A DNA stretch of 40,888 bases from an uncultured Bdellovibrionales bacterium (GTDB lineage Bacteria; Patescibacteriota; Minisyncoccia; Moranbacterales; UBA1568): positions 1-40,888 of the forward strand of contig CAYNMD010000004.1 in NCBI GenBank assembly GCA_964398485.1, written 5' to 3'. A program made the position numbers and the translations under genes. This document shows positions 1-40,888 of the stretch, piece by piece; the stretch's first letter is position 1; the number at the start of each line of letters is the position of its first letter. Under the pieces are notes generated by a model. The model saw nothing but the letters and a program-made list of their open reading frames with translations, had not been told where the DNA came from and did not search any database.

Positions 1-2
1 TT

Positions 3-3000
3 AAGGATGAATCGACCAGCCTAACACAACGAACAACTCTTGCCTTCCTTGGGGCAGGCGTCTCTTGTGCGGACAACGTGACTCAGACTGAGTGTACTAT
101 CTCAGGTGGATCAGGATCGGATCTCCAAGGGACGTATGGGGCTGACGCCGATGGAGGTAATGCGACGATCTCACTTACAGCAGCTGACGATGGTCTCATC
201 TTTACCAACCCAACTTCTGGCGGCAATGACCTCTCGACTTTTCTCCTTCAGCTCGATCAGGCCAATACGACCGCCAACGTGAAAGCACTCGACATCGTCC
301 AGTCATCCAACGCGGCCAACGCAGTCAATATTACCGCTAACTCAATTGATAGCGAGACCGGCCTGGCCATCACTGCTAACGGACTTACCAGCGGAAGCGG
401 GATCAGCGTTGCTTCTTCGTCAACCGGCATGACGGGCAATTTGGCCCAGGTTTCTCTGTCTGGCTCAAACTCTGCCAACACTGGTGATATTCTCGAGCTC
501 TCCAATACGGGAACAGCTAATGCCAATACTACCCTCCATATCGATCATCGTGCTACTGGAACGGGCAACCTTGCTTTGAGAGTGGATGACATATCTGGCG
601 ATACAACCCCATTTATTATTGACGGCGACGGAAATGTGGGTATAGGAACAAGTTCGATTACCACGCCTACCGGGAAACTCACGCCAGCACTCCAAGTGGG
701 ATCGGCGACGAATCGAGAAAATTCCAGTTTCTATGGTGACGTGACCGCAGAAGGTTTTGATATTCAAAGAAATCTAACGGGGATCATCGATATATTTGTC
801 TATGACACATCGCGCGATGCGGATGGTGGGGGATGGCGTAACAGCGCCTTGTCTCAACAGCTCTCCTGGTTTACCGAAACCAAAGACAATACAGGATCTG
901 CCTGCGTGATCGGGACAGACGACCGCTGTGGTAAATCAGAATTTCCCCGTAAAGCGATTCTCGTTACTACCGCCACCGCTCTCCATATTTTTGATGGTGG
1001 GGATAATACTCTCTGGATGACATTCACCCAAGCCGGGACCTATGCGATGGGGGCGGATACCAACAACAATCCATCCGGTGTCGGCGCCCAGAATGGTGTG
1101 ATCGTCGTCGGCACCAATGGCGCCTCGGCTACGGGCATGTATGCCTTTGACTTCAAACAAGACACGATGTTCCGCTACAATGCCACGAACCGCGTGCAGG
1201 GGGACAAGAATATCGGGAATCGCAACAGTACCGTGACCTACTCCACTGATGCCAACACCAACTTTGCCATCGCTGATGCAGTGGTGAATGATGTCTCGAT
1301 CGCGATGCAGACGGCTTCGTCTGAAGGTATGGCCAACACTCTGACTCTCCCCACCGATAGTGCCACGAGTCCAATCCGCGGTGTCACGCTCATCGCCGCC
1401 GCGACCAATACGGCTATTTCTGTCGTGAATATGGCTTCACGAAAAACCCTGAATTATTCGGATGTAACCAACGATGACTACTACCAAGTGGTCATGACCA
1501 CTCGCGGACGGCTGTACGCGACCAATGCCACCCAGCAACAGCTTGAGGAGTGGAAAAACATCGATCGCGATGTGGCCAACGAAACCAATGGTACGCCTGA
1601 TCGCACCTATGACGAGCTGACTCCGAACGGCGCTGCTGGGAAGACGCCGATCACTACAGGTACGGCACCCACCTTTTCAGCATCGAATCCGGGCCAACTA
1701 GCGGTTATCGAGCGTAGTTCGAGTGCGCGTGAATCAGCCGCGACGACTTTGCTTGAATCGGGCGATATTGTTTTTGTCGGATCGAACCAGGGACTGGCAG
1801 AAGTCCATACTTCGGGTGGTAACTTGCTTGGTGCTTCGTGGTCCAAGATTACGACCACCACCGTGGCTACGCCATATATGGTAGGGGCTCCGCGTGGAGT
1901 TTTCACATTTGATGAAGCCACCGGATCGACGGCGGCGACCAGCGCCGTGGGAACAGCCGGCTCGACCAAACAGGTGCTCGATCAGGCGGGAGCGACGGCC
2001 CCGACCTTTGGTGGGGGTGGAGTGCGTGGGACGAGTGTCAACTTCAACAATAACTCCTATCTTTGTTCGGATGCGAATTCAGATGGTACCTGTGATGCGG
2101 ATACAGACTTCAATGCTGGAACGATTGGATTTACTGTTTCTCTGTGGTTTAAGCACGCTACAACAGCTGCTGCTGATGCTCTTTTTGAGCGTTGCTATAC
2201 TCCTGCTACGCCTACCGCGGCGGTGGGTTGTATCTATGCAGGTATGACTGCCTCTGGTACTATCCGTTTCGCAATTGATAGCCAGACAACGTGGACCTAT
2301 GACACGACTTACGACGACACGATCGTCTCGACGGCGACCTATAATGATAATCAGTGGCACCACGCGGTCTTCACCAATACAGACACCGACATCTGTATGT
2401 ATATCGATGGGAAAATGGCAGTGGCGTGTGATTCCACTCTAGCAGCCACCGCAACTCTCGATGCATCACAAGTGTTGACAGTGGGCGGAGTATGTTCGGG
2501 GGCGAACTGTACGACCGGGACGAACTTCTGGGACGGTTCCATTGATGATTTCGTGTGGAGTTCGAACGGTGCCACGACCGATAATGGTCTTCCGGCTCAA
2601 GGTGCACTCAAGCTCTACCTCGACGGTCGGGCACACCTCATCCGCCCCGCTACCACAGTAACTGACGCAACGGCATTCAGTTCTACCACCATCGGAGATT
2701 CCGGGGAATCCTATATACCAGGGTCTTTTGCTGGTCTAGTAGTCGAGCTGACGGGTGGGACTGGAGCTGGTCAGACTCGCATGATTGTCTCCAACGACGC
2801 GACGACCTTTACTGTTTCACCGGCTTGGAGCACGACGCCGGATGCGACGACTGATTACACCGTGAACCCTGCGCGACTGTATGGTGCTACGAATGCTGTT
2901 ACGGCTATAGCCCCAGACCTCCCGACCAACCTCAATCGCCTCCGCAAGGTCTATGTCGGTACGAGTGATGGGAGCGATGGTGGAGGAGTCACGGTCTATA

Positions 3001-4880
3001 CTAATGCCGGGACGGGTTCATTGAAGACCGGCGTCATACATAGTGATGCCGGATACCCGAGCGATGATCTTGGGAGTTCCTGGTCGGGAACCGATGCGGA
3101 TGATATCAGTGCCATGCAAGCCTATTCTGATACTGTCGCAATAGGTAATGGTGCCTTTATGCGCGCGCAGCGTTCGGATGTCGGTTTGAAACAGTTGCAG
3201 CTTGATGTCGGTTCAGCCATTGAGGACATCCGACAGGAGCTTGTTGCCAAGCAGCTCTATGGTTCAACGCAGGATGTACTGGGGCTTGGTCAGGGAGCGG
3301 ACTTGGCAGAGCGGTATTATTCAAACGAAAGTCTTGAGGCCGGTGAAATTGTTTCTATCGACAAGACCATAGAGGCGGGTGTGAAGCGCTCAGCGTCCGC
3401 GTATCAGCGCGATGTGCTTGGCGTAGTCGCTACCAAACCGGCCATTACACTTGGTCCAGTGCAAGAGAATGCGTATCCAGTCGCTCTGGCTGGTCGTGTT
3501 CCTGTCAAAGTAACGAATGAAAACGGACCAATATATGCTGGCGATCGGATCACTGCCTCATCGAGACCTGGATATGGCATGTTTGCCAGTCAAGCGGGGA
3601 GAGTCATAGGGACGGCTCTCGCGGATGCGGGTGATTGGGTAGTTTGTGATAGTGAAGATGCACTTGTTGAACATCCAAAATTGTGTACCACCGTGCTTGT
3701 CTTCGTCAATCTCTCCGATTACTACGGTCAACCAGTGGAACTCGCCATGGCCGAAAAAACTGATTCGATTGGTTTGACGACCCCGGTGAGTGACGATGAG
3801 ACCGGTCTCGGAAGTGGTGACACCGTGGTCAAATTGGCGACCGCTACCCCGACCCGCGAAGAACAGATTATGGCGTTCCTCAAGACTGTGAGAGATGAAC
3901 GAACCAAGAATCAGGCGGCACCATCGGAAGTCTTTACTGATCGAGTGGCTGCCAGTACCGAAATTATTACGCCGAAACTTGTTGTAGACGAGATCTTTGC
4001 CAAGAGTATCAAAGCTGACAGTATTGAGGGACTTTCGTTGTGGACGGACAGAATAGCGAGTCTCCAGGCCAAATACGCGGGACTGGTGCCTGAAACAGAA
4101 AATGGTGATGCTACGCCAGCCGATGCTGCTCTTGGCACTGAGCGTACGCTCCTTAATCTCGAGCAGTTTGTGGTGGGGTCATTCACGGCTCGTCTCGATG
4201 CGAGTATTCTTGGTAAGCTTTCAGTGACTGGAGCGCTGACTGTAGCAGATGCCGCCGAGTTTCAAGGAGAGACAACGTTTGCTCGGTTGGCTACTTTTAT
4301 GAACGAGGCACTTTTCCGTGGCAAAGTGGCTTTTGAAAAGGTGCCAACTTTTAGCGCTGATACTGCTGGTTTTGCAACGATCACGGAGGGAGAAAAACGG
4401 GTACGAATTACGTTTGACGAGGCTTATGCTCGACAGCCGATTGTGGCAGTAACACTGACGCGTGACATCTCACCGCTCCTTGAGGATAGTGCAGACGATA
4501 CTCTCCGATCGGATGTAGCAGAGGTGGAGCGTGAGTATGTAAAGGGAGTCTTTGATACCAACATACGCTATATAGTGACAGAGAAAGATCAGACTGGTTT
4601 TACTATCTTGCTCTCTGATAAGGCGCCGGCAGACCTTTCTTTTTCCTGGGTAGCCATTGCCGTTGATCGGCCAAGGACTTCGATCTCTCAGCCTGAGAAA
4701 GAGGGAGAAGATGGGAAATCTGAGAGGGAGGATGAAATTGTGTTGCCTGAAACTCCAGTCGCTCCGGCCGAAGAAGAGGCATTACTCCCAGAGCCAACTG
4801 CCTTGCCTGTAGAGAAAACTCCTACTCTTACGCCAGGTCAAGAGTCTGTAGCTGCTACTCCAGAATCTGAAACCATTTGA
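3..4880 (+). CDS. Giant secreted/surface protein, 5'-truncated by the window edge. Thr/Gly/Ala/Asn-rich beta-type N-terminal repeats, central LamG/concanavalin-A-like lectin domain, conserved C-terminal beta-rich module, acidic Pro/Glu-rich tail
   Basis: The reading frame is open from nt 3 to the listed GTG at 78 (KDESTSLTQRTTLAFLGAGVSCADNV, no stop), so the real start is upstream of the window. LamG-type signature FTVSLWFKH...NQWHHAVFTN...MYIDGK...WDGSIDDFVW lies at about nt 2040-2620. N-terminus contains NVGIGT-type repeats. C-terminal block is GADLAERYY..GEIVSID..VLGVVATKPA..VALAGRVPVKV (about nt 3290-3600). Stop TGA at 4878-4880. Confidence 0.85.
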   Translation, partial: KDESTSLTQRTTLAFLGAGVSCADNVTQTECTISGGSGSDLQGTYGADADGGNATISLTAADDGLIFTNPTSGGNDLSTFLLQLDQANTTANVKALDIVQSSNAANAVNITANSIDSETGLAITANGLTSGSGISVASSSTGMTGNLAQVSLSGSNSANTGDILELSNTGTANANTTLHIDHRATGTGNLALRVDDISGDTTPFIIDGDGNVGIGTSSITTPTGKLTPALQVGSATNRENSSFYGDVTAEGFDIQRNLTGIIDIFVYDTSRDADGGGWRNSALSQQLSWFTETKDNTGSACVIGTDDRCGKSEFPRKAILVTTATALHIFDGGDNTLWMTFTQAGTYAMGADTNNNPSGVGAQNGVIVVGTNGASATGMYAFDFKQDTMFRYNATNRVQGDKNIGNRNSTVTYSTDANTNFAIADAVVNDVSIAMQTASSEGMANTLTLPTDSATSPIRGVTLIAAATNTAISVVNMASRKTLNYSDVTNDDYYQVVMTTRGRLYATNATQQQLEEWKNIDRDVANETNGTPDRTYDELTPNGAAGKTPITTGTAPTFSASNPGQLAVIERSSSARESAATTLLESGDIVFVGSNQGLAEVHTSGGNLLGASWSKITTTTVATPYMVGAPRGVFTFDEATGSTAATSAVGTAGSTKQVLDQAGATAPTFGGGGVRGTSVNFNNNSYLCSDANSDGTCDADTDFNAGTIGFTVSLWFKHATTAAADALFERCYTPATPTAAVGCIYAGMTASGTIRFAIDSQTTWTYDTTYDDTIVSTATYNDNQWHHAVFTNTDTDICMYIDGKMAVACDSTLAATATLDASQVLTVGGVCSGANCTTGTNFWDGSIDDFVWSSNGATTDNGLPAQGALKLYLDGRAHLIRPATTVTDATAFSSTTIGDSGESYIPGSFAGLVVELTGGTGAGQTRMIVSNDATTFTVSPAWSTTPDATTDYTVNPARLYGATNAVTAIAPDLPTNLNRLRKVYVGTSDGSDGGGVTVYTNAGTGSLKTGVIHSDAGYPSDDLGSSWSGTDADDISAMQAYSDTVAIGNGAFMRAQRSDVGLKQLQLDVGSAIEDIRQELVAKQLYGSTQDVLGLGQGADLAERYYSNESLEAGEIVSIDKTIEAGVKRSASAYQRDVLGVVATKPAITLGPVQENAYPVALAGRVPVKVTNENGPIYAGDRITASSRPGYGMFASQAGRVIGTALADAGDWVVCDSEDALVEHPKLCTTVLVFVNLSDYYGQPVELAMAEKTDSIGLTTPVSDDETGLGSGDTVVKLATATPTREEQIMAFLKTVRDERTKNQAAPSEVFTDRVAASTEIITPKLVVDEIFAKSIKADSIEGLSLWTDRIASLQAKYAGLVPETENGDATPADAALGTERTLLNLEQFVVGSFTARLDASILGKLSVTGALTVADAAEFQGETTFARLATFMNEALFRGKVAFEKVPTFSADTAGFATITEGEKRVRITFDEAYARQPIVAVTLTRDISPLLEDSADDTLRSDVAEVEREYVKGVFDTNIRYIVTEKDQTGFTILLSDKAPADLSFSWVAIAVDRPRTSISQPEKEGEDGKSEREDEIVLPETPVAPAEEEALLPEPTALPVEKTPTLTPGQESVAATPESETI

Positions 4881-4927
4881 TGAAGTCCTCTGATTTTTAG
4901 TGGTGAAGAAGAGTGACAGATATTTTG

Positions 4928-4936
4928 TGTTACAAT
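4928..4936 (+). promoter_or_regulatory. Extended -10-like box TGtTACAAT directly abutting the SD/start of the serine hydrolase gene
   Basis: TG at 4928-4929 and TACAAT at 4931-4936, followed by GAGGGGG (4937-4943) and ATG 4949. The same TACAATGAGG word recurs at 5970-5979. Confidence 0.3.
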
Positions 4937-4948
4937 GAGGGGGATTTT

Positions 4949-5944
4949 ATGTCCACTTCCCCGAAGGTATTTTTTGGCGTTTTTCTCATATTTGCCATCG
5001 GTGTTATTACTGGCTATGGCCTTTTTGTTTTTCTTGACCGAGATGCCCATAGTAATGTGAGTAGTAATTCCAAACAGATTCGCCAAGTCGGGGAATATCG
5101 CTACATCAACCCTCTCCTTGAGTGTGAAGTAGCTGAAGGAACGATTGATGCACGGAAACAAAATTTTCGTGACGAGCTTGTTAGAGAAATAGAGATTATT
5201 AAAAAGCAGAACCAATTGACTAAGGTGGCGGTCTATTTTCGTGACCTCAACAACGGTCCAGCCTTTGGTGTAGATGAAGCGGGCGAGTTTTTCCCGGCCT
5301 CGCTCCTCAAGGTGCCAGTGATGATGGCTTATTATCGTTGGTCAGAGAAGGAACCTCAACTTTTAGAGACAAAAATTAGCTATCAGAATGAGATAGACTT
5401 TGGCTATAAACCAACCATTATTCCCAAAGAGAAGCTTGTTGTGGGCCAGTCGTATTCTGTGAATGAATTGATCCGACATATGATAATTTTTTCTGATAAT
5501 CAAGCTCTCTATCTTCTCACGCGTAATCTCCCGAAAGTTTATATTGAAGAACTTTTTAAACTTCTCGGTGTAGGAATAGATGTATTAGCTGATTCAGATG
5601 CCAAACTTACTGTCAAAGAATATGCCGGTTTTTTCCGTATCCTCTTCAATAGTTCGTATCTTTCTCGCGAGAATTCGGAGAAGGCGCTCCTTCTTCTTGC
5701 TTCGACGGATTACAACGATGCGTTGCCAGCTGGGGTACCAAAGGATATTTCTGTTTCCCATAAGTTTGGTGAGGCAGGAACAGGTATGACTGAAAGGCAG
5801 CTGCATGACTGTGGAATTGTCTATTTCCCAGATCATCCTTACCTCACCTGCATCATGACCCGGGGCAAGGAGCTCGACAATCTCAAACAATCTATTGTTG
5901 ATATTTCCAAGTTTATCTACGGGAAAATCGACGAACAGTACTAG
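4949..5944 (+). CDS. Class A beta-lactamase-related serine hydrolase (PBP-like) with an N-terminal membrane anchor
   Basis: SxxK as S-L-L-K in FPASLLKVPVMM; SDN in IIFSDNQALYLL; KTG-equivalent HKFGEAG. N-terminal hydrophobic helix VFFGVFLIFAIGVITGYGLFVF. ATG 4949 is preferred over the listed GTG 4913 because a GAGGGGG Shine-Dalgarno lies 5 nt upstream. Confidence 0.75.
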   Translation: MSTSPKVFFGVFLIFAIGVITGYGLFVFLDRDAHSNVSSNSKQIRQVGEYRYINPLLECEVAEGTIDARKQNFRDELVREIEIIKKQNQLTKVAVYFRDLNNGPAFGVDEAGEFFPASLLKVPVMMAYYRWSEKEPQLLETKISYQNEIDFGYKPTIIPKEKLVVGQSYSVNELIRHMIIFSDNQALYLLTRNLPKVYIEELFKLLGVGIDVLADSDAKLTVKEYAGFFRILFNSSYLSRENSEKALLLLASTDYNDALPAGVPKDISVSHKFGEAGTGMTERQLHDCGIVYFPDHPYLTCIMTRGKELDNLKQSIVDISKFIYGKIDEQY

Positions 5945-5966
5945 TCTTTCTTTGAGAGTCTCTCCC

Positions 5967-5975
5967 TGGTACAAT
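5967..5975 (+). promoter_or_regulatory. Extended -10-like box TGgTACAAT overlapping the first candidate ATG of pcrA
   Basis: TG at 5967-5968 and TACAAT at 5970-5975, then GAGGA (5976-5980) and ATG 5986. The box overlaps ATG 5974, which argues for 5986 as the used start. Confidence 0.3.
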
Positions 5976-5985
5976 GAGGAGTACT

Positions 5986-8205
5986 ATGCAATTTTGGGAA
6001 GCAGGACTCAATACTGAACAGCGCCGGGCCGTCACTACTGTCGATGGACCAGTTCTTATATTGGCTGGAGCGGGGAGTGGCAAGACCAAGACGCTTACTC
6101 ACCGTATTGCCTATCTTATCGCTGAGAAAAAAGTATCTTCACACGCTATTTTGGCAGTCACCTTTACCAATAAGGCGGCAGCTGAGATGAAAGAGCGTGT
6201 CGAACATCTTCTTGCTAAAGCAGGAGAGGGGGATTTCCGCACCCCAGAATTTATGGGCACGTTTCATAGTCTCTGCGTACGGATTTTGCGTCGTGATATT
6301 GAACCGCTTGGGTACAGCAAGAATTTCAATATAATCGACGCTGACGATCAGCTCGGTCTCGTCAAAAAAGCCATGAAGGAACTCGAGATGAATCCGGATC
6401 AAATCCGGCCGAGGTCACTCCTCGAGGCTATCTCTACTGCCAAGAATAGACAGATGAGTACCGAGCGGTTTACTGCCGAGGCCCAGAGTTATTTCGAGGA
6501 GCTGGTGGCCAAAGTCTATGAACGGTACCAGGCGATGCTCAAAGAGCAGAATAGTCTCGATTTTGATGATCTCATTGCCCTTACGGTAAAGCTTTTCAAA
6601 GAACACGAGACTATTCTTGCTCGCTACCAGACGCTCTTCCGGTATATCCTTGTCGACGAGTATCAGGACACCAATCCGCTCCAGTACGAACTCGTGACGC
6701 TCCTCGCGGAAAAGCATCGTAACCTCTTCGTCATTGGTGATGATTATCAGTCTATCTATTCCTGGCGTCAGGCAGATATCCGCAATATTCTCTCTTTTGA
6801 GGAGGATTATCCCGAAGCTGTTGTCATTACGCTGGATCAAAACTATCGTTCGACACAGAAAATTCTTGATGCCGCTTCGAGTATTATTGAAAACAATCTC
6901 CATCAGCGTCACAAAAAACTGTGGACTGAGAAAAAAGAGGGCGATCAGATTACGCTCTATCCAGCGGTAGATGAAAATGACGAGGCAAGATTTATAGTTA
7001 CGGAGATTCGTTCCGAAAGAGAAAGTGGCCGAGCTTATCGTGATTGTGCCATACTCTACCGGACCAATGCTCAGTCGCGAAGCGTAGAAGAAGCTCTGCT
7101 TAAAGCAAGTATCCCGTACCTCATTATTGGTGGAGTCAAGTTTTATAGCCGCAAGGAAATCAAAGATGTCCTGGCGTATCTTCGCTTTCTCGCTAATCCT
7201 CGTGACTATCTTGCTCTTGAGCGTCTTATCAATGAACCCAAACGAGGAATTGGCGCTGCCAGTCTCGAGGTCTGGGTGAGCGCGGCACGGGAAAAATCAC
7301 TCGACTACCTGGCTACCATCCCGCACCTTAGGGAAGGCGGACTGCTCCAAGAGAAAAAACTGAAGGCACTCGAGAGTGTGGCTGAGCTCTTTCTCCATTG
7401 GCGCGATAGTCTCGAACATGAAACGAGTCTGACACTCGCGCAGCTTATTGATGTCGTGGTGCGGGAGAGCGGTTACCTCGAGACACTTCGTGATGGGACG
7501 ACCGAGGGTGAAGTGCGTGAAGAAAACGTCAAAGAACTTCTTTCGGTTGCCAAGAAGTTCGATACGCTTTCGGCGCGAGAGGCACTCAATCGATTTTTGG
7601 AAGAAGTGGCTTTGATTGCTGATACTGATTCTTTGGATGAAGGAACAGATGCAGTGCGGCTCATGACGGTACACTCATCCAAGGGGTTGGAATTCCCAGT
7701 AGTTTTTCTTATCGGTCTTGAGGAGGGAATTTTCCCACATTCACGGAGTGCTCTCTCTCCATCTGAACTCGAAGAAGAGCGCCGCCTTATGTATGTGGGT
7801 CTCACCAGGGCCAAGGAGAAGGCATATCTTCTCCATGCGGAGATGCGTACTCTCTTCGGTGGGATGCAAGTCAACCCACCATCGAGATTTCTCTCTGAAA
7901 TCCCGACTGAATTAGTGGAGAAGAGGGAACAGAAACCGGAGAGCGCCTTTTTCCCGAGCCGTAAACCTTCATACGGATCATCGTTTGGGTATCGCCGGAA
8001 AACTTCTTCGGTGGAAGCACCAAAATCTCCTTCCGAGAAAACAGCTTCTGGCGCGACGGATCTCCGTCCAGGCGATATGGTGGAGCATGATCAGTTTGGG
8101 AGTGGTCTCGTACTTTCCCTCGATGGGAAATTGGTATCGGTAGCCTTTAAAAGGGCGGGAGTGAAAAAAATGATGCTCGGGGTTGCACCACTGAGGAAAA
8201 TCTGA
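5986..8205 (+). CDS. pcrA: ATP-dependent DNA helicase PcrA/UvrD (SF1A)
   Basis: Walker A AGAGSGKTKTLTHR; motif Ia TFTNKAAAEM; motif II VDEYQDTN; motif III GDDYQSIYSWRQA; motifs V/VI TVHSSKGLEFPVVF and YVGLTRAK. C-terminal Tudor-like tail GDMVEHDQFGSGLV. Alternative start ATG 5974. Confidence 0.95.
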   Translation: MQFWEAGLNTEQRRAVTTVDGPVLILAGAGSGKTKTLTHRIAYLIAEKKVSSHAILAVTFTNKAAAEMKERVEHLLAKAGEGDFRTPEFMGTFHSLCVRILRRDIEPLGYSKNFNIIDADDQLGLVKKAMKELEMNPDQIRPRSLLEAISTAKNRQMSTERFTAEAQSYFEELVAKVYERYQAMLKEQNSLDFDDLIALTVKLFKEHETILARYQTLFRYILVDEYQDTNPLQYELVTLLAEKHRNLFVIGDDYQSIYSWRQADIRNILSFEEDYPEAVVITLDQNYRSTQKILDAASSIIENNLHQRHKKLWTEKKEGDQITLYPAVDENDEARFIVTEIRSERESGRAYRDCAILYRTNAQSRSVEEALLKASIPYLIIGGVKFYSRKEIKDVLAYLRFLANPRDYLALERLINEPKRGIGAASLEVWVSAAREKSLDYLATIPHLREGGLLQEKKLKALESVAELFLHWRDSLEHETSLTLAQLIDVVVRESGYLETLRDGTTEGEVREENVKELLSVAKKFDTLSAREALNRFLEEVALIADTDSLDEGTDAVRLMTVHSSKGLEFPVVFLIGLEEGIFPHSRSALSPSELEEERRLMYVGLTRAKEKAYLLHAEMRTLFGGMQVNPPSRFLSEIPTELVEKREQKPESAFFPSRKPSYGSSFGYRRKTSSVEAPKSPSEKTASGATDLRPGDMVEHDQFGSGLVLSLDGKLVSVAFKRAGVKKMMLGVAPLRKI

Positions 8206-8209
8206 AACA

Positions 8210-9511
8210 ATGGGGGACATGCTTATTTTGTCTCCTCACAACCGATTGTTTCTGGGCACCTTGATCCTCGGGGGAGGACTTTTTTTTGCTTCAGAAAATG
8301 TGGGTGCTGAGGGCCCAGTCAAAGATCTTGAAAAGGCGATCAAGTCTGGTAAAAAACAGATTCTTTTTGCAGGCAAAGAGAATGAAGACCTGACTATCAA
8401 AGCCAATATAGCCGTAACTGGTACGAGTCCAGACAAAGCATTGATCTACGGTGATATCAAAATGGAGAATGGCTCGTCGCTCTCTAATGTAACCGTAGCA
8501 GGAAAAAAGACGGTTATTACGATTGCTAAGGGAGCGAGTGTTACTCTTTCCAATGTCACGGTGCGTGGTGGTTCTGAATCCGGTATCTTTGCTCCAGAAG
8601 GTGGTGGTACCCTTACTATCAAAAATTCTCGTATTCTCAAAAATCGCAAAGGTTTTTATATTCTTCCAGGAAAAAATTTGAATATTTCTGGTAACGTAGT
8701 GAGCGGCAACGATGAGGAGGGGCTAGATGTCAGAGCGGGAACCTCGGGGAGTATTGTTGGAAATCAGTTTGTGAATAACGGAGAGGGAGGTGCAGAAATC
8801 ATTGTTGGTTCTGCTCGCCTGACTATTAGTCGGAATACATTTTCAGGGAACAAATCAAGTGGTCTCGCCCTCCAGGCGTATAGCGGCATCGGGAAAGCTC
8901 CAGGCAATGTCCAGGTATCAAACAATACCTTCTCCAACAACGGGAACTTTGGCTTGGTTTGTAGCTCGCCCAGTAAGGGAGGGGCTGGTGGCGCCTTTTT
9001 TCAGCGGGTGATTAGACTTATTGATAATACCTTTCAGGGGAATAAGGCGGGCAATATTGACCCCGTCTGCGCTACTGCCAATCGCCAGAGTCAAAACGAT
9101 GACGTATCTCGTTCTCAAACAGAAGTGTCTGCTGACACTGCGCGTATGGAAAGAGAGAAATTGCGCTATGAAGCGATAGAATATTTTGCTACAACTACCA
9201 CGCTTCTTCATGACGAAGAATATCTTCTAGAGATGAATCTCAATGAATACGAGGCGTCACTTACTCAGACTGAGAGGCTGTTCCATCCAACTTTGTCTCA
9301 TACGGCTATTGAAAAGACAGTGCGTCAGATCGAGCGCATCAATACTTTGAGGCGGGCGCTCGAAGAATTTCCGGAGGAATGGCTGAGTGACTCGCTTCGA
9401 GATGAACGAAATGCTCTGGTCAATGAGTCGCTAAGGCGCATGGAAGAGCTCCGGCAATACTTTGAACGACTCCAAAAGCCACTGTTCTGGCAGTTGGTAA
9501 GAGCATGGTAA
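8210..9511 (+). CDS. Secreted right-handed parallel beta-helix repeat protein (PbH1/NosD-like) with a C-terminal coiled-coil region
   Basis: Signal-like N-terminus LFLGTLILGGGLFFASENVGA. Repeated ~22-aa units of the type NVTVRGGSESGIF / ISGNVVSGNDEEGLDV / IVGNQFVNNGEGGAEI / ISRNTFSGNKSSGLAL / VSNNTFSNNGNFGLVC. The last ~130 aa are Glu/Arg/Leu-rich and helical. Confidence 0.7.
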   Translation: MGDMLILSPHNRLFLGTLILGGGLFFASENVGAEGPVKDLEKAIKSGKKQILFAGKENEDLTIKANIAVTGTSPDKALIYGDIKMENGSSLSNVTVAGKKTVITIAKGASVTLSNVTVRGGSESGIFAPEGGGTLTIKNSRILKNRKGFYILPGKNLNISGNVVSGNDEEGLDVRAGTSGSIVGNQFVNNGEGGAEIIVGSARLTISRNTFSGNKSSGLALQAYSGIGKAPGNVQVSNNTFSNNGNFGLVCSSPSKGGAGGAFFQRVIRLIDNTFQGNKAGNIDPVCATANRQSQNDDVSRSQTEVSADTARMEREKLRYEAIEYFATTTTLLHDEEYLLEMNLNEYEASLTQTERLFHPTLSHTAIEKTVRQIERINTLRRALEEFPEEWLSDSLRDERNALVNESLRRMEELRQYFERLQKPLFWQLVRAW

Positions 9512-10485
9512 AGTGGGTATGTATGGCCCACACTTTTGATGCCCCAAAAACTGAACTTGAGAGACTGGCCGGAGGGTTTTTGGGTCATCTTGAAATAGAA
9601 ATGGGTCGCTCACCGAGAACAATACGATCGTACACAGAAGTTCTGGGGAGTTTTTTTGTTTGGGGCGGATTGAAACGCGCCAAGGATATCACCGCCGAAA
9701 GAGTGAGGAGCTACCGTGTTTTTCTCAATCGAAAGACAACGGTGCGAGGAGGAACGCTCAAGCCGACAACTCAGGCTTACCATGCTATCGTCATCCGTAC
9801 TTTCCTCAAGTATCTGGCTCGAGAGGATGTAGAAACACTTCCGGCAGAAAAAGTAGAAATTGGCCGAGTACCTGAAAGACAAGTAGATTTTCTCGAGGAG
9901 GATGAACTGGAACGGCTGCTCGCGAGTCCTGAGGGGGATACACTCAAGTCTCGGCGCGATCGAGCGATTCTCGAACTGCTCTTTTCTGCTGGCCTCCGTG
10001 TTTCCGAACTTACTTCTCTTGATCGAGACCAGGTGAATCTTAGAAAAGATGAATTCAGCGTGCGGGGAAAGGGAAATAAACTTCGTATCGTTTTTCTTTC
10101 TGAGAGTGCCAAACGGTCCCTTGAATCCTATCTTGATCAGCGAGGAGATGTTGACCCAGCTTTATTTGTAGCTCATGGCAAGAAGGGGCTCGTCAATAAG
10201 AAATCAGCTTCACGAGAAAGTAGCCGATTGACGCCTCGAAGTGTCGAGAGATTGGTAAAGTACTATGCCAAAAAGGCAGGTATCGTAAAGGATGTACACC
10301 CACACACTCTTCGCCACAGCTTTGCCACCGATCTTCTCCGGAATGGGGCTGATATTCGGGCAGTCCAGACAATGCTCGGTCATGCCTCTATTACCACTAC
10401 TCAGATTTACACCCACGTAACCAACGAGAGACTCAAGGAAATCCATAAGAATTTTCACGGGAAAAGACGAAGGAAGAAATCGTAG
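9505..10485 (+). CDS. Tyrosine site-specific recombinase, XerC/XerD family
   Basis: N-terminal SAM-like core-binding region (RSPRTIRSYTEVLGSFFVW). Catalytic residues: GLRVSELTSL (Arg), HTLRHSFAT (His-x-x-Arg), LGHASITTTQIYTHV (His, Tyr). Alternative start ATG 9523, which avoids the 7-nt overlap with the upstream gene. Confidence 0.9.
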   Translation: MVKWVCMAHTFDAPKTELERLAGGFLGHLEIEMGRSPRTIRSYTEVLGSFFVWGGLKRAKDITAERVRSYRVFLNRKTTVRGGTLKPTTQAYHAIVIRTFLKYLAREDVETLPAEKVEIGRVPERQVDFLEEDELERLLASPEGDTLKSRRDRAILELLFSAGLRVSELTSLDRDQVNLRKDEFSVRGKGNKLRIVFLSESAKRSLESYLDQRGDVDPALFVAHGKKGLVNKKSASRESSRLTPRSVERLVKYYAKKAGIVKDVHPHTLRHSFATDLLRNGADIRAVQTMLGHASITTTQIYTHVTNERLKEIHKNFHGKRRRKKS

Positions 10486-10657
10486 TAGAGACTTTGAGGT
10501 GATGGGTCTTGGCTAGAAGCTAGTTTTCTGTTATTATGGAAACCTAAGTTTTAGGGGAGAGATCACTGTTTTTGGCTTAGATAAGCAATTCTTCCAAAAA
10601 TATAGAATCTCTTCCAAAGGAAAGGACTCGAGTATTTTAGCCCGTATCCGATCTTGG

Positions 10658-11848
10658 ATGGACCGCCTTCGTTTCTGGTTGGATTGGAGAGAGTGGAATA
10701 CCTGGATTCATCATACCCAGACTCGTTTTCTTATTTGGTTTAAGGAACGTTCTGGATATGTACCAGTCCGACTTTTTCGGCAATACTCAGCACTTGGCTT
10801 CGTAGTGCTTTCTTCCCTAACGGTATCTTTGGCCAACGCTACCGAGGAGAGTGGTGGACTCTCTGAAGTAGTTGATGCGCTTGGTTTGATTGATGATGCA
10901 TCAGTTCGGCATGGATCACCCCAGAGTGCTCAAGGAGTGCATACCGATCATCTTGCTCTGGTACCACTGGCTGAAACCTCTAAAGGTGTGGAAGTAGGAA
11001 ATGAATCTCTTCTTACAGTAGCTGATGAGGCGTTCCTTTCTCCAGAGAATCAGATGTTTTTAGCGGCAGCCCTTGGGAGTCGGAGTGCTCGTGAACCAGA
11101 AGAAGATGGGGGCGTGCGGATCTATACGGTTGCGCAAGGAGATACCGTGTCGGGGATTGCAGCTCGTTTTGGCATAACGATCAATACTATTCTCTGGGCC
11201 AATGATCTAGAGAATGTTGATGCTATTCGTCCAGGGGATCAAATCTTTATTTTGCCGGTAGCCGGCTTTTCTTATGTCGTCCAGGCGGGTGACACGATTG
11301 ATTCTATTGCTGCCAAATATAAATCAGCCAAGGAAAAAATTATTGCTTTCAACGAGCTTCCAGCCAATGGTGAGCTAACCGTAGGTGAAAAGATCACTAT
11401 TCCTGACGGACAAAAGGAGATACCTCGCCCAGCTCCAGGTACGAATGCCTTGGAAAGGCGGCAGTATGCTTCGGCAACTGGTGGTAGCGCGACAGACATT
11501 ACCCCTTCATTTGCTCGGCCCAAAGAGGGAAAGCCGGGACAGGGGCATCGTTTTCCTTACGGCTATTGCACTTGGTATGTGGCACAGAAACGCTATGTTC
11601 CTTGGCGTGGTAATGCTGGTGCTTGGCTTTTCAATGCGAGGGCTTTTGGATACAAAACCGGTAAGACACCAACCGTTGGCTCTATTGTGGTAACCACCGA
11701 GGATCGTTACTATGGCCACGTAGCACTGGTGGAAAAAGTAAATAAAGACACGATCACGGTATCTGAGATGAATTATACCGGCTGGGGGAAGAAAAGCGTC
11801 CGGCAGCTCGCCAAAGGGAGCCGGGTGATTAAGGGCTATATCTATTAG
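10658..11848 (+). CDS. Membrane-anchored peptidoglycan hydrolase with two LysM domains and a C-terminal CHAP amidase/peptidase domain
   Basis: TM segment ALGFVVLSSLTVSLANA. LysM 1: YTVAQGDTVSGIAARFGITINTILWANDL. LysM 2: YVVQAGDTIDSIAAKYKSAKEKIIAFNEL. CHAP: GYCTWYVAQKR (catalytic Cys) and YGHVALVEKV (His). Confidence 0.85.
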   Translation: MDRLRFWLDWREWNTWIHHTQTRFLIWFKERSGYVPVRLFRQYSALGFVVLSSLTVSLANATEESGGLSEVVDALGLIDDASVRHGSPQSAQGVHTDHLALVPLAETSKGVEVGNESLLTVADEAFLSPENQMFLAAALGSRSAREPEEDGGVRIYTVAQGDTVSGIAARFGITINTILWANDLENVDAIRPGDQIFILPVAGFSYVVQAGDTIDSIAAKYKSAKEKIIAFNELPANGELTVGEKITIPDGQKEIPRPAPGTNALERRQYASATGGSATDITPSFARPKEGKPGQGHRFPYGYCTWYVAQKRYVPWRGNAGAWLFNARAFGYKTGKTPTVGSIVVTTEDRYYGHVALVEKVNKDTITVSEMNYTGWGKKSVRQLAKGSRVIKGYIY

Positions 11849-11981
11849 GATTTGAGTTCTGAGTCTTTCCCAAGAGAATAATCGGGAATGTTTTGCTTAT
11901 TGATTTCTTGGAAAGGAAATGGAATTTGTACAAAAAAGCAAAGAGGGATAACAAAGGATGTTGTGCGGGCTCCTCATGTGA

Positions 11982-11990
11982 TGGTACAAT
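11982..11990 (+). promoter_or_regulatory. Candidate extended -10 promoter (TGgTACAAT) for the T4SS-like operon
   Basis: TG at 11982-11983 and TACAAT at 11985-11990, with a possible -35 TTGTGC at 11961-11966. It is 33 nt upstream of ATG 12024 and sits in the only sizeable gap (175 nt) before eight tightly packed genes. Confidence 0.35.
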
Positions 11991-12023
11991 AAATACAAAA
12001 TTCTTTGTCTCGAGAGATTTCTT

Positions 12024-14240
12024 ATGCTCGAGTGTACGGTAAAACGAACACACAAATTTTGGCTCGCTTTTTTCTTGGTTGCTTTCGTGGCACAGGGTGT
12101 TTTTTTGACCTCTTCGCTGGCTCATGCAGATAGATGGGGAGGGGCAGATTCAAATGGTACAGTTAATCAGCAAGATTTACCCACACCTACTTCACAAGGG
12201 GCTACGGGTACGAATACATCAAATCAGAGTACTACTCAGTCAGATACTGGTACCTCGAGTTCCTGGGGGAGTTGCATCTTGAATTTCCCTACCTGTATTG
12301 GGGCTGCTGTGTTGAATGCTCTGACTTCTGCTATGGCTTGGCTGGCCAATGGAGCGGCAGGGCTTTTTGTATGGGTAGTGCAGCCAGAAAATATCTCTGG
12401 ACCAACGGGGCTTCTCAACAAGGCTTCGATTTATGAGCTCTGGAAGTTTATCAGGGACTTTTTTAATGTCTTTTTCATTCTCATTCTCTTGCTTTCTGCT
12501 TTTGCCACGGTATTTCAGGTGGAGAACTTCAGTATCCGCAAGATCTTTCTCAATATTCTCTTGGCAGCTTTGGTGATCAACTTCAGCTTCCCTATCACTC
12601 GATTCTTGATTGATATTACTAATGTGCCCATGTACTATTTTCTGAATGCTATTCTTCCCGGGACGGATGGTGGTTTAGGCTTCACAAAGGTATACCTTGG
12701 GAGCACGGGAATGTCAGGAATTATGCTGGCCTCAGCTGTCGGGTTTACCAAAGCGTTTCTCAATGTCGTTTTTATGTTTCTGTTTGCCATCTCGCTTTTG
12801 GTCTTAGCGGTTATGTTTCTTATTCGGCTTATTGCTCTTACTCTACTGCTCGTACTCTCGCCGATTGGTTTTGCTGCAAGTCTTATGCCTGGATTTCAGG
12901 GTGCCGGCAGTAAGTGGTGGGAAGAATTTTGGCGTTATTCGCTCTTTGGCCCATCAGCTGCTCTCATGCTCTTGGTAGCGATGCGTTTCCAGAATGAGCT
13001 TGCTAGTGATGGTACGATTGAAACCTTTAATAGAACACTTACAACGATGAGTTCCGGATCAGCTGCGAGTAGCTCCATGGCTCTTGTTGCTTTCTATACC
13101 ATTCCCTTGGTGCTTATTTGGGCAGCGATCGGTATGGCTAACAAATCGAGTATTGCTGGAGCGGGGCTAGTGGTGGGTCTTGGCTACGGTGCAGCGAAGA
13201 AAGTGGGTGGTTGGGGGAAGAAGATGGTAGTAGGTGGTACCAAAGCGATTTTGCCAACCAATGTAGCCAAGGGAGTGGCTACTGGTGTGAAAGATGGTCT
13301 TAAGGGAGGTAAGCTCTTTGGTCTCAAGGTTATGCCAAAGGGTCTTACACCAAAGGAACTTAAGAAGAAAGGTGAAGAGCGCGAGGCTTACTGGAAGGGT
13401 GTCGGATCAGGTGGCTTTGCTGGTGGAAATAAAGCCAAGGCCGAGCTATTTGATAAGCGGGTTACTGAAAAGGTGAAAGAAAACAAGGAAAATCAAGTGC
13501 CTCGCTCAGCGATGATATTGGGTCTTGATCCTGCCAAGAATGATCTTCTGACCCGAACTGCCAACGCATTGTCACTTGCTCAGGCGGGTGAAATTAAGAG
13601 CGCTGAGGTTCTGCAAAAAGCTATTGAGGCGGTTGGCGATAATGCTGATGCAGTAGACAAAATCCTTGATGGTGCCAAGTCAGATGCTTTTGATGGTATG
13701 GACAAACAGAAATATACCCAGATTCTTTCGAGCTCTGCTTTTGCTCTGAGAAATAATGACGGAGAGCTGATTGATAAGTCAGGCAAGGTCCTGAGTCAGG
13801 GGGCTAAACCGGTAATCGACAAGAATAGTGACATGTACAAGGCTCTTGATAGCAAAATGATAAAGGAGGGTCATTTGGATGTAAAAATTGATTTTGAAGT
13901 TGATCAGCTTACGGAGGAATTGGGCGGTAATAGAGCAGCAGCACGCCAGAAAGTATATGATGATAATCTCAAGCTAAAAGCGAGTGAGCTCGGGGCTCAA
14001 TCGAAGTTGCATCAATCAACTTTGGGAACAACTGAGGATAATATGGCTCTCCGTAATTATTTGGAGCAGATGTTCAAAGACGAGCAGTATAAGATAGAAG
14101 TCTTGAAGGGGATGAATAATAAAGATCGTCAGGTGTGGATTGTGCCAAAGACTAAGCCGGGGAGCGGGGAAACAGTTTCGTCTGGCGGCATAGTAATTCC
14201 TCAGGAGTATAATTCGAAGCGACCGGATAATAGTAGGTAG
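12024..14240 (+). CDS. Polytopic membrane protein, VirB6/TrbL/PrgH-like T4SS channel component, with a Ser/Thr/Gln-rich exposed N-terminal region and a ~330-aa Lys-rich hydrophilic C-terminal extension
   Basis: Signal peptide FLVAFVAQGVFLTSSLAHA|D, then an STQ-rich stretch. At least 6 hydrophobic helices lie between aa ~90 and 400 (e.g. FFNVFFILILLLSAFATVF, VFMFLFAISLLVLAVMFLIRLIALTLLLVLSPIGF). Its position next to PrgI-like and VirB4-like genes supports the call, which rests on topology and context rather than a sequence motif. Confidence 0.55.
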   Translation: MLECTVKRTHKFWLAFFLVAFVAQGVFLTSSLAHADRWGGADSNGTVNQQDLPTPTSQGATGTNTSNQSTTQSDTGTSSSWGSCILNFPTCIGAAVLNALTSAMAWLANGAAGLFVWVVQPENISGPTGLLNKASIYELWKFIRDFFNVFFILILLLSAFATVFQVENFSIRKIFLNILLAALVINFSFPITRFLIDITNVPMYYFLNAILPGTDGGLGFTKVYLGSTGMSGIMLASAVGFTKAFLNVVFMFLFAISLLVLAVMFLIRLIALTLLLVLSPIGFAASLMPGFQGAGSKWWEEFWRYSLFGPSAALMLLVAMRFQNELASDGTIETFNRTLTTMSSGSAASSSMALVAFYTIPLVLIWAAIGMANKSSIAGAGLVVGLGYGAAKKVGGWGKKMVVGGTKAILPTNVAKGVATGVKDGLKGGKLFGLKVMPKGLTPKELKKKGEEREAYWKGVGSGGFAGGNKAKAELFDKRVTEKVKENKENQVPRSAMILGLDPAKNDLLTRTANALSLAQAGEIKSAEVLQKAIEAVGDNADAVDKILDGAKSDAFDGMDKQKYTQILSSSAFALRNNDGELIDKSGKVLSQGAKPVIDKNSDMYKALDSKMIKEGHLDVKIDFEVDQLTEELGGNRAAARQKVYDDNLKLKASELGAQSKLHQSTLGTTEDNMALRNYLEQMFKDEQYKIEVLKGMNNKDRQVWIVPKTKPGSGETVSSGGIVIPQEYNSKRPDNSR

Positions 14241-14244
14241 TGTT

Positions 14245-15402
14245 ATGAGTACGGTTTTCTATCCGATGCTGGCGGAAATGGCGGGGTCCGATGACCTGGT
14301 TTCTGTTTGGTCTAAATTTGATTCTTTACCCAGAAATATTCAAGATGTTCTTACCTCTGATCTGCTTCCAAAAAAACTAGAACAATTATCTAGTCAATTT
14401 TCTTTTGATGAAGAGACAGCATTGTTTGTGAGTATTTTAGTGAGGAGTATTTTCTTTCAAGAAGTTGATTTTCAGAAAGGAACAGACCAGATGAATAGCT
14501 ATTTTCAGAAAAAAGGGAGAAATCCACAGGATGCAAGTCAGGTCATGGAGTTTATCCAGAAGGAGGTAATGACTATTGTTCCTCCAAAACCGGTGATTCA
14601 GCAAACCTCAGTGGGGACGAAAAAAGAACCGGTCCGTGAGTATGTAAAATTACCTCTTCTGAAGGCGTTAGCTGACTATCCACGGCTCAATGAGCAACTT
14701 ATCACAGCAGAGAAGATTCGGATAAAGTCGCAGCCAGAACCAGCTCGCCCAAATTTGGCTAATTGGATTCGCTATTATCGCGACGAGCTCGGTATTGGGT
14801 TTCATGATCAGGTTACGCGAGGGAAATTTCTTTTTCAATCCGAAAACGGGAAGAAACTTTCCGCCGAGGAAAGAGAACGCATTCATTTGGTACTCAAGTC
14901 TTTGGAAGAAGAGTTTCCTTTGGAGATAAATGGGGAACAGGGGACTATTGTTTTTCCAGTAAGAACTCAACCAAGTCCAGTTTCGAGTGCCTTTCCAAAG
15001 CAGTCTGAACTGAACGCTCCTGCTCGATCGGTGAAGCCATTTACACCGAACATCCTCGCTCCAACAATGCCCTCTTCTCCTGTCTCAACTCCTCGAGTAG
15101 CTGAAAAAACAGCTATTCCTACCGGGAAGACTTCCTTTTTTTCTGGAACTTTTGGTGCCGGGAAAAATGTTGCTGATGATACTTTGCATTTTTCGACTGG
15201 TCACGTACTACCGAGCGAAAAACAAACGGATCAACCAACGAACATTCCAAAACAAGGAGTGTCTCCTGCTCCATCTTTTTCTTCAACGTTTGGGATGACT
15301 GGTATTAGTCAAAACCGTGGAGGAGCTCTCCCGCGCAGCCCCTATTCTATCAGGCCCCTTCGTATGCGAGAGGATACCAATCATGAGACTGAAGCGCGGT
15401 AG
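14245..15402 (+). CDS. Hypothetical protein in the T4SS-like operon: helical N-terminal half, Pro/Ser-rich C-terminal half
   Basis: 385-aa ORF starting 4 nt after the preceding stop. No TM segment or signal peptide. I recognise no family. Confidence 0.6.
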   Translation: MSTVFYPMLAEMAGSDDLVSVWSKFDSLPRNIQDVLTSDLLPKKLEQLSSQFSFDEETALFVSILVRSIFFQEVDFQKGTDQMNSYFQKKGRNPQDASQVMEFIQKEVMTIVPPKPVIQQTSVGTKKEPVREYVKLPLLKALADYPRLNEQLITAEKIRIKSQPEPARPNLANWIRYYRDELGIGFHDQVTRGKFLFQSENGKKLSAEERERIHLVLKSLEEEFPLEINGEQGTIVFPVRTQPSPVSSAFPKQSELNAPARSVKPFTPNILAPTMPSSPVSTPRVAEKTAIPTGKTSFFSGTFGAGKNVADDTLHFSTGHVLPSEKQTDQPTNIPKQGVSPAPSFSSTFGMTGISQNRGGALPRSPYSIRPLRMREDTNHETEAR

Positions 15403-15434
15403 TTTTCTTCGAAAATAGATACTCACAGAAATAT

Positions 15435-15833
15435 ATGATGTCCAATGTTCCACAATTTATTGACATTGAAGATAAAGTAGCTGGGCCACTGACTTGGAGA
15501 CAGCTTCTTTGGGTGATTGCTATGGGTATCATCCTCTTGGTGCTCTACAATATGCTTCCCGGGATCGCTTTTGTAGTAGTTGCTATCCCCATCGTGCTTT
15601 TCTTTTCCGCTCTCGCCTTTTATCGACCCCAGGGGCAATCCCTCATTAGTTTTCTTGGTCATGGATTCTTTTTCTTTTTTCGTCCCAAAGTAGCGGTTTG
15701 GGAAAGACCAGTAGTTCGTCCTCGAGCTGTGTCAGCTGCCAAGCCCCAGCGTCAAACGGAACTAGGTCAATCCAAGGGTGTTTCTCGTGAAGAGTTGCGT
15801 AACCTTGCCAAGATGTTGGATACTGTTCAATAG
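15435..15833 (+). CDS. PrgI family protein (VirB3-like small T4SS membrane component)
   Basis: The N-terminus VPQFIDIEDKVAGPLTWRQLLWVIAMGIILLVLY matches the PrgI family signature as I remember it (PF12666). It is followed by a second TM helix, IAFVVVAIPIVLFFSALAF, and lies just upstream of the VirB4-like ATPase. Confidence 0.75.
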   Translation: MMSNVPQFIDIEDKVAGPLTWRQLLWVIAMGIILLVLYNMLPGIAFVVVAIPIVLFFSALAFYRPQGQSLISFLGHGFFFFFRPKVAVWERPVVRPRAVSAAKPQRQTELGQSKGVSREELRNLAKMLDTVQ

Positions 15834-15851
15834 GTAATAATATTTTCTGTC

Positions 15852-16541
15852 ATGGAATTTCTCTCAAAAAACCAAGGAAAACCCAGTGGATCAAGTACTC
15901 AGAAATATGTTGATGTGGATGCTATTCGTAATGGGGTAATTATCTTGAAAAATGGCGGGCTCAGGGCAGTAGTCTTGGTTTCATCAATTAACTTTGATCT
16001 CAAATCAAGCGTCGAACAGGAGGCTATTATTGCTCAGTACCAAAACCTCTTAAATTCACTTGATTTTCCTATTCAGATTGTTATTCAGTCACGCCGATTT
16101 AATATTGATCCCTATATAGAACGTCTCAAACAAGAGGAAAGCCAGCAGCTCAACGATTTACTAAGGTTGCAGATGACAGAGTACCAGGAATTTATTAAAA
16201 ACCTCAATGAAGTCTCGAATATTGTTGCTAAGCAATTCTATATTGTAGTCCCTTTTTCTACAGTAGAAAGTAATGAGGGGGGATTTTTCCAGACTTTATC
16301 TAATATATTCAATCAAAAAAAAGCAGCCACTTTTCAGGGTGAAATGTTTGAGTCGTTTCGTTCTCAACTCTTGCAGCGAGTAGAGCATGTTATGAATGGG
16401 CTTTCCCCGATTGGACTTCGCGGAACAGTCTTGGGTACTGAGGAAATCATTGAACTTCTTTATAATAGCTACAATCCTTCTCTTTTTACGACGAGTATTA
16501 TCAAGAATGTTGATGCGCTTGAACTTAATCCGACCAATTGA
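15852..16541 (+). CDS. Hypothetical cytoplasmic protein in the T4SS-like operon, possibly related to a VirB4 N-terminal domain
   Basis: 229-aa ORF with no TM segment. The segment YVDVDAIRNGVIILKNGGLRAVVLVSSINFDLKSSVEQEAIIAQYQNLLNSLDFPIQIVIQS resembles by eye the N-domain pattern of monoderm VirB4/TrsE-type ATPases. Confidence 0.55.
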   Translation: MEFLSKNQGKPSGSSTQKYVDVDAIRNGVIILKNGGLRAVVLVSSINFDLKSSVEQEAIIAQYQNLLNSLDFPIQIVIQSRRFNIDPYIERLKQEESQQLNDLLRLQMTEYQEFIKNLNEVSNIVAKQFYIVVPFSTVESNEGGFFQTLSNIFNQKKAATFQGEMFESFRSQLLQRVEHVMNGLSPIGLRGTVLGTEEIIELLYNSYNPSLFTTSIIKNVDALELNPTN

Positions 16542-16552
16542 TTTTTCGTATC

Positions 16553-18940
16553 ATGTCACGAGAACTTATCATTTTTGATCGTCCGACTAAAAAGAAATCT
16601 ACAGTATCAGTTACTGATGCTGCCCCTTCAGATAGTGGAGAGGTAGCGAAAAAGACGCGCGTCACTGTGGCCCCAGTGACTCCTCGAGTGGCTCCGGTAA
16701 AAAAAGGAGCGGGGAGTACTAAGGCGGGGACGGCTAAAGCCACTTCATCAGTACCAATGTCAAAACCATCGACGAGAATAGCAAAGAAAAAATCTGAACC
16801 AGAGATAGGGCAAGAGTCCGTGAGACCTGCGCCAAAGATTGCTCCTGTCCCGAGTGTTTTTCAGCGTGAGCTTAGTGGTGAGGATGATGCAAAAGATGAG
16901 GGGATTATTGAGTTACCCCAGCCAATAGCCTCAACTGAAAGAACAGAACAGTCAGTAGCGAGACATAAGGATAGAGTGGCTATTCCTGATCTCTCAAATC
17001 CTTTTCCAGATTTAGATCAAGAAGAGTCCAGAGAGACTCAAGTCATTCAAAACGAGAAACCATCGGCTGGGAAAAAATCCGGATGGCTCCCTTTCCAAAA
17101 ATCAAAATCTGTCGCTCGCCCAGTTTCTTCTAGCCGAATTGAGGAAGATATGGATGTTCAGGCAGGGTCTGTAGATGTCGAGGCACTCTATGCCCGAGGT
17201 CTTGCTACTATCAAAGATCTGATCGCCCCACCAGCTATTAAAGTCACGACCAATGTGATGCAGATCGGAGACGTTATGTCTCGGACGCTATTTGTCATAG
17301 CTTACCCACGTTTTCTTTCGACTAATTGGTTTAGCCCGATCGTCAATATCGATTTTGCCATGGACACGGCCCTGTTCGTCCACCCTATTGATACGGCTGA
17401 TATCCTCAAGACTCTGCGTAAACAAGCGACCCAAGTTCAATCTCAGATGAATATTGAGATGGAGGATGGTAAGATTCGAGACCCAGTTCTTGAGGCGGCT
17501 CTTCAAAACATCGAAGAACTTCGTGATCGATTGCAGCAGGGTACGGAAAAGTTTTTTCGCTTCGGACTCTATATTACTCTTTATGGATCGGACGAAAAGG
17601 ATCTCAACTCCAAAACTCAGTCAATCGAGGCACTTCTCGAGGCGCAGCTCGTCTACACGAAGCCAGCAGTTCTTCGGATGGACAAGGGATTTGCTGCTAC
17701 GAGACCTCTGGGAAACGATGTGCTTGATGTGGCTAATAATCTCAACACCGAGCCGCTTTCCACCACCTTCCCATTTGTTTCTTCGGATCTCTCTTCTAAT
17801 GAAGGGATCTTGTACGGCATTAATAGACACAACAATAGCCTGATTCTCTTCGATCGCTTTAAGATGGAGAATGCCAACATGGTTGTCTTTGCCAAGTCTG
17901 GTGCTGGAAAAAGTTATACGGTAAAACTTGAAGTGCTCAGGTCACTTATGTTTGGCACTGATGTGATCATTATCGACCCAGAAAATGAATACAAGCATCT
18001 GTGTGAAACAGTTGGTGGATCATTTATTCCGATTTCTTTGAGTTCTAGTATTCATCTCAATCCTTTTGATTTACCTAAAACAAGAGAAGGTGAGGATCGA
18101 GAAGGGGTATTTCGGAATGCTATTGCTAACTTGGTAGGACTGCTTCATCTTATGCTAGGCACTCTGACGCCAGAGGAGGATTCTATTCTTGATCAGGCAA
18201 TTCGTGAGGCGTATGCTATTCGTGATATCCACCCAGGTACAGATTTTTCTCAATTAACACCAGCGTCTTATCCCACGATGTCAGATCTCTATGCTGCTCT
18301 ACGAAATATGGAGGGGGCAGAGTCGCTTGCTACTCGGTTGGAACGGTATACGGAAGGTATTTTTTCAGGATTTCTTAATCATCAGACAAATATTGAGACA
18401 GAGAATCAACTGACGGTGTTTAATATCCGTGATTTGGAGGAAGAGCTGCGGCCCATCGCTATGTACATGGTGCTTCAGCACATCTGGAATGAAATTCGAT
18501 CAACTCTGAAGAGACGAATTATTGTGGTCGATGAAGCTTGGCTTATGATGCAAAATGAAGATGCTGCAGCCTTTTTGTTCGGAATTGCGAAACGTTGTCG
18601 TAAATATTTTACTGGTCTCACGACGATTACACAGGATATTAGTGATTTTATGTCATCTCGTTATGGGAAGCCGATTGTTACCAACTCATCAATGCAGCTT
18701 CTCTTGAGACAGTCACCAGCCTCGGTAGACTATGTGGCTGAAACTTTTTATCTCACTGATCATGAGAAGTTTCTCTTGCTTGAATCCAATGTTGGTGAGG
18801 GAATATTCTTTGCTGGAACCAAACATGCTGCTATCAAGGTGATTGCCTCGTATAGCGAGGATCAAATCATTACCTCTGATCCCAGACAATTACTTGAAAT
18901 TGAGGAGGCAAAAAGAGAGTTTGATGCCAATAACCCGTAG
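16553..18940 (+). CDS. VirB4/PrgJ/TrsE-type T4SS ATPase with a ~200-aa Lys/Pro/Ala/Ser-rich N-terminal extension
   Basis: Walker A VVFAKSGAGKSYTVK; Walker B RRIIVVDEAWLMM; downstream TTITQDISDF. N-domain YPRFLSTNWFSPIVNIDFAMDTALFVHPI. ATG 16553 is preferred over the listed TTG 16538. Confidence 0.85.
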   Translation: MSRELIIFDRPTKKKSTVSVTDAAPSDSGEVAKKTRVTVAPVTPRVAPVKKGAGSTKAGTAKATSSVPMSKPSTRIAKKKSEPEIGQESVRPAPKIAPVPSVFQRELSGEDDAKDEGIIELPQPIASTERTEQSVARHKDRVAIPDLSNPFPDLDQEESRETQVIQNEKPSAGKKSGWLPFQKSKSVARPVSSSRIEEDMDVQAGSVDVEALYARGLATIKDLIAPPAIKVTTNVMQIGDVMSRTLFVIAYPRFLSTNWFSPIVNIDFAMDTALFVHPIDTADILKTLRKQATQVQSQMNIEMEDGKIRDPVLEAALQNIEELRDRLQQGTEKFFRFGLYITLYGSDEKDLNSKTQSIEALLEAQLVYTKPAVLRMDKGFAATRPLGNDVLDVANNLNTEPLSTTFPFVSSDLSSNEGILYGINRHNNSLILFDRFKMENANMVVFAKSGAGKSYTVKLEVLRSLMFGTDVIIIDPENEYKHLCETVGGSFIPISLSSSIHLNPFDLPKTREGEDREGVFRNAIANLVGLLHLMLGTLTPEEDSILDQAIREAYAIRDIHPGTDFSQLTPASYPTMSDLYAALRNMEGAESLATRLERYTEGIFSGFLNHQTNIETENQLTVFNIRDLEEELRPIAMYMVLQHIWNEIRSTLKRRIIVVDEAWLMMQNEDAAAFLFGIAKRCRKYFTGLTTITQDISDFMSSRYGKPIVTNSSMQLLLRQSPASVDYVAETFYLTDHEKFLLLESNVGEGIFFAGTKHAAIKVIASYSEDQIITSDPRQLLEIEEAKREFDANNP

Positions 18941-18954
18941 GGACAATTACTAGT

Positions 18955-19431
18955 ATGGCAGGGCCTCATAGCGCGCTTTATAGAGAGAGTCAAGCTGATT
19001 TTTTTCGCATGCGAAACAAAGTTAGTTTCACCGGAGAAAAGCCATCGTGGCTTCTCTATATGATAGTGGGAGTATTTGCGCTCCTTAAGGATATGCTCGA
19101 TATTGTTTTTGGTGTGTTTCCTGGTCTTGGGACGGTTGTTAGCTTAACGTTAGGATTTGGTTTTTCGGTGATTATTTTTCTTCTCCTTTCTATTTTTGAT
19201 CGCTCTGGGGCTGGGTCAGGTAAGAATCGAGCTGTTGCGAAGCAGTTTACTCGTCGTTTTATTACCCTCTTGGGAACGCTATTAGTGGATATACTTCCAA
19301 TTGTAAATTTTCTTCCCGTGGCGACACTTTCTATCATGATTTTGTATTGGCTCGCCAAACGAGATTGGAAGAGGGGGCAGCGGACGCATCAGAAAGAGCT
19401 GCGCCAAATGCAGAGAATGTTGTATGCTTAA
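18955..19431 (+). CDS. Small integral membrane protein (3 predicted TM helices) in the T4SS-like operon
   Basis: Hydrophobic segments WLLYMIVGVFALL, LGTVVSLTLGFGFSVIIFLLLSIF and LPIVNFLPVATLSIMILYWL, with a basic C-terminal tail. No family recognised. Confidence 0.55.
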   Translation: MAGPHSALYRESQADFFRMRNKVSFTGEKPSWLLYMIVGVFALLKDMLDIVFGVFPGLGTVVSLTLGFGFSVIIFLLLSIFDRSGAGSGKNRAVAKQFTRRFITLLGTLLVDILPIVNFLPVATLSIMILYWLAKRDWKRGQRTHQKELRQMQRMLYA

Positions 19432-19443
19432 AGAAAGGCATCT

Positions 19444-20118
19444 ATGCATACACTCATGTTGATACTGGCCAGAAATAAAGAGTTCTTGGTGACTTCCTTG
19501 GTGGTGATGGTCTCTATTCTTTTTCTTGGTTATTTTAAAGAAAGTAGTCAAATCAGCCCAGCTTTACAGGGGCTTATAGTAGCCGTGGCTGTTTTTTTGG
19601 TAATACCTTTGTTTTATTGTAAAATAGTACTGGAGCAGCCACTTTCGAGGCTTGGTTTTCAGAGGGGGAATCCTTGGGCAGGGATTGGCGGGTCAGTGCT
19701 TGCTCTCGGTATTGCTCTCAGTGCCCTTTTTGTTCTTTGGAACTTCACCCCTCTTTTGGAGGGGTACCGCCTCCCAGTGGCTGTTGAAGAGCAATTTCTT
19801 TTCTTCGTTCTCTATGAAGTTTTGCTCAATGGTCTTTTTCTCTTTCTGTTTGAAGTGTTTTTTCGGGGAATGATCCTTCTTCTGTGGTTAAGGGACTTTC
19901 GTATTTGGGGAGTGTTTCTCCAAGCCCTTGTCTTCACCGGTATTCTTTATCTGAGTGGCGATATGAGCAACGGTATCAATCCTCAGACTCTCCCAATGCT
20001 CCTCTTTGCTCCTTTTGCTGGTCTAATTGCGTATCAGTCACGATCAATTTGGTATAGCTTTGGGGCCTCGTGGTTTTTTATTCTTCTCGTAGATGCGCTC
20101 GTGCTTATTTTACGTTAA
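19444..20118 (+). CDS. CPBP (CAAX protease/bacteriocin-processing, Abi) family intramembrane protein, apparently catalytically degenerate
   Basis: Polytopic protein with a motif-1-like FEVFFRGM (canonical EExxxR-G). The conserved FxxxH and HxxxN/D histidines are absent; the only His in the protein is residue 2. Confidence 0.6.
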   Translation: MHTLMLILARNKEFLVTSLVVMVSILFLGYFKESSQISPALQGLIVAVAVFLVIPLFYCKIVLEQPLSRLGFQRGNPWAGIGGSVLALGIALSALFVLWNFTPLLEGYRLPVAVEEQFLFFVLYEVLLNGLFLFLFEVFFRGMILLLWLRDFRIWGVFLQALVFTGILYLSGDMSNGINPQTLPMLLFAPFAGLIAYQSRSIWYSFGASWFFILLVDALVLILR

Positions 20119-20123
20119 TACCT

Positions 20124-23078
20124 ATGTTATTTTCAGTACATCCAAAAAGGACATTTTTGCAAAAGATTTTTAGCCTGTTTGGAATTATCGGTCTTTTACT
20201 CCCTTCGACGACACCTATTTATGCAGGCCTTTTTAGCGCTCCTAAAGTGCCAATGCCAAATGCCAATGAATTTGCTTCTGACATGGAACAGCGCTATCAC
20301 ATTAATACTGAAAATATCCAGGATCAGGGAGAAACACTCAATGTAAGCGAGAACAAAAAAGGAACTCCACAAGTATCTCTTTTCTTTACCCCAAGCGACC
20401 CTCAGGAGGGTCAGAAGGTTACTGCTCGCGCCTTTCCAATCTATTTTTCTAGCGAGTCTAGTGAAATGTACTTTACCTGGTATCTGCAGCGAAAAGAGTG
20501 TGTCAAGAATAACGCACCTTCTGCAGCTGTCCGGACTCGCTGTGACCTCAATAATGATAGTCGAATAAATGTAGAAGATTGGAAGATTGAAGCGGCAAGA
20601 ATTATTGCAACCAATGGTTATGATGCTAACTACACCAATTATTCAGCGGACTCAGACAATGATGGTTACACGGCTCGTTTTGGCGGTGACAGCCGGGTCA
20701 ACGTTCCCAATCACTGTTATTATCATGATAACTCAAAAGGGGAAAATTATGAGTTGGTAGGCGATGCTGGTACGACAACTTTTAATTGCGCCAGTGGATT
20801 ACAGCCCGTCTGCATGGAAGCGAATGTGGCCGTCGACCCCGGGGAATTTAGTGCTGGTGGCACGGGTGGTACAGGTACAGGTGGTTCTGGCTCAGGTGGT
20901 GATGGTGGCGGCTCTGGAACGGGTGGCTCCGGTGGGTCTGCTACTGGCGGTACTGGTACTGGGGGAAATGGATCGGTCATTGGTGACTCGTTTGATGTAA
21001 CTGGTAATGGTGACACGGTGACTGGCTTCCCATACTGTTCTGGTGGTACCGTCGCTTGTATCACTGGTACCCCTTGTTGTGTGAGTAATCCATCCACGGC
21101 TACAAATTGTACCGTAAATATCACGGGGTCATCATGTTCTGCCGAGACAAGCGGTGATAGTGGGCCAGTTTGTAGACATCTCTTTCCTAAACCTTCAGGA
21201 TTTACAAGTGGAGATGGTGATTTTGGTAAAGATGAAGAAAGATTTTGGCGCACCGATCCAAGTGATCCGAATACTTCTGATAATGGCAATAAAGACGAGG
21301 CTAATGTAGTTGGTCTTGGTCAGGAGGGATTTACTTGGAACTATAGTCGAGGAGACAAGGTCGGAGTGGTGGTTGAGGGCGCCTCGATGATTCCTACCAA
21401 GCATGATGATTCGTCAAACATGATCATGTGGGCGTTTTCCAAAAATACTTGTGACTACAGGAAATATGGAGCTGATGTTGGGACCTATCAGAAATCGGTA
21501 CGTGGTTATACTGTGACAATTCCCACAACGGATCTTGATATTAATAATTGCCTTGAAGACAACTTGGTTGACCCTCTGGAGGGTGGGCAAGGAACGGGTC
21601 TCGAAGTAGAACTCAATGCTACCCCAACTGATCCAATAAATGATAGTACTGGTGGTAATACGGGGGATATTATTACAGTTACCACAAGTGTAAATAATTC
21701 TTCGCAAGAGCTTCGTAGTACTTTCTTTGATTGGAAAGTGTACATATCCAAAGATGGGACAGCCAATCCAACGGCTGGCTGGGAGAATATCAATGCTTAT
21801 CTCATGGGTCAAAAGATGTTGACCCAGACCAAAGGAAATGGTCTTGATTCTTTGACGCTTGCTCTCAATGTGCCTGACGCTGATGTGAGGCGTTTTCTTT
21901 CTGGAGGAGTAGGATACCTTAAGTTTCAGGTGGATGTAGCTGAAAACTTTTCAGCCTCTGGAGCGAATCGTCGTGGTAAGTCAGATATTATTGTTAAATT
22001 TATCTCGACTGCTGAGCGTATCGCTGCCTATATCGTGAATGTAAATGGTGATCCTGCCAAACTCTCTCTCAATGAACAAAAAGAAATTTGTAGTGGTACG
22101 GTAAATCCGGCTGATAATGAAGAACGAAAGATTCTTACCAAGCTTGATGCTAAACTCTGTCGAGTGATCAAAAATGAGATTATTGGTCTCAAGGTGATCT
22201 ATCCGACTGATGGGAATGCCTTTACGAATTTCAACTGGACGATCAATGGCTTGCCCCTCGTGTGTAATACACAGGTATCAGCGAGTTGTGCTAATGAGGC
22301 TCAGGGGGGGATAAACTTTTTCCCTATAATTGGAAATATTGGTGATGTCTTTACTATTACTGTTTCTGCGACACGTTCTCAGGATGTGGCTGGGATTTTT
22401 GATACCGATGTCACTCGTCCGACAGTGAGCGAGAAGACTATTACGCTCTCTCGAGCCTTCAAAATAGTAGAGCCAGGAGTCTCAATAGCTTCAGCTGATA
22501 CTGATCAAGCCTGGCCAAAGGTCTTGGGAAAGTATGTTGATGCTAATGGGAAGCAGTATACTGATTACAGCAAGACAACCCTCCAAGCCTTTGCTGGTTC
22601 AACAGTAAGACTCAAAGCAGAGTTTACCCCTGACTTTCTTGGTTCCTATACTCCGCCACAGGTAGAGCGATCCTGGGCAGTGGATGGCGAGTCTGTGGGG
22701 GATGGTACGAGTAACGAAATTAGTTTTTCTACTCTGAAAAAACCTGGAGAGATATATAATGTCACGCTTTCTTCGGCATATCGCCCAAGTGCTCTTGTAA
22801 GAAAGGCTCTGCAGGATATTTGGAAAATCTCTGCCTTGGACTCGACAGAACTCTATTTCAAAACAGAATCGCAATTGGAGCATCCGGAGCAGGTTGATCT
22901 TGGGAAGGCAGGACAAAACAAGTATCTGGCGCTTCTTTCGAGCTATGTGCCAGCGCCACTCTTGTTTGCGGTAAGGATATTTCTTTCTGTGGGACTCATT
23001 ATCTTTGTGACCGGATTTCTCTTTGCTCTTATCCCTAATGCTCCTACAAGACCAGCCGCTTTTATTCGAAGGCGTTAG
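20124..23078 (+). CDS. Large (985 aa) secreted, Cys-rich, C-terminally membrane-anchored protein with Ca-binding-type Asp loops, a Gly-rich linker and repeated Ig-like modules
   Basis: Signal-like IFSLFGIIGLLLPSTTPIYA. Asp loops CDLNNDSRINVEDW and ADSDNDGYTARFGGD (dockerin/thrombospondin-type-3-like). Linker is the 40-aa tract GGTGGTGTGGSGSGGDGGGSGTGGSGGSATGGTGTGGNGS. Cys cluster CSGGTVACITGTPCCVSN..C..C..C. Recurrent FxW..xG strands. C-terminal TM FLSVGLIIFVTGFLFALI followed by RRR. ATG 20124 is chosen over the listed GTG 20070, which would overlap the previous gene. Confidence 0.7.
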   Translation: MLFSVHPKRTFLQKIFSLFGIIGLLLPSTTPIYAGLFSAPKVPMPNANEFASDMEQRYHINTENIQDQGETLNVSENKKGTPQVSLFFTPSDPQEGQKVTARAFPIYFSSESSEMYFTWYLQRKECVKNNAPSAAVRTRCDLNNDSRINVEDWKIEAARIIATNGYDANYTNYSADSDNDGYTARFGGDSRVNVPNHCYYHDNSKGENYELVGDAGTTTFNCASGLQPVCMEANVAVDPGEFSAGGTGGTGTGGSGSGGDGGGSGTGGSGGSATGGTGTGGNGSVIGDSFDVTGNGDTVTGFPYCSGGTVACITGTPCCVSNPSTATNCTVNITGSSCSAETSGDSGPVCRHLFPKPSGFTSGDGDFGKDEERFWRTDPSDPNTSDNGNKDEANVVGLGQEGFTWNYSRGDKVGVVVEGASMIPTKHDDSSNMIMWAFSKNTCDYRKYGADVGTYQKSVRGYTVTIPTTDLDINNCLEDNLVDPLEGGQGTGLEVELNATPTDPINDSTGGNTGDIITVTTSVNNSSQELRSTFFDWKVYISKDGTANPTAGWENINAYLMGQKMLTQTKGNGLDSLTLALNVPDADVRRFLSGGVGYLKFQVDVAENFSASGANRRGKSDIIVKFISTAERIAAYIVNVNGDPAKLSLNEQKEICSGTVNPADNEERKILTKLDAKLCRVIKNEIIGLKVIYPTDGNAFTNFNWTINGLPLVCNTQVSASCANEAQGGINFFPIIGNIGDVFTITVSATRSQDVAGIFDTDVTRPTVSEKTITLSRAFKIVEPGVSIASADTDQAWPKVLGKYVDANGKQYTDYSKTTLQAFAGSTVRLKAEFTPDFLGSYTPPQVERSWAVDGESVGDGTSNEISFSTLKKPGEIYNVTLSSAYRPSALVRKALQDIWKISALDSTELYFKTESQLEHPEQVDLGKAGQNKYLALLSSYVPAPLLFAVRIFLSVGLIIFVTGFLFALIPNAPTRPAAFIRRR
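20850..20975 (+). repeat. GGT/GGC-rich low-complexity coding tract (poly Gly-Thr/Ser linker)
   Basis: About 125 nt of imperfect GGY-NNN-GGY repeats encoding SAGGTGGTGTGGSGSGG...GNGS. The tract creates the Pro-rich shadow ORF on the opposite strand (20747-21289). Confidence 0.8.
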
Positions 23079-23110
23079 TAAGATTTGGTGGGTAGTAGTA
23101 GAAAATAAAA

Positions 23111-23136
23111 GCACCAGAAGTACACTGGTGCTTTTT
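23111..23136. terminator. Bidirectional rho-independent terminator
   Basis: Stem GCACCAG (23111-23117) pairs with CTGGTGC (23125-23131) around the 7-nt loop AAGTACA. It is followed by TTTTT (23132-23136) and preceded by an A-run (AAAATAAAA). It lies between the convergent T4SS-like operon and the minus-strand tRNA-Leu. Confidence 0.8.
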
Positions 23137-23137
23137 G

Positions 23138-23221
23138 TGCCGCGGGAGAGACTCGAACTCTCATGCCTTTGCAGGCGCCAGCTCCTAAGGCTGGTGTGTC
23201 TACCAATTCCACCACCACGGC
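23138..23221 (-). tRNA. tRNA-Leu (anticodon TAG), class II with long variable arm, no encoded CCA
   Basis: Reverse complement reads GCCGTGG TG ... CCAGC CTTAGGA GCTGG ... long variable arm ... GAGAGTTCGAGTCTCTC CCGCGGC A. Acceptor stem has 7 bp (one G-U); T-loop TTCGAGT. The 3' flank is CAA. Confidence 0.9.
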
Positions 23222-23224
23222 TTA

Positions 23225-23536
23225 TTAGGCGAGAAGAGTTAATTCTCCCGCGCTACTGCGTATCCTCTCTATCTCTTCTCGGAGCGCCCCCTCATGATCG
23301 TATTCCCCATGATGACGAGTCTCTTGTCCGTACGTCTCCTTTTTTTGATCTAAATGAATACTGAAAACATATCTACCAGATTCAGTTTTAACATAACAAT
23401 GGAATCGAGGAAAGCCCCCTTGACCAAGAGGGCGGACGAAGCTCATCTCATTTTCCTTTTGATACTGAAAAATATAGCCAAGCCTACGCATAATAGTAAC
23501 GGCATTATCAGTAGTATGATCAAGAGTGAAACGCAT
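23225..23536 (-). CDS. Hypothetical 103-aa protein located exactly between tRNA-Pro and tRNA-Leu
   Basis: ATG 23536 (MRFTLDHTTDNAVTIMRRLGY...FPRFHCYVKTESGRYVFSIHLDQKK...HHGEYDHEGALREEIERI). The longer listed ORF start (23611) would run through tRNA-Pro. Tandem stops TAA-TAA (23227-23222) abut tRNA-Leu position 1 (23221). Purine-rich AAGAAGAAAGAAGAG lies upstream of the ATG. Confidence 0.5.
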   Translation of the reverse strand: MRFTLDHTTDNAVTIMRRLGYIFQYQKENEMSFVRPLGQGGFPRFHCYVKTESGRYVFSIHLDQKKETYGQETRHHGEYDHEGALREEIERIRSSAGELTLLA

Positions 23537-23563
23537 ATTCTCTTCTTTCTTCTTTGAATTATG

Positions 23564-23637
23564 TGGTCGGGGTGCCGGGAATTGAACCCGGATTACATGC
23601 ACCCGAAGCATGCGTAATGCCGTTATACCACACCCCG
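23564..23637 (-). tRNA. tRNA-Pro (anticodon CGG), CCA encoded
   Basis: Reverse complement reads CGGGGTG TG GTAT AACGGCA TTAC G CATGC TTCGGGT GCATG TAAT CCGGG TTCAATT CCCGG CACCCCG A CCA. It folds as a full cloverleaf with G37 3' of the anticodon. Confidence 0.9.
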
Positions 23638-23656
23638 TGGGAGGTCGTCTGATCCC

Positions 23657-25246
23657 TTACTGAACTCTATGGACGTCCTTGATATTCTGATCATCCTCGA
23701 GGCGTTTTTCCTCAATTCGTTCCTTGGCGAGAGAACGTAAAGTTTCCAGGTCATTATCCATGAGTTTATGAGCTCGGTCAAGAAGGACGTCCCGTTCATT
23801 TTTCTTGGCATCTTCAATGACTTCGGCTAGAAGACAATCAAGAAGTGCTCCAACCTTTGGTCCAGGCTTCAGCTTTAGCTTTTCCATGAGTTCCTTTCCA
23901 TCGATTTTGAGCATTTTAACAGAAATAGCATCTCGGGAAACCTTATCAATCATGTATTCGAGGTGGCGGAGTTTGTAGGGTTTAGCTTTGGGTACCCCTG
24001 ACCCGAGTCGATCACCAATACGGACAGCCATAAGATCATCCATATTTTCTGGTCCAACTCTCCGAAGAAGGCGGCGGACACTTGCCTCAGTGACTTCACC
24101 AACATTGTAATAGAAGAGATGGTTATCGACGAGTAGAGAAGCATGATCAATTATTTTTTTGGGATAGCGAAGTCTTTCAAGAACCCGTTTTGTTATACGA
24201 GCACCGACATGATCGTGATTGTAGAAGGTAGCGCGATAACCTTCACCACGTTTTGTATCAGGCTTACCAATATCATGAAAGAGAGCAGCCAGTCGCACGG
24301 CGAGCTTATCAGATGGACAAGTCTCGAGCGCTCTCAGGTTATGTTCCCAGACGGTATAGATATGGTGGAGATTTTGTGTGACGCCTATACCTCGCTCGAG
24401 CTCAGGGAGAAAATAGCCAAGAACATGAGCTTCGTGGAGTAATTCTATTCCTTGGCGAGGATGTGAAGAGGTAACAATACGAGAAAATTCATCCCGGATC
24501 CTCTCAATGGAGAGGGCTCCTACTCGGCTTGAGAGGTTTCGGAGAGCATCCCACGTAGAGGGTTCAATTGTCCAGTCAAGTTTTTCCCTCTTCCAGTCAC
24601 CACTCGAGAGTTCGGTAACGAGGCGAATAGCTCGGAGAATACGGAGAGCATCTTCCTCAAATCGTTCTGTAGGATTACCTACAGCACGAATTATTTTTTG
24701 ATGAAGATCATCTTTCCCCCCGAAGGGATCAATAAGAGTAAGGCTGCAGGAAATTAATTGAGTGTCGCTTGGCTTGTCTGGAGAGGTACTGATTGATTGG
24801 TTTAACTTGGCAGCAAGAGCATTGACGGTAAAATCACGACGACCCAGGTCTTCTTCAATCGTTTCAACAAACTCCACAATATCTGGGTGTCTCTGATCAG
24901 TGTAGTTTGATTCAGTGCGATAGGTCGTTACTTCGATGAGATCAGTTGCTTGGTCTTCTGGTGTTGTTTTGAGGAAGCGCCCTACTTTTATACCCACCGT
25001 GCCGAAAGTATTTTCGTATACTGACTCAGGAAAAATTTTCTGAATTGCCTCAGGTTTAGCATCGGTAGTGATATCCCAATCTTTTGGTTCACGACCAAGA
25101 AGGAGATCACGGAGTGATCCACCAACGACAAAAGCCTCGAAACCATGAGTTTCAAGAAGACGAACAACATCAACAACTGGTTGAGGAATGTCTACACGCA
25201 TTAAAAAATCATTATTCCCTGTGCGAAAAAGAGCTGATTTTTGCAC
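23657..25246 (-). CDS. cca: CCA-adding tRNA nucleotidyltransferase (PolyA_pol head domain plus HD domain)
   Basis: Head-domain motif VVGGSLRDLLLGREPKDWDITT; RILRAIRLVTEL; HD motif LAALFHDIGKP. Alternative start ATG 25201 (MRVDIPQ...). Confidence 0.85.
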   Translation of the reverse strand: MQKSALFRTGNNDFLMRVDIPQPVVDVVRLLETHGFEAFVVGGSLRDLLLGREPKDWDITTDAKPEAIQKIFPESVYENTFGTVGIKVGRFLKTTPEDQATDLIEVTTYRTESNYTDQRHPDIVEFVETIEEDLGRRDFTVNALAAKLNQSISTSPDKPSDTQLISCSLTLIDPFGGKDDLHQKIIRAVGNPTERFEEDALRILRAIRLVTELSSGDWKREKLDWTIEPSTWDALRNLSSRVGALSIERIRDEFSRIVTSSHPRQGIELLHEAHVLGYFLPELERGIGVTQNLHHIYTVWEHNLRALETCPSDKLAVRLAALFHDIGKPDTKRGEGYRATFYNHDHVGARITKRVLERLRYPKKIIDHASLLVDNHLFYYNVGEVTEASVRRLLRRVGPENMDDLMAVRIGDRLGSGVPKAKPYKLRHLEYMIDKVSRDAISVKMLKIDGKELMEKLKLKPGPKVGALLDCLLAEVIEDAKKNERDVLLDRAHKLMDNDLETLRSLAKERIEEKRLEDDQNIKDVHRVQ

Positions 25247-25270
25247 GGGATTCGATCGAGAGAGGCGGTT

Positions 25271-27031
25271 TTATAGCCGGCGACGTTTTTCTTCTACCGT
25301 GTAAGATACAAGCGTATCACCAGCAGCAATCTTCACTGATCCCTCAAAGACTACACCACACTCATTCCCTTGACCTACCTCGTCAGCATTTTCTTTATTG
25401 CGTTGGAGGTTAGTCATGAGGCCATCGCCGATAATTTCTCCATCACGTTTTATTTCAATTCGAGACTTGCGAATCATTTTTCCACTGGCGACACGGCCAC
25501 CAACGATCATATCTCGCTTACCTGTTTTGAATATCGCTAATACGGAAAGTGTGCCATGATCAGTGCGGATGATTTCTGGAGGCAAAAGATTAGCCATCTC
25601 ATCTTTTACGGCCTCGACGAGTTTATAAATAATGTTAAAGCTTTTGATTGGTACCTTGGCGGTTTCAGCCATACGTTTGGCAACGCTAGTAGGATCAACA
25701 TTGAATCCAAAAATATGAGCCCCAGAGCTTTCTGCTAGTTTCACATCTGATTCGGTAATAGAGCCAACCCCAGTCATGATTTCATCAAGAGCTACTTCAG
25801 GATGGTTGATAGTACCAAGAATTTGCTGGATAGCTTCGAGCGACCCCTGGACATCAGCTTTAAGAATGACAGGGAAATGTTTGATGGTTTCGTCCTCCTT
25901 TTTGGCCACTCGTTTTACCTCTCCCTCTTTCAGGAGGGCCTCTTGGGATTTGAGCCTAGCGAGTGATTTCCCTGAAACGACTTGGACGACGTCGTTTACC
26001 TGAGGAACATCCCCAAAACCATACAGGGTAGCCGGGAAAGATGGGGTAACAATCTCTCGATTTTTACCAGTGAAATCTTCAAGACGTCGGACTCGACCAA
26101 AAACACTGCCAGCAATAATATCTTGACCGACTTTGAGAGTGCCGGTTTTGACAAGGATGGTAGCTACCGGACCTTTTTGTGGGTCGAGATGGGATTCGAG
26201 TACTACTGCGAGTCCATCGCGTTTGGTATCAGCCTGGAAATTCTCTACCTCGGCTACGAGGAGAATAGATTCGAGAAGTTTATCGATGTTGAGGCCACTT
26301 TTGGCACTGACCTCGACACAGATAACATCACCTCCCCATCCCTCAAAGAGAATACCGTGTTCAGCGAGTTCCTGTTTGACACGGTCTGGTCTTGCTTCTG
26401 GCTTGTCGATTTTGTTGATGGCTACGATGACTGGGAGTTTTTTCTCATTGATAAATTGGATAACCTCTTTGGTCTGAGGACGAACACCATCATCAGCAGC
26501 CACGACCAAGATAGCAATATCTGCAATCGAGACACCACGTTCACGCATTCCAGAGAAAGCTTCATGTCCTGGAGTATCAATAAAGGTGATGATCTGACCA
26601 TGTTTCTTGACCTGATAGGCACTGATTTTTTGAGTGATGCCACCAGCTTCTCCAGCAGCCACGTTAGCCTTGCGGATCGTATCGAGCAGGGTCGTCTTCC
26701 CGTGATCAACATGTCCAAGGATAGTAACAATCGGTGGGCGGGACTCGAGCGGTCGTTCGCTCTCGCTTTTTTCGTTGGCACAAATTTTGGTGAGGTCTTC
26801 GAGCGTGAGGGAGCCGGCTTTTTCCTCAGTACTTTCAGTGGCTTGAAAGCCGAGTTCGCTGGCAATGATAGAGGCAGTATCAAAATCAATTTCCTCGTTG
26901 ATAGTGGCGAGGATTTTGTTCTTCATGAGCTCGGTAATAATAGTTGCTACCGGAACATGTAGAAGCTCCGCAAACTTTTTGACAGTTACGGTTTCTGGGA
27001 GAGCAACTATTTTTTGATTCGTGTCTGACAT
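25271..27031 (-). CDS. infB: Translation initiation factor IF-2, short form (586 aa)
   Basis: G1 GHVDHGKTTLLD; G3 DTPGHEAF; G4 AINKIDK. C-terminal beta-barrel domains are present. It lacks the long N-terminal region of E. coli-type IF-2. Confidence 0.95.
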   Translation of the reverse strand: MSDTNQKIVALPETVTVKKFAELLHVPVATIITELMKNKILATINEEIDFDTASIIASELGFQATESTEEKAGSLTLEDLTKICANEKSESERPLESRPPIVTILGHVDHGKTTLLDTIRKANVAAGEAGGITQKISAYQVKKHGQIITFIDTPGHEAFSGMRERGVSIADIAILVVAADDGVRPQTKEVIQFINEKKLPVIVAINKIDKPEARPDRVKQELAEHGILFEGWGGDVICVEVSAKSGLNIDKLLESILLVAEVENFQADTKRDGLAVVLESHLDPQKGPVATILVKTGTLKVGQDIIAGSVFGRVRRLEDFTGKNREIVTPSFPATLYGFGDVPQVNDVVQVVSGKSLARLKSQEALLKEGEVKRVAKKEDETIKHFPVILKADVQGSLEAIQQILGTINHPEVALDEIMTGVGSITESDVKLAESSGAHIFGFNVDPTSVAKRMAETAKVPIKSFNIIYKLVEAVKDEMANLLPPEIIRTDHGTLSVLAIFKTGKRDMIVGGRVASGKMIRKSRIEIKRDGEIIGDGLMTNLQRNKENADEVGQGNECGVVFEGSVKIAAGDTLVSYTVEEKRRRL

Positions 27032-27050
27032 GAGATATGAGAATTAGTAA

Positions 27051-27563
27051 CTAAAGTTTTTTCTCTTGTGAAGAAAGTATAGCCTCGTGAATGACAGCCT
27101 TCTCTTCTTCCGTAAAGGGGAATCCGTCAGCGGCCCCATTCTTTACTGGTTTAGCGTAAGCGCGAGTTCCCTCACGAGTGTGGAGTGACGAGAAGACCAC
27201 CCCAGAATTTTTCCCATTGAGGAGAGCTACAGCATAACTCTGGTTCCCTCCAACTTCCTTGAAAGGATTGAAGCGCATGACAGCTGTCTTATGGAGGCTC
27301 TTGACCCCAAGCTGGTGAAGTCCATTGGAGATAGTGAAGAGTTCCTGGATTTCTTCGTCGAGCTCACGGAGAGATTCACGAGTTTCCAAAAGGACTGTCT
27401 CGAGATCCTTCCCGTCTTTCCCAGAAAGAAAGGCACTGAGGAGTCTCTGGAGTCGCTTGAGTTCGCGATGTTCATACCAGAGCACTCCTCCGATAATGAC
27501 GAATCCAAGCAGAGCAAAACTGAGAATAGCGGGGAGAACCCACGAGGATAAAGAGGCGACCAT
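27051..27563 (-). CDS. DUF4446 family membrane-anchored protein
   Basis: N-terminal TM WVLPAILSFALLGFVIIGGVLW and a coiled-coil segment. The conserved C-terminal block is RFNPFKEVGGNQSYAVALLNGKNSGVVFSSLHTREGTRAYAKPV...FTEEEKAVIHEA, which matches my memory of DUF4446. Confidence 0.65.
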   Translation of the reverse strand: MVASLSSWVLPAILSFALLGFVIIGGVLWYEHRELKRLQRLLSAFLSGKDGKDLETVLLETRESLRELDEEIQELFTISNGLHQLGVKSLHKTAVMRFNPFKEVGGNQSYAVALLNGKNSGVVFSSLHTREGTRAYAKPVKNGAADGFPFTEEEKAVIHEAILSSQEKKL

Positions 27564-27807
27564 AAGACTCTAGTGCGAAGCCTAGCATCATTTGCCTCTC
27601 TCGTAAACTGTCCAGACCACTCTTTTTTGGTAGGGGTTTTATGGAGAGTCTGGGACACTGGTAACATCGATTCCGGCATGGGGTAATCGGGACTTTCTTG
27701 ATGAGGAGTAGCGGATGATCCTCCCTGAGGAATTTTTTCAAATCCCATGTAGTTTGGTCTGTAAAAGTTGCTCAGGGTGTATACTGAGTATGAATAAAGT
27801 ATAACGT

Positions 27808-28449
27808 ATGATCAAACTTATTGGGGTGGTGCTAGTGGTAGTGCTTGCGGCGGGTGGGGTATGGTGGTGGCAAACAAAGCAATCAGAGTCAATGCCCGGA
27901 GCTGCGGTGAATGGTGATGATCAAACTCCTGAGAGTGATCCGACAGATTTATCTCTTAAGGAAACAGGTAAACAAATAATTACTTCGATTGGTGAAGCGA
28001 TGAATTTTGGTCATCAGATGCGGTGCCAATTTACAACAGGAGAAGGTGATCAGATGACTAGTTCGATGGTCTATGTTGCCGGTGAGCAATTCTGGACAAC
28101 TGCAGCCGTGGGCGGGATCAAGACGAATGCTCTCTTTGATGGTGAGAATCAGTATGTTTGGATGGAGGGAAATAAAGAGGGTATGAAGTTCAGTAAGGCT
28201 TGTCTTGAGAGTTTCCGCGGAAAACCAACAGATGCTTCTATCAAGGATTATCGGAATGAGTTTGATCTGGCTCAGAATGTCCAGTGTGAACCAGTGGAGA
28301 TGAGGCCGATAAGTATGTCAGTTCCACAGGACGTTATTTTTACTGATCAGTGCGCCATGTTGCAGGAGTCGCTCAAGATGATGGAAGAGATGAAGGAGAA
28401 GCTTCCTGCTGGAATGGAAATACCAACGATGCCTCAGATGGCCCAATAG
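27808..28449 (+). CDS. Hypothetical membrane-anchored/secreted protein
   Basis: N-terminal TM MIKLIGVVLVVVLAAGGVWWW and a 213-aa ORF followed by a strong terminator. No family recognised. Confidence 0.6.
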   Translation: MIKLIGVVLVVVLAAGGVWWWQTKQSESMPGAAVNGDDQTPESDPTDLSLKETGKQIITSIGEAMNFGHQMRCQFTTGEGDQMTSSMVYVAGEQFWTTAAVGGIKTNALFDGENQYVWMEGNKEGMKFSKACLESFRGKPTDASIKDYRNEFDLAQNVQCEPVEMRPISMSVPQDVIFTDQCAMLQESLKMMEEMKEKLPAGMEIPTMPQMAQ

Positions 28450-28473
28450 GGTAAGTAAGAGGGTGATGTGAGA

Positions 28474-28513
28474 AAACAAAAGAGACCTTCATAAGCGAAG
28501 GTCTCTTTTGTTT
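28474..28513. terminator. Bidirectional rho-independent terminator between convergent genes
   Basis: Perfect 17-bp stem: AAACAAAAGAGACCTTC (28474-28490) pairs with GAAGGTCTCTTTTGTTT (28497-28513) around the loop ATAAGC. The A/T runs inside the arms serve either strand. Confidence 0.85.
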
Positions 28514-28528
28514 CACAAGTAGGCATCC

Positions 28529-30451
28529 CTAGAATGGGTCAGCTAGAAGGGACTTTAACAGCTTGGAGAGAGGAATAGAGGCAACCCCGATGACTTTGTC
28601 AGCCCCTCCATAGTAGGTAATGAGGGTATTGTCTCGGACAACGGCTCCACAGGGAAAAACAACATTCGGGACGACGCCGACTTTTTCGAATTCTTTTTCT
28701 GGCTCAAAAAGAGGGTGAAGGCTGCGGCCGATCACTTTTTCGGGATGCTCCAGGTCAAGGAGGATAGCACCGACACGGTACTGGCTATCATGTTCGGATA
28801 CTCCATGATAGAGAATCAGCCAGCCTGATCGGGTTTTGATAGGAGCAGTATTGATACCAATTTTTTTGCTGTCCCAGAATCCTGGGCGAGGAAAAATAAA
28901 GGGATTGTGAACCAGCCAAGTAGTTGCTCCATCAAAATTGAGTGACGAAACAAAGTTAATATCAATGGATGGTTGGATACGATGGAGGATAACGTATTGG
29001 TCATTAATTTTTTCTGGGAAGAGGCAGGCATCTTTATCGTCTATTCCGGGAGGAGAGATGAGGACTGGCTCGCTAAAGCGATCAAAGCGGTAAGCAAGGA
29101 AATCGCGTACAGCAATAGTGGAGAGAGCCACCCTTGGGGGGTTGATGGTATCGACAGCGGTATACAGCATGTAGTACGTATCGTCGAAGCGAGTAAGGCG
29201 CGGATCTTCACAACCAGAGTTGCCACCAGACTGTTTTATTTCAAATGGTGCTCGTGGTACATAAACTGGATTAGGGAGTCTTCTGGTGATACGGAAAGCA
29301 TTGTGACTTTCGGCATAACCGAGAACAGAAGTGTCATCATCTCCCATCGCTCGATACAAAATACGTACAGTCCCATCTTCATCAATGGCAGCTGGGTTAA
29401 ACACAGCTTTCTTCTCCCAGTTATGATCAGCAACTGGTTCAAGAATAGGTTTTTTCCCATGTCGTTTGAGCTTGGCTCTTGATGCTGGTTTGGCGAGGAT
29501 TTCTTTGAGTAACATTTTGAGACTGCCAGTAGCGACACAGGTGGTGGTATCGGCGGCACCATAGTAAACCGAGAGGGTATCACCACGGAGAGTGAGACCG
29601 GTGGGGAAAACAATATTTTTGACTTTGCCATAGCGCTCGTATTCTTCTTCTGGGGTAAGGAGCGGCATGGTGGTTCGACCGAGCACTTTGCGAGGATTTT
29701 TGAGATCAAGGAGAAGAGCTTCGAGGGTGAAGAGAGGGTTATCGGTAAGATAATTTTGAATATACGAATAGACAAGGAGCCAACCTTTTTTTGTTTTGAT
29801 AGGTGGTGTACCGATTTCGATATGATCTTTTTCTTCTCGCTGTAGTTCAAAGCTATGTTTTTCCAAGTTTTGATACCAGGTTAGCCAGCGTTCTTTGTCC
29901 CACATTTCCTCGACATGGTCAAAAGTAGCGAGAGCGATAGTTGCTGGTGGTTGATCGGTGTTTACGGAAAGGAGCGTCCAAATCTTTCCATTGATACGCT
30001 CGGGAAACATGGTCATCGCCTTGGCATTGAATGGAGTAAGGTGATGCTTTTCAAACCTCTTGAAATCTTTGGTGACGCCTAGCCCAACCGTGATGCCTTC
30101 AGCACGAAAGGGGAATTCAGAAAGGGCCGTATAGAACACGTAATACTGATCTTCGAATTTGGTCACTCTTGGATCCTCGCAGCCGTAGCGTTCCCAGTGT
30201 TCCTCGGGTTCAAAAGCAATACGGTGTTTTTTGAAATGAATACCGTCGCTGCTCTCCACATGGCCAATAGAAGAAAGAGAAAGCCAGGGCCCATCTTCAT
30301 GGAGGAGTGGAAGTGATTGGGCACGATAAAAAAGATGAGTCTTCCCCTTTTCGCGAAGGGCTGATCCGTTGAAAGCTCCTTCAGCTTCCCAGGGAAGATC
30401 ACTCTCTGGCACGAGGATAGGATTTTCAAACGATCGCTTAAGAAAGGGCAT
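28529..30451 (-). CDS. Tandem double GH130-like (COG2152 'glycosidase-related', beta-mannoside phosphorylase/hydrolase family) protein
   Basis: Two consecutive five-bladed-propeller-type modules. Each has the pattern NPIL.P....WE....FN.(A/S)....G....LYRA...S.(I/L)G.A.S.DG...., CEDPR(V/L)T.F.D.YY..YTA, FPE(K/R)IN, P(P)IKT..GWL..Y(H/S), LLDL..P.KV(I/L)GR and YYG(G/A)AD. ATG 30451 (MPFLKRSFENPIL) is chosen because the listed start 30619 would overlap the upstream gene. Confidence 0.8.
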   Translation of the reverse strand: MPFLKRSFENPILVPESDLPWEAEGAFNGSALREKGKTHLFYRAQSLPLLHEDGPWLSLSSIGHVESSDGIHFKKHRIAFEPEEHWERYGCEDPRVTKFEDQYYVFYTALSEFPFRAEGITVGLGVTKDFKRFEKHHLTPFNAKAMTMFPERINGKIWTLLSVNTDQPPATIALATFDHVEEMWDKERWLTWYQNLEKHSFELQREEKDHIEIGTPPIKTKKGWLLVYSYIQNYLTDNPLFTLEALLLDLKNPRKVLGRTTMPLLTPEEEYERYGKVKNIVFPTGLTLRGDTLSVYYGAADTTTCVATGSLKMLLKEILAKPASRAKLKRHGKKPILEPVADHNWEKKAVFNPAAIDEDGTVRILYRAMGDDDTSVLGYAESHNAFRITRRLPNPVYVPRAPFEIKQSGGNSGCEDPRLTRFDDTYYMLYTAVDTINPPRVALSTIAVRDFLAYRFDRFSEPVLISPPGIDDKDACLFPEKINDQYVILHRIQPSIDINFVSSLNFDGATTWLVHNPFIFPRPGFWDSKKIGINTAPIKTRSGWLILYHGVSEHDSQYRVGAILLDLEHPEKVIGRSLHPLFEPEKEFEKVGVVPNVVFPCGAVVRDNTLITYYGGADKVIGVASIPLSKLLKSLLADPF

Positions 30452-30461
30452 AGGGTAAAGT

Positions 30462-32342
30462 TTAGGAGCGTTTACGGATGTGCATTTTTTGGAGGGTAGG
30501 GGATTTTTCTTTGAGGAGGTCTTTGAGGAAGGTGTCGATATTGGCTGTTGCCACGGCACAGCTTCGATCAGAGGCACCGTAGTACACAAAAAGAGTTTTG
30601 TCTTTAATAACAGCACCACAGACGTACACTACGCCACGTTTGTGGCCACTATTTTCATAGTCTGTATCTGGTTCGAGTACTGGCTCGAGCGCTCGGCAGA
30701 GAATTTTTTCGGGCTGCTTTTTATCGAGGAGCATAACTCCCACTTTGTACTTGCCAGGGTCACGCATGTCCATGCCGTGATAGAAAACAAGCCAGCCATA
30801 TTTTGTTGGGATAGGTGGAGCACCAGCTCCGCGGACAATATTGTCCCAGGCAGCCAATCTTTCGGAATCAATATATCCACGACCACCATGAGAAGAAAGA
30901 CTTTCGATGAAGTGACTCTTCCCAAGCTGATCAAGACTGTCGAGGTATTCGATTTTTATTTCTGGTGTCAGACCATGGAGGATAGCAAACTTCCCATGGA
31001 TTTTTTCAGGGAAGAGTACCCAATTTTTTTGAATCTGCCCCGGCCTTGAGATGAGTCTTGGCTTACTCCAGCGCCATCTCTTTTTGAGGAAGTTCTCTTT
31101 GGAGATAGAGCTGAGGGCGACACCTGGCGGCTGACTGCCATCAAAGGCAACATAGATGAGATAGAGCGTACCATTGATTTCAACAATGCGAGGATCTTCG
31201 CAGCCACCGGTACCGCCACCAGAAGCGAGAGTATACATTTTTGAATAGACATCTCTAGGGGATGTGGGTACAAAGATAGGTTCTGGCGAGCGTTCATCAA
31301 TGCGAATCCCGTCACTACTACCAGCATAACCGAGTACTGACTGTCCGTTGTAGCCCTGAGCCCGATAGAGGAGATGGATTTTGCCATCAAGAGCGATAGC
31401 TGCTGGATTGAATGAGGCAAAGGCTTCCCAAGCGTATTCACTGCGTGGCTCGAGAATAGGATTCTCTGGAACCTTTTCGAGGGAGATTTTTATACCTCGT
31501 TGACGTTTGGGAAGGACGACGGGGACAGAGATAGTTTTGAGACGGGGAGCATTCCAGTACTGAGCTACGGGAAAATACTCTATCCCGCGTTCAGCTGACT
31601 CGATATAGAGCCAGAAATACTTGCCTTGGGGAAACCCTCCGAGGATACGAATATTGGTAAGCTTGAGTCTCTGATCCAGAGTCCAGAGTGGAAAGGAGCT
31701 CCGCCAGATAATCTCTGTGGGATCCTCAAGAGAGAAAAGAGCTGCGCCGAGTGAAATTTTTTTCTTGTCATCTTCGGCACGATAGACGAGTAGGACAGCG
31801 TCTTTGAGTGTCTCTGTGTAGAGAGGGACAATGCGAGCACTTTCAAAACTTTTCGGTCTGGTACGGAGGACGACAGGTCCCGAACGAAAATGAGAAAGAT
31901 CAGTAGAGGAGGTAGCCTGGAAGACGGTTTTGCCGGTTTTTGTAGAGAAGGCAAGATAAGAAGTTTTTCTCCCTCGCTTAGCAGGAATTTTGGCTGTGAC
32001 AGTAGGGCCAGTGAGTATAGAAGATTGGGCAGTTACTTTCCAAGTTTGTTTCCCTGAAAAGCGAAGGAATGAGCCTGATTTTCCTGCCTCACTGAGGAAG
32101 AGTTCGCTAGGAACTCCGTTTCCATTGGCAAAGAGGAGAGCATTTTTAGCGAGATTCGTTTTTGAACCATTGGACTTAAGGAAACTGATGAGCTCAATTT
32201 TTTTGGCAAAAGCCCGGCCATCTTTACTCGTGGCTCGGTAAAAGCTGGTGTCGGTCGATGCTTCTGGTCTCCAAAACAAAAAAACTTCGTTTTGATGACG
32301 GGTAACGATAAGACCTTGTTGACGCTGAAAAGAAGAGGGCAT
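30462..32342 (-). CDS. GH130-like protein with a divergent N-terminal propeller-like module (~290 aa) fused to a canonical GH130 module
   Basis: C-terminal half: ENPILEPRSEYAWEAFASFNPAAIALDGKIHLLYRAQG...GGCEDPRIVEINGTLYLIYVAF...FPEKIHGKF...PPIPTKYGWLVFYHGMD...YKVGVMLLDKKQPEKIL...FVYYGASD. It is clearly paralogous to module 2 of the downstream gene. The N-terminal half keeps only echoes of the pattern (FYRATSKDGRAF, LLVYRAEDDKKKISLGAALFSLEDPTEIIWRS). Confidence 0.8.
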   Translation of the reverse strand: MPSSFQRQQGLIVTRHQNEVFLFWRPEASTDTSFYRATSKDGRAFAKKIELISFLKSNGSKTNLAKNALLFANGNGVPSELFLSEAGKSGSFLRFSGKQTWKVTAQSSILTGPTVTAKIPAKRGRKTSYLAFSTKTGKTVFQATSSTDLSHFRSGPVVLRTRPKSFESARIVPLYTETLKDAVLLVYRAEDDKKKISLGAALFSLEDPTEIIWRSSFPLWTLDQRLKLTNIRILGGFPQGKYFWLYIESAERGIEYFPVAQYWNAPRLKTISVPVVLPKRQRGIKISLEKVPENPILEPRSEYAWEAFASFNPAAIALDGKIHLLYRAQGYNGQSVLGYAGSSDGIRIDERSPEPIFVPTSPRDVYSKMYTLASGGGTGGCEDPRIVEINGTLYLIYVAFDGSQPPGVALSSISKENFLKKRWRWSKPRLISRPGQIQKNWVLFPEKIHGKFAILHGLTPEIKIEYLDSLDQLGKSHFIESLSSHGGRGYIDSERLAAWDNIVRGAGAPPIPTKYGWLVFYHGMDMRDPGKYKVGVMLLDKKQPEKILCRALEPVLEPDTDYENSGHKRGVVYVCGAVIKDKTLFVYYGASDRSCAVATANIDTFLKDLLKEKSPTLQKMHIRKRS

Positions 32343-32403
32343 TTGTTTTAATATTCCTCTTCATTTTATCACTAATCTCTTGAGAAAGGGAGATATTTTT
32401 CTG

Positions 32404-32490
32404 CGGTGAGAGAGGGATTCGAACCCTCGGTACGGTTGCCCGTACGCTTGCTTTCCAAGCAAGTACCTTAAACCGCTCGGCCATCTCACC
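32404..32490 (-). tRNA. tRNA-Ser (anticodon GGA), class II, no encoded CCA
   Basis: Reverse complement reads GGTGAGA TG GCCGAGCGGTTTAAGG ... CTTGC TTGGAAA GCAAG ... long variable arm GTACGGGCAACCGTAC ... GAGGGTTCGAATCCCTC TCTCACC G. The 3' flank is CAG. Confidence 0.9.
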
Positions 32491-32568
32491 AAACAGCAGC
32501 TTCTTTCTTGTACCGTAAAATGGTTTTCTCTTCAAGTCTCTTTAGTGTACAATGGAAAAAAAGATCAT

Positions 32569-33114
32569 ATGAATGTACCAAAAGGACTTGCGTTTGTTGA
32601 TCCAAAACAGGTAATACGACAGCTTTCAGTAGGGGCGGGTGATACGGTGGCAGATTTTGGTGCCGGCTCTGGTTATTTTTCTTTTGAATTTGCTCAAGCA
32701 GTCGGAACCGAAGGGACGGTGTATGCTCTCGACGTGCTTCCCAGTGCTCTTGAGGCAATAACAAGTCGTGCCAAGACGCTCGGTCTCTCTAATGTGGTGC
32801 CACAGCGAGTGAATCTTGAAAGACCGAATGGGTCAGGATTGGGATCCAACAGTATTGATTGGGTAATCGTGAAAGATGTGCTCATGCAAAATCAGGATAA
32901 GGCTACTATTTTGCGTGAGGTAGTGCGTGTATTAAAACCAGATGGGCGGGCGATTATTATTGAGTGGCATCCCAATGAAGAGACAGTTGGCCCTGATCGA
33001 GAGACTCGTATTGCTCCAGAACAACTAAAAAACTGGCTCAGAGAAACAGGACTTGAAGTAGTGGAAGAGCCTCGAGTGGGAGGGTTTCACTATGCTTTTA
33101 TTGTTAAAAAATGA
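32569..33114 (+). CDS. Class I SAM-dependent methyltransferase
   Basis: Motif I VADFGAGSGYFSFEFA, post-I acidic VYALDV, and LKPDGRAIIIEW. Alternative GTG start at 32545. A TACAAT box lies at 32548-32553. Confidence 0.8.
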   Translation: MNVPKGLAFVDPKQVIRQLSVGAGDTVADFGAGSGYFSFEFAQAVGTEGTVYALDVLPSALEAITSRAKTLGLSNVVPQRVNLERPNGSGLGSNSIDWVIVKDVLMQNQDKATILREVVRVLKPDGRAIIIEWHPNEETVGPDRETRIAPEQLKNWLRETGLEVVEEPRVGGFHYAFIVKK

Positions 33115-34496
33115 TGAGATTTATGCGGTGGCCAGCTTTCTTTTCTCGACTTTTTCTCGGAGCAGCCCTGCTCATTCTTTCGGGTTGTGGTGACTCTGAG
33201 GTTATCCCGTACGGAGTAAAACTCGAGGTCTGGGGGGTATTCGACGACTCAGATGCTCTTCAAGAAGCCTTTACTGGATACAAACAGGCTAATCCGTATG
33301 TAAAAGAGATCAGTTATCGGAAGATGAATCCAGAGACCTATCGGGCAGATCTTCTGGATGCGCTCGCTTCAGGAAAAGGACCAGACATTTTCATGGTCCA
33401 GAATACGTGGCGAGATGGTTTTGCCGACAAGATTGTTCCAGCCCCTTCTCTCTTTGTGACAGAGAAAAAATTTCGAGAGACGTTTGTTGATGTGGTTGCA
33501 GATGATTTTCTTGGTGCTCAAGGTGAAGTGTACGCCGCTCCGCTTTCGGTTGACTCGCTAGCCCTCTATTACAACAAGGATATTTTCAATGCTGCTGGTA
33601 TTGCCGAGCCACCAAAGACTTGGGAGGACCTGCTTGCTTTGGTAAAAAAGCTGACGGAAATAGATCAGTATGGCAATATCAATCGTTCGGCTATCGCTAT
33701 GGGAACTGGTGATAATGTGAATCGCTCTGTTGATCTCTTGCTTTTGCTAATGCTTCAAATGGGAGTAGATATTCGAGATGAAAATTTTGCCACTGATGCT
33801 CAGGCGCGTAAGGCCTTCGAGTTCTATTCTCAGTTTGCTCGCCTCAATTCTCCCTTTTATACCTGGAGTCCCAGAGAGCACTACTCTATAGATGCTTTTT
33901 ATGAGGGGACATTGGGGATGACAATTAATTATTCGTATCATTACGAGACGTTCCGGCAAAAAAATGCCAAGCTCAATTTTGCGGTGGCACCACTGCCACA
34001 ACTGGCTGGTGAAAATCCTGTGAACTTCGCAAATTATTGGGGGTTTGCAGTGGCCAAGAATAAATTACAACCGACTGATCCGACAGGGCAGAACGCTCTT
34101 GATCCAAATCAATATCAGACCGTTCGGACACATGAATCATGGCAACTTATTCATTATCTTACGTTCCCTCATCCCAATAACCAGCTCACCTTGTATAACG
34201 CCCTTTCGCTTACCTCTGGAGAGGCAGTGCTCAAGAATGATCCTGCTGTAAAATACTTGGAGAAAACCAAGCGGCCTGCTGCGAGACGAGATTTGATTGG
34301 AACACAACAAGATAACATTGCGCTTGCCCCGTTTGCTCAGGGAAACCTCATTGCCAAAAGCTGGAAAGCTGGAGTCAACGCCGTAGCAGCAGAGTCGCTT
34401 CTGGTAGATGCGATAAATGCGGTGAATCGTGGAGAACGCACCGTTGTGGAGGCGCTCTCCGTATTTAGCTCGCGGCTCAGTCAATTTCGTCAATAA
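33111..34496 (+). CDS. ABC-transporter-type extracellular solute-binding lipoprotein (family 1, sugar type), with no cognate permease or ATPase nearby
   Basis: Lipobox LLILSGC|GD. Typical SBP_bac_1 blocks: LASGKGPDIFMVQNTW, APLSVDSLALYYNKDIFNAAGI, PKTWEDLLALVKKL. The start overlaps the methyltransferase stop (ATGA at 33111-33114). Confidence 0.75.
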   Translation: MMRFMRWPAFFSRLFLGAALLILSGCGDSEVIPYGVKLEVWGVFDDSDALQEAFTGYKQANPYVKEISYRKMNPETYRADLLDALASGKGPDIFMVQNTWRDGFADKIVPAPSLFVTEKKFRETFVDVVADDFLGAQGEVYAAPLSVDSLALYYNKDIFNAAGIAEPPKTWEDLLALVKKLTEIDQYGNINRSAIAMGTGDNVNRSVDLLLLLMLQMGVDIRDENFATDAQARKAFEFYSQFARLNSPFYTWSPREHYSIDAFYEGTLGMTINYSYHYETFRQKNAKLNFAVAPLPQLAGENPVNFANYWGFAVAKNKLQPTDPTGQNALDPNQYQTVRTHESWQLIHYLTFPHPNNQLTLYNALSLTSGEAVLKNDPAVKYLEKTKRPAARRDLIGTQQDNIALAPFAQGNLIAKSWKAGVNAVAAESLLVDAINAVNRGERTVVEALSVFSSRLSQFRQ

Positions 34497-34529
34497 AACG
34501 TCATTATCAAAATAAAAAGGAAGTAACGT

Positions 34530-34862
34530 ATGCCAGAAGAAACTCGTGCTCGTCGAAAAAATACAGAAACAAGCTGGTCGTTTGTCCCAGATTTTCTTGA
34601 TCGCATGTTTGATACGGTGGAGGTTTTCACTGAGAGATTGATACATCTTCTTTCAGATACAGCTGAAACACTGGTCACGCGAGCAGTGCAGAGACTGTTT
34701 GGCCTTCTTCTTCTCGGGGTGGGTATCGTTTTTGTTCTGGTTGGTGGAGCGGAGATTCTCAATCAGATATTTCGCTTTCCCGGAGTAGGGGAGCTTATTG
34801 TAGGAGCCTTCATTCTGTTTGTTACGTCGATTGTGCTTTTGGCAACCAGAAGAAGGTCTTAA
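34530..34862 (+). CDS. Small two-TM membrane protein, YqjE/holin-X (DUF1469)-like
   Basis: Amphipathic N-terminal region, then LFGLLLLGVGIVFVLVGGAEIL and LIVGAFILFVTSIVLLA with a basic tail. It sits next to a YqjD-like gene. The call rests on topology and context only. Confidence 0.35.
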   Translation: MPEETRARRKNTETSWSFVPDFLDRMFDTVEVFTERLIHLLSDTAETLVTRAVQRLFGLLLLGVGIVFVLVGGAEILNQIFRFPGVGELIVGAFILFVTSIVLLATRRRS

Positions 34863-34889
34863 GTATTAATTGGTGAGATAATAATTTGT

Positions 34890-35135
34890 ATGGAAAAGAT
34901 GACTCCAGAGGTGCTGCAGGCCAAGGTGACTAAAGAGCTCGAGAAGAGTCGTAAGATGGCTGAGCGGGAACTAGCCAAGATCAAGACAACAGTAACGGGC
35001 AAGATGAAAGAGGTAGAGAAGTTTGTAGAGAAAAATCCCGAGAAGGCAGCCCTTATCAGTGCAGGTATTGGTGCTGCCCTTGGTGCTGCTATGGCTCTCT
35101 TCATGAATAAGGGTGCTAAGAAGAAAAAGCGTTAG
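34890..35135 (+). CDS. DUF883/YqjD(ElaB)-like tail-anchored membrane protein
   Basis: Helical N-terminal part followed by KFVEKNPEKAALISAGIGAALGAAMALFM. This aligns by eye with E. coli YqjD EYVRENPWTGVGIGAAIGVVLGVLL. Lys-rich C-terminus. Confidence 0.55.
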   Translation: MEKMTPEVLQAKVTKELEKSRKMAERELAKIKTTVTGKMKEVEKFVEKNPEKAALISAGIGAALGAAMALFMNKGAKKKKR

Positions 35136-35165
35136 TTATCAAAGTGAGTATAGCAATACGAAAAA

Positions 35166-35191
35166 GTCCGGGAGCATGTCCCGGCTTTTTT
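35166..35191 (+). terminator. Rho-independent terminator
   Basis: GC-rich stem CCGGGA (35168-35173) pairs with TCCCGG (35179-35184) around the loop GCATG, followed by CTTTTTT. Confidence 0.7.
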
Positions 35192-35236
35192 GTGAATTCT
35201 CCTCGAAGAGGGGGGAGTGAGGTATAATGGGGGCGT

Positions 35237-36010
35237 ATGGATAAAAAATGGCTTTACTTTTTAGGGAGTATACTTTTTACCCTTCTGCTTGTTGGCGGGT
35301 GGTGGTTTACTCGTCAGGAAGAGGGGGCGACGAATGTTTTTCAGAATAATCCAATAGTATTAGAAGAGAAGGCTGAGACTAACTCTCTTGATGAAGCCTT
35401 GGATGCAGTTAATCAATCAGCGGCAGAAGAGGGCGCTTCTTCGGTTGCTGAGGCCCCGCTTTCTGAAAATTATCCTGTTAAAGTTGAAACAAATAGCGGA
35501 GGGGAAATGTCCCTTTCTGACCCAGCGCCTCCCTCACCTCCTCCTTCTCTTGTTATCGAGAATCGACTGATTGGTTTTGGTCATCGAACACCTCTGGGTT
35601 CACGTACTATCGATACGATCGTGCTCCACTCTTCCTACAATGTTTCTGGCGGAGATGCTTATGATCGAGAAAAGATTATTGGTCAATACGAACAGTATGG
35701 CGTTGGAGCGCATTATCTTATTGAGCGGAGTGGTCGCATCCTTAGATTGGTAGAAGAAGGAGATATCGCCTACCATGCTGGGGAAAGCAAAATGCCCGAT
35801 GGAAGGAAAAATGTGAATGATTTTTCGATCGGGATTGAGCTCGTTGCCACAGAGGAAAGTGGTTACACCGACAAGCAATACCAAGCAGTGAATGATCTTA
35901 TTGCTGATATTAAAGCTCGTCACCCCATTGAAGATGTTGTCGGTCATGGTGATGTTGCTCCCAAGCGTAAAACTGACCCCTGGAAGTTTGACTGGAAGAG
36001 GTTGGATTAA
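35237..36010 (+). CDS. N-acetylmuramoyl-L-alanine amidase (Amidase_2/PGRP fold), membrane-anchored
   Basis: N-terminal TM LYFLGSILFTLLLVGGWWF. Catalytic-domain blocks: IDTIVLHSSYN, AHYLIERSGRI, AYHAGES, FSIGIELV, VVGHGDVAPKRKTDPWKFDW. A TATAAT box at 35223-35228 lies 8 nt before the ATG. Confidence 0.85.
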   Translation: MDKKWLYFLGSILFTLLLVGGWWFTRQEEGATNVFQNNPIVLEEKAETNSLDEALDAVNQSAAEEGASSVAEAPLSENYPVKVETNSGGEMSLSDPAPPSPPPSLVIENRLIGFGHRTPLGSRTIDTIVLHSSYNVSGGDAYDREKIIGQYEQYGVGAHYLIERSGRILRLVEEGDIAYHAGESKMPDGRKNVNDFSIGIELVATEESGYTDKQYQAVNDLIADIKARHPIEDVVGHGDVAPKRKTDPWKFDWKRLD

Positions 36011-36111
36011 GATCATCATTGCTATTTATTGTAAGAATATCGCAATAGATAGACGCTTTTGCTCTGTAAGTTTACTCAGGTTTTTAGTAATTAGTATCGA
36101 GCATCCTATCT

Positions 36112-37089
36112 ATGAATTTTGAAAAGAATTTTGTTAAGAAAGACCAATTATCAGGAAGAGAAGTGCAGGCTGAGGATGTGGATGCTCAGCGCAAATATGA
36201 AATGACTTTAGAGTTTTTGGATCAGATTGATTTTGAAGTCTTGAATCAGATTTTTAGAGAAATCAAAGGAAGGTCAAAAGATTACCGCATAAAAGGTGAG
36301 AATTTTATTTCAAAGAGAATAATCGCAGTTTATCCTGAAGGAAAAGATGTCTCCATCCGAGGGACATATTCTCCTAAGGATGGAATTCAGATGTTAGCTG
36401 GGTACCTGGAAGAACCTAGGGTAGATTCTGAGGAAGAATTTCGTAATCATATGATGTCACTTCTTGTTCATGAGTCGGTTCATGCCACAGAAGGACGACG
36501 AAACTATGTTTCATTTTTTGCTAACTTAAATATAGAGAGGTTAAAATCTTGGCTTAATCCAGTGCTTGTCACACAGGGTGGGTATGAAACGATTAAATAT
36601 ATTCGAGGTCAATTGAAACATAAACTCAACTATTTCAATGAGGGAGTAACTGACCTTATTGCAGAGGAGGTCTATTATGAGTACCTTCGTAGAACTGGCG
36701 ATCGGCGTTTATTTGCTAAGGAAGGATGGTCTCCAAAATTTATTGAAGGATATAGAGGGTCAAGAGTAATAATGTCGGCTTTAATTGAGGTGGTAGCTGA
36801 TGCTTCGGGTATACCAAGTGATAAAGTTTGGGAAGGATTGAAGCAGGGCTATATGGTAGGATTAAATTTAGAAGAAACAGAATTATATCAGGAATTTAAT
36901 ACGCTATTTTTTAAGGATTTTATTTCTGTAGATGATAAGGGTACTAGTATTCGACCACCGATAGAAGAAATGCTGAAGAAGATTGATCGGATTACTCTTT
37001 CTGAGGCCGCTAAGGAAAGAATAAAAAAATCCTACGATGTGTTTGTACAATCGATCAGTAAAAGTGTTGATAATGAAAAAGAATTATAA
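36112..37089 (+). CDS. Hypothetical cytoplasmic protein with an HExxH zinc-metallopeptidase motif, in AT-rich DNA
   Basis: HESVH at nt 36469-36483 (aa 120-124) and a possible third ligand in FNEGVTD (nt 36634-36654). No signal peptide or TM segment. Local GC is about 35% in a hand-counted 60-nt sample, versus about 45% in infB. Confidence 0.6.
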   Translation: MNFEKNFVKKDQLSGREVQAEDVDAQRKYEMTLEFLDQIDFEVLNQIFREIKGRSKDYRIKGENFISKRIIAVYPEGKDVSIRGTYSPKDGIQMLAGYLEEPRVDSEEEFRNHMMSLLVHESVHATEGRRNYVSFFANLNIERLKSWLNPVLVTQGGYETIKYIRGQLKHKLNYFNEGVTDLIAEEVYYEYLRRTGDRRLFAKEGWSPKFIEGYRGSRVIMSALIEVVADASGIPSDKVWEGLKQGYMVGLNLEETELYQEFNTLFFKDFISVDDKGTSIRPPIEEMLKKIDRITLSEAAKERIKKSYDVFVQSISKSVDNEKEL

Positions 37090-37093
37090 ATTT

Positions 37094-37390
37094 ATGTACT
37101 CTTTTCTTCTCAAACTTACTAAAACTGATGCCACACTTATACTCCAGAAAGACGGGGAGGGGGTGGCAACAAAAACATGGGCTGAGTCTCGGGATATGGG
37201 GAGGCAACTCTTTGAGGCCCTTCAGGAGCTTCTTCAGGAGAATAGCTTGGGGCCAACTGATGTGGAGAATTTTTGGCTTGAAACCGAGGTTTCAGACAAT
37301 TTTACGAGTGTGAAGATTGCTGAAACGGTAGCACAGGTGTACAATTGGGGTGTCAGTGTGCAAGCCAAAGATAAACTCAAAAAAGTATAA
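37094..37390 (+). CDS. Small protein resembling the N-terminal half-domain of TsaB/YeaZ (truncated, motif-degenerate)
   Basis: By-eye alignment with E. coli YeaZ residues ~3-80: FLLKLTKTDATLILQKDG.. against ILAIDTATEACSVALWNDG..; LFEALQELLQENSLGPTDVENF against ILPMVQDILTTSGTSLTDINAL; SDNFTSVKIAETVAQ against GPGSFTGVRIGIGIAQ. ATG 37094 follows the upstream stop. Earlier in-frame starts (37037, 37073) would overlap that gene. Confidence 0.4.
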   Translation: MYSFLLKLTKTDATLILQKDGEGVATKTWAESRDMGRQLFEALQELLQENSLGPTDVENFWLETEVSDNFTSVKIAETVAQVYNWGVSVQAKDKLKKV

Positions 37391-37423
37391 TTTTTCCACC
37401 GGGGGTTGACGCTCTCCGTGGTG

Positions 37424-37447
37424 AACTGTCTTGTTTGACAGTTTTTT
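37424..37447 (+). terminator. Weak rho-independent terminator-like hairpin
   Basis: AACTGTC (37424-37430) pairs with GACAGTT (37437-37443) around the loop TTGTTT, followed by a T-run. It overlaps the -35 box of the next promoter. Confidence 0.35.
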
Positions 37448-37463
37448 GGCTTTTTGCTATATT
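37435..37463 (+). promoter_or_regulatory. Near-consensus sigma-70-type promoter for rpoB
   Basis: TTGACA (37435-37440), an exact 17-nt spacer, then TATATT (37458-37463). The expected TSS is near 37470, about 265 nt upstream of the rpoB ATG. Confidence 0.55.
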
Positions 37464-37734
37464 GACAAGTACCTTCGAGAGAAAGTTTTCGATTTCACGA
37501 TCGAGGTCCGTCGAAATACTGTTTTCAGTAAGGTGGTAAATCGTGGGGAGTTTTTCAAAATTGTGAATGGGTATTTTGAAAAATTTCTCGAAAGTCGTTT
37601 TTCGACTGACTCAAAAGCTTAAAGTACGGGTGATGTATCGAGGGCTTTTCGGGACACAACTAATTCACTAGCTTTCCTACTGGACTGACTTTCTTGTATC
37701 GCCAAAGAAAGTCACGGCCGTGGGCGTTTTTTCT

Positions 37735-40700
37735 ATGACGAAAGGTAGCAAAGGGCTTCGGGTGAAGGATACCATCGGGACGAGTTCATCGCTCTCCAAG
37801 CGTAAGTTTTTCAATAATCGAATCACGGTGTCACTCCCGGATTTGATTGAAGTGCAGACAGCTTCTTATAAATGGTTCTGGGACAAGGGTCTTCAGGAGC
37901 TTCTGGATGAAATTAACCCTATCGGGGATTTTGCCAGCAAAGAGCTCGAGCTTACTCTCGATCAGTACTATCTCGACGAACCCAAATATTCGACGAGCGT
38001 TGCTAAGGCTAAAAACATCTCTTATGAGGCACCCCTTCGAGCCAAGGCGACATTGGTCATGAAGAAAACTGGTGAAGTAAAAGAACAGGAAATCTATTTG
38101 GGTGAAGTGCCACTCATGACCGATCGCGGTACCTTTATTATCAATGGTGTTGAACGTGTAGTTGTTTCCCAGCTCATTCGTTCCCCGGGTGTATTCTTTA
38201 CGATGGAATACCAGAAGGGAAAGAAGCTTTTTGGTGCCAAGATTATCCCAAATCGTGGTGCTTGGCTTGAAATTGAAACCGATCTTGATGGTGTCATTTC
38301 AGTGAAGATTGATCGCAAGCGCAAACTCCCGATTACGACTTTGCTCAAGGCTTTTGGACAGAATGACAAGGATATCCGCAAGGCTTTTGCTGATATCGAT
38401 ACTGGTGAAGTGAAGTACATCGAAACGACTCTCATGAAGGATGGGACGAGCGATCGTGGTGATGCCTATCGTGAAGTCTATAAGCGTCTCCGGCCCGGCG
38501 ATCTTGCTACCGAAGAGAATGCCAAACAGATGATTGATGCGATGTTCTTCAATTTTGAACGATATGACTTCGGAGCAGTGGGACGATATCGCCTCAATCA
38601 GCGTCTCGAAGTAGATCGCAAGGACTCAGAAGAAAATCGAGTACTCAATGTAGAGGATCTCAATTTGATTATCCGAGAGGTGATTCGTCTCAACAATGAT
38701 CCCGAAGGGAAGGCTGATGATATTGACCATTTGGGTAACCGCCGTGTTCGTGCAGTAGGTGAACTTATTCAGAACAAACTGCGTGTCGGACTCTACCGCA
38801 TGGTGCGAAACATCAAGGATCGTATGAGTACCTGTGACGTCAACACAGTTGTCCCTGGACAGCTCATCAACCCAAGACCGGTGGCTGCTTCTATCAAGGA
38901 GTTTTTCTCAAGCTCTCAATTGTCGCAGTTTATGGACCAGGTAAACCCTCTTGCTGAGCTCGAACACAAGCGTCGTCTCTCAGCTATGGGTCCTGGTGGA
39001 CTTACTCGTGAACGAGCTGGGTTTGAAGTGCGTGACGTGCACCATTCTCACTACGGACGTATCTGTCCTATTGAGACTCCTGAAGGTCCAAACATCGGTC
39101 TTGTTGGACACCTTGCTAGCTATGCCAGGGTCAATGAGTATGGTTTTCTCGAAACCCCCTACCTGTTGGTGAAGAAAGAAGTAGAAGCGACCGTCGAGGC
39201 ACTCGAGCACCGTATTTTGGCGGAGGCGGTAGCTGGTCTTAAAGCTGGTGAACAGTTGACGGCTGAAACTGCTGCCAAGGTAGCCAAGGAAATGAAGGGG
39301 AAAATGGTAGCTGTGAAGCCATTTGTTGCTCTCGAAATTGAATATCTCAATGCTATTGTTGAGGATCGAAAAATTATTGCTCACGCAGGGATTACACTTG
39401 ATGATCATCGCAACATTAATGAAGCGATGGTGGAAGCTCGCGTAAAGGGTCATCCAGAAACGATTGAAGCAGAAACGATTGATTATGTTGATGTCTCGGT
39501 CAAGCAGTGTATTTCGATCGCAACTGCCCTTATTCCATTCCTTGAGCATGATGATGCCAACCGTGCCCTTATGGGTTCAAACATGCAGCGTCAGGCTGTT
39601 TCTTGTGTGGTGCCGGAAGCTCCTATTATTGGTACTGGTATCGAAGATAAGGCTGCTCGTGATTCCGGACAGGTAGTTTTGGCTCTTGAAGCTGGTGAGA
39701 TTGTTGAAGTGGATGCTAACCATATCGTTGTCCGTGCCAAGTCACCAGCCGGTGCCAAGAAAGAATATACTGACCACGAATATCTTTTGCAGAGCTTCGA
39801 AAAGTCCAATGCTTTCACTTCCATGAACCAGGTGCCTCGTGTAAAGAAAGGCGAGAAGGTGGAGAAGGGGGATCTCTTGGCTGACGGAGCTTCAACCGAA
39901 AATGGCGAACTAGCTCTCGGACAGAACATGTTGGTTGCCTTTGTTCCATGGGAAGGCTTCAACTATGAAGATGCCATTATTCTTTCTGAACGTGTAGTGC
40001 AGAAGGATCGTTGGAGCTCTATTCATATCGAAGACTTTTCTATCGATGTGCGTGATACCAAGCTTGGTCCAGAGGTGGTGACTCGTGACATTCCTAATAT
40101 CGGTGAAGATCGCCTCAAACACCTCGATGAAAACGGTATTATCCGAATTGGTGCCGAGGTTTCTTCAGGAGACATCTTGGTAGGAAAAATTACTCCTAAG
40201 GGTGAAGGGGATCTTACGGCTGAAGAAAGACTGCTTCGAGTTATCTTTGGTGAGAAGTCCCGTGACGTGAAGGATTCTTCTCTCTACCTCCCTCATGGTG
40301 AACACGGAAAAGTAGTTGATGTGAAGATCTTCTCCCGCGAAAAGGGTGACAAGCTTCCGATGGGTGTTTTTGAGCAGATCCAAGTATCAGTAGCTCAGCT
40401 CCGTAAGATCCAAGTAGGTGACAAGCTGGCTGGTCGTCACGGAAACAAAGGTGTTATTTCTCATGTTGCTCCAGTTGAGGATATGCCTTATCTCCCAGAC
40501 GGGACTCCGATTGATGTGATCCTCAATCCGCTCGGTGTGGCTTCTCGTATGAACATCGGTCAGATTCTCGAGACTCATCTTGGATGGGCAGCAATGAGAT
40601 TGGGATACAAGGTAGCGAGTTCAGCCCTGGATGGTGTATCTGAACAAGATATCAAAACTCAGCTCAAGGAGGCTGGTCTCCCTGAACACGGAAAAGTAAG

Positions 40701-40888
40701 ACTGATCAATGGTAAGACGGGTGAAGCCTACGACAACGAGTCAACGGTTGGAGTAATGTACATTATGAAGCTCAACCACCTCGTTGATGACAAGATCCAC
40801 ATGCGTTCCATTGGGCCGTACTCACTCATTACTCAGCAGCCACTTGGTGGTAAAGCTCAGTTTGGTGGACAGCGTTTTGGTGAAATGG
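37735..40888 (+). CDS. rpoB: DNA-directed RNA polymerase subunit beta, 3'-truncated by the window edge (first 1051 codons)
   Basis: It is missing from the supplied ORF track because no stop occurs before the window end. From ATG 37735 the translation begins MTKGSKGLRVKDTIGTSSSLSKRKFFNNRITVSLPDLIEVQTASYKWFWDKGLQELLDEINPIGDF. The same frame gives VNPLAELEHKRRLSAMGPGG at 38941 and ends ...QQPLGGKAQFGGQRFGEM at 40887. All are classic RpoB blocks. Confidence 0.97.
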   Translation, partial: MTKGSKGLRVKDTIGTSSSLSKRKFFNNRITVSLPDLIEVQTASYKWFWDKGLQELLDEINPIGDFASKELELTLDQYYLDEPKYSTSVAKAKNISYEAPLRAKATLVMKKTGEVKEQEIYLGEVPLMTDRGTFIINGVERVVVSQLIRSPGVFFTMEYQKGKKLFGAKIIPNRGAWLEIETDLDGVISVKIDRKRKLPITTLLKAFGQNDKDIRKAFADIDTGEVKYIETTLMKDGTSDRGDAYREVYKRLRPGDLATEENAKQMIDAMFFNFERYDFGAVGRYRLNQRLEVDRKDSEENRVLNVEDLNLIIREVIRLNNDPEGKADDIDHLGNRRVRAVGELIQNKLRVGLYRMVRNIKDRMSTCDVNTVVPGQLINPRPVAASIKEFFSSSQLSQFMDQVNPLAELEHKRRLSAMGPGGLTRERAGFEVRDVHHSHYGRICPIETPEGPNIGLVGHLASYARVNEYGFLETPYLLVKKEVEATVEALEHRILAEAVAGLKAGEQLTAETAAKVAKEMKGKMVAVKPFVALEIEYLNAIVEDRKIIAHAGITLDDHRNINEAMVEARVKGHPETIEAETIDYVDVSVKQCISIATALIPFLEHDDANRALMGSNMQRQAVSCVVPEAPIIGTGIEDKAARDSGQVVLALEAGEIVEVDANHIVVRAKSPAGAKKEYTDHEYLLQSFEKSNAFTSMNQVPRVKKGEKVEKGDLLADGASTENGELALGQNMLVAFVPWEGFNYEDAIILSERVVQKDRWSSIHIEDFSIDVRDTKLGPEVVTRDIPNIGEDRLKHLDENGIIRIGAEVSSGDILVGKITPKGEGDLTAEERLLRVIFGEKSRDVKDSSLYLPHGEHGKVVDVKIFSREKGDKLPMGVFEQIQVSVAQLRKIQVGDKLAGRHGNKGVISHVAPVEDMPYLPDGTPIDVILNPLGVASRMNIGQILETHLGWAAMRLGYKVASSALDGVSEQDIKTQLKEAGLPEHGKVRLINGKTGEAYDNESTVGVMYIMKLNHLVDDKIHMRSIGPYSLITQQPLGGKAQFGGQRFGEM

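Follow-up and report, generated by a model that had tools for sequence, protein, structure and literature searches.

A chromosomal, probably non-conjugative type IV secretion locus of monoderm ancestry in Candidatus Moranbacteria

The window, which is an entire contig of 40.9 kb (40,888 nt), carries a chromosomal, non-conjugative type IV secretion system (T4SS) gene cluster of the ultra-small Patescibacteria, here from Candidatus Moranbacteria. The layout given in the original prediction, eight genes on one strand (12024-23078) with gaps of 4-32 nt, has been reproduced, and the intergenic gaps are 4, 32, 18, 11, 14, 12 and 5 nt in order. The features of the locus are as follows.

10658-11848, plus strand: LysM-LysM-CHAP peptidoglycan hydrolase (Pfam), membrane-anchored, a putative wall-opening partner of the VirB1 type
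11982-11990, plus strand: candidate extended -10 promoter element, TGGTACAAT, present in a 175-nt spacer
12024-14240, plus strand: extended VirB6-like polytopic membrane protein (predicted fold and weak profile matches)
14245-15402, plus strand: orf385, conserved cytoplasmic protein of unknown fold (alignment), no transmembrane segment
15435-15833, plus strand: PrgI/VirB3-like two-helix membrane protein (Pfam PrgI, PF12666)
15852-16541, plus strand: TrsD-like protein, a detached N-terminal segment of VirB4 (NCBIfam model positions)
16553-18940, plus strand: VirB4-type ATPase (NF045971), alternative TTG start at 16538
18955-19431, plus strand: orf158, small membrane protein of about four helices (alignment)
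19444-20118, plus strand: degenerate CPBP/Rce1-like polytopic protein (Pfam, NCBIfam and an alignment of 22 orthologues)
20124-23078, plus strand: orf985, secreted surface protein with a signal peptide and a C-terminal transmembrane anchor (helix at 22959-23036)
23107-23135, both strands: bidirectional intrinsic-terminator hairpin between the operon end and tRNA-Leu
23137-23221, minus strand: tRNA-Leu, abutting the hairpin

The shared promoter proposed for the eight genes stays a candidate only. The element is present in the spacer, but it was not called in a scan for the sigma-70 consensus, in which promoter-like sites occurred at chance level (24 found against 21.2 expected), and extended -10 elements resembling TGnTAnAAT occur in only 10 of 27 orthologous spacers. 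The hairpin proposed as the terminator is real, with 11 pairs in the scan, a folding energy of -15.8 kcal/mol and a z-score of -3.05, but it is bidirectional and adjoins the minus-strand tRNA-Leu gene. An Rfam search of the window returned three tRNAs only.

Related loci have been compared through VirB4, with 80 relatives kept of 237 found, nearly all of them from metagenome-assembled genomes of Moranbacteria or other Patescibacteria, some of which are mislabelled. The conserved gene order is PcrA, Xer, LysM/CHAP hydrolase, VirB6-like, orf385, PrgI, TrsD, VirB4, orf158, CPBP-like and orf985, followed on the opposite strand by CCA enzyme, IF-2 and DUF4446. Dozens of related genomes, with VirB4 identities as low as about 65%, preserve this order of the cluster and its housekeeping flanks, and the synteny proposed as a check on the locus is retained in many Moranbacteria species. 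The contiguous arrangement is present in 91 of the 161 sequences examined. A sister arrangement has arrays of VirB2-like pilin genes, whose products score above the PF18895 cut-off, at the place where this locus has the CPBP-like gene and orf985. Among the 91 contiguous-type loci, the CPBP-like gene is present in 77 and orf985 in 76, whereas pilin genes, one or two of them, occur in only 7. The CPBP/orf985 pair is missing, within the sequence in view, from each of the 38 pilin-array loci. The window itself has no match to a T4SS pilin or VirB2-like gene (PF18895). The G+C content is even over the locus.

The assignment of a wall hydrolase upstream of the operon holds, with both domains above the Pfam cut-offs (two LysM domains at 81.7 bits and CHAP at 67.7 bits). 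Within CHAP, the Cys motif spans 11561-11581 and the His motif 11711-11731; a lytic-transglycosylase domain is absent from the protein. The cluster thus contains a peptidoglycan hydrolase of the VirB1 type, and its gene adjoins the VirB6-like gene in both locus arrangements. The PrgI/VirB3 call is likewise borne out, since the protein matches PF12666 with 42.3 bits against a cut-off of 27, a TcpE match being weaker. It has two predicted hydrophobic helices. In the window its gene precedes virB4 by two positions, and 76 of 80 related genome loci have the gene. A PrgI/TrsC-type VirB3-like protein near virB4 is a feature of the MPF-FATA type of T4SS.

The ORF at 15852-16541 had been counted among four that could not be assigned to any family. 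It aligns to the N-terminal part of three full-length VirB4 models (positions 100-238 of NF045975, 3-123 of NF045971 and 18-171 of TIGR00929) and also matches TrsD (NF041427, 2.1e-5). All these matches are below the whole-protein cut-offs, yet they agree with one another and complement the VirB4 ORF, which covers the remainder of the same three models with no overlap with the TrsD-like part. Because it matches the N-terminal part of the VirB4 models and the next ORF matches the rest, this ORF is a detached N-terminal piece of VirB4. MPF-FATA systems of the pGO1 subclass have a protein of the TrsD type, similar to the N-terminal region of VirB4, and the gene is present in 79 of 80 loci. Three of the four ORFs, besides the degenerate CPBP-like gene, stay without a family.

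The VirB4 ATPase call has been confirmed by a score of 362.8 bits against NF045971 (VirB4-like, CD1110 family, Firmicutes; cut-off 325) and by the location of Walker A (17888-17920) and Walker B (18518-18541), both intact as in the VirB4-family ATPase of a T4SS. Its Pfam matches include P-loop_TraG, AAA_10 and DUF87, and its best PDB match is the VirB4 C-terminal domain 4AG5 (4.4e-49), with TrwK at 2.4e-7. The protein has a disordered N-terminal extension of about 200 residues rich in Lys, Pro and Ser, and its alternative TTG start overlaps the stop codon of the preceding ORF.

In the VirB6-like protein, a signal/anchor helix and an ectodomain of low complexity are combined with a helical transmembrane core (residues about 90-375) and a C-terminal helical domain (about 445-710). 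The check proposed for it, a match to PF04610, failed: Pfam gave no match for the protein and its 21 orthologues (22 members), and a PDB sequence-profile search gave nothing relevant. The fold nevertheless points to VirB6. In a Foldseek search with the AlphaFold2 model (pLDDT 73.5), R388 TrwI/VirB6 chains are four of the five best matches among 350,542 PDB chains, at a probability of 0.97-1.0, a TM-score by target of 0.45-0.53 and E of 0.17-0.4. An hhalign comparison with pSK41 TrsL (TrbL family) gives E of 6.5e-4 over 126 columns at a probability of 27%, and TrsL and TrwI both align to one transmembrane core. The window protein also has weak NCBIfam matches to TraJ and CD3337/EF1877; among the 22 orthologues, CD3337/EF1877 is matched in 5 (best 1.3e-8) and pLS20_p028 in 2. 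These last two are Gram-positive mobilome membrane-protein families. Overall, the protein is likely to be VirB6-like in its predicted fold, although by sequence the assignment falls below significance and no family threshold is passed.

orf385 lies immediately after the VirB6-like gene at every locus. Its N-terminal region is helical, its core (residues about 130-250) is highly conserved, and it also has a Pro-rich disordered linker and the short conserved motifs FS[ST]xH..P.E and, at the C-terminus, NPFxIRP. Pfam and PDB sequence searches, including one with a 36-sequence profile, gave no credible match, and the family counts 771 representative clusters at E<=1e-3. orf158, with the invariant charged residues K45, D46 and D49 in its first helix, was found by profile search directly 3' of virB4 in 75 of 80 genome loci and in both arrangements. 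It has no similarity to Pfam or PDB entries, to TrsF of pSK41 or to the CagC/VirB2-like TrsB, and a word-indexed homologue search returned 11 close relatives only, without annotation. Assignments of orf158 to DUF4133 or DUF3262 have been rejected, because they come from single-member matches at chance level (E about 0.09).

The CPBP-like protein scores 21.9 bits against the Pfam Rce1-like family, just below the cut-off of 22.4, and has a weak NCBIfam match to the CPBP archaeomyxosortase MrtA. Of the CPBP/Rce1 protease motifs EExxxR, FxxxH and HxxxN/D, the protein retains xEVFFRG alone; none of the 22 orthologues has the first catalytic Glu or either catalytic His, and no His is conserved among them, in agreement with the prediction of a histidine-less CPBP protein. 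A fold related to the CPBP/Rce1 family is probable, but a canonical protease mechanism is unlikely. The gene is always paired with orf985.

The description of orf985 as a Cys-rich anchored exoprotein of 985 residues is supported by its signal peptide, its 18 Cys, 14 of which are invariant among orthologues, and its C-terminal helix. A Gly-rich linker spans 20856-20972, and in some orthologues a Laminin_G_3 lectin domain has been inserted. Neither Pfam nor PDB sequence searches with orf985 gave a credible match. Its AlphaFold2 model (pLDDT 73) is a chain of beta-sandwich domains, and Foldseek relates it to Ig/FN3/macroglobulin-like adhesion proteins with E of 1e-7 to 1e-5 and low TM-scores. These matches are generic beta-sandwich chains, and no T4SS-specific match was among them; the chain is predicted to be adhesin-like. 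A PF19590 tag on about 15 homologues was not reproduced at E<=0.01 and was not used.

Searches of the sizeable ORFs of the window returned no domain of a coupling protein (T4CP), relaxase or VirB11, and no ORF has a Pfam, NCBIfam or PDB-sequence match to a VirB8-like bitopic protein of NTF2 fold, such as PrgL, TraM or TcpC. These searches bear out the earlier claim that T4CP, relaxase, VirB11, pilin and an obvious VirB8 are missing from the window. "Without coupling protein" holds for this contig, but T4CP homologues are present elsewhere in Patescibacteria (PMC12102498). Neither a coupling protein of the VirD4 or TcpA family nor a MOB relaxase with oriT, which a conjugative element would carry, was found on the contig. 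Of the boundary marks expected of a mobile element (att repeats, an integrase at one edge, patchy presence among relatives), repeats of the tRNA-Leu region are lacking, and the locus with its flanks is syntenic in dozens of genomes. The statement that the locus is not a standard conjugation module is supported by the missing relaxase, T4CP and VirB11, the housekeeping flanks, the conserved synteny and the lack of an att-like repeat of tRNA-Leu.

The Phage_integrase-family gene upstream of the locus and the tRNA-Leu gene, whose 3' end abuts the downstream end of the operon in a classic genomic-island geometry, raise the question of an ICE or its decayed remnant, in which the recombinase (9505-10485) would be the integrase, tRNA-Leu the site, and T4CP and relaxase lost or located elsewhere. 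The homology of the core proteins to those of Gram-positive conjugative elements is consistent with such an origin. However, the tRNA-Leu/terminator region has no repeat of at least 12 nt elsewhere in the window and no plausible att pair was found, the recombinase stays beside PcrA, and the block keeps its housekeeping neighbours in dozens of species-level genomes. Moreover, an empty site is not seen at any locus, there is no compositional break, and replication and partition genes are absent along with relaxase and T4CP. Because synteny with the flanks is conserved and att-like repeats are absent, the cluster is taken to be vertically inherited; the ICE reading is extremely unlikely and has been rejected. 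A working conjugation or DNA-export system with its T4CP and relaxase encoded elsewhere on the chromosome is very unlikely. The contig spans only 40.9 kb, and 2,918 Patescibacteria genomes have T4CP homologues, in most cases at a distance from virB4; T4CP genes often adjoin a relaxase gene instead (PMC12102498). However, relaxase homologues number only 109 in 103 Patescibacteria genomes, 15 of them near virB4, and a distant T4CP homologue of Southlakia is nonessential whereas its T4SS genes are essential (PMC12102498). A strictly vertical, single-copy, order-wide chromosomal locus is also unlike a self-transmissible element.

The best explanation as a whole, to which we give a probability of about 0.7, is that the cluster encodes a T4SS descended from monoderm conjugation machinery (MPF-FATA) that is no longer a conjugation module. 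In the working model, the membrane-anchored LysM-CHAP enzyme would open the cell wall locally, and the extended VirB6-like protein, PrgI/VirB3 and orf158 would form the cytoplasmic-membrane channel. The two-piece VirB4, made of the TrsD-like protein and the ATPase, would dock on PrgI and power assembly and transport, with orf385 as a cytoplasmic accessory that may bind via its short conserved motifs. The histidine-less CPBP-like protein would hold or position the C-terminal anchor of orf985, and this disulfide-rich beta-sandwich protein would be the exposed, host-contacting part. Most likely, the machine would move macromolecules (proteins, possibly nucleic acids) across the host-cell contact and support host-dependent growth, a function transferred by analogy from Southlakia, which belongs to another class (Saccharimonadia). 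The analysis itself establishes the identity of the LysM-CHAP, PrgI, TrsD-like and VirB4 genes, the predicted VirB6-like fold, the synteny and the lack of mobile-element hallmarks on the contig. What orf385, orf158, the CPBP-like protein and orf985 do, four of the nine proteins, is guesswork in this model, and its substrate and direction of transport are what we infer.

Within this working model, the CPBP-like protein and the anchored orf985 might together make a pilus-free host-contact module that replaces, in one large Moranbacteria sub-lineage, the VirB2-like pilin arrays of sister lineages and Saccharibacteria, the pseudo-protease being a membrane receptor or chaperone for the C-terminal anchor. 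The idea, which is based on the distribution of the pair and of pilin genes in the 161 sequences, is speculative and rather unlikely. The contrast between pilin arrays in one arrangement and a pseudo-CPBP protein with a giant surface protein in the other could guide experiments on the host connection.

ComB of Helicobacter pylori and Ced of Sulfolobales are T4SS-derived DNA importers that lack a T4CP. A dedicated importer of this kind, bringing host or environmental DNA or nucleotides into an organism unable to synthesise nucleotides, is unlikely for the present locus. The cluster has neither T4CP nor relaxase, as in ComB, and VirB4 has weak NCBIfam matches to CedB and CedD, the import ATPases of Ced. 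Import, whether of DNA or of other macromolecules, is the reading favoured in the 2025 survey (PMC12102498), and ComEC-based competence is dispensable for Southlakia growth (PMC12857230; PMC12102498). However, the operon has no recognisable DNA-binding or DNA-processing protein, the CedB and CedD matches are far below the cut-offs and reflect a shared ATPase fold, and a large, adhesin-like surface protein is more in keeping with contact-dependent exchange than with the uptake of free DNA.

The original prediction of a monoderm-type T4SS core with a wall hydrolase is supported, but its statement that the composition of the system is not established does not stand, since Wang et al. 2023 (PMC10633639) and Quinonero-Coronel et al. 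2025 (PMC12102498) have described the system. Homologous T4SS genes are essential in Southlakia, one cultured Saccharibacterium (PMC10633639), in whose published T4SS annotation neither a coupling protein nor a relaxase is recognised (PMC10633639; PMC12857230). The phylum-wide survey, in which Moranbacteria genomes are included, reports VirB4, TrsD, PrgI, VirB6, hydrolases, VirB2-like pilins, rare relaxases and distant T4CPs, and it derives the Patescibacteria VirB4 clade from MPF-FATA with TrsD, PrgI and VirB6 near virB4 (PMC12102498). The present locus agrees with this clade in being chromosomal, in lacking a relaxase and in having TrsD, PrgI and a VirB6-like gene near virB4, whereas VirB2-like pilins (PF18895) near virB4, which are frequent but not universal in the clade, are absent. 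The kind of system, described in 2023-2025, is therefore real but largely known, and the locus adds no new kind; what it offers is a clean and compact example, widely conserved in Moranbacteria, of the one T4SS that is known to be essential for the organism carrying it. What is new here is the four conserved lineage-specific families and the sister arrangement with pilin arrays. No description of orf385, orf158, the degenerate CPBP-like protein or orf985 was found in the text and supplements of the survey examined (PMC12102498), and standard annotation leaves these partner families blank.

Among known systems, the Southlakia epibionticum cluster SEML1_0006-0019 (PMC10633639) is alike in its chromosomal location and in the absence of a relaxase and of a T4CP beside virB4. 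The Southlakia and other Patescibacteria systems share TrsD, PrgI/VirB3 and VirB6 near a VirB4 of MPF-FATA ancestry, as well as peptidoglycan hydrolases in the cluster (PMC10633639; PMC12102498). In contrast, the pilin array is essential in Southlakia and this contig has no VirB2-like pilin gene, and this locus is not beside dnaA or dnaN within the window. The MPF-FATA T4SSs of the pGO1/pSK41/pIP501 type in Firmicutes likewise have a CHAP-domain hydrolase, and their TrbL/VirB6-family protein is the likely counterpart of the VirB6-like protein; the VirB4 here passes the cut-off of the Firmicutes CD1110 family (NF045971), and the order trsC (VirB3-like)-trsD-trsE (VirB4)-membrane protein in pSK41 parallels PrgI-TrsD-VirB4-orf158. 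However, pSK41 has a VirD4-like T4CP, a relaxase, topoisomerase III, SSB and a CagC/VirB2-like gene, none of which is found here, and the hydrolase and VirB6-like genes are downstream of VirB4 in the pSK41 type and upstream here. Unlike the pGO1/pSK41/pIP501 type, this locus is chromosomal and vertically inherited. ComB and Ced are likewise centred on VirB4, without coupling protein or relaxase, and a non-conjugative function is proposed in each case; ComB is a diderm VirB2-B10 set, and the likeness to Ced lies only in the ATPase fold. Compared with the R388 Trw system (MPF-T; sequence NC_028464), for which a solved structure exists, homologues of VirB2, B5, B7, B8, B9, B10 and B11 are absent from this locus, consistent with a monoderm envelope, whereas VirB4 is homologous to TrwK and the predicted transmembrane core of the VirB6-like protein is closest in the PDB to TrwI/VirB6. 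The VirB6-like protein here is twice as long as its R388 counterpart and has an extra C-terminal helical domain.

A run of eight genes on the + strand extends from 12024 to 23078 with intergenic gaps of 4, 32, 18, 11, 14, 12 and 5 nt, and a ninth + strand gene (10658–11848) is located 175 nt 5' of it. The ORF table and translations reproduced this layout, which is that of the original prediction. The assigned components and signals are:

10658–11848, + strand: LysM-CHAP hydrolase, two LysM domains and one CHAP domain, each exceeding its Pfam cut-off
11982–11990: TGGTACAAT, candidate extended −10 promoter
15435–15833, + strand: PrgI/VirB3-like protein, PF12666, 42.3 bits against a cut-off of 27
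15852–16541, + strand: TrsD-like protein, matching TrsD and, in three independent full-length VirB4 models, the N-terminal positions
16553–18940, + strand: VirB4, Firmicutes CD1110 VirB4 family, 362.8 bits against a cut-off of 325
23107–23135: strong hairpin, −15.8 kcal/mol, z = −3.05

The profile searches bear out the LysM, CHAP, PrgI and VirB4 calls that had been made from the sequence. VirB4 contains P-loop_TraG, AAA_10 and DUF87 domains, and its nearest solved structure is the C-terminal domain of Thermoanaerobacter VirB4 (4AG5, 4.4e-49), followed by TrwK. The N-terminal ~200 residues (16553–17150) form a low-complexity extension rich in Lys, Pro, Ser and Ala, which is absent or very different in length among orthologues with total lengths of 600 to 880 aa. 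The ORF at 15852–16541 had been considered unassignable but is TrsD-like, and the remaining positions of the three VirB4 models that it matches are covered by the VirB4 ORF. Since the two ORFs cover complementary parts of the same models, VirB4 is encoded in two pieces, like the pGO1/pSK41 class. The PrgI–TrsD-like–VirB4 order is also the trsC–trsD–trsE order of pSK41.

The VirB6 call for 12024–14240 fails the Pfam test that had been proposed for it. Neither this protein nor 21 orthologues match any Pfam family, and a PDB sequence-profile search with it gave no match. However, three weaker lines of evidence agree. Sub-threshold NCBIfam matches of the window protein are to TraJ and CD3337/EF1877, membrane proteins of conjugative elements, and among the orthologues CD3337/EF1877 is matched in 5 of 22 (best 1.3e-8) and pLS20_p028 in 2 of 22. 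A 33-sequence profile aligned by hhalign with pSK41 TrsL, which is annotated as TrbL family, over 126 transmembrane-core columns (E = 6.5e-4), and the same WW-containing segment is aligned with R388 TrwI (E = 0.013). When 350,542 PDB chains were searched with the AlphaFold2 model (pLDDT 73.5), four of the five best structural matches were TrwI/VirB6 chains, whose TrwI identity was checked, with probabilities of 0.97–1.0 and TM-scores by target of 0.45–0.53 but E-values of only 0.17–0.4. The protein is regarded as extended and VirB6-like by its modelled fold, without passing any family threshold.

Three of the remaining genes are named here by protein length. orf385 (14245–15402) has no predicted transmembrane segment, and its alignment shows a highly conserved core at about residues 130–250, a disordered linker rich in Pro and, towards the C-terminus, short conserved motifs. 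In a library of 1.84 billion proteins, its family comprises 771 representative clusters, and no Pfam or PDB relatives were found, even with a diverse profile. orf158 (18955–19431), a small membrane protein, has about four helices, the first with invariant K/D/D residues, and no similarity found to known proteins; it is a core partner in the cluster, lying directly 3' of virB4 in 75 of 80 genome loci by profile search. The CPBP-like protein (19444–20118) scores slightly below the Rce1-like/CPBP Pfam cut-off, and in the alignment of 22 orthologues xEVFFRG is retained, whereas the two catalytic His and the first catalytic Glu are missing; its earlier description as histidine-less is correct, and a canonical protease mechanism is unlikely. 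orf985 (20124–23078) carries a signal peptide, a Gly-rich linker and 18 Cys, of which 14 are invariant; a conserved segment precedes its C-terminal transmembrane helix, and the tail is basic. The model of orf985 (pLDDT 73) shows a string of beta-sandwich domains with only generic likeness to complement MG domains, cadherins, CD22, phage Hoc and intimin, and some orthologues carry an inserted Laminin_G_3 lectin domain; the predicted architecture is that of a surface adhesin or stalk. The + strand gene entering the window from its 5' end (1–4880), which is not conserved in related loci, encodes a surface protein of >1,600 aa that contains a domain of the same type, Laminin_G_3 (ConA-like lectin).

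The proposed promoter TGGTACAAT is present where predicted but was not picked by a consensus scan, and the number of promoter-like sites around the cluster does not exceed that in shuffled sequence. Of 27 orthologous spacers, 10 contain a similar extended −10, and TGGTACAAT is a reasonable promoter candidate, nothing beyond that. Shine-Dalgarno-like sequences are weak or absent in the 25 nt 5' of most of the nine start codons. The hairpin found at the operon end, where a strong terminator had been predicted, is flanked by U/A runs on either side, abuts the 3' end of tRNA-Leu (23137–23221, − strand) and probably terminates transcription in both directions. On the − strand (23137–23637), tRNA-Leu(TAG) and tRNA-Pro(CGG) lie on either side of a small conserved ORF (23225–23611), whose real start is probably an internal ATG near 23536, since the listed start overlaps tRNA-Pro.

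A VirB4 scan with one genome per species found 237 relatives, and the 80 kept are nearly all Candidatus Moranbacteria/Moraniibacteriota or other Patescibacteria MAGs. Many MAGs titled "uncultured Bdellovibrionales bacterium" (comparison loci L001–L003, L005, L006 and many others) have a Moranbacteria-type locus with Moranbacteria-like flanks, and their labels are almost certainly wrong. By tblastn and profile searches, the order PcrA, Xer, LysM-CHAP, VirB6-like, orf385, PrgI, TrsD, VirB4, orf158, CPBP-like and orf985 is kept in these genomes, followed on the opposite strand by CCA-adding enzyme, IF-2 and DUF4446. It is maintained to ~65% VirB4 identity and is seen in metagenome contigs too. 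With a tyrosine recombinase upstream and a tRNA 3' end downstream, the cluster looks like an ICE. However, no 12-mer of the tRNA/terminator region is repeated anywhere in the window, a plausible att pair was not found, G+C is even across the locus, and the recombinase accompanies PcrA in every arrangement. T4CP, relaxase, VirB11 and replication genes are absent from the window, which is the whole contig. The cluster is a vertically inherited chromosomal system, and an ICE is excluded.

In the window and its two closest relatives the + strand carries the Xer-like recombinase, whereas most other Moranbacteria loci have it on the opposite strand, and a beta-helix/NosD-like gene between PcrA and Xer (8210–9511) occurs in three close relatives only; the pattern in region 8210–10485 suggests a small local inversion or insertion. 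A tandem pair of GH130 (mannoside phosphorylase-like) genes (28529–32342, − strand), both with a large N-terminal extension and with ORF calls that overlap by ~160 nt, is missing from all related loci. The stretch 37672–40888 looks empty in the ORF list because an rpoB-like ORF on the + strand leaves the contig at its 3' end; 5' of it are an Amidase_2 gene (35237–36010) and two small membrane ORFs (34530–35135).

Of the 161 sequences examined, 38 have a split cluster. Two PF18895 T4SS-pilin genes precede PrgI–TrsD–VirB4–orf158, and several kb further downstream PcrA–Xer–LysM/CHAP–VirB6-like–orf385 leads into a pilin array of up to four genes. This sister arrangement is seen at loci L050–L078 (e.g. 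L056:7013-8617), L100, L110, L116, L122, L125–L127, L132, L136, L146, L151, L154 and L156. None of the 38 loci has the CPBP-like gene or orf985 within the sequence in view, whereas 77 and 76, respectively, of the 91 loci with the contiguous order of the window do. One or two pilin genes, placed directly 3' of orf985, occur in only 7 of these 91, and the window has no pilin match. Since the counts are not de-duplicated and each locus covers only ~10 kb per side, the anti-correlation between pilin arrays and the CPBP-like/orf985 pair is suggestive rather than proven.

By homology and analogy, a contact-dependent translocon is the favoured mechanism, in which the LysM-CHAP protein would be the wall hydrolase, VirB6, VirB3 and orf158 would form the channel, the two-piece VirB4 would be the motor, and the exposed component would be adhesin-like.

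The original observation is confirmed, and its interpretation of the cluster as a minimal T4SS-like apparatus is right in substance but not new, the general finding having been published. An essential T4SS of Southlakia epibionticum most resembles Gram-positive conjugative systems and has pilin genes, but neither a coupling protein nor a relaxase is recognisable in it (Wang et al. 2023, PMC10633639); the window cluster is alike in the latter respect within its contig and differs in having no pilin match. In a phylum-wide survey including Moranbacteria genomes, the Patescibacteria VirB4 clade is monophyletic and MPF-FATA-derived, the partners of VirB4 are, by frequency, TrsD, then PrgI/VirB3, VirB6, hydrolases and VirB2-like pilins, VirB8 homologues are very few, T4CP homologues are mostly distant from virB4, and relaxases number only 109 (Quinonero-Coronel et al. 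2025, PMC12102498). A 2025 review (PMC12857230) repeats these findings, emphasising that neither the substrate nor the architecture is known, and no later functional or structural study turned up in our literature search. To this published picture, the present analysis adds that one piece can be assigned as TrsD-like, support for VirB6 at the level of the fold, vertical inheritance with an ICE excluded, four conserved orphan families, and the contrast of pilin arrays with the CPBP/orf985 pair.

Follow-up and report, generated by a model that had tools for sequence, protein, structure and literature searches.

How is a protein-coding gene expressed when a tRNA gene abuts it on either side? The question is raised by a 103-codon open reading frame in the genome of an uncultured patescibacterium of the Moranbacteria type (here G000), which lies between a tRNA-Pro and a tRNA-Leu gene and encodes a protein that we call P0001. 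The initial annotation likened the arrangement to the tRNA punctuation of mitochondrial messages and hinted that the protein serves tRNA or translation. The window, meaning the whole stretch of DNA that was analysed, is 40,888 nucleotides long (contig CAYNMD010000004.1 of assembly GCA_964398485.1). Its minus strand carries the gene order (DUF4446)-infB-cca-tRNA-Pro(CGG)-P0001 gene-tRNA-Leu(UAG)-terminator, with the following features.

27051-27563, minus strand: DUF4446 gene, by Pfam match, 19 nt from infB.
25271-27031, minus strand: infB, from the list of open reading frames, 24 nt before cca and in the same co-oriented array.
23657-25246, minus strand: cca, encoding the CCA-adding enzyme, from the list of open reading frames and Pfam, 19 nt before tRNA-Pro.
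23753-23781, minus strand: promoter-like TTGACC-17-GATAAT, from a consensus scan only, with 10 of 12 matches.
23564-23637, minus strand: tRNA-Pro(CGG), by ARAGORN and Rfam (RF00005, 59.3 bits).
23537-23563, minus strand: 27-nt A/G-rich spacer, the would-be leader, read from the sequence.
23225-23536, minus strand: P0001 gene including its first TAA, from translation, homologues, dN/dS and the AF2 model.
23137-23221, minus strand: tRNA-Leu(UAG), by ARAGORN and Rfam (56 bits, model position 1 at 23221).
23107-23135, both strands: predicted intrinsic terminator hairpin of 11 pairs with a T-run, from a minus-strand terminator scan.

The co-oriented array spans from about 27563 to the hairpin. The cca product has PolyA_pol head, RNA-binding, HD and tRNA_NucTran2_2 domains by Pfam, and the gene's stop codon occupies 23657-23659. 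Downstream of it, tRNA-Pro encodes its CCA (23566-23564), and tRNA-Leu does not encode one. The P0001 reading frame runs from an ATG at 23536 through 103 codons to a TAA at 23227-23225, which is followed by a second in-frame TAA at 23224-23222. This second stop directly abuts position +1 of tRNA-Leu (23221), leaving a spacer of 3 nt after the first stop and 0 nt after the second. The terminator hairpin begins 1 nt beyond tRNA-Leu and is common to a convergent plus-strand gene ending at 23078; a plus-strand T-run can also be read in the sequence. ARAGORN, Rfam and our own reading of the sequence confirmed every coordinate in the initial annotation, including the zero spacer between second stop and tRNA-Leu and the 27 nt between tRNA-Pro and the ATG. 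As it also held, the genes are co-oriented, the minus-strand scan placed no terminator between the tRNAs, and an 11-pair hairpin with T-runs on both strands follows tRNA-Leu as a predicted bidirectional terminator.

Homologue searches and a measurement of selection, both of which had been proposed as checks on the reading frame, upheld it as a real gene. A word-indexed search returned 392 homologues of 90-130 residues at 90% clustering, all of them unnamed hypothetical proteins of uncultured Patescibacteria (Moranbacteria and others), and an exhaustive profile search gave 491 clusters at 50% identity. Across 60 aligned members, 16 columns are invariant and a further 19 reach at least 90% conservation. 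The invariant residues include R17, G20, Y21, P43, R44, H46, H61, D63, H75, E78 and Y79, and the family motifs are RR-GY-FQ, EMSF-R, PRFH-Y, HLDQKK-TYG and RHHGEY; only the last 8-10 residues are variable. Since the start M1 is invariant, a longer 128-residue frame that starts inside tRNA-Pro is best regarded as a gene-caller artefact. Compared with G288, a genome of the same genus, the gene shows 24 nucleotide changes and four amino acid changes (96% protein identity, dN/dS 0.043), and compared with G189 dN/dS is 0.057. The gene is single copy in G000 and in nearly all genomes holding the family, and it occurs in 89 of the 401 sampled genomes of the class, among them all 19 others from the order of G000. 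Taken together, these comparisons indicate a genuine, vertically inherited gene under strong purifying selection, belonging to a family of roughly 100-residue proteins that appears specific to Patescibacteria.

We then compared the surroundings of the gene at 20 loci of the order, those of G000 and the 19 other sampled genomes. A co-oriented tRNA-Leu(UAG) lies 2-126 nt behind the gene in 18 of the 20; one of the remaining loci lacks tRNA-Leu, and on the other the contig ends too early to tell. The spacer is 2, 3, 3, 4, 6, 7, 9, 10, 11 or 18 nt in ten of these loci and 30-126 nt in the other eight. In front of the gene, tRNA-Pro(CGG) is found in 12 of 20 genomes, at distances of 0, 0, 8, 12, 16, 27, 30, 35, 39, 109, 152 and 365 nt, that is, within 39 nt in nine. 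The upstream protein gene is cca in 15 of 20, and three of the genomes without tRNA-Pro leave just 9-23 nt between cca and the gene. By synteny, then, the order-level unit reads cca-(tRNA-Pro)-gene-tRNA-Leu. The tandem stop is common only to G000 and its nearest relative. Recurrence in relatives, together with strong selection on the reading frame, indicates that the tRNA-gene-tRNA arrangement exceeds chance, and the conservation check suggested for it came out in its favour across the order (tRNA-Leu in 18 of 20, tRNA-Pro in 12 of 20).

Exact abutment, to which the earlier reading had attached importance, fared less well. Seven genomes of the order have the tRNA-Leu at 41-126 nt, so precise contact appears dispensable. 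In G288 both junctions hold decayed tRNA fragments, a tRNA-Pro 3' half with a T-loop insertion on one side and the first 21 nt of a tRNA-Leu on the other, and the intact tRNA-Pro and tRNA-Leu lie 109 and 84 nt away, with the gene kept. A similar tRNA remnant stands in front of the gene in G189.

Beyond the order, the association thins out. A co-oriented tRNA occurs within 200 nt of the gene in only 9 of 50 loci of the class, in at least four configurations (the neighbours being Pro-CGG/Ala-CGC, Pro-UGG/Gly-UCC, Ala-GGC and Ala-UGC), and near none of 20 loci from other classes, pointing to a modest enrichment at best. No protein partner is shared by the loci outside the order, where the neighbours vary and include U32 peptidase, glutamate dehydrogenase, HHH_8 and LigB genes. 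Within G000 itself, the tRNA-abutting arrangement at the P0001 gene is not unique. For about a fifth of the 33 tRNA genes a coding gene ends no more than 20 nt upstream, as in dnaX-10-tRNA-Gln and cca-19-tRNA-Pro, and behind some tRNAs a gene starts within 15 nt, as in tRNA-Arg-13-rbfA. Between tRNA-Met and tRNA-Asp there is a GIY-YIG gene whose stop codon falls inside tRNA-Asp.

Having described the arrangement, we asked how the gene might be transcribed. Consensus scans, which report matches to a consensus in an organism whose own promoters are not characterised, found no promoter-like or terminator-like site on the minus strand from 23637 to 23137. The only candidate promoter nearby, at 23753-23781, falls within the 3'-terminal part of cca, some 115 nt ahead of tRNA-Pro. 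The tRNA-gene-tRNA unit could be transcribed from this internal site, which most relatives do not conserve. Because the spacers are too short to hold a promoter or a terminator, co-transcription of tRNA-Pro, gene and tRNA-Leu is probably the best reading. We therefore favour, with a rough probability of 0.6, a compact mixed tRNA-mRNA operon in which the gene is co-transcribed with the tRNAs and released by their processing. A single transcript would begin with the operon itself or from a weak promoter within the cca 3' end. RNase P would cut at tRNA-Leu +1, severing the message 3 nt after the first stop and leaving it without a protective 3' hairpin, and an endonuclease acting at the 3' end of tRNA-Pro or close to it would produce a short, unstructured leader without a Shine-Dalgarno sequence. 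We infer that the tandem stop may buffer 3' nibbling of such a message. The tight packing would chiefly result from genome compaction acting on a mixed tRNA-mRNA operon, rather than being a device dedicated to regulation.

We next surveyed the enzymes that such a scheme would call upon. G000 encodes RNase P RNA (RF00010, 102 bits, over the cut-off, on contig C41) and RnpA (PF00825, 41.8 bits, on contig C18), which makes plausible the earlier proposal that an RNase P cut at tRNA-Leu creates the mRNA 3' end. RNase Y, RNase J and PNPase are present as well, and neither an RNB-family exonuclease nor RNase E/G was found in this genome. For RNase Z, a search of the 98.9% complete G000 genome with TIGR02651 at E<=0.001 was negative, and none of the 401 class genomes has a match above the model's cut-off; three small open reading frames in G000 have the metallo-beta-lactamase fold. 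With RNase Z and RNase E/G not detected, the cut on the 5' side is not assignable to a known enzyme. The companion proposal, that 3' maturation of tRNA-Pro defines the leader, loses ground, given both the lack of a detectable RNase Z and the CCA encoded in that tRNA.

The 27-nt leader is without a Shine-Dalgarno sequence and has a T at -1. Together with the start region it folds at -5.4 kcal/mol (z +1.1), making it less structured than its shuffles. Among 600 long open reading frames of G000, a Shine-Dalgarno-like 4-mer stands upstream of 10%, against 8% in a control window, and 64% of long reading frames have T at -1. The leader is thus ordinary for G000, an almost Shine-Dalgarno-free genome. 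We also considered autoregulation through the codons of the flanking tRNAs and rejected it, as by sequence reading the gene has no CCG (Pro) and no CUA (Leu) codon.

Four soil or wastewater metatranscriptome runs contain the locus, as contigs only. Both junctions are crossed by contigs built from the RNA libraries of two studies (X3 record 16, 23136-24355; X1 record 6, 22692-26918). Their depth is flat and one of them also spans the convergent gene, which makes DNA carry-over as likely as transcription. Where contigs break at the tRNAs, the graph also branches owing to the tRNAs of other organisms (depth to 238, many loose ends).

In some relatives the tRNA-Pro junction is tighter than in the window. 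G270 and G305 have no spacer at all: the tRNA ends ...CCG-A-C (A73) and the next base is the A of the ATG, leaving no room for a ribosome to load beside a folded tRNA. The spacer is 8-16 nt in G117, G231 and G015. At this last locus, the next coding gene begins about 3 nt past tRNA-Leu. Such junctions, in a lineage whose studied genome hardly uses Shine-Dalgarno sequences, could mean that processing is required, in other words that the message is translatable only after the upstream tRNA has been excised and that, as in mitochondria, the amount of protein made depends on tRNA maturation; the mRNA would then have a short leader here and would be leaderless in the tightest relatives. We consider a strict requirement of this kind fairly unlikely. 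The unstructured 27-nt leader found here could be translated on the precursor, the search for RNase Z came up empty, and G288 and several other members of the order have long non-tRNA spacers or promoter-like sites of their own. At E. coli secG-leuU, moreover, processing destabilises the mRNA and does not activate it.

Separate transcription of each gene, with a promoter for the reading frame in or before tRNA-Pro and a promoter for tRNA-Leu in the poorly conserved 3' end of the reading frame, strikes us as distinctly improbable. Variation in the last 8-10 residues means that the DNA encoding them could carry signals, and relatives with longer spacers do show promoter-like sites, before tRNA-Leu in four of the seven loci with spacers above 40 nt and before the reading frame in two long-spacer loci. 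At the short-spacer loci, the final 150 nt of the reading frame held no promoter-like site, apart from one weak exception, and the scan of the minus strand from 23637 to 23137 in the window was likewise negative. A 3-nt spacer would also force a -10 box to overlap the stop codons and place the start of transcription inside the tRNA, and a gap of 0-16 nt, as in relatives, is too small for a promoter. Promoter-like sites in long spacers and their absence from short ones are what would be expected if tight junctions are co-transcribed and loose ones independent.

That the gene is instead a selfish or mobile element docking in the gaps between tRNAs, where GIY-YIG and LAGLIDADG genes are found in Patescibacteria, is highly improbable despite the GIY-YIG gene in this very genome, the different tRNA pairs beside the family outside the order and the duplicated, decayed tRNA fragments at both junctions of G288, for it is single copy in nearly all genomes with the family, is present in 19 of the 19 other sampled members of the order, where its synteny with cca is stable, evolves at a dN/dS of 0.04, has no consistent nuclease or PHROG match among its members and in most of them is not near tRNAs.

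A co-transcribed operon of this kind leaves the question of what P0001 does. The initial annotation could name no family for it, in agreement with our sequence searches, which gave no significant match in Pfam, NCBIfam or PHROGs and no hits in a PDB profile search. NCBIfam returned a sub-threshold peptide match only, the PHROG matches were not consistent among members, and Pfam DUF5055 (PF16478) scored 12.1 bits (E 0.23), below its 25-bit gathering cut-off, with two of 60 members matching it at all. Sub-threshold matches to Colicin-DNase and AHH nuclease, in one of 60 members each, were treated as noise. Searches of a language-model atlas and a structure atlas found only the family's own unnamed clusters.

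An AlphaFold (AF2) prediction of the 103-residue product, a further check that had been suggested, gave a model with pLDDT 83.5 and pTM 0.75. It is a two-layer beta-alpha-beta4-alpha sandwich with a closing strand, making six strands in an open sheet; the conserved loop of residues 69-76 was modelled at low confidence. By strand alternation, R44, H46, Y48, H61, D63 and K65 would lie on the exposed sheet face with the RHHGEY loop adjacent to them, and this gathering of invariant Arg, His, Asp, Glu and Tyr on the sheet face and long loop suggests a phosphate-, metal- or RNA-binding site. The best fold match was YgiF (5a61; Z 8.2, rmsd 2.8 over 83 residues), a score in the tool's range for unrelated folds, as are those of the METTL16 VCR (6m1u, 7.7) and the Chk1 KA1 domain (5wi2, 7.5), and about ten TTM entries stood among the top 50. 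P0001 resembles the CYTH/TTM protein YgiF and the KA1-type domains in its strand-helix-four strands-helix layout and in the charged residues on one sheet face, and differs from all of them in having no sequence similarity and scores like those of unrelated small alpha/beta folds. Unlike the eight-stranded closed tunnel of TTM proteins, its open six-stranded sheet makes up half the size, and its first strand reads M-R/K-hydrophobic-x-hydrophobic, with no ExExK. A two-copy prediction, made with a closed TTM-like homodimer tunnel in mind, scored 0.00 and counts neither for nor against that idea. A HicA-like or dsRBD-like toxin was also rejected, with no HicA among the fold matches and no Pfam match.

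Because of the order-wide linkage to cca and tRNAs, our leading guess is that P0001 binds phosphate, metal or RNA in the course of tRNA-end metabolism, a tentative suggestion that we think more apt to be wrong than right. The earlier hint of a tRNA- or translation-related function is accordingly softened: it rests on linkage within the order, and family members in other classes are not beside tRNAs. P0001 as a replacement for RNase Z was rejected, as the phyletic pattern shows no complementarity; about 10 of the roughly 22 class genomes with an RNase-Z-like gene also carry the family, and more than 300 carry neither. A bolder combination would have an endonuclease excise the tRNAs in an RNase-Z-less lineage, yielding short-leader or leaderless messages, and P0001 act as a new factor of the tRNA 3'-end or CCA pathway, working through a His/Asp/Arg active face with the adjacent CCA-adding enzyme. 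We regard this as a long shot.

The literature that we searched yielded no report on genes abutting tRNAs, on leaderless messages or on the loss of RNase Z in Patescibacteria. The locus offers a clean, conserved test case for protein expression from tRNA-containing transcripts in ultra-small bacteria where Shine-Dalgarno sequences are hardly ever used and neither RNase Z nor RNase E is detectable. It also raises the question of how CCA-less tRNAs are trimmed at their 3' ends in this class. The parts most worth experiment are the zero-spacer relatives, in which one could see whether leaderless messages arise by tRNA processing in bacteria, the missing RNase Z, and the protein family. This last is widespread and unnamed; it comprises about 490 clusters at 50% identity, its conserved surface looks catalytic, and the linkage to cca across the order supplies a concrete first hypothesis for its role.

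Three known systems help to place the arrangement. Upstream tRNAs are familiar from the E. coli tufB operon (thrU-tyrU-glyT-thrT-tufB), with the tRNAs transcribed upstream of and together with a message for the translation apparatus. The tufB message has a long leader with a ribosome-binding site. Here, by contrast, the spacer is 27 nt, or 0-16 nt in relatives, and has no Shine-Dalgarno sequence.

For the 3' side, E. coli secG-leuU provides a direct precedent. There the spacer is 14 nt and a single RNase P cut makes both the 5' end of the tRNA and the 3' end of the mRNA; once released, the secG mRNA disappears within seconds, chiefly through PNPase (Mohanty and Kushner, 2008; PMC2241853). Both loci have a protein gene, a very short spacer, a tRNA-Leu and a terminator in that order, and at ours, too, the genes are co-oriented, the spacer is too short for separate signals and RNase P is present. 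They differ in that a tRNA also precedes the gene here, the spacer is 3 nt (0 nt after the second stop) as against 14 nt, and G000 has no detectable RNase E/G or RNase Z; cleavage has been shown experimentally at secG-leuU and is predicted at ours.

The comparison with mitochondria, from which the initial annotation started, holds in part. In mitochondrial tRNA punctuation, mRNAs are bracketed by tRNAs with almost no spacer (reviewed in PMC3790967). Direct flanking by tRNAs stands, at 27 nt and 3 nt (0 after the second stop) here and at 0-16 and 2-11 nt in relatives; tRNA excision would likewise define both ends of the mRNA, and in some relatives the start codon abuts the tRNA. What does not carry over is the RNase Z, which is not detectable, and the leaderless message: the window has a 27-nt leader, and only G270 and G305 would be leaderless. 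Unlike mitochondrial genes, moreover, this one encodes full stop codons that need no completion by polyadenylation, and the pattern concerns a minority of genes and is dispensable in relatives. The locus is a compact new example of a known bacterial arrangement, not a new principle.

Within the genus of the source genome (G000), the tRNA genes bracketing the family gene, which encodes the conserved 103-aa protein, are not always intact. In the congeneric genome G288 (locus L002, contig C7, oriented 1318-1981), a decayed tRNA fragment stands on either side of the family gene: the 3' half of a tRNA-Pro, whose T-loop has an insertion of approximately 20 nt, and a tRNA-Leu of which only the first 21 nt are present; intact copies of both tRNAs lie farther out. 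A tRNA-Pro remnant similar to that of G288 is found in G189 (L003). Taken together, the G288 and G189 remnants suggest that the flanking tRNAs were duplicated, decayed or recombined within the genus.

The junctions themselves differ among other members of the order. G015 (L008, contig C5) has a compact run in which tRNA-Pro, the family gene and tRNA-Leu are separated by 16 nt and 4 nt, respectively. The next coding gene there, of 337 aa, has its apparent start about 3 nt past the tRNA-Leu end (oriented about 1880-1890). In G210 (L004, C2), where 35 nt separate tRNA-Pro from the ORF, this spacer contains a terminator-like hairpin followed by a T-run, roughly 10 nt ahead of the ATG. The hairpin may act as a terminator that leaks, or it may protect the 5' end. 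The window also varies between strains. At 27627-27776, in the divergent region that precedes the DUF4446 gene, contigs from two soil RNA-library runs have 1083 other letters where the window has 148 nt, an insertion or replacement at the strain level.

The family gene is not the only gene bracketed by tRNAs in G000, as a second such arrangement occurs at C1:13144-13610 (L101:345-811):

L101:499-741, GIY-YIG ORF of 81 aa, between tRNA-Met(CAU) and tRNA-Asp(GUC)

Its product was assigned to the GIY-YIG proteins by Pfam (E 2.7e-12), and its TAG stop codon lies about 10 nt within tRNA-Asp(GUC).

Turning to tRNA processing, G000 has RNase P, Y, J and PNPase, while neither RNase E/G nor RNB exonucleases were found in this genome. 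Canonical RNase Z (TIGR02651) was likewise not found in G000; none of the 401 sampled genomes of its class passed the TIGR02651 cut-off, and a partial RNase-Z-like gene occurs in about 22 of them. Even so, judged by ARAGORN ends, 28 of 33 G000 tRNA genes lack an encoded CCA. One tRNA that does encode CCA bears an unusual label:

C10:29548-29623, minus strand, 76-nt tRNA with anticodon UCA and encoded CCA, labeled SeC by ARAGORN

This tRNA is of normal size and adjoins tRNA-Glu(CUC). TGA nonetheless functions like a stop codon in G000, being the terminal codon in 106 of 495 long ORFs, and the UCA-anticodon tRNA may be an opal suppressor or of foreign origin.

Shine-Dalgarno sequences are almost never used in G000. 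SD-like 4-mers precede 10% of 600 long ORFs, compared to 8% in a control window, and position -1 of the start codon is T in 64% of these ORFs. Despite this rarity, CCUCC is kept at the 16S 3' end.

In three loci of class family f40 (L030, L035 and L036), a U32 peptidase-family gene ends with a 4-nt overlap (ATGA) into the family gene. The U32 peptidase family includes RNA hydroxylation enzymes, and this overlap is possibly a second RNA-related linkage of the family gene.
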